NCBI GenBank assembly: GCA_965222575.1
Contig: OZ244958.1
Coordinates: 736,001 to 800,000 of the forward strand
Length of the DNA stretch: 64,000 bases
Source: Alphaproteobacteria bacterium
GTDB taxonomy: Bacteria; Pseudomonadota; Alphaproteobacteria; G965222575
Direction of reading: 5' to 3'
Part shown: positions 1 to 64,000 of the stretch, one piece after another
Layout: every line of letters starts with the position of its first letter
How positions within the stretch are numbered: position 1 is the first letter of the stretch
Translations under genes and position numbers: made by a program
Notes under the pieces: model-generated
What the model was told of the DNA's origin: nothing
The model's input: only the letters and a program-made list of their open reading frames with translations
Database searches by the model: none

Positions 1-31415: not shown

Positions 31416-32402
31416 ATGCCCTCTATTTCCTCTTTATTGTGTGCCTGCTGTCTCTTCTTGTTCTTTCAACAAGCACAAGGCGAAGACACTATCACCATTG
31501 CCACAGGTTCCCCAACAGGACTGTATTTCAGAATCGGTAATGGCATTTGCTCCCTCTTGCACCAATCTGTCCAAGATAAAGAAAAGGCTGCCTCTTTACG
31601 GTGTGTCGCTTCTTCTACTTATGGCTCTATTTATAATCTCAATCAACTCAAAGCCCAACAAACCGACTTTGCCATTGCACAATCAGATTGGCTCCATTAT
31701 GCCTTCACAGGCACTAATCCTTATGTTGAACATAACGAAAACTTAAGAGCTGTTTTTTCCCTCCACTCTCAGGCCTATCACCTTGTTGTCTCTCAAACAC
31801 TTCAACAATGGGACGATTTACACAATAAAGTCCTCAGTCTTGGATATGACGGAAGCCCCCAGCACTTTCCAACTCAAGTGCTCATCACCCTACAAGGAAC
31901 AAAAAAAGAAGACTTCAAAGCCCTCAAAGCCCTCCCCGCACGCAAAGAACTAGAAGCCTTTTGTACAGACTCCATTCATGGCTTTAGCGCACTCCTTCCT
32001 TTAGGACATGAGAGAATCTCACAAGCAATCAATCAATGCAACGGACAACTTCTCTTCATCCAACCCACTATTATCCAACAGCTTATTGACGCCTATCCTT
32101 ACTATGGCAAAATCTCTATCCCTAAAGGCACTTACAACCCTCTTCATCAAAAAATTGAGACCTTTGGCTTGTTTACCACTCTTATTACTAGCAAAGATGT
32201 CAAAGAAGAGATTGTCTATCTCATGACCAAAACTGTCATGGAGCATCTCTCTTTTTTGAAATCTCTTGATACTAGTCTTTCCTATCTTGCGGCTCAGAGT
32301 ATGTCTCGTGAGGGTATTGCTGTGCCTTTGCATAAAGGGGCTTTGAAGTATTATGAAGAAATCGGCTTACTACCCCCGGTACCCCCGGCTACAGAGCCGT
32401 GA
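31416..32402 (+). CDS. TAXI family TRAP solute-binding protein
   Basis: Signal peptide, ITIATG..TG.Y...G, ST.GS..N, AQSD, VPLHKGA.KYY.E. Confidence 0.9.
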   Translation: MPSISSLLCACCLFLFFQQAQGEDTITIATGSPTGLYFRIGNGICSLLHQSVQDKEKAASLRCVASSTYGSIYNLNQLKAQQTDFAIAQSDWLHYAFTGTNPYVEHNENLRAVFSLHSQAYHLVVSQTLQQWDDLHNKVLSLGYDGSPQHFPTQVLITLQGTKKEDFKALKALPARKELEAFCTDSIHGFSALLPLGHERISQAINQCNGQLLFIQPTIIQQLIDAYPYYGKISIPKGTYNPLHQKIETFGLFTTLITSKDVKEEIVYLMTKTVMEHLSFLKSLDTSLSYLAAQSMSREGIAVPLHKGALKYYEEIGLLPPVPPATEP

Positions 32403-32519
32403 GTACTGTAAGATAGGGGCGGTGTTTTTCTTTGCTTGTTCTGTGGGGAGTGTGTTATTCTGGGGTCTCCTTGAGTACTAGACTTGGGGGCGGATTTTTT
32501 GTGGTAGGGTGAGGGTGCG

Positions 32520-33692
32520 TTGCAACAGGTTTGTGTTATTGGAGCAGGTCCTATTGGGTTAGCGTTCGCTTGTTGCTTAGCCCAAGGGACTGTGCGCTGT
32601 AAAGTCAAGGTGTTGGAGAAGAGGGCGGAGGAGGAGATAAGGTCTCCGCAGTGTGATGGGCGGGATATAGCCCTTACGCAGGCATCCAAGGAGATACTGG
32701 AGGCTTTGGGGGTGTGGCGGGAGATATCTGGGCGGGATATAGCCCCTATACGGGAGGCACGGGTTTACAATGATGGCAATGAAGGTGTGTTGCGGTTTAG
32801 TCCCCATAGGACATCTGACTTAGGGTTTCTTGTACCGAATAGAGTATTACGGCGTGTGTTGTACAGGGAAGCCTTGAAGAGGGACAATATTGAGATATGT
32901 TCTGGGACTAGTGTGGGGGAGGTGCGTACTGATGAAAAGGAAGCGTGTGTATTTATTGATGGTGAGCGAGACCCATTGAGGTCTGCTTTGTTGGTTGCGG
33001 CTGATAGTCGTTTTTCTCCTGCTAGGCAACAGATGGGCATTCCTGTTGCCATGAAGCATTTTGGTCGTGTGATGGTTGTTTGCAGGCTCAATCACGAAAA
33101 AGAGCATGGCAATATTGCCTATGAATTTTTTCAACGTCAAGGTCTTACCTTAGCGCTTTTGCCTTGTAGGGGGAAACAATCTTCAGCTATAATCACTGTG
33201 GATACAGAGGAGGCGGACTTTGTCAAGACCATGCCGGAAGCGGAGATGGGTGTGTATCTACAGGAGAAGTTTCAGCATTTCTTAGGGGCAATGACTCTTG
33301 AGGGGAAGCGTTATACGTATTCTCTTGTTGGAGTTTATGCTAAGCGTTTTGTTAAGAGGCGTTTTGCACTCATAGGCGATGCGGCAGTGAGTTTACATCC
33401 GGGGACGGCACATGGGTTCAATTTGGGGCTACGCGGTGCGCACTCTTTAGCCCAAACTGTCTTAAAAGCTCATGACATGGGAGAAGATATCGCCTCTCCT
33501 CTCTTTCTTAAGCAGTATCAAACACATCACGCTCGGTTTGCTTGGCCACTGTATTGTGCTACGAATGCTTTTATTGGGCTTTATACTTCAGACCATGCTG
33601 TGGCACTTAGGGCGCGCGCGCTTTTCTTGAGGGCTGCTAATGCTTGTACCCCTATCAAGTCGAAAATTGTCGATTTTTTAACAGACGTATAA
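32520..33692 (+). CDS. ubiM: Ubiquinone biosynthesis FAD hydroxylase (UbiM-like)
   Basis: IGAGPIGL, DGRDIALT, AADSRFS..R..MGI, LIGDAAV.LHP.TAHGFNLG. Confidence 0.8.
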   Translation: MQQVCVIGAGPIGLAFACCLAQGTVRCKVKVLEKRAEEEIRSPQCDGRDIALTQASKEILEALGVWREISGRDIAPIREARVYNDGNEGVLRFSPHRTSDLGFLVPNRVLRRVLYREALKRDNIEICSGTSVGEVRTDEKEACVFIDGERDPLRSALLVAADSRFSPARQQMGIPVAMKHFGRVMVVCRLNHEKEHGNIAYEFFQRQGLTLALLPCRGKQSSAIITVDTEEADFVKTMPEAEMGVYLQEKFQHFLGAMTLEGKRYTYSLVGVYAKRFVKRRFALIGDAAVSLHPGTAHGFNLGLRGAHSLAQTVLKAHDMGEDIASPLFLKQYQTHHARFAWPLYCATNAFIGLYTSDHAVALRARALFLRAANACTPIKSKIVDFLTDV

Positions 33693-33753
33693 AGCGGGTC
33701 TCATAAGATTTTTTAATCTTTTGAAGGCTATGGTGTAAGCGCCTGTTAGCAAG

Positions 33754-34992
33754 TTGGCGGATGCCATGGTCTCTTCAAAATTTTGGATACTAGGAATCTT
33801 ATCATTTCCTGTAGGCATTAGCCTTGGTCTTTTTTCCATAGGCAGTGATGCGAGCGTTCATCAGTGGCTTAGTGTGCCGGTGGCTCTTTTTTTGAGCTTC
33901 ATGACGACGCTAGCGTTGCCTCTCATGATTCTGTCTTTTGTGCAAGTCCCTTTATTAGCGGACAACATGCTTTCCCCGTTCAAAATAGCCTTGAGCTGTT
34001 TTGTATATTTTCTTGTGACGACTATTATTGCGGTTTTAATAGGGCTTACGGTGGCAAAGATTGTACAGCCCGGAAAGTCTGCGCAGCTTCATCAGTCCCA
34101 TACGAGTTTGAGTGTGGAGAAAAAACCGCTCCCTTCTTCTCTACCGGGGCGTCTTCTTTCAGGCATTGGGAAAAATCCTTTTGTTCAGTTCTTAAAGCAT
34201 GGGGTCTTGGATATTATGCTGTACTCTTTAACGCTAGGGATTTTCTTGCGTCTTTTTTTACAACCGCAGTCTCTTCAATGGATGCTCACAGTATTATCTC
34301 TTGCACAACGCGGCATCATGGTACTGGTAAATGGAGGCTTGAAGGTCTTGCCTTTGATTATTATCTTTTCTCTTGCCTCTATGGTTGTCTCTTTACAATG
34401 GAGTATGATACCCTTGGTTATCTGGTATCTTTTCTCCTTTTTTCTAGCGGTTTTCTTTCTCTTTGTCTTTTATAGTGTGCTATGGCAAAGTGTGGTCAAG
34501 CAATCTCCGAAAGACTTTTTTCGTCGTATTAAGGAGGTACAGCTTGTGGCATTTATCACGGCTTCGTCTTCTAGCACTTTGCCTATTTCTATGAAAGCTG
34601 CTGAGCAGAAGCTTGCCCTGCCCCCTTTTATGACCAGAGCTGTTATTCCTTGGGGGATTCATATGAATATGGATGGTACGGCTTTGTATCAAGCTGTTGC
34701 GACTGTGTTTCTTGTGCAGGTTTTCGGCATATCTTTAGGCTTTGAAGAGCTATTGTTAATTCTTATTACCACTGTTTCTGCTTCCATTGGGGCAGCAGCT
34801 ATACCGGGGGGTGGGCTTTTTATTCTCGCCTATGTTCTTTCCTCTATTGGCGTACCAGCAGCGGGTATTGGCATTATTCTCAGTGTTGAAAAATTATTGG
34901 ATATGAGTCGTACCACTGTTAACGTGACGGCTGACTTGGTGTGCTGTGGGGTACTCAATAAGATTTTTAGGCGATCTGTAAAATCACCTTAA
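33754..34992 (+). CDS. Dicarboxylate/amino acid:cation symporter (DAACS)
   Basis: AF.TASSSSTLP, NMDGTALYQ, SIGAAAIPGGG, LDMSRTTVNV. Confidence 0.9.
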   Translation: MADAMVSSKFWILGILSFPVGISLGLFSIGSDASVHQWLSVPVALFLSFMTTLALPLMILSFVQVPLLADNMLSPFKIALSCFVYFLVTTIIAVLIGLTVAKIVQPGKSAQLHQSHTSLSVEKKPLPSSLPGRLLSGIGKNPFVQFLKHGVLDIMLYSLTLGIFLRLFLQPQSLQWMLTVLSLAQRGIMVLVNGGLKVLPLIIIFSLASMVVSLQWSMIPLVIWYLFSFFLAVFFLFVFYSVLWQSVVKQSPKDFFRRIKEVQLVAFITASSSSTLPISMKAAEQKLALPPFMTRAVIPWGIHMNMDGTALYQAVATVFLVQVFGISLGFEELLLILITTVSASIGAAAIPGGGLFILAYVLSSIGVPAAGIGIILSVEKLLDMSRTTVNVTADLVCCGVLNKIFRRSVKSP

Positions 34993-35995
34993 TAGCTTTT
35001 CTCTTTAGCAACAGGTCAAAAGCCTTCTCATAGTCCTCTAAGGGGAACTTATGGGTAATAATGTCTTTGATGTCCAGTCCTTGTTGGAGTAGGCGCAACA
35101 TTTTATGCCAAGTGGCAAACATTTTGCGTCCATAGATTCCTTTGATATGAGCCCCTTTGAAGATTAAGTCATTAAGAGGCAAAGAGACCTCTTCAGAGAA
35201 GAGTCCTAGGAGAGCGATTTTTCCGCCCGGCATGAGGGTTTTAATCATCTGGTGTAAGCCGTTTTTAGCGCCTGACATTTCCAGTCCTCTTGAGAATCCG
35301 TCCCTGAGGTCTAGTTCTTCCATGACCTTTTCCAGAGACTCTTGTTTGACATTGACAGTTCTGGTGGCGCCCATTTTTTCGCCTAGTTTCAGGCGTGTCT
35401 CGTGGAGGTCTGTGAGGACAATGTGTCGTGCCCCAATGAAGCGACAAATGGCTGTAGCCATTAACCCAATGGGGCCTGCACCTGTGATGAGCACATCTTC
35501 CCCTATCATGTCATAAGCTAAGGCGGTATGGACAGCATTCCCTAGAGGGTCAAAGAGGGCAGCGATATCATCGGAGATGGTATCTGGCACAGGACAAACA
35601 TTAAAGGCGGGAACGCTTAGGAATTCGGCAAAAGCCCCATTTCTCCCAATGCCAATGCCTTGGGTGTGGGGACAGAGGTGTTGACGTTGTTCAAAGCGGC
35701 ACAAGCGACAGCGTCCGCAAACGATATGTCCTTCTGCTGAAACCCGTTGACCAATTTTCAGTCCCTTGACCTCTTGTCCGATTTTAGCGATTCTGCCGAC
35801 GAATTCATGACCTATAATGAGCGGCGGTTTGATATGCTGTTGTGCCCATTGGTCCCAGTTGTAGATATGGACATCTGTTCCGCAAATGGAGGCTTGCGTG
35901 ATGTGTATGAGGACTTCCTGCGGTGTGATGCTAGGGGCTTCAGTGGTGGAAAGCGTGAGACCTGCTTGCGCTTTTGTTTTGAGAAGAGCTTTCAT
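34967..35995 (-). CDS. tdh: L-threonine 3-dehydrogenase
   Basis: ICGTDVHIYNWD.WA, GHEFVG, VSAEGH..CG.C..C, DPLGNAVHTA, GIYGRKMF.TW. Confidence 0.95.
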   Translation of the reverse strand: MKALLKTKAQAGLTLSTTEAPSITPQEVLIHITQASICGTDVHIYNWDQWAQQHIKPPLIIGHEFVGRIAKIGQEVKGLKIGQRVSAEGHIVCGRCRLCRFEQRQHLCPHTQGIGIGRNGAFAEFLSVPAFNVCPVPDTISDDIAALFDPLGNAVHTALAYDMIGEDVLITGAGPIGLMATAICRFIGARHIVLTDLHETRLKLGEKMGATRTVNVKQESLEKVMEELDLRDGFSRGLEMSGAKNGLHQMIKTLMPGGKIALLGLFSEEVSLPLNDLIFKGAHIKGIYGRKMFATWHKMLRLLQQGLDIKDIITHKFPLEDYEKAFDLLLKRKAIKVILQIA

Positions 35996-35996
35996 A

Positions 35997-37211
35997 CTAG
36001 AGAATATTGAGGGTTTTCCCAATGCGTTCTAAGATGTCAACAGCCCTTGAGAGGTCTTCTATGGTGTGAGCGGCAGAGATTTGTGTGCGTAGGCGCGCTT
36101 TATGGTGAGGGACTACAGGATAGGAGAAAGCGGAGACGAAAATGCCTTCTTGTTGGAGAGCTTGGGCGAAGGTTGAGGCGGCGTGTGCGTCGTACACCAT
36201 AATAGGGATGATAGGGTGGTTGCCCGGTATGATATCGAATCCGCATTTTGTGATGTTTGTCCGAAAGTAGGCGGTATTTTCTTGGAGTTGTTTGCGTAAC
36301 GCTTTGCCGTCTTTAGCGATTTGAAGAGCTTTGAGAGAAGCTGCTACAATACAGGGGGCTAGAGAGTTTGAGAAGAGATAGGGGCGTGCCTTTTGTCTGA
36401 GAAGAGCAATGACCGCTTTTTTTCCTGCTATGTAGCCGCCGCACCCGCCGCCGAGGGCTTTCCCAAAAGTCCCGGTAAAAAGGTCTATTTTGTCTGATAC
36501 CCCCAAGTGTGATGCCGTACCGGCACCATCCTCTCCCATGAATCCTACGCCATGACTATCATCTACCATGACAGAAGCGTTATAGCGTGCCGCTAAATGA
36601 CAAATGTCTACCAAGTTTGCTATAATGCCATCCATAGAAAAAACACCGTCCGTTACAATTAAGCAATGCTCTGTCTCCTGTGATGCTTGTTTTAAGAGTG
36701 CCTCTAAGGAGTCCATATCGTTGTTTTGGTACCGGTATCGTTTGGCCTTACACAGACGTATCCCATCGATAATTGACGCATGGTTGAGAGAATCAGAAAG
36801 TATGCCATCTTTTTCCGTTAAAAGCGCCTCAAAGACCCCGCCGTTGGCATCAAAGCAAGAGGAAAATAACAGGCTGTCTTCCGTTCCTAGAAACTCACTG
36901 AGGGCTTTTTCTAATGCCCCATGGAGGTCAAGGGTGCCACAGATAAACCGTACGCTAGCCATACCGAATCCATAGCGTTCTAGGGCTTCCTTTGCTGCGT
37001 TGATTAGGCGGGCATCATTGGCTAATCCTAAGTAGTTATTAGCACACAGGTTCAGCATTTTACGGGCTTGTCCCTTCTGCTTCCCCTCTTGATTTTCCAG
37101 TGTGAAAACACTGGCAGATTGTGGTGAGAGAATCTGTAACTCCTGTTTTAAGGTTCCTTGTGCTTTAATTGTCTCTAAAGACAAGGTTGCCCGTTTCACT
37201 AATTGAGACAT
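35997..37211 (-). CDS. kbl: 2-amino-3-ketobutyrate CoA ligase
   Basis: CANNYLGLA, GMASVRFICGT, LNHASIIDG, DGVFSMDG, GT.GKALGG, LRQKARPYLFSN; adjacent to tdh. Confidence 0.95.
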   Translation of the reverse strand: MSQLVKRATLSLETIKAQGTLKQELQILSPQSASVFTLENQEGKQKGQARKMLNLCANNYLGLANDARLINAAKEALERYGFGMASVRFICGTLDLHGALEKALSEFLGTEDSLLFSSCFDANGGVFEALLTEKDGILSDSLNHASIIDGIRLCKAKRYRYQNNDMDSLEALLKQASQETEHCLIVTDGVFSMDGIIANLVDICHLAARYNASVMVDDSHGVGFMGEDGAGTASHLGVSDKIDLFTGTFGKALGGGCGGYIAGKKAVIALLRQKARPYLFSNSLAPCIVAASLKALQIAKDGKALRKQLQENTAYFRTNITKCGFDIIPGNHPIIPIMVYDAHAASTFAQALQQEGIFVSAFSYPVVPHHKARLRTQISAAHTIEDLSRAVDILERIGKTLNIL

Positions 37212-37346
37212 GACTTCTCTTTGCCTTGTTATGGCTATTTTCTCCCTAGTATAGCAGTTCGTGACAAACACAACAACAAAACTCAGGCAACAACAAAACT
37301 CAGGAGAGGAAAGAGGGAGGAGAGTAGGGGATTTGTAAGACTATGT

Positions 37347-37478
37347 CTTGCATGGACACAAGACGGACACCAAGCTCATTAGCTTTATGCCGGGTGGGAA
37401 AACTGAGGAGGAGAGGATTGTATAAAGACTTGGCTTGCATGGACACAAGACGGACACCAAGCTCATTAGCTTTATGCC
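37347..37478. repeat. Two exact 45-bp direct repeats, 87-bp period
   Basis: cttgcatggacacaagacggacaccaagctcattagctttatgcc at 37347-37391 and 37434-37478. Confidence 0.9.
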
Positions 37479-37603
37479 TTCCACCAACGATTGGATTAGG
37501 AGGGGGCTTAACCCATGAAGAGTGAAGCCTATGACGGATTGATAAGACGGAAGTCCTTACCCTATGGAGGTGAAGAGACTTGCCTTACCCCCCCCTTAAG
37601 GGT

Positions 37604-37765
37604 TCACTTCATTTCCCCTTCTTCCATCATTTCCCCTTCTTCCATCTCCATTTGGTCTTGCTGGTAGCCGTCCTCCATGCCCTTGTCTTTCTTAGAGAGG
37701 AAAAACCATCCGACTGCTAACACTCCAACAGCGAGAACAACCCAAAGTAGTATCCTATTGTTCAT
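37604..37765 (-). CDS. Single-TM microprotein B (53 aa)
   Basis: MNNRILLWVVLAVGVLAVGWFFLSKKDKGMEDGYQQDQMEMEEGEMMEEGEMK; AAGGAG RBS; paralog of upstream ORF. Confidence 0.8.
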   Translation of the reverse strand: MNNRILLWVVLAVGVLAVGWFFLSKKDKGMEDGYQQDQMEMEEGEMMEEGEMK

Positions 37766-37914
37766 ATTTTTTCTCCTTGAATCTCTGAAGTGAGGCGCAT
37801 TTCTTGACTATCATTGTCAGCGTTCATCTTGTTTTTATTAGACAAGAAGAACCATCCACCTATGACTACCACGACGCCAATGACGAGTACCCATATTAGT
37901 GTTTTATTGTTCAT
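37762..37914 (-). CDS. Single-TM microprotein A (50 aa)
   Basis: MNNKTLIWVLVIGVVVVIGGWFFLSNKNKMNADNDSQEMRLTSEIQGEKI; AGGAG RBS; stop overlaps next start (ATGA). Confidence 0.8.
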   Translation of the reverse strand: MNNKTLIWVLVIGVVVVIGGWFFLSNKNKMNADNDSQEMRLTSEIQGEKI

Positions 37915-38067
37915 AGTTTAATCTCCTATATGTTCAATTGATACACTGCATTAGGATATTATCAGAAAAAATGCGGTTTGTTAAGTTTTTATCAAAATTT
38001 TTATTTTTTAGGGGAGAAATTTTAGGGGGATAGAGGGGTTTAGCTGTTAATTTTTGGGGATTTTTAG

Positions 38068-38076
38068 TGGTATAAT
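38068..38076 (+). promoter_or_regulatory. Extended -10 promoter element upstream of tRNA-Arg/Val
   Basis: TGGTATAAT (TGnTATAAT). Confidence 0.5.
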
Positions 38077-38133
38077 GGAGGAGAGGAAAAGCTTTGGTGT
38101 GTGGTGAAAATTGTGGTATGTAAGGAGGGAGTG

Positions 38134-38207
38134 GCACCCGTAGCTCAGTTGGATAGAGCACTGCTTTCCGGAGGCAGGAGTCAGGGGTTCGAGTCCTCTC
38201 GGGTGCG
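38134..38207 (+). tRNA. tRNA-Arg(CCG)
   Basis: GCACCCG/CGGGTGC acceptor, TAGCTCAGTTGGATAGAGC, CTGCT-TTCCGGA-GGCAG, GTTCGAGTC. Confidence 0.95.
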
Positions 38208-38210
38208 TAA

Positions 38211-38285
38211 GGGCAATTAGCTCAGAGGAAGAGCACTACGTTGACATCGTAGGGGTCACTGGTTCGAGTCCAGTATTGCCCACCA
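38211..38285 (+). tRNA. tRNA-Val(GAC)
   Basis: GGGCAAT/ATTGCCC acceptor, CTACG-TTGACAT-CGTAG, GTTCGAGTC, CCA. Confidence 0.96.
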
Positions 38286-38298
38286 GTTTTTTTCTTAA

Positions 38299-38317
38299 AT
38301 ATATATATATATATATA
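38299..38317. repeat. (AT)n microsatellite
   Basis: About 9 consecutive AT units right after tRNA-Val. Confidence 0.9.
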
Positions 38318-38694
38318 AAGAGTCTGTAAAGGAAAATCACGCAAGTTTCCGCAAAACGCGAGGCTTCATCCCTTGATATAAAGGGGGAGTACCTTCTTGA
38401 CGACTTTACCTATGGGGCAAATGTAGGCATGAATAGACTGTTTATTGAGTACGATAAACATGTTATAGTAAGGTTGTAGAAGGGTAAGGTTTTTTATTCT
38501 CCATGTATTTTTTTCCTTACCCTTCAATTCAACAGGACATAGAGACTGAAGTGCCTACAGCCTCCCCTCCATGACGGGCTTAGGAGGGGTATACCCCTGT
38601 GGTCTTTGAGATTCGGGGGTTTTCACTCTCCTTAACAGGCTTATGAGTCTGCTCATCAGGGGACTTTTTAGAGGGGCCTTGAGATTGGTTTTCG

Positions 38695-40689
38695 TTAGCG
38701 ATGCCTTTTAGGCAGATCTTCAGAGATTTTTACGTGTCGATCTTTAAGCACAAATTCTTGTTCTAAAACCTCTCTGAAAAATGCTCTCCCTTTTTTGATA
38801 ATAGAGGGTGCGTGAGGATTGTATTTCTCGTCGATCTGAAGCTGTTTGAGCAGGTTCTGAGGGTCATCTGACTCTCGCTCTATACCGACGGCGTCGGCGA
38901 AATGTTCCGGGGAGGAAATATCAACATCAATGTCTTTATCCTGAAAGCCTCTATATAAGGAGAGCCACAAGTCTGGGTTTGCTGCCCTTGCCCGTCTCAT
39001 GCGTAGACCTATTTTTAGGCTCTCCGGAAACTCGAAGGGTTTCTCAAGCGTTTTGCCTTGAAGGTCTTCCAATTTGGATTCTTGTTGGATTTTGCCTATG
39101 TCTATGTTTTTTATTTTGGCTAACTTGGCGAGTGTGCGGACGTCATAGAGCATAAGGGTAGCAGGACTGATCTTCGCGCGAGAAACTAGTGTCTTTAGGT
39201 CTATGCCGGCCTCTTCGGCAAGGCGGAAGATTTCCTGTTCACGTTGATCATATTCGCTTTCTGAAATATTTGGCACTTCCATTGTTTCAGATTCCTCAGA
39301 TAGAGTGGGTTCGGGGCTGAGGTTATAGCGATCAGTTCCTACAGCAGACCCCATTTTGCGAAAAAATGTTGGTTCTTCACTGAGTGCGTTTGACATGGCT
39401 TTGAGAGCGGGAAGGTCTTGGGCGTCTTTGAGAACCTGTTCTTTTCCTGTGTCGGTATTTAAGAGCTCTAGCTGTTTTTGTATCTCCTCCTGCTTTCCAA
39501 AGAGCCCCTGTCTCTCTTGAGCATGGTCAAGCTTTGTGAGCAACTGATGTTCCGATTGTAGCTGTTGTTTTTGTCCTTGTTGCTTTTGTAAGTCTTCTTG
39601 TGTGTCTGCGTATTTTTTTGTTATTTCTTGCTCTTGATTGATGAGCGCAAGCCCTTCTTGGTTTTTTTCAAGTTGTAAGAATTCGTTTTTCAGAGGGGTG
39701 CGAAACCCCTCTCGGATAGTATGGTTTTGCGCTTGGAGACCGGTCCTTTGCTCTTTACACTCCGCCGTTTGGGTTGCCCATTTGTCAAGGGGTAAAAACC
39801 GGGCAAAAAAGGTCTGATTAAAACGCTTGACTCGTTTCTCTAAGGTATTTTCCCGTGCTTTTAGGGTGTTGATGTTCTGAAGATTTTGTTTGAACTCCTT
39901 ATGCTTTGGCTTCTTTTTATGAAAAAGATTTTTGACATAGGTTTCTTCGTTCTGTAGCCCCTTTTCTTTATCATGGATGAATTTTTGCGCTTCTTCCTGT
40001 GATAATTTCAGAATCTCTCCGTCAAATTCTGAGAGATTCTGCTTGATATCTTGTAACTGCGTCTCACACTCCTTCATTGTATTCTCATTTTTTTGCATGT
40101 TGCGCTCAAGCTTGTCCAGTGCCATTCCATGCGTTTGTGATGTGCCCTGCATACTCTTTGTCTGTTGCGTAAGCTCTGCGACTTCCTGTTGCCACTGTTC
40201 CTGTGTTTTCCCCTCTTCTTGTAATTGTTGCTCTATGTGTTCTAGTGTCTCTTGACATTGTTGGGGTGTTGTCAACTCCATGACATGAATATCTCTATTG
40301 AGTGTATCAAGTAACGCTTTTTGTTGTTTAACATTCACCTCCATTAGATACTCCTCAAGTCCATCAGGGGTATTGTCCGGTTGTTGGCCATGAAAAAGTC
40401 GTTGTACAACATCTTGGAAGCCAAAGTTTTGATAATCGGGCAGCTTTTTGAGAAAAGGAGGGGTTTTGTTTCCGCCGAAGAAAGAAGCCCCTCTAGCCAT
40501 GGCAGCAGAGGCGGGCGATGAGGGTTGGAGTGCTTGCGGGCGGAGAGATTTTTCTTCTCCTAAGGCGTGTGTTTTCTCTCCCTTGGCAATCTGTACACTG
40601 CGTCCTTTGAACGTGCTAGTTTCTTCCTTTTCCCCTGTATAGGAAGTATTAATGTGAGAGGTTGGTTGCAGGCTAGTTATCGGTTTCAT
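38695..40689 (-). CDS. Coiled-coil candidate type III-like effector
   Basis: Ser/Thr-rich N-terminus with TFKGRSVQ; long Q/E/K/L heptad region; no signal peptide. Confidence 0.7.
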   Translation of the reverse strand: MKPITSLQPTSHINTSYTGEKEETSTFKGRSVQIAKGEKTHALGEEKSLRPQALQPSSPASAAMARGASFFGGNKTPPFLKKLPDYQNFGFQDVVQRLFHGQQPDNTPDGLEEYLMEVNVKQQKALLDTLNRDIHVMELTTPQQCQETLEHIEQQLQEEGKTQEQWQQEVAELTQQTKSMQGTSQTHGMALDKLERNMQKNENTMKECETQLQDIKQNLSEFDGEILKLSQEEAQKFIHDKEKGLQNEETYVKNLFHKKKPKHKEFKQNLQNINTLKARENTLEKRVKRFNQTFFARFLPLDKWATQTAECKEQRTGLQAQNHTIREGFRTPLKNEFLQLEKNQEGLALINQEQEITKKYADTQEDLQKQQGQKQQLQSEHQLLTKLDHAQERQGLFGKQEEIQKQLELLNTDTGKEQVLKDAQDLPALKAMSNALSEEPTFFRKMGSAVGTDRYNLSPEPTLSEESETMEVPNISESEYDQREQEIFRLAEEAGIDLKTLVSRAKISPATLMLYDVRTLAKLAKIKNIDIGKIQQESKLEDLQGKTLEKPFEFPESLKIGLRMRRARAANPDLWLSLYRGFQDKDIDVDISSPEHFADAVGIERESDDPQNLLKQLQIDEKYNPHAPSIIKKGRAFFREVLEQEFVLKDRHVKISEDLPKRHR

Positions 40690-40794
40690 GGCACATGGGG
40701 TTCACAGATTAGGGATACCCCTCATTTAAAGCATAAAAAAGTTATTCAGAAGTAAGTGTTGTGTCTCTTCAGGAGAAAAAGAAAGGGGGTGACG

Positions 40795-40825
40795 ACACAC
40801 ACACACACTATATATATAGTGCGTG
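40795..40825. repeat. (AC)n-(TA)n microsatellite forming an inverted repeat
   Basis: acacacacacacactatatatatagtgcgtg. Confidence 0.85.
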
Positions 40826-41043
40826 GAGGAATTGGGGAGGGTGAACAGACCACTTGCTTCAGGCTATGAGGGATGAGGCGAAGCAGTGGGATAGAGAAAA
40901 ACAGACTCCTTTGCCCTTATTCATGCGGGCGGGGTTTTCTTCTTATTTTTTTAGAACCCCCATTTTTCTTTGTAATTTAAGTGTTGATTTTCGGTAAAAT
41001 TCATGTCAGCATAGCAAGACGGAGAAATTCTAAAAGAATCTTA

Positions 41044-44000
41044 ATGAAGCTTTCTTTATTGCCTCATGGCTTTTGTGGACAATCCTTTTTAAAAGGGATG
41101 TTCAAGCTTGCCTGTGTCTTCCTGCTATTTGGAAGTGCGCCAGTCTTTGCCTTACCTTCTTTGAAGTACGGGCGCCCCGTAGACGGAGAAAAAATTAAAA
41201 TTACCAAACCTGCCTCTAACACAATGAACGTGGAGCAAACGGAGCGTCTTGCTGTGATTCATTGGGGAGAATTTACGGTAGGAAATGGGGAAACAGTCAA
41301 TTTTAAAGGCCCCTTGGACTCTGTCATTGTGAATCGTTTTACTCTGGATAAGAACTGGTACAGTAGCAGTCTTAGAGAGACGGATAAAGCTTATTTCAGG
41401 ATTGAGGAGGGGGGTACGGTTACTGGTAGCCTGAGACAAACGCTTGTTTTTGTAGCGCCCGCTCAAGATGTGCACTTAGCAGGACGAATAGACGCTCACT
41501 CTCTGCTCATCACCACCTCAGATTTTGTACATTTTACAGATGTCCTTAAGGAGCAGGAAGCGAAAACGATTACCTCTTCTACAAACTTTTTTCCGGCAAT
41601 AGGGGCAAGAGCTGCTCAAACATTGGCCGCGCGAGGGACAATTACACTTGCAAGTACCGCGGTGATTAACGTTGCAGATGTTGGGCAAATTGCCCTGATT
41701 TCCCCAAAAATCACTATCAACTCCCCAACTATCACCTTCTCTAAACTCTCGAAACAAGACTATCAGATTAAGGGTCTGATTCCAGGAGGGAAGCAACTCC
41801 TCTTAAGCACTGCGCAGTCTTTTACTTTTGATATCACCTCATCAGCTGTTGAATATGCAGAAGACTTAGACCCAAGTAATACTATTACGGAATCTGTCAA
41901 TGTTTTTCAAATCACCAATTGGTTTTCTAGGCAGAAAATAAAGAGTGTAACGGGGGATATAACGACATGGTTGATTCCTAAAATTGATATAAAAACAGGG
42001 ACGAATCTCGTAGCACAAGAAGTGCTTGTCTATTTACCTAGTACGCCTGCGCCATCATCTCCGGAGTTTTTATTAAACCCGGGCGCTTCCATTCAGGCGA
42101 ATCATCTCATTGACTTTCAAGGAAGGGGGGGATTGACCTTCGGCGGTTCCCTCATTATGGAGGGAATTTTAGGCAAAATTCAGATTGAAGGGAGCAGTTT
42201 CAGCTTACCTAGCGGCGGTAAAATTGAACAAATAGTCCCAACAGGGGGGCAAACAGCCGAGATTTTCATCAATATCAAAGGGAAGAGTGTGAGTAGTGTT
42301 CCTCTTGGAGAGAAGGCTATGAAAGGTGGTAGTAGTTCTACGAGTAGTGGCGGGAAGGTTGTTATAAGCGGAGCACACCCTACTAGAGGGGTGGGCATAA
42401 CCCATATCACAGCCGGGGACTTTTTGCACTCAGGGTCTTACGAATCCCATGTGGGTACCATTACACTTCATGCGAAACATGACCTGAGGATACTAGGAGG
42501 GACAGTCAAGATTACGGCAGGCACGGGAGAGGCTTCCATTAAACTGAATGCGGACTATGGAATGTATCTCAATGCAGGTGCTGTGCTGGATATGAGCGCG
42601 CGGGAGGGTAAAACCACTTTTTTCCTACAAGCTTTTAGTTCTATACTCCTGTTCAATAAATTTAAGACGCAACTCCAGGATAAGGCGGACCCCAAGGTGT
42701 TCTTTCACCTAGATAGAGGGGAAGGTATCGTTTTGCAAGGACAGAGAATCAAGCCTATTTATGTGGATATTACCTTTGAATACACGGATAGTACCGGCCT
42801 GAAGACGTTGCGCTTCCTGCCTGCCTTGCATGAACCCGTGAAACCCGAGCCCGTTTTTGTCCATTACGGCGCCGACCAGATGAAAGGGTTTCGTGTCCAA
42901 AATTCTGTTGATGCCAATAGAATACAACATATAAAGTTAATTACCGAATCTCTCAGTACACTGAAATTTGAGGCTCCGATCGATCTTTTTCGTAAAAAAG
43001 GACAAGTTGCGAAGCCGCGCTCTGTAGCCGTTTTCAAGTTTCCAACTTACCAACTCATGGTGGTAGGGTTACCTAGTCTTATACGCCCCTTTGGGGAGAC
43101 ATTAATTGAATTGCAAAAAATACAACAATCTCAAGTCTATGTTTATAAGTCCTACAGTTCAGGTGGGGCGGATACCTTTAAGCTCTCTCAAGTTCTATAT
43201 TCTCCTAAGCCACAAAGTGCTTTTGGTTACTCTATAGCCTTGTCTTTGCATGGTGGTCTTTTGTACTTAGCGGTGGGGGCCCCAAGATTTACGCATGGAG
43301 ACGGTAAAGCAATGGGGGCTGTGTTTCTGTACGCCGCTCGGGAAGGAGATCATTTTAACGAGGAGCAGGTCATCCGCATTGACAGAGAAACCATAGGATG
43401 GCAAGGGGGAAACGAGGATTTCCTCCTGAATTTAGGAGTTGATGTAGATTTTGATGGTGAGAAACTGTATGTGATTAATAATCACTTATTTGATATACAA
43501 ACCATCCTTCCCGCCGGAGCCGACCATCCAGCACGATATAGTTTTTCCTCCCTTTTTGTCTTTTCTCTCAATGGCGCGGGCGCAAAGTTGGAGAGCGTCT
43601 ATCAGTTTCCTCTTAAAGGCTCATCGTTAAGTTTGGATTCCTATTTCACTCTTCCGGAAGCGGTAAGGGTAAGAAACGTGGACTTATATGCTATAGACGA
43701 CAGGGAAAGGAAAGGCTTTTTCAATCACCCTTCTACCAGTGGGTTTACGCATTTGTCTGTTTACAATGGCGTTGTGGCTATTAAGGTTCAAAACTACGCC
43801 GAGTCTTTACTGGTAAAATCAGACGGCGCTCTCCCTACAGGGGATATTCCTTTCTATGTCCAAACAGATGACCAAACAGATGAGGAACAACAACTACAGC
43901 AACTAAAGCAACTACAGGAAAGCTTTGTATTCTTGCTTAGGACGGCGACGCCGAAAAAACCCCCGAAGGTGGTTTTTCAGCTACCTAACCAGGAGGTAAG

Positions 44001-47000
44001 GGGGCATGAGTTCCTGTATTACAATGACCACCATAGGGTAAGTTATCGATTTCTCGACCTAAGATTTGAGGGTACCTTAGGGATTATCTTATTGCCTTCT
44101 TCTGCTGGTGGGTACTCCTTAATCCTACAGGATGGCAGTGGCGTACGGTTTTTAAATCTCAGACCTGATGGATTTGACGATGGCTCTTTTGTCATCAGTC
44201 GCGTCGGTAAAAGTTCCTTTGTGGAGAGTTTTTTCTTTTTGGGCAAAAGTAAAAATTACGAAGGAGAAACCTATGGTATTGGAGTGTTTCAAGACATTCT
44301 AGGGGAGCTGTCTTTTGTCACACTCTCGCCTACGAATAAAGGGGTTATCTCTATTTCTTCTCCTGAGGTAAAAGACAGTATTGGGACGCAGGTGCTATCG
44401 AATTTCAAAAGCCTAGCGGTTAAGGCTTTAGAAGACCAGTATCTTGTTGCGCTTGGGAATGAGGAGCAGTTTGTCTCTCTGTACAAGGTCAGAAAGAGTC
44501 AGAATATCTTGGATATGGCCAATGTGGAATTGCTATTTGTTGTTTGGAATAAGGCGCCGGGCTTTGGGACTTCCTTAGCGTTCGGAGAAAAAGACTTATT
44601 TGTGGGGGCGCCTAATCAAGAAGGCGGGGGAACGGTTTATGCCTATAGACTGATAAAAGGGGATGCACTAGGGGATTTTGCCCTTGGAGCGCCTGTTGAT
44701 TTGTTGGAAGGATTAGAAGAAAGTTATACGGGGTTTGCAAGTGACCTCATCATAGGGGGTAGGATAGCCTTTGATTCCGTTCAGAAGTACTTAGCTATTT
44801 CCGCGCAATCTTCTGACCCTTACGGCACGTCGGCTGTGGGGGTTTTCTCCATCAATCAAGAGGACATAGGCATAGAAAGCAGAGTGGTCTTGATTATAAG
44901 AGGAGGGGCATCTTCTTATGATTCTCTTCCCTTTGAGTTAGGGTCTTTTGTAGGGTGGAGTGGAGATGGCAAGCTCTTAGGCATAAGTTCTCAGAAAAGC
45001 AGTAGCATTTATCTTTTTGATGGGACCTCCTTTGAGTTGAAAGGAAAAATTGGACAATATGATTCGTTGCTTTCTCTTCCGCAAAATCCATTTCTTTTCA
45101 GTTCATTAGAAAATTTTGCTTTGAGTGAAGGGTTTAGAGGTCTGTACACTTTATATGTTGCGCAATCGGAGAAAGTTTTTGTTTATCCTTTGCGGTATGA
45201 GCGCGGCACATTAGTTTGGGAGAAAGAGGGTAAACGTCTTGAGCATAAGCAGACGGATTACAGCTTTGTTTCTGTTTCCGGTCAGGGGCTATTGATTTTG
45301 GATAAAGCCACAGATGATGTCCACTTTCTCAATTTTCAAGCTGATGATATTAGAAAGCAAAGTTTGTCTGTCCTTAAGGTAAGTTTTGATCAGTATTATT
45401 TGGCTATAGGGGAGCCTTTTTATGATTCTAGCAAGGGCAGGGTCATGGTCTATGAGGATGGTGTTGCGGATTTTGCAATGTTACGATTTCAGTTTCAATT
45501 ACAGGGGGAAACTAAAGGGGACTTATTTGGCTGGTCTGTGGAGTTATTACTTGAGGAAAATGGACGACCTGTTCTGTTTGTAGGGTCTCCTCAGGTGACA
45601 GGTAGCAGGAGAGGTGTTGTGCAAGCCTTTTCTCTTGCGGCGTCACTTCAGACTAGTGACCGGGCTCTTTTCACTTTATCCCCATCCCCTAGCATTGAAG
45701 GCGTGAAAGGCTTTGGGTACAGTGTGTCCGCTAAGGGGTCTTATCTCTTGGTGGGGGCGCCGCAGACCAATGAGAAGGGGATGGTTTTCCTGTATCACAA
45801 TGATAACGGCTATACCCTCCAAGGCACCTATGACCTTGATGAGAAGGAGGAGATAGTGGGTTATGGCAGTAACGTTGGGCTGTTCCTTCATGATAGCAAG
45901 CACTATGCTTATGTTATTGGATATAGAGATGATGGGCAAGAGGGAAGGACGTCAACAATATCTCTGTTGAGGGAAGGTGTTGATGTGGCAAGCGGCTTTT
46001 CTTATGTTCCGCATGAGGATGTGGGGATGTTGTATGATTTTGATAAAGAATTGGGGGCATTCTTTTCTTTCAGTGGGGACGTTTCTGAGACCTACTTGGG
46101 GGCATTCGGTCTTGTTGGTGGTAGCACGAAAATCTTACGGTATCAGTTAGCATTTGATGCTCAAGGAGATTTTACTGTTAGACTTGCAGGCACGCCGGCA
46201 AGAGCGCCATCAAACACTGTTGTAATAAGGGGGTTCACCTCTTTATATAACCCCTCTTTGATAGACTTTGATGTGCTGGAAAATCGGTTGATGAAGGATC
46301 ACCTCTTTTTCTTCGTGGTCAACAATGTGGAGATTTTCAAATTAGAAGAAGAAAAATTAAGAGAAGAAGAAGATGGCTTGTTGCAAATTGTTAATATTAG
46401 AACAGGCGTTCAAAAGCAGGAAAAAAGAAGTTTCGATATTTTCAGGGACCCTGATACGCGGAAGTTATATGTAGCAGTAGGAGAGCCTGCTATAGGCTTA
46501 CCCATTGTGGGGAAAGTAACAGTGATGGAAGCCTTCGGTAGCAATTTTGAAGATGCGCAAATACGCTTTACTTTACAAGGTGAGGAGCTAGGGGATTACT
46601 TTGGCTGGTCTGTGAAGTTTCATCTCTTAGAGAAGCATCAAGAGAAAGATCAACTGGCGCTTTTTGTAGGGGCGCCTCAAGCGGAAGGCAGGGGACTGGT
46701 GAAAGTCTTTTCTCTCCAAAAAGAGGAACTCTTCACCCTAAGACCTCCTGAAGTGACCAAAAAAGAGGATGGAAGTCCTTTAGCTATCAGTTCTTTTGGC
46801 TATAGCATTAATGCTATAGAGAGAGACCTTCTCATTGGCGCGCCAGCGACTGGAAAATACAAGACAGGGGCTGTTTTCTTATATAAATGGGTAAAGGATA
46901 GGCAGTTTTATCGATTAGAACAAGGCTTTTTTATGCTGGAGATCAAACCGGAGGCAGTGAAAAGAACGTGGAATGTAAGTAGCACTTCTTACGAGAGTTC

Positions 47001-50000
47001 TGCAGCGCAAGCCTCCCCCCCTAACGAGCATCTAAAAATTCAAGGAATGGGGTCATCTCATGTTTTATTTCGTGACCTTATTCATGTCTCTGGAGTTGAA
47101 ATGGAGGTTGAGAGATTTGGCAGTGAAGTAGGCTTTTTTGATTTTGAAGAGCGGCGCTTTTTCTTTGCTGTTGCTTATGATGTGCAAGACAATGGAGTGA
47201 AGAAAACACTGTTATACGCCTTTAAGAAAGATGACAATGGGGTATTTGCAAAAATCCCCCCTCAGCAACGAGAGCGTGAGGACTCGCGCCAAGACCAAAA
47301 CGATGTTTTTTACAGTAGTGCGCAAACTTACAGCGTCTACTTTTCAGGTCAACACCCTGACAACCCTCAGGGAAAAAAAATACGTGATGATACTGCAATA
47401 GGCCCCATGAAGGTTTTGCCGGGGGAATATGTTGGATTTTTTACGTTTTTCGTTAGTGATTTATGGCGCCATCTGCCGTCTGAAAGGATACCGGCTCGTT
47501 ATGGAGGTAGATATTACTCAGAAATTTTTACGGGCAGGACAGTATCCCAAGGAAGTGTCGGAACGGGTAGTCTTATCCGTTACCGTGTTATAGGTGCTAT
47601 AAAACTTGGTGGTGGTAAAGGGGAGCTTAAGTATTTTTCCATTGGTTCAACTAAAAACCGTGATGGTATTAAGACTCTAAGGGAGGGCAATATCAATCTT
47701 GATATCCCTGGTTCTGAGGGATTGTCTTCTTTATATAACACGGGCTTGGTGACACTCAGGGTTTTGGACAGTTCAGGTATTAATCTTAATGGTAGCCTTT
47801 TCATCACATCAGAGATGAAAATGTTCAGGTTGTCGTTGAATACCGAGATTTTTTATATTGGTGGTAACCCTATGAGCACCCAAGCAGGCTTTAGATTGAA
47901 GGACTATCGCGCTACTAAGGGAAAAAGTTCTTATAGTATGGTCCTAACGCTAGTAGAGGGACGAGAAGAAGTTGGCACACGGGTTTTAGAGCTCTTAAAG
48001 GGGACGAGTCTGCAAATCAGTGAATTAGGAGCCGAAGAAATAAAATGGTTCGTTGGCGATAGAAGAAAAACCAGTATCTCTGTTTTGAAGAAAAGTGGTG
48101 TGACGTTCTTTTTAGCAGTGGGAGAGCCTTTTGTTTCAAAGGGCAGAGTGACGGTGTTTCGATCCAGTGAACAGGATTTTTCAGATGGGCGTGAAGTCTT
48201 TTCGTTAGAAAATCCAAGTAAGGACGGTCTTTTTGGTTGGTCTGTGAAGATGCATTTTCTGGACAGAGATGGAATAGGTATTGGCCTTCCTGAGCCGGTG
48301 CTGTTTGTGGGGGCACCTACTGACCCTGAAGCGAAGGCTAGCACCTATAAGGGGGAGGTACACCTCTATTCTTTCGGGAAAAATGATAAAGGTGAGTATG
48401 ACTATGCCCCTCTACAAACACTGGGTTTGGAGTATGGTTACGAAGCACTGGACTTGCGTGGCTTTGGATATGCCTTAGCGGCCGTGAGATCCTCTCTCAT
48501 CGTTAGTGTACCAACATCATACAAGTCTCTTGGCACAATCTTTGCGCACGGAGGACTCTTTGTATATCACTGGGATAATGATAAGTATGTACTCAAACGT
48601 ACAGAGCTTATGTTTACAGGAGCAGTACCGCGTCCTACAGCTCCAGGTGTCGTCTTTTCGCATCGAACTTCTATTGGTGGCGTTAATAGGAACTTTGGCG
48701 CGGAGGTAGGGGCTTTTATCTACTTTGAGAGCGATTATAGCAAGGATCCCAAGTATCAGGAAAATCCATACACTATCGTTGACCCATGGGTGGCTCATTC
48801 GGTTGATGGTACATACTATTGGGGTATAAATAGAAAAGGCGGAAGCCAGGGAGACTTCCTGCAACGCGACGACGCTCGTGCATATTATCAAAATTATTTT
48901 AAGGGGACACCCCATTTTTATACTGCTGCTTATAATGCGGACAGTTCGAAAACCGTGTTGATATTCTTTAGGGTAGGAGCTGACGGGGGCGTAGACTTCA
49001 CACAAGAGAAAGAACTTGACGGAGAGGTCGGGTCATTTTTTCCCTTTCGGCATAAAGTGTGGCATAGCGCGAATCGAAGCAGTAGTTACTATAACTTATG
49101 GTATACGTCTGATATTTATGTGTGGAAAAATGATGCAAATAGTCGTCTTTATCTCCATAACGTCCCTGTTTATTTGAATGTGATAGGAGGGCTTACCTAT
49201 ACGGCCGAAGAGAAAGGGGAACTTATGTTGATTACGTTGCGCCTGCCACAGCAGCCATATCCAAAAGATCATAATTCTGCTTCCATTACACAAATAACCA
49301 AGCAGACCACAACGTTGTCTCTTGATACACTCTCTCTTGGGGTCGGTTTCACTGATGCTTATAATCCTTCTAAAGTCAGCATTGATGTTGTGGACGGTGC
49401 TAAGATTAACGAGCACGTTTTTGTAACGACAAAGTTGGAAACTTTCCGACTTGGTTACGCAATTGGAGGAGTAGGTGTTCGACATGCCGGCAAAGGTCCT
49501 ATAACATTAGTGCCGTCTTTGCAGGGAGCACATGAGGCTTTCAAGTTAAGAGAAAAAGTGGAGGAAACCAGAACAAGAGTTGTGTTCTTGAACCCCCAAG
49601 CAAGGGCAGAGGGGGTGAGTTTGCCGAACAAGGTGGCGTTGCCGGGTCCTGACCAGGAGCTATTGATCTTTCAAGGGATTGCGTCAATTTCTGTCTTAAA
49701 GGCCTCTGCTCATAAGTTTTACTTAGCCTTGGGAGACCCTACTGATAATAGTAATACAGGTAAGGCTGTGGTGTTTGAAATGGGGCATTACGACTTTTCA
49801 GATGTGCAGAAAACCTTTGAGGTTGAAGGAAGTGCTGCGGGAGATTGGTTTGGCTGGTCTGTGAAGTTACAGTTACTAGATAGGGACGGCGGGGGTGCTG
49901 GCCTTCCTGAGCCAGTGCTGTTTGTAGGCGCGCCTAAAGCCAAAAATGGAAAAGGTTCTGTGGAGGTCTTTGACTTCAAAAAGAAGATCCTTATTCAAAC

Positions 50001-53000
50001 CCTTAGTCCAGAGGCTTCCTTAACTTATGTGCGCGCCTTTGGGTATAGTTTAGGCGGCGGTATTTACAAGAAGCGCCAATTTATTAGAGGTCCCCCTGTG
50101 ACAGAAGACGAAGAGGAGGTACACAATTACCTTCTTGTAGGAGCGCCTGCTAGTGTGCAGTCAGATAGCGTTGATACTCAAGACGGGGCGGCGTTTGTGT
50201 ACAAATGGAACAATGGAGAGGGAGCGGGAGGCGCAACAGTACCCGGAGCCTATGAACTCAAAGGTGTAGCAAGGCCGCCAGACGGGAGTCATATAACAGT
50301 AGGCAGCGTTGTGGAAGGGCAGCTACCTGATAGTGCTACTGTTGGGGGGGTTGACGTTGCCTTGTCTGTCTACAACGAGCATTTTGGCGCTTCTGTTGGG
50401 TTTGTGAATTATGACAGTATCCCCCTTCTTTATGTTGTGAGTTATAATAGTGATAGGACAGGGACAGCTATTTCCGCTTTTCAGTTGTTGAGTAGTGGCA
50501 CCGATGCTGTGAGTTATGGGGGGACGCTTTCAAAAGTAGTAGAGGGGGAATACGGCGCTTTCTTTACATTACCGATACAGGCATGGGAAGTGTCCTACTT
50601 TGAGGGTTCTGCCCAGTATAAGTGGTTTTTGAGTGAGACAGAGGCAGATACCTTTACTCTTCCTGTCGATAGCCTTCACGAAAAGACGGAAAAGACGGCT
50701 ATTGACGTTTTAGGCTTTTTAGTTCGTGGAATAGGGGGGGACTTAACAGTCAAATATGGGGTTGTGAATCCTAATGCAGGAGGGATTGATTTTCAAAGTC
50801 CTGAGATTAAAATTAATACGGGGATAGGTGTGCTTGTGGGATTCACGACTTTATATAGGACCACCAATAAGCTTTCCTTTGCGGCACTTCGGGATCGACT
50901 GTTGATAGGACAGGGAGTAGAGGTGTATATTGCTCCGTTGACTGTGAATGATGAAAAAAATATCACCATAGGGAGTTTACAGACAGTAGCAACACCAGCA
51001 ATTACTTTCACTGAAGTTACAGCCATTGACGTCTTGAAGGAATCTGATAATAAGTTTTACTTAGCGGTAGGAGAAGCTACTGATACTAGTGAGAAAGGTA
51101 AGGTTACAGTGTATGAGGGGACGGATTCTGCGTTTGCCGATATTGCGGTCAAGTTTACAAAGAGTGGAGACAGTGAGGGGGATAGGTTTGGCTGGTCTGT
51201 GAAATTAAATTTATTGGATAAGGACGGAGCGGGTAGTGGCACTCCTGAGCCAGTGCTCTTTGTAGGCGCGCCTAAAGCCAACAGTGAAAAAGGGTATGTG
51301 AAGGTCTTTAATGTTGATGTGTCGGGGTCGTTTATTCAAACCATTAAGTTTGCTCATAAGACTTTCAACAAGATAGCTCTCTTTGGATATAGCATAGGGG
51401 CTAGGGGTGAACACCTTATAGTAGGCATGCCTGGAAGTATAAGAGGCGGGAAGCCCTCTGGAGGGGCTATAGCCCTGAAATGGAACACTTTGAGCAAGCG
51501 GTTCAAATTAGGCAAAGTTTACCTTTACATCACCGACAATGCTCACTACGGAGGCACTTCAGTCGGGGTTTTCATGCACAACAATACAACGCCCTATTTT
51601 TATTATGCGCACTATAGCCCCAGTTCATCAGCCACCGTCATTAGATTGCGCAAGTACGATGGGGGGCATAAGAACTTGGAGGGAACTGAAAAAGACGACG
51701 GAGTCGTATACGGCTCCTTATTTACCATACCGGTTGAGAAGAGTGATGGTAGCTCTACAGAGCTGTTAGGCCTCCTGTACAAGGATGGAGACCAGTTAAA
51801 GATTAAATATGCTTCATTGGCTGTTACGCACCCAAGGAGTAAAAGGAATTTGTTGCCTAGCCTAGGCGATATAGACATTCCTGGGGATGTTGTGGCTGGT
51901 TTTACGCTTCCTGAAACCTATGATACTGACCCTATGCCTAGAAGGTGGTCTTTTGCGGCGCTTCCGGGTCGTCTGTTTATGGGACATGGAGACAAGGTGT
52001 ATGTTGCTTCGTTGACTGTGCCTTCTGTAAGTTTGAGAGGAATAGTAGGAGAAACCTCGCGTCGAGTGGAAAGTGTGACGTTTGATATAGAGAATATAAG
52101 GAAGGCGTCGCTCCCCTTAGGGAAAGTGGCAAAAGTTGTTTTTGACGAGATTTCCTCCCTTTCTGTTTTAAGGGTCACAGATAGTAAGTTCTATTTTGCG
52201 GTAGGAGAATCGGGTTTTGAGGACTTTACAGGTAGGGCTGTGGTGTTTGAGTCGAAAGATTCTGCGTTTTCCGATATCATGCAAAAGTTTGTGATTAAAG
52301 GAGACAATGCAGGGGATTGGTTTGGCTGGTCTGTGAAGTTGGGGCTACTAGATAAGGACGGAGCGGGTGCTGGCCTTCCTGAGGCAGTGCTGTTTGTGGG
52401 GGCGCCTCAAGTGGGGGTGCCTCAAGCGCAAGCCAAGGGTCTTGTGCAGATTTATACCGTTAGGAGTAAGGGAAAACTTCAAACCATAGAGCCGACCTCA
52501 AATGATAATCGCGCCTTTGGCTATAGTGTGGGTGGTGGCTTGCATGAAAACAGCGGTTCATCCTTTCTTGTTGTAGGGGCGCCGCATAAGACGCTTCAAA
52601 GTACAACCGGAGGCAAGGTTTACTTTTATGAATGGAAGGCAGGGCAGTATATCTTGAAAGAAGCGTTTGAGTCCTCTAGTAGCAGTGATACCAACTTTGG
52701 TTTTGCAGTGGGGAGCTTCCTGTATAGTACAACGCCTTATTTTTATGTTGCGGATACCCGTACGACCAGCATTGTTCTTTCCTTCTACCAAGTCAGGGGG
52801 AATGATGTGTTGGTCAAGCGCTTGGAGACCTACAGAAATGGCGCATGGTGGAAAGTGTCCTATGAGGAGGAAGGTGCTCAAGTTTACGAGTGGTATAGCT
52901 TAGAGTCCGAGGCAGATGCCCGCGTAATGGCACTTGGTGCTGCTTCTCCTTCGGTACAAGCTCAAAAAGTAGCCTACACAGGTGACACAGGTGAATACGG

Positions 53001-56000
53001 TTCTCTCTTTACCATACCGGTGAGTGCATGGAAAGTGTCCTATGAGGAGGGAGGTGCTAAAGCTTACGAGTGGTATAGCTTAGGGTCCGAGGCTACTGAC
53101 CGCGTAACGGAAATTGGTGGTAGCGCTTCAGCACAAGAGGGGTATGTAGAGGTTTTAGGCCTCCTGTACAAGGATGGATTACAGTTAAAGAGTAAATATG
53201 CGGCATTGTCTTTTACGACCCCAGGGAGTTTGTTGGCTGACCTAGGTGAGATAGACATTCCTGGAATAGACATTCCTGGAGATGTTGTGGCGAATTTTGG
53301 GTCTCCTTCCACCTATTTTGTTGATGTTGCTAGTACCGCTGTGCCTCGCAGGCTGTCTTTTGCGGCGCTTCCGGATCAGCTTTTTGTTGGAACGGGCTCA
53401 AGTGTGCAGATTTCCGCTTTAACGCCATCTAATCTGGAGGTTATACGTTCTTCAGATACTTCATCTTCTATGAAGGTATCTGGCGTTTTGGTCAACAATG
53501 GAATCAAGAGTTTGTCCTTGACAGCTAATGGCGGTGTTGCTGATGTGCTGTTCCTCGTAGAGGAGGAGGAAGAAGCAGCAACAATTAGTTTCACTGAGAT
53601 TACGTCAATTGATGTCTTGGAGTTTGATGATAATGGTGTTGATAAGTTTTACTTAGCTGTGGGAGAAGCTACTGCTAATAATGAGAGGGGTAAGGTTGTG
53701 GTGTTTGAAGGGTCGAATTCTGAGTTTGCCGATATCGCGCAAAAGTTTAATCTTAAAGGAAACAATGCGGGGGATTGGTTTGGCTGGTCTGTGAAGTTAA
53801 ATTTATTGGATAAGGACGGAGCAGGTAGCGTAAATGCTCCTGAGCCAGTGCTCTTTGTAGGCGCGCCTAAAGTCAACAATGGAATAGGTTATGTGAAGGT
53901 CTTTGACTTTAATAAGAGGGTTATTCAAACCATTAGGTTTGCCCATGGAGCTGTCGATATAAAGCTCCTTGGATATAGCATAGGGGCTAGGGGTGAACAC
54001 CTTATAATGGGTGCGCCTGGAACTACACATGGAACGTATACCATTGGAGCAGTGATATATGGAAAATGGAACACTGCGACAAAGCTGTATACCATGAAGA
54101 TTTCTGTATACGCCCACACGTCACGTGTTTACTTTGGCAATGAAGTCGGGATTTTCCTGCACGCAACGCCCTATTTTTATGCTACGTACTATTACTCACC
54201 CGGGAAATATACCACCGTTAGACTTTTCAAATACGACAGTGGGAATTATCTTCGAGATGTGAGGAGAGAAGGTGTCCGATTCGAATACGGTTCCTTATTT
54301 ACCATACCGGTTGAGAAGAGTGATGGTAGCTCTACAGAGCTGTTAGGCCGCCTGTACAAGGATGGAGCACAGTTAAAGATAAAATATGCGACATTCAATC
54401 CCTTGCTTACAACAGGCCGCTTTCTTGAGGATCGAGGCGAGATAGATATAGAAGGGGATGTTGTGGATGAGTTTACGCTTCCTCCAACCTATGATAATGA
54501 CCCTATGCCTAACAGGTGGTCTTTTGCGGCGCTTCCGGGTCGGCTGTTTATCGGAAATGCAGCAGGGGTGAGGAGTGCCCTTCTTACTGTGGATGATACT
54601 TCTAATCCGTGGACTATTACCCTAGGGAGTTTTGTACAGGCAGTAGGTACACCAGTAGGTACAACAGTAGCACCAGTAGCACCAGTAGCACCACCACCAT
54701 TTACTTTCACTAAAATTACGTCAATTTCTGTCTTGAAGTTTGCTGATAATAAGTTTTACTTAGCTCTGGGAGAAGCTGGTGGAGATGATAGTAAAGGTAA
54801 GGTTGTGGTGTTTTCGGCGGCGGATTCTGCGTTTGCCAGTAGCCAGCAAAGTTTTCATGTTTCAGGACAAAGTGCGGGGGATTACTTTGGCTGGTCTGTG
54901 AAGTTACAGTTACTAGATAAGGACGGCGGGGGTAGCGTAAATGCTCCTGAGCCAGTGCTCTTTGTAGGCGCCCCTAAAGCCAACAGTGGAGTAGGGTATG
55001 TGAAGGTCTTTGGCCTTGATGGGTCGAAGATTGCAAAGATTACGCCGCCTGCTTCTAATGTGCGCGCCTTTGGGTATAGTTTAGGCGGCGGTATTTACAA
55101 GAACCGTCAAGGCAGTAGTAGGAATGTTAATCCTAACACGATGACGCAAGCGCAAGTTGAGGCTTCTCTTAATCCTTTCGATATAAGGGAAGTGACAGAG
55201 AAAGTGGAGAATTACCTGTTGGTGGGGGCGCCTGAGAGTGTGAATACAGATAATACTCAAGTCGGGGCAGTGTTTGTGTACAAATGGTTCAATGGAGGGG
55301 ATAAAGGATTCTATAACTTCAGCATGACAATAACTCCGAGTCAGGCGACTGCGTTGCCTTCTACTGATGGAAGACATTTTGGCGCTTCTGTTGGGTATTT
55401 TAGTTATAGTAGTTGGGGCTTGCATATTTATGTTGTGAGTTATAATAGTACGCATACCAGGACAGCTATATCCACTTTTAGATTCAGTGGTAGCCTTTAC
55501 TATCGCGATAACCTGTCAAAGTATAATATAGTTGGGGAATACGGCGCTTTCTTTACATTGCCGGTACAAGCATTGAAAGTGAGCTACTTGGCGTGGTATG
55601 CGCCAGGAGGAGCATCCGAGAAGTTTGATTTTTCTTGGTCTGCGCCCGCCCCGACAATGAGTCAGCCGATAACTCACTTGCCGGGGTGGAAGATGGGTGA
55701 TAGTGGTGAGTCCTTCAGAAAAAGTGGCTTGGCTCTAAAGACGGAAGAGGATTCTATTGAAGTCTTGGGCTTTTTGGTTCGTGAATCAGGGAGCTTAAAA
55801 ATCAAATATGGGTTTGTGGATGAGACTGCAGGGATAGGGATAAGTGTCAATGCTCAAAGTTCTGATATTTCCATTACTACGGAGACACCGGTAGATGTGG
55901 GATTCACGGGTTTATATGAGAGCAAGCCTTCCTTTGCGGCCCTTCCGGATAACCTGTTTATAGGACATGGAGAAAAGGTGTACAATGCCACTTTGAATGC

Positions 56001-59000
56001 TACTGCAGTAATTAAGGCACAAGCCCGGCGATTGGAGAGTGTGACTTTTAGCATAGACTCTCCGGCAGAGCTTACACTCCCTCCAGTTGTTGCACTTGAT
56101 TTTACTGAGATTACAGCCATTGACGTCTTGAAGGTTGCTGATAAGTTTTACTTAGCAGTAGGAGAAGCTACTGTTAATAGTAATACAGGTAAGGTTACGG
56201 TGTTTGAGGGGCCGGATTCTACGTTTGCCGATATTGCGCAAACCTTTATGGTTGAAGGAGAGGCTGATGAGGAGAGGTTTGGCTGGTCTGTGAAATTACA
56301 TTTATTGGATAAGGCCGGAAATGGCACTCTTGTGCCAGTGCTCTTTGTAGGCGCACCGAAAGCCACCATTGGAAGCACCAGTGGAGCAGGATATGTGAAG
56401 GTCTTTGATGTTGTTGTTGGTGATGGGGTGGATAGGAATATTCAAACCATTACTTATGTTTCTGCCGATGCCACCACCCAAGTAAGTCTCTTTGGATATA
56501 GTATAGGGGCTAGGGATGAACACCTTATAATAGGGGCGCCTGGAACTACATACACTTCAACATCCTCAGTAACCACAACCATTGGATTGATTAGGTTCCT
56601 GCAATGGGACACTACGAATTCGGAGTATGGCGGCATACAAGAAACAGTAATCGAGGACGGCAGTCGATATTTATACTATGGCGCTTCAGTCGGGACTTTC
56701 CTGGACAATACAAAGCCCTATTTTTATGCTACGCAACGTTTTGGCACAAGCACCGTCATAAGACTTTATGAATACATAACGGTTGATGGGAGTTATGAGT
56801 CGGTGAAACAGACAATAGGGGGTGCTGACGCTAAGTTTGAAATCTCACTCGACGGAATCGAATACAGCTCCTTCTTTACCATACCGGTTGAGAAGAGTGA
56901 TGGTAGCTCTACAGAGCTGTTAGCCTTCCTGCACAAGGATGGAGGACAGTTAAAGATAAAATATGCGCTATTGGATGTCACGCTTACAAGCGGATTTCTT
57001 GATTATCGAGGCGATATAGACATTCCTGGGGATGTTGTGGCTGGGTTTGCGATTCCTGAAACCTATGATACTGACCCTATGCCTAGCAGGTGGTCTTTTG
57101 CGGCGCTTCCGGGTCGTCTGTTTATTGGATATGGAACAGAGTTGAGGAATACCTCTCTTACTGGGGTTGATGAACAGATACCACCACCACCACCAACAGC
57201 ACCAACAGCACCAACAGCACCAACAGCAATTACTTTCACTGGGATTACAGCCATTGACGTCTTGAAGGAATCTGCTAATAAGTTTTACTTAGCTCTTGGA
57301 GACTCTACTGATAATAGTAATACCGGTAAGGTTGTGGTGTTTGAGGGGACGGATTCTGAGTTTTCTACTCTCACGCAAACCTTTGAGGTACTAGGAGACA
57401 ATGCGGGGGATTGGTTTGGCTGGTCTGTGAAGTTGGCGCTACTAGATAGGGACGGTGATACTGCTACGCTTTCTCATGAGCCAGTGCTCTTTGTAGGCGC
57501 GCCGAAAGCCACCCTTGGAGGCACCAGTGGAGTAGGGTATGTGAAGGTCTTTGATATTAGTGGGTCGGCTATTAAAACCATTACGCCGCTTAATTCCAGA
57601 GCTTATAATTGGCCTAACGTTCTGACGGTTGCCGCGACCTCCCCCACCTCCTTAGCTAATGTGCGCGCCTTTGGGTATAGTGTGAGTGGCAGTATGCACA
57701 CAACACCTGCATTTGTAAGAAGTATACCTGGTGGTATGGCAGCCGCCGAAAGTTATCTGTTTGTGGGGGCGCCTGAGAGTTACAGTGGAGAAGGAGCGGT
57801 GTTTGTGTACCGATGGAGCGGTGGAGTGGGATTGCCATACGAAGCACCAGGCGGAGAATATGCACTGAAAGGTGTAGTAAGTCCGACGGTGATATCTGAT
57901 CTTAATGATAACGTGTATTCTTCGCTATCCAAGATTCCGGCTGGTGGGAGCGCGTGGTCTGCTGATTATAGCAACCACTTTGGGGCTTCTGTTGGGTATA
58001 ATGTTTATAGAGGTAAGCTTTCTCTTTATGTTGTGAGTTATAATAGTGGGCATACCGAGACAGCACTGTCCGCTTTTGATGTGTCCGGCAATGCTTATTT
58101 TCTCATCCCTGAGAGTACGAAGGTTGAAGTTGGGGAATACGGGGCTTTCTTTACTCTGCCGGTAGTAGAAAACACGGAATCTTATACAGTCTTGGGCTTT
58201 TTGGTTCGTGACAGTGGCTTAAAAATCAAATATGCCTTGCAGAGTGCAAGCGGGATTAGTTTTCAAAGTGCTGATATCACCATTCCTACGGGGACAGGTA
58301 TAACAGATGTAGGTGAGAAATTCACGAATTTGTATACGACCACCAATAAGCTTTCCTTTGCGGCGCTAACAGATAAGCTGTTTATTGCACAGGGAACAGG
58401 CGTGAAGCGCACCTCTCTTACGGCTTCTGGAATCACTATTGTTAGTGGTGGGGGTACTGTGTACATCAATGCTGTGTCGTTTAACATAGGGAATACTATG
58501 GAGACTTTGATAGGGCAGGCACCAACAGCACCAACAGAACCAACAGCAATTACTTTCACTGGGATTACAGCCATTGACGTCTTGAAGGAATCTGCTAATA
58601 AGTTTTACTTAGCTCTTGGAGACTCTACTGATAATAGTAATACCGGTAAGGTTGTGGTGTTTGAGGGGACGGATTCTGAGTTTTCTACTCTCACGCAAAC
58701 CTTTGAGGTACTAGGAGACAATGCGGGGGATTGGTTTGGCTGGTCTGTGAAGTTGGCGCTACTAGATAGGGACGGTGATACTGCTACGCTTTCTCATGAG
58801 CCAGTGCTCTTTGTAGGCGCGCCGAAAGCCACCCTTGGAGGCACCAGTGGAGTAGGGTATGTGAAGGTCTTTGATATTAGTGGGTCGGCTATTAAAACCA
58901 TTACGCCGCTTAATTCCAGAGCTTATAATTGGCCTAACGTTCTGACGGTTGCCGCGACCTCCCCCACCTCCTTAGCTAATGTGCGCGCCTTTGGGTATAG

Positions 59001-62000
59001 TGTGAGTGGCAGTATGCACACAACACCTGCATTTGTAAGAAGTATACCTGGTGGTATGGCAGCCGCCGAAAGTTATCTGTTTGTGGGGGCGCCTGAGAGT
59101 TACAGTGGAGAAGGAGCGGTGTTTGTGTACCGATGGAGCGGTGGAGTGGGATTGCCATACGAAGCACCAGGCGGAGAATATGCACTGAAAGGTGTAGTAA
59201 GTCCGACGGTGATATCTGATCTTAATGATAACGTGTATTCTTCGCTATCCAAGATTCCGGCTGGTGGGAGCGCGTGGTCTGCTGATTATAGCAACCACTT
59301 TGGGGCTTCTGTTGGGTATAATGTTTATAGAGGTAAGCTTTCTCTTTATGTTGTGAGTTATAATAGTGGGCATACCGAGACAGCACTGTCCGCTTTTGAT
59401 GTGTCCGGCAATGCTTATTTTCTCATCCCTGAGAGTACGAAGGTTGAAGTTGGGGAATACGGGGCTTTCTTTACTCTGCCGGTAGTAGAAAACACGGAAT
59501 CTTATACAGTCTTGGGCTTTTTGGTTCGTGACAGTGGCTTAAAAATCAAATATGCCTTGCAGAGTGCAAGCGGGATTAGTTTTCAAAGTGCTGATATCAC
59601 CATTCCTACGGGGACAGGTATAACAGATGTAGGTGAGAAATTCACGAATTTGTATACGACCACCAATAAGCTTTCCTTTGCGGCGCTTACGGATCAGCTG
59701 TTTATTGCACAGGGAACAGGCGTGAAGCGCACCTCTCTTACGGCTTCTGGAATCACCACTGGTGGTAGTAGTAGTAGTGGGTACTACATCACTGGGGTAG
59801 AGTTTACCATAGGGAGTACCATGGAGACTTTGATAGGGCAGGCACCAACAGCACCAGTAGCACCAGTAGCACTAGCACCACTAGCACTACCAGTTGCTTT
59901 CACTGGGATTACGGCGATTGATGTCTTGAAGGAATCTGCTAATAAGTTCTATTTAGCAGTAGGAGAAGCTGCTGATAATAGTAATACCGGTAAGGTTGTG
60001 GTGTTTGAGGGGACGGATTCTGCGTTTGCCGGTATCAAGCAAACCTTTGAGGTTAAAGGAGGTGCTCCAGAGGAGTGGTTTGGCTGGTCTGTGAAGTTGT
60101 TCCTACTAGATAGGGACGGTGATACTGTTACGCTTTCTCCTGAGCCAGTGCTCTTTGTAGGCGCGCCTAAAGCCAGCCCAACCATCAGAGGAACAGTCAC
60201 CAGTGGAGTAGGCTATGTGAAGGTCTTTGATATTAGTGGGGGGGATATTCAAACCATTACTCGTCCTTTTTACGATGCCGATTCCCAAGTACGTCTCTTT
60301 GGATATAGCATAGGGGCTAGGGGTGAACACCTTATAGTAGGCATGCCTGGACTAGAATACAGCGGTTCTGGGACCATTGGTCTGATTAGTTTCTGGAAAT
60401 GGAAGATTAGTAGTATTAATCCATCGCTGTCTCAATATGACATGTCACAAGAATTTTTAGCTGGCGGCATTACCTACCTTGGCGCGCAAGTCGGGGCTTT
60501 CATGCATACTACAACGCCCTATTTTTATGCTACCAATGCTACTTCTTCTGGCGGCACCACCATTAAACTTTATCAACCTGCAGGCAACGGTTATGCACAA
60601 ATTGTCCTTCAGGAAACCGGAGTCGAATACGGCTCCTTCTTTACCATACCGGTTGAGAAGCAAGATGGTAGCTCTACAGAGCTATTAGCCTTCCTGCACA
60701 AGGATGGAGGACAGTTAAAGATTAAATATGCGACATTGGATGTCACACTTGCAAGCGGATTTCTTGAGTATCGAGGCGATATAGAAATTCCTGGGGATGT
60801 TGTGGATGATTTTTCGCTTCCTCCAACCTATGATACTGACCCTATGCCTAGAAGGTGGTCTTTTGCGGCACTTCCGGGTCGTCTGTTTATGGGACATGGA
60901 GCAGAGTTGAAGAGTACCCTTCTTACTGTGGATGATACTTCTTGGAGTATTACCCTAGGTACAGAGACAGAACCAACAGCAGTTACTTTCACTGGGATTA
61001 CAGCCATTGATGTCTTGAAGGTTGCTGATGCTACTGCTGGTGATAAGTTTTACTTAGCCGTGGGATACCCTACTGATACTAATGATAAAGGTAAGGTTAC
61101 AGTGTTTGAGGGGACGGATGCTGAGTTTGCTACTCTCACGCAAACCTTTGAGGTATTAGGAGACAATGCGGGGGAGTGGTTTGGCTGGTCTGTGAAGTTG
61201 TCCCTACTAGATAGGGACGGTGATACTGTTACGCTTTCTCCTGAGCCAGTGCTCTTTGTAGGCGCACCGAAAGCCACCATTGGAAGCACCAGTGGAGTAG
61301 GGTATGTGAAGGTCTTTGATATTAGTGGGGGGGATATTCAAACCATTACGCCGCTTAATTTCAAAGATTATGTAACCCTTACTCTGATTACTGACTTAAC
61401 TTATGTGCGTTCCTTTGGGTATAGTGTGAGTGGCAGTGTGATAGAAAGCGCCAGCCACTCCCGCTACAGAAAAGAAAGTTATCTGTTTGTGGGGGCGCCT
61501 GCGAGTACACATAACAATGTTGAAGAAGGAGCGGCGTTTGTGTACCGGTGGAACAATGCGGCAAACGGAGAATATCAAGTGAAAAGTTTAATAAGGCCGA
61601 CGGCGAATAGTCATGGTGCCGGTATCACTACAGCATATAATATGGTACCCCAGGTTCCGAGTGTGTCTCCGTGGAGTCCTGATTATAGCAACCACTTTGG
61701 GGCTTCTGTTGGGTATAATGTTTATAGAAGTGAGCTTTACCTTTATGTTGTGAGTTATAATAGTAATAGGACAGAGACAGCACTGTCCGCTTTTGTTGTG
61801 TCCAGTCATTGGTGGGCTTTCCATCAAGGTAGTTATTCGAAGGTTGAAGCTGGGGAATACGGGGCTTTCTTTACTCTGCCGGTAGTAGAAAACACGGAAT
61901 CTTATACAGTCTTGGGCTTTTTGGTTCGTGACAGTGGCTTAAAAATCAAATATGGGGTTATAGACCCTAGCCGTCGCTCTCCCAACAAATGGCTTGTTTT

Positions 62001-64000: not shown

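Follow-up and report, generated by a model that had tools for sequence, protein, structure and literature searches.

The DNA analysed here probably encodes (at a probability of about 0.6) a single giant exported surface protein, an adhesin or coat fibre, whose array of modules evolves by duplication and unequal recombination. One open frame of 42,327 nt, equivalent to 14,108 aa, runs without a stop at the genome level and accounts for 3.5% of a 1.2-Mb genome, itself a single contig containing no N. Because it takes up such a share of the genome, the protein is probably central to holding a partner or a surface. The gene belongs to a small-genome, deep-branching alphaproteobacterium-like organism; recA is present in its genome, and a search for lifestyle markers gave no match to CagE_TrbE_VirB. 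TLC was not matched either, which is uninformative since its control was positive in none of the genomes.

The window, which is the whole stretch of 64,000 nt that was analysed, holds the 5′ 23 kb of the gene (Table 1). The frame is open at the 3′ end of the window, encloses the interval 49670-64000 covered by the original prediction, and ends at window-equivalent position 83307 (genome C1:819307). A promoter scan upstream of the gene gave one match compared to a mean of 0.9 in shuffled sequences, which is chance level.

In the mechanism that we propose, a Sec signal and a diverged two-partner secretion (TPS) domain would direct export through a TpsB (Omp85-type) channel, and the passenger would consist of 29 beta-propellers strung together by flexible Pro/Thr/Ala linkers. 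The array would have grown as units of one or two modules were duplicated in tandem. Module heads, being alike in DNA across types, would supply the homologous stretches on which unequal recombination and gene conversion act, and recombination guided by these heads would move, copy, delete and fuse the bodies that follow them. Such shuffling of bodies could yield local alternation of types, mosaics and differences between strains. We infer that the recombination is a by-product of repetition and not a programmed system.

Putative secretion leader and predicted propeller fold

The signal region of the giant protein aligns with that of a 4,201-aa paralogue, a protein with related modules whose TPS domain is genuine (75.5 bits). 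For the giant protein itself, Pfam TPS (PF05860) scored 18.6 bits (E 0.0019), under the cut-off of 33.5; the PDB entry for EtpA (8cpk_A) matched the N-terminal TPS-like domain with E 5.8e-4; and this domain can be aligned in register with that of the paralogue (E 4e-4). The agreement of these three weak matches points to a TPS-type leader. NPNL/NPNGI-type motifs are typical of TPS domains, and the first 400 aa of the giant protein contain no NP[NS] motif. No homologue of the N-terminal 600 aa was found at E <= 0.001 among longer proteins, and a fold prediction of the N-terminus from a two-row alignment was unusable (pLDDT 35.6). NCBIfam returned no family for the N-terminus, the C-terminus or single modules, FG-GAP included, and Pfam returned none on the C-terminal 303 aa. 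A TpsB-like gene is present 41 kb upstream of the giant gene and not adjacent to it: a 574-aa open reading frame (genome C1:733722-735446) with an ShlB match of 25.2 bits (cut-off 22.7) and an Omp85 score of 18.4, in which no POTRA match was found.

For each module, the predicted fold is an FG-GAP beta-propeller that resembles integrin alpha and has about six blades. The AlphaFold model of modules M12 and M13 (mean pLDDT 73.4) is all-beta, and its 24 strands per module by DSSP correspond to about six four-stranded blades; the linkers between modules have pLDDT of 30-49. The best Foldseek match of this model is integrin alpha-V (9ind_A, E 2.4e-11). In VIA-align, integrin alpha-L (5e6u_A) gave Z 23.5 and rmsd 3.4 over 293 aligned residues, and the six-bladed NHL structure 1q7f_B gave Z 21.5 and rmsd 3.3 over 256 of 282 residues; seven-bladed integrins align over just 281-313 residues. 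When the part of the protein encoded in the window was searched in five pieces, Pfam FG-GAP_2 (PF14312) exceeded its cut-off of 23 bits in three of them (31.8, 38.2 and 26.5 bits). In a protein atlas, the only clusters returned were of the FG-GAP kind, at 0.88, under the atlas's own trust level.

Common heads and type-specific bodies

The anchor FGWSV occurs 29 times in the giant protein at a spacing of 352-544 aa, and a module profile search recovered 29 full modules in tandem (M01 to M29), 352-544 aa long and mostly 30-60% identical to each other. The eleven modules originally described are M04-M14 (49663-63777), and the order given for them, B-A-hybrid-A-B-A-B-B-A-B-A, is correct. The A and B types are real. 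By regular expression, all five A motifs are found in M05, M09, M12 and M14 and four of five in M07, while all five B motifs are found in M04, M10, M11, M13 and M15 and four of five in M08; in M06, two B motifs are present and A motifs are absent. A tree built on 208 body columns recovers A as a clade (support 99) and B together with M20-M23 as another (support 96); at least three more types exist. What had been taken for A and B modules turn out to be bodies specific to each type. They belong to larger modules, which all open with a shared two-blade head, about 130 residues long, and continue with a body of about four blades. The framework falls into 22 blocks, and length varies at set positions between them, among others after GAP and around PYFY, much as predicted.

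Table 1. Features of the giant gene and its surroundings in window coordinates
Feature	Position	Strand	Remarks
Sigma-70-like promoter match	40792..40820	+	sole match upstream of the giant gene; 17-nt spacer is a (CA)7(TA)5 dinucleotide run
Giant gene, 5′ 23 kb	40981..64000	+	earliest possible start GTG 40981; likelier ATG 41044 or ATG 41098
Probable Sec signal peptide	41098..41151	+	residues 40-57, hydrophobic run ending VFA then LP; read from the translation
Putative diverged TPS domain	41197..41472	+	Pfam, PDB and paralogue matches
N-terminal stalk	41473..45339	+	no named family; two partial FG-GAP-like matches
Partial FG-GAP-like match 1 in stalk	43183-43389	+	aa 735-803
Partial FG-GAP-like match 2 in stalk	44473-44664	+	aa 1165-1228
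M01	45340-46413	+	divergent early module related to M27-M29
M02	46414-48045	+	divergent early module related to M27-M29
M03	48046-49662	+	divergent early module related to M27-M29
M04, type B	49663..51000	+	motifs and body tree
M05, type A	51001..52134	+	motifs and body tree
M06, mosaic	52135..53592	+	blade 3 B-like, blade 4 M24/M25-like, blades 5-6 A-like
M07, type A	53593..54699	+	body tree and motifs
M08, type B	54700..56091	+	38-aa loop after FGYS; A-like tail
M09, type A	56092..57228	+	body tree and motifs
M10, type B	57229..58548	+	57219-58367 identical to 58539-59687 in M11
M11, type B	58549..59892	+	M10 copy over 1,149 nt; tail M13-like
M12, A body, head grouping with B modules M10/M11/M13	59893..60993	+	modelled propeller, 24 strands
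M13, type B	60994..62298	+	body tree; modelled jointly with M12
M14, type A with long inserts	62299..63777	+	inserts of 34 aa (following strand 3 of blade 2) and 22 aa (ahead of blade 4)
M15 head, type B	63778..64000	+	rest of M15 and 14 more modules lie beyond the window
9-nt tandem repeats encoding a Pro/Thr/Ala-rich inter-module linker	63704..63766	+	example
Further 9-nt-repeat linkers	57182-57228, 58519-58548, 59842-59887, 62260-62298	+	same repeat kind

The original prediction described the framework DNA as nearly identical between copies, which holds for M10 and M11 (1,149 identical nt) and not elsewhere. Outside this pair, head DNA is about 72-83% identical (pair range 62-90%) and body DNA ranges from 43 to 86% between pairs; A and B bodies share just 37-53%, with third positions 26-45% identical, which is near random. 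In 25 A-B pairs, heads have a median pS of 0.27 and bodies a saturated 0.65, compared to 0.27 and 0.26, respectively, in 10 A-A pairs. These values support different histories for heads and bodies. The head of M12, an A-type module, groups with those of its B neighbours M10, M11 and M13 (support 96/97), a grouping that the body columns reject (p-AU 2.9e-33). An A clade is not rejected by the AU test on head DNA (p 0.136), so that two observations carry the evidence from heads, the contrast at synonymous sites and the one supported grouping, that of M12.

Four modules (M06, M11, M12 and M16) are mosaics, and M06 and M16 change their nearest relatives along their length. M06 was rightly called a hybrid: when it is compared with M24 and M05, the agreement is with M24 at 149 of 245 informative sites before the break and with M05 at 81 of 105 after it, with none of 1000 permutations as extreme. 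The max-chi-square test was also significant in supposedly pure controls (0/1000 in M05, M07 and M08, 4/1000 in M09 and 11/1000 in M14), which means either widespread mosaicism or an oversensitive test. Two-module units have been duplicated, with M9:254-M11:110 matching M12:242-M14:103 at 79% over 2,090 nt and M20-M21 matching M22-M23 at 67.5% over 2,510 nt; this bears out part of the proposal that an A/B pair is the repeating unit.

A related assembly offers a comparison between strains in the form of protein fragments, whose ends look frameshifted and whose joins are seen at the protein level only. On its 15,303-bp contig, an A module 93.5% identical to M12 is flanked by a tail resembling that of M15 and a body resembling that of M17, the position that the mosaic M16 occupies here. 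Joins are non-collinear in fragments P0002 and P0006, the latter joining M06 directly to M08, and collinear in P0003, P0004, P0005 (M03-M04, 95-96%) and P0012 (M27-M28, 92-94%). Module order therefore appears not to be invariant, as far as the protein fragments of one assembly go, and the fixed order that the original prediction had named as evidence to the contrary is not seen in them. Among fragments of 275-875 aa, no orthologue of M07 was better than 56% over half the query, and a cluster look-up assigned no names to the fragments. The differing histories of heads and bodies, the mosaics and the other module neighbours in the related assembly support recombination between modules, as predicted. 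Searches elsewhere suggest that the module as a whole is confined to this lineage: matches in genome contigs were limited to 10 generic FG-GAP loci of actinomycetes (26-33% identity), metagenome contigs gave no match to M12 or alignment A1 as query, and none of 40 class-level genomes gave a match.

Selection and alternative explanations

That the giant gene was created by misassembly, or is a pseudogene in decay, is very unlikely. The fragments of the related assembly do have out-of-frame tails at their ends, and the short-read unitigs X1 and X2 measure just 200-470 nt here and have many joints. Against this stand the 14,108 codons without a stop in a gap-free contig, a core-codon dN/dS (omega) of 0.20-0.39, and the coverage of 30 of 30 bins of the examined stretch by both X1 and X2. 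The joint sides of these unitigs (24-61 nt) are flagged as unreliable and allow no inference on module order, and their depth is highest over heads, a sign that other modules cross-map there. The A/B alternation, for its part, might be kept by selection on folding if like neighbours misfold together and arrays of unlike bodies survive, with recombination merely the source of variants; this explanation appears improbable. A and B bodies are far apart, and in M04-M15 the mean body identity is higher at lag 2 (0.45) than at lag 1 (0.37). There is just one same-type neighbour pair in this part of the array, and as few were seen in 670 of 20,000 random orders. However, the lag-2 value was reached by 504 of 5000 random orders and the lag-1 deficit by 1347 of 5000, and neither is significant. 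Adjacent modules can also be close, at 95% identity in M10/M11, 67% in M24/M25 and 54% in M20/M21. In M16-M29, pairs are most similar when adjacent: body identity drops with distance from 0.46 to 0.30, and no alternation is seen. The predicted alternation is thus local, and a strict A/B unit is ruled out for the array as a whole.

The original prediction saw in the array a receptor repertoire within one gene. Stated in full, homology of the head and framework would exist to reshuffle bodies bearing loops, which would give a renewable ligand-binding or antigenic repertoire under diversifying selection. We consider this unlikely, though less so than the two explanations above. The mosaic modules and the changed neighbours in the related assembly agree with it, as does a between-strain identity of 0.821 in variable segments (n=1029) versus 0.901 in the framework (n=2355). 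In addition, X1 and X2 carry the M06 FGYS-GAP loop region only in diverged form (16-22 differences in 207-381 nt), whereas 8 of 16 X1/X2 pieces among those listed show no differences. With nine pairs pooled, omega is 0.20 in head and 0.39 in body core codons, 1.16 and 1.03, respectively, in the remaining framework codons, and 0.79 in aligned variable segments. The core residues thus appear to be under purifying selection while other codons drift near the neutral rate. The values of 1.03-1.16 could be read in favor of a repertoire, and positive selection at some sites could be hidden in them, but their intervals include 1. By blade topology, the variable segments fall on both propeller faces, as long inserts of up to 38, 59, 56 and 40 aa occur in loops 1-2 and 3-4 and others of up to 21 and 53 aa in loops 2-3 and 4-1; the original prediction had expected one face and had itself named a wider scatter as evidence to the contrary. 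None of 898 blastn HSPs lies outside the giant gene, which leaves no donor copies, tblastn found only the 4,201-aa paralogue there, and no reverse transcriptase (RVT_1) was found, with the control positive in 3 of 14 genomes. On these results, we reject a DGR or cassette variation system. The single nearly identical module pair makes the recombination substrates poor. The evidence lends no support to a programmed repertoire of receptors or antigens.

Equally doubtful is the idea that the two-blade head is a built-in recombination scaffold, kept alike in DNA in front of otherwise unrelated propeller bodies so that these are swapped, copied and deleted as cassettes within the gene. If it were true, strains would carry specific propeller combinations, a bacterial counterpart of exon shuffling in a single frame.

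Comparison with known systems

Compared to integrin alpha and other FG-GAP propellers, the modules share FG...GAP in blades 2 and 3, four-stranded blades and structural Z scores of 21-23.5. Integrin calcium hairpins lie in 1-2 loops and carry the full motif DxDxDGxxD; at the corresponding calcium-binding place, in the blade-2 loop, 22 of the 29 modules have a DxD[GN] motif. The modules differ in having about six blades in the model instead of seven, in the lack of motifs in blades 4-6, in the arrangement of 29 propellers in a row, and in an identity to integrins of just 11-14%.

Like TpsA exoproteins (FHA, HMW1 and EtpA, 8cpk), the giant protein has a probable N-terminal signal peptide followed by a TPS-like domain and is very large, and the genome also encodes an ShlB-family protein and another TpsA-like giant. 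Known TpsA passengers are beta-helices, whereas the passenger here is predicted to be a chain of propellers; furthermore, the TPS domain scores below the cut-off, lacks the usual short motifs, and is not accompanied by an adjacent transporter gene. In a full-text search of the literature, we found no description of a TPS leader and an FG-GAP propeller chain in one adhesin.

Periscope or variable-length repeat adhesins (Rib, SasG/Aap and Sgo_0707) are tandem folded surface domains whose number and order are altered by intragenic recombination, in arrays of small, highly similar domains (PMC8201768). Tandem folded domains in a surface protein and recombination within the gene are common to both. 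The modules of the giant protein are, in contrast, 352-544 aa long and of several types, and only their heads are alike in DNA; high DNA identity is found in the pair M10/M11 and not throughout the array. With giant bacterial proteins of more than 10,000 aa (bioRxiv 10.1101/2023.11.21.568195), the size class is shared. A generic FG-GAP_2 giant (P0010) likewise has many FG-GAP repeats (28 stretches). Such outside FG-GAP giants match only profile positions ~20-270 (head and blade 3) and carry other domains, e.g., Laminin_G_3 and fn3; none has the module described here.

The protein would combine two known things, a TPS-type secretion leader and 29 predicted integrin-like propellers in a chain. 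Its head and body design offers a clean natural case of how the length and identity of homology steer intragenic recombination, and suits asking whether the reshuffling of modules alters binding. If the reshuffling is adaptive, it would represent a new path to surface variation that works without dedicated machinery.

The giant gene and its predicted propeller modules

The genome is a single contig of 1,215,846 bp (45.7% G+C, zero N), and the reading frame that runs off the end of the window is only the 5′ portion of a giant frame of 42,327 nt encoding 14,108 residues. This frame takes up 3.5% of the genome; of the nine frames exceeding 1,500 aa, no other comes close to it in length. The string FGWSV occurs 29 times in the product, 352–544 aa apart, and a module profile identified 29 full copies (M01–M29, residues 1456–13902) and two partial matches farther upstream. 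In their alignment, segments of widely different length intervene between 22 framework blocks; protein identity between modules is mostly 30–60%, and 95% for M10/M11 only.

The fold of M12+M13 was modelled from 28 two-module alignment rows. The model is all-beta (mean pLDDT 73.4, pTM 0.53) with 24 strands per module, which implies six four-stranded blades. Foldseek ranks the integrin alpha-V propeller first (9ind_A, E 2.4e-11), and VIA-align matched the model to integrin alpha-L 5e6u_A (Z 23.5, rmsd 3.4, 293 aligned) and to 1q7f_B, a six-bladed NHL domain (Z 21.5, rmsd 3.3, 256/282 aligned). These matches make each module a predicted FG-GAP-related propeller, more likely with six blades than with the seven of integrins. 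The linkers between modules are Pro/Thr/Ala-rich, of low model confidence and coded by 9-nt tandem repeats, slippage of which could alter linker length.

Residues 40–57 are hydrophobic and signal-like in translation and are followed by a putative TPS secretion domain with a weak Pfam score (E 0.0019, 18.6 bits vs. a cut-off of 33.5). This region matches the solved EtpA TPS domain 8cpk_A (E 5.8e-4), and, starting at the signal peptide, the N-terminus aligns in register with that of a 4,201-aa paralogue (E 4e-4) carrying a genuine TPS domain (75.5 bits). NP[NS] motifs are present in the paralogue and number zero in the first 400 aa of the giant; the predicted model of the giant N-terminus (pLDDT 35.6) is too low for use. 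A candidate transporter gene lies 41 kb upstream, just outside the window, and adjoins an MlaA lipoprotein gene. Only one promoter-like sequence precedes the giant gene, a number at chance level (0.9 expected); the dinucleotide run within it resembles in layout repeat-controlled phase-variable promoters.

Coordinates of the giant gene and associated features (C1, genome contig; L054–L056, stretches of C1)
Feature	Position	Remarks
Giant frame, 5′ portion	window 40981–64000	
Linker-coding 9-nt tandem repeats	window 57182–57228, 58519–58548, 59842–59887, 62260–62298, 63704–63766	3–7 copies
Giant C-terminus beyond M29	L054:7396–8304	last 303 aa; ~200 residues without family match, then strongly acidic Glu/Asp tail
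Candidate ShlB/FhaC-family outer-membrane transporter, 574 aa	C1:733722–735446 (L055:295–2019)	25.2 bits, cut-off 22.7
Paralogue, 4,201 aa	C1:429846–442451 (L056)	several partial FG-GAP-like modules; long acidic Pro/Thr/Asp-rich repeat tail
(CA)7(TA)5 run	window 40792–40830	spacer of sole promoter-like match upstream of giant gene
Divergent neighbour of giant gene, 664-aa ORF	window 38695–40689 (−)	no Pfam family; weak SMC-like coiled-coil matches only
548-aa ORF with collagen triple-helix repeats	window 25673–27319 (+)	Pfam E 6.4e-14; unusual for such a small genome

Module types, exchange and alternation

The original prediction distinguished two module types in the order B-A-hybrid-A-B-A-B-B-A-B-A (M04–M14), and this order is correct. 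Its motifs assign M05, M07, M09, M12 and M14 to type A and M04, M08, M10, M11, M13 and M15 to type B. In agreement, a tree of 208 body columns (the body being the type-specific remainder of a module after its head, the shared first ~130 codons) contains an A clade (99), a clade of B with M20–M23 (96) and M06 as sister to A (90); a more careful body tree supports the A clade at 99/98.9.

When five modules of each type were compared in sliding windows (M11 omitted as a copy of M10), identity showed a sharp boundary between IQTI and FGYS. In heads, A–B DNA identity is 0.72–0.79 (third positions 0.71–0.81), on a par with A–A (0.75–0.83) and B–B (0.73–0.83). In bodies, from the boundary to SFAAL at alignment column ~813, close to the end of the module, A–B identity is 0.37–0.53 (third positions 0.26–0.45), whereas identity within types holds at 0.49–0.88. 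Median synonymous difference in heads and bodies, respectively, is 0.27 and 0.65 (saturated) for 25 A–B pairs, 0.27 and 0.26 for 10 A–A pairs, and 0.24 and 0.39 for 10 B–B pairs. Thus, anciently split A and B bodies bear heads of recent common origin, which requires one or more exchanges where head meets body. In the head DNA tree, which is star-like, the single relevant supported group unites A-type M12 with B-types M10, M11, M13 and M23 (96/97). A single A clade appears in 0 of 200 bootstrap head trees, but the AU test on head DNA does not reject it (p 0.136); body columns reject the M12+B group, which was chosen after the head tree was seen (p-AU 2.9e-33).

Individual modules are also mosaic. 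Blade 3 of M06 is closer to B (DNA identity 0.56–0.58 vs. 0.41–0.46 for A), its blade 4 is closest to M24/M25, and its blades 5–6 are closer to A (0.65–0.75 vs. 0.36–0.55). M16 is M24-like through blade 3, with an A-like blade 5 (0.85) and an M17-like tail. In the Max-chi-square test, none of 1000 permutations was as extreme as the observed signal in M06, in M12 or in M16 (the last compared with M24 and either M05 or M07). Presumed-pure modules were significant as well: M09 (4/1000), M14 (11/1000), and M05, M07 and M08 (each 0/1000), the last three because their tails match another type. This leaves two readings: pervasive exchange, chiefly where body meets tail, or an oversensitive test. M10 and M11 have 1,149 identical nucleotides in common while the M11 tail is M13-like, which suggests that the shared tract arose by recent duplication or conversion. 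Collectively, the mosaic M06, M12 and M16 and the head/body contrast support the predicted recombination. The genome encodes RecA. None of 898 HSPs placed a copy of any part of the gene elsewhere in the genome, and no reverse transcriptase was detected there; together these results rule out a cassette system and a DGR.

Alternation of A and B is seen in M04–M15, which contain one pair of same-type neighbours (as few in 670 of 20,000 random orders), but not in M16–M29, where adjacent modules are most similar and identity drops with distance from 0.46 to 0.30. Even in M04–M15, lag-1 and lag-2 body identities are not significant alone (1347/5000 and 504/5000 random orders). Two-module matches occur between M9:254–M11:110 and M12:242–M14:103 (79% across 2,090 nt) and between M20–M21 and M22–M23 (67.5% across 2,510 nt). 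The alternation is thus a local vestige of duplicated two-module units.

Variable segments and selection

In four-stranded blades, the 1–2 and 3–4 loops lie on one face and the 2–3 and 4–1 loops on the other, and integrins bind ligand on the 2–3/4–1 face. With this fixed geometry and the strand order of the M12+M13 model, the segments after GAP and after PYFY are predicted 2–3 loops of adjacent blades, and the same face bears the variable segments V5 (up to 19 aa) and V9 (up to 53 aa). Equally long inserts are placed on the opposite face: V6 after FGYS (38 aa), V10 (59), V14 after FFTLPV (56), V17 (40) and V4 (34). We infer that variable segments occupy both propeller faces.

Omega, pooled over nine sister-like pairs (Nei–Gojobori) in categories set by cross-module conservation and hence partly circular, is 0.20 (0.14–0.28) in the head core, 0.39 (0.27–0.54) in the body core, 1.16 (0.95–1.42) in the rest of the head, 1.03 (0.90–1.19) in the rest of the body framework, 0.79 in aligned variable segments and 0.92 in linkers. 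The gene is thus maintained, but the greater part of its surface evolves at close to the neutral rate. Pooled pairwise omega for the nine pairs demonstrates no positive selection, although it is compatible with such selection. The observation of conserved frameworks and variable loops was largely right, but a receptor or antigenic loop repertoire is unsupported, with variable segments on both faces and omega near 1.

Related sequences and known systems

When 1.84 billion representatives were searched with the module profile, 19,496 proteins scored E ≤ 0.001. Of the matches inspected, only the top-ranked fragments extend past the head and blade 3, where the large proteins listed stop. The strain comparison used ten such fragments from ENA assemblies, singletons compared at the protein level and mapped window by window and by HSPs with identities of 70% or more (14 retained, weaker ones excluded). 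P0002, P0003, P0004 and P0007 each lie on a 15,303-bp contig, mutually abutting with out-of-frame ends; P0006, P0007 and P0009 end in short tails that look out of frame, and neighbouring fragments abut. The related gene copy is either frameshifted or affected by sequencing errors. Fragments are collinear with this genome over M03–M04 (95–96%), M27–M28 (92–94%), M19–M20 and M21–M22–M23. In P0002, an M15-like tail leads into an A module with 93.5% identity to M12 (body 98–100%); a fusion of M13-like head and M17-like body comes next, ahead of M18 and M19. In this genome, mosaic M16 fills the slot between M15 and M17. P0006 joins M06 straight to M08, the FGYS loop of which is 30 aa shorter in that fragment. 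Framework is more similar between strains (identity 0.901, n=2355) than are variable segments (0.821, n=1029). Two short-read runs contain 0.69 and 0.63 of sampled words, in unitigs of 200–470 nt (at least half at least 99% alike) with joints whose sides are too short for trust; both carry only a diverged version of the M06 FGYS–GAP region.

The 40 nearest genomes in the collection belong to the same class only, each to another family, so the collection contains no close sequenced relative of this organism. The module is absent from all 40, and two metagenome scans gave no match. The nearest matches of the housekeeping protein TGT are Midichloriaceae MAGs (48%), and no VirB4-type protein was found in the genome.

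A full-text literature search found no description of two-partner secretion combined with FG-GAP in an adhesin. Each part of the giant has precedents, in FG-GAP propellers, TPS leaders, giant repeat adhesins and repeat-array recombination. The Periscope protein study (PMC8201768) treats recombination in repeat arrays, bioRxiv 10.1101/2023.11.21.568195 treats giant genes, and a Midichloria preprint describes FG-GAP/VCBS proteins as confined to that genus.
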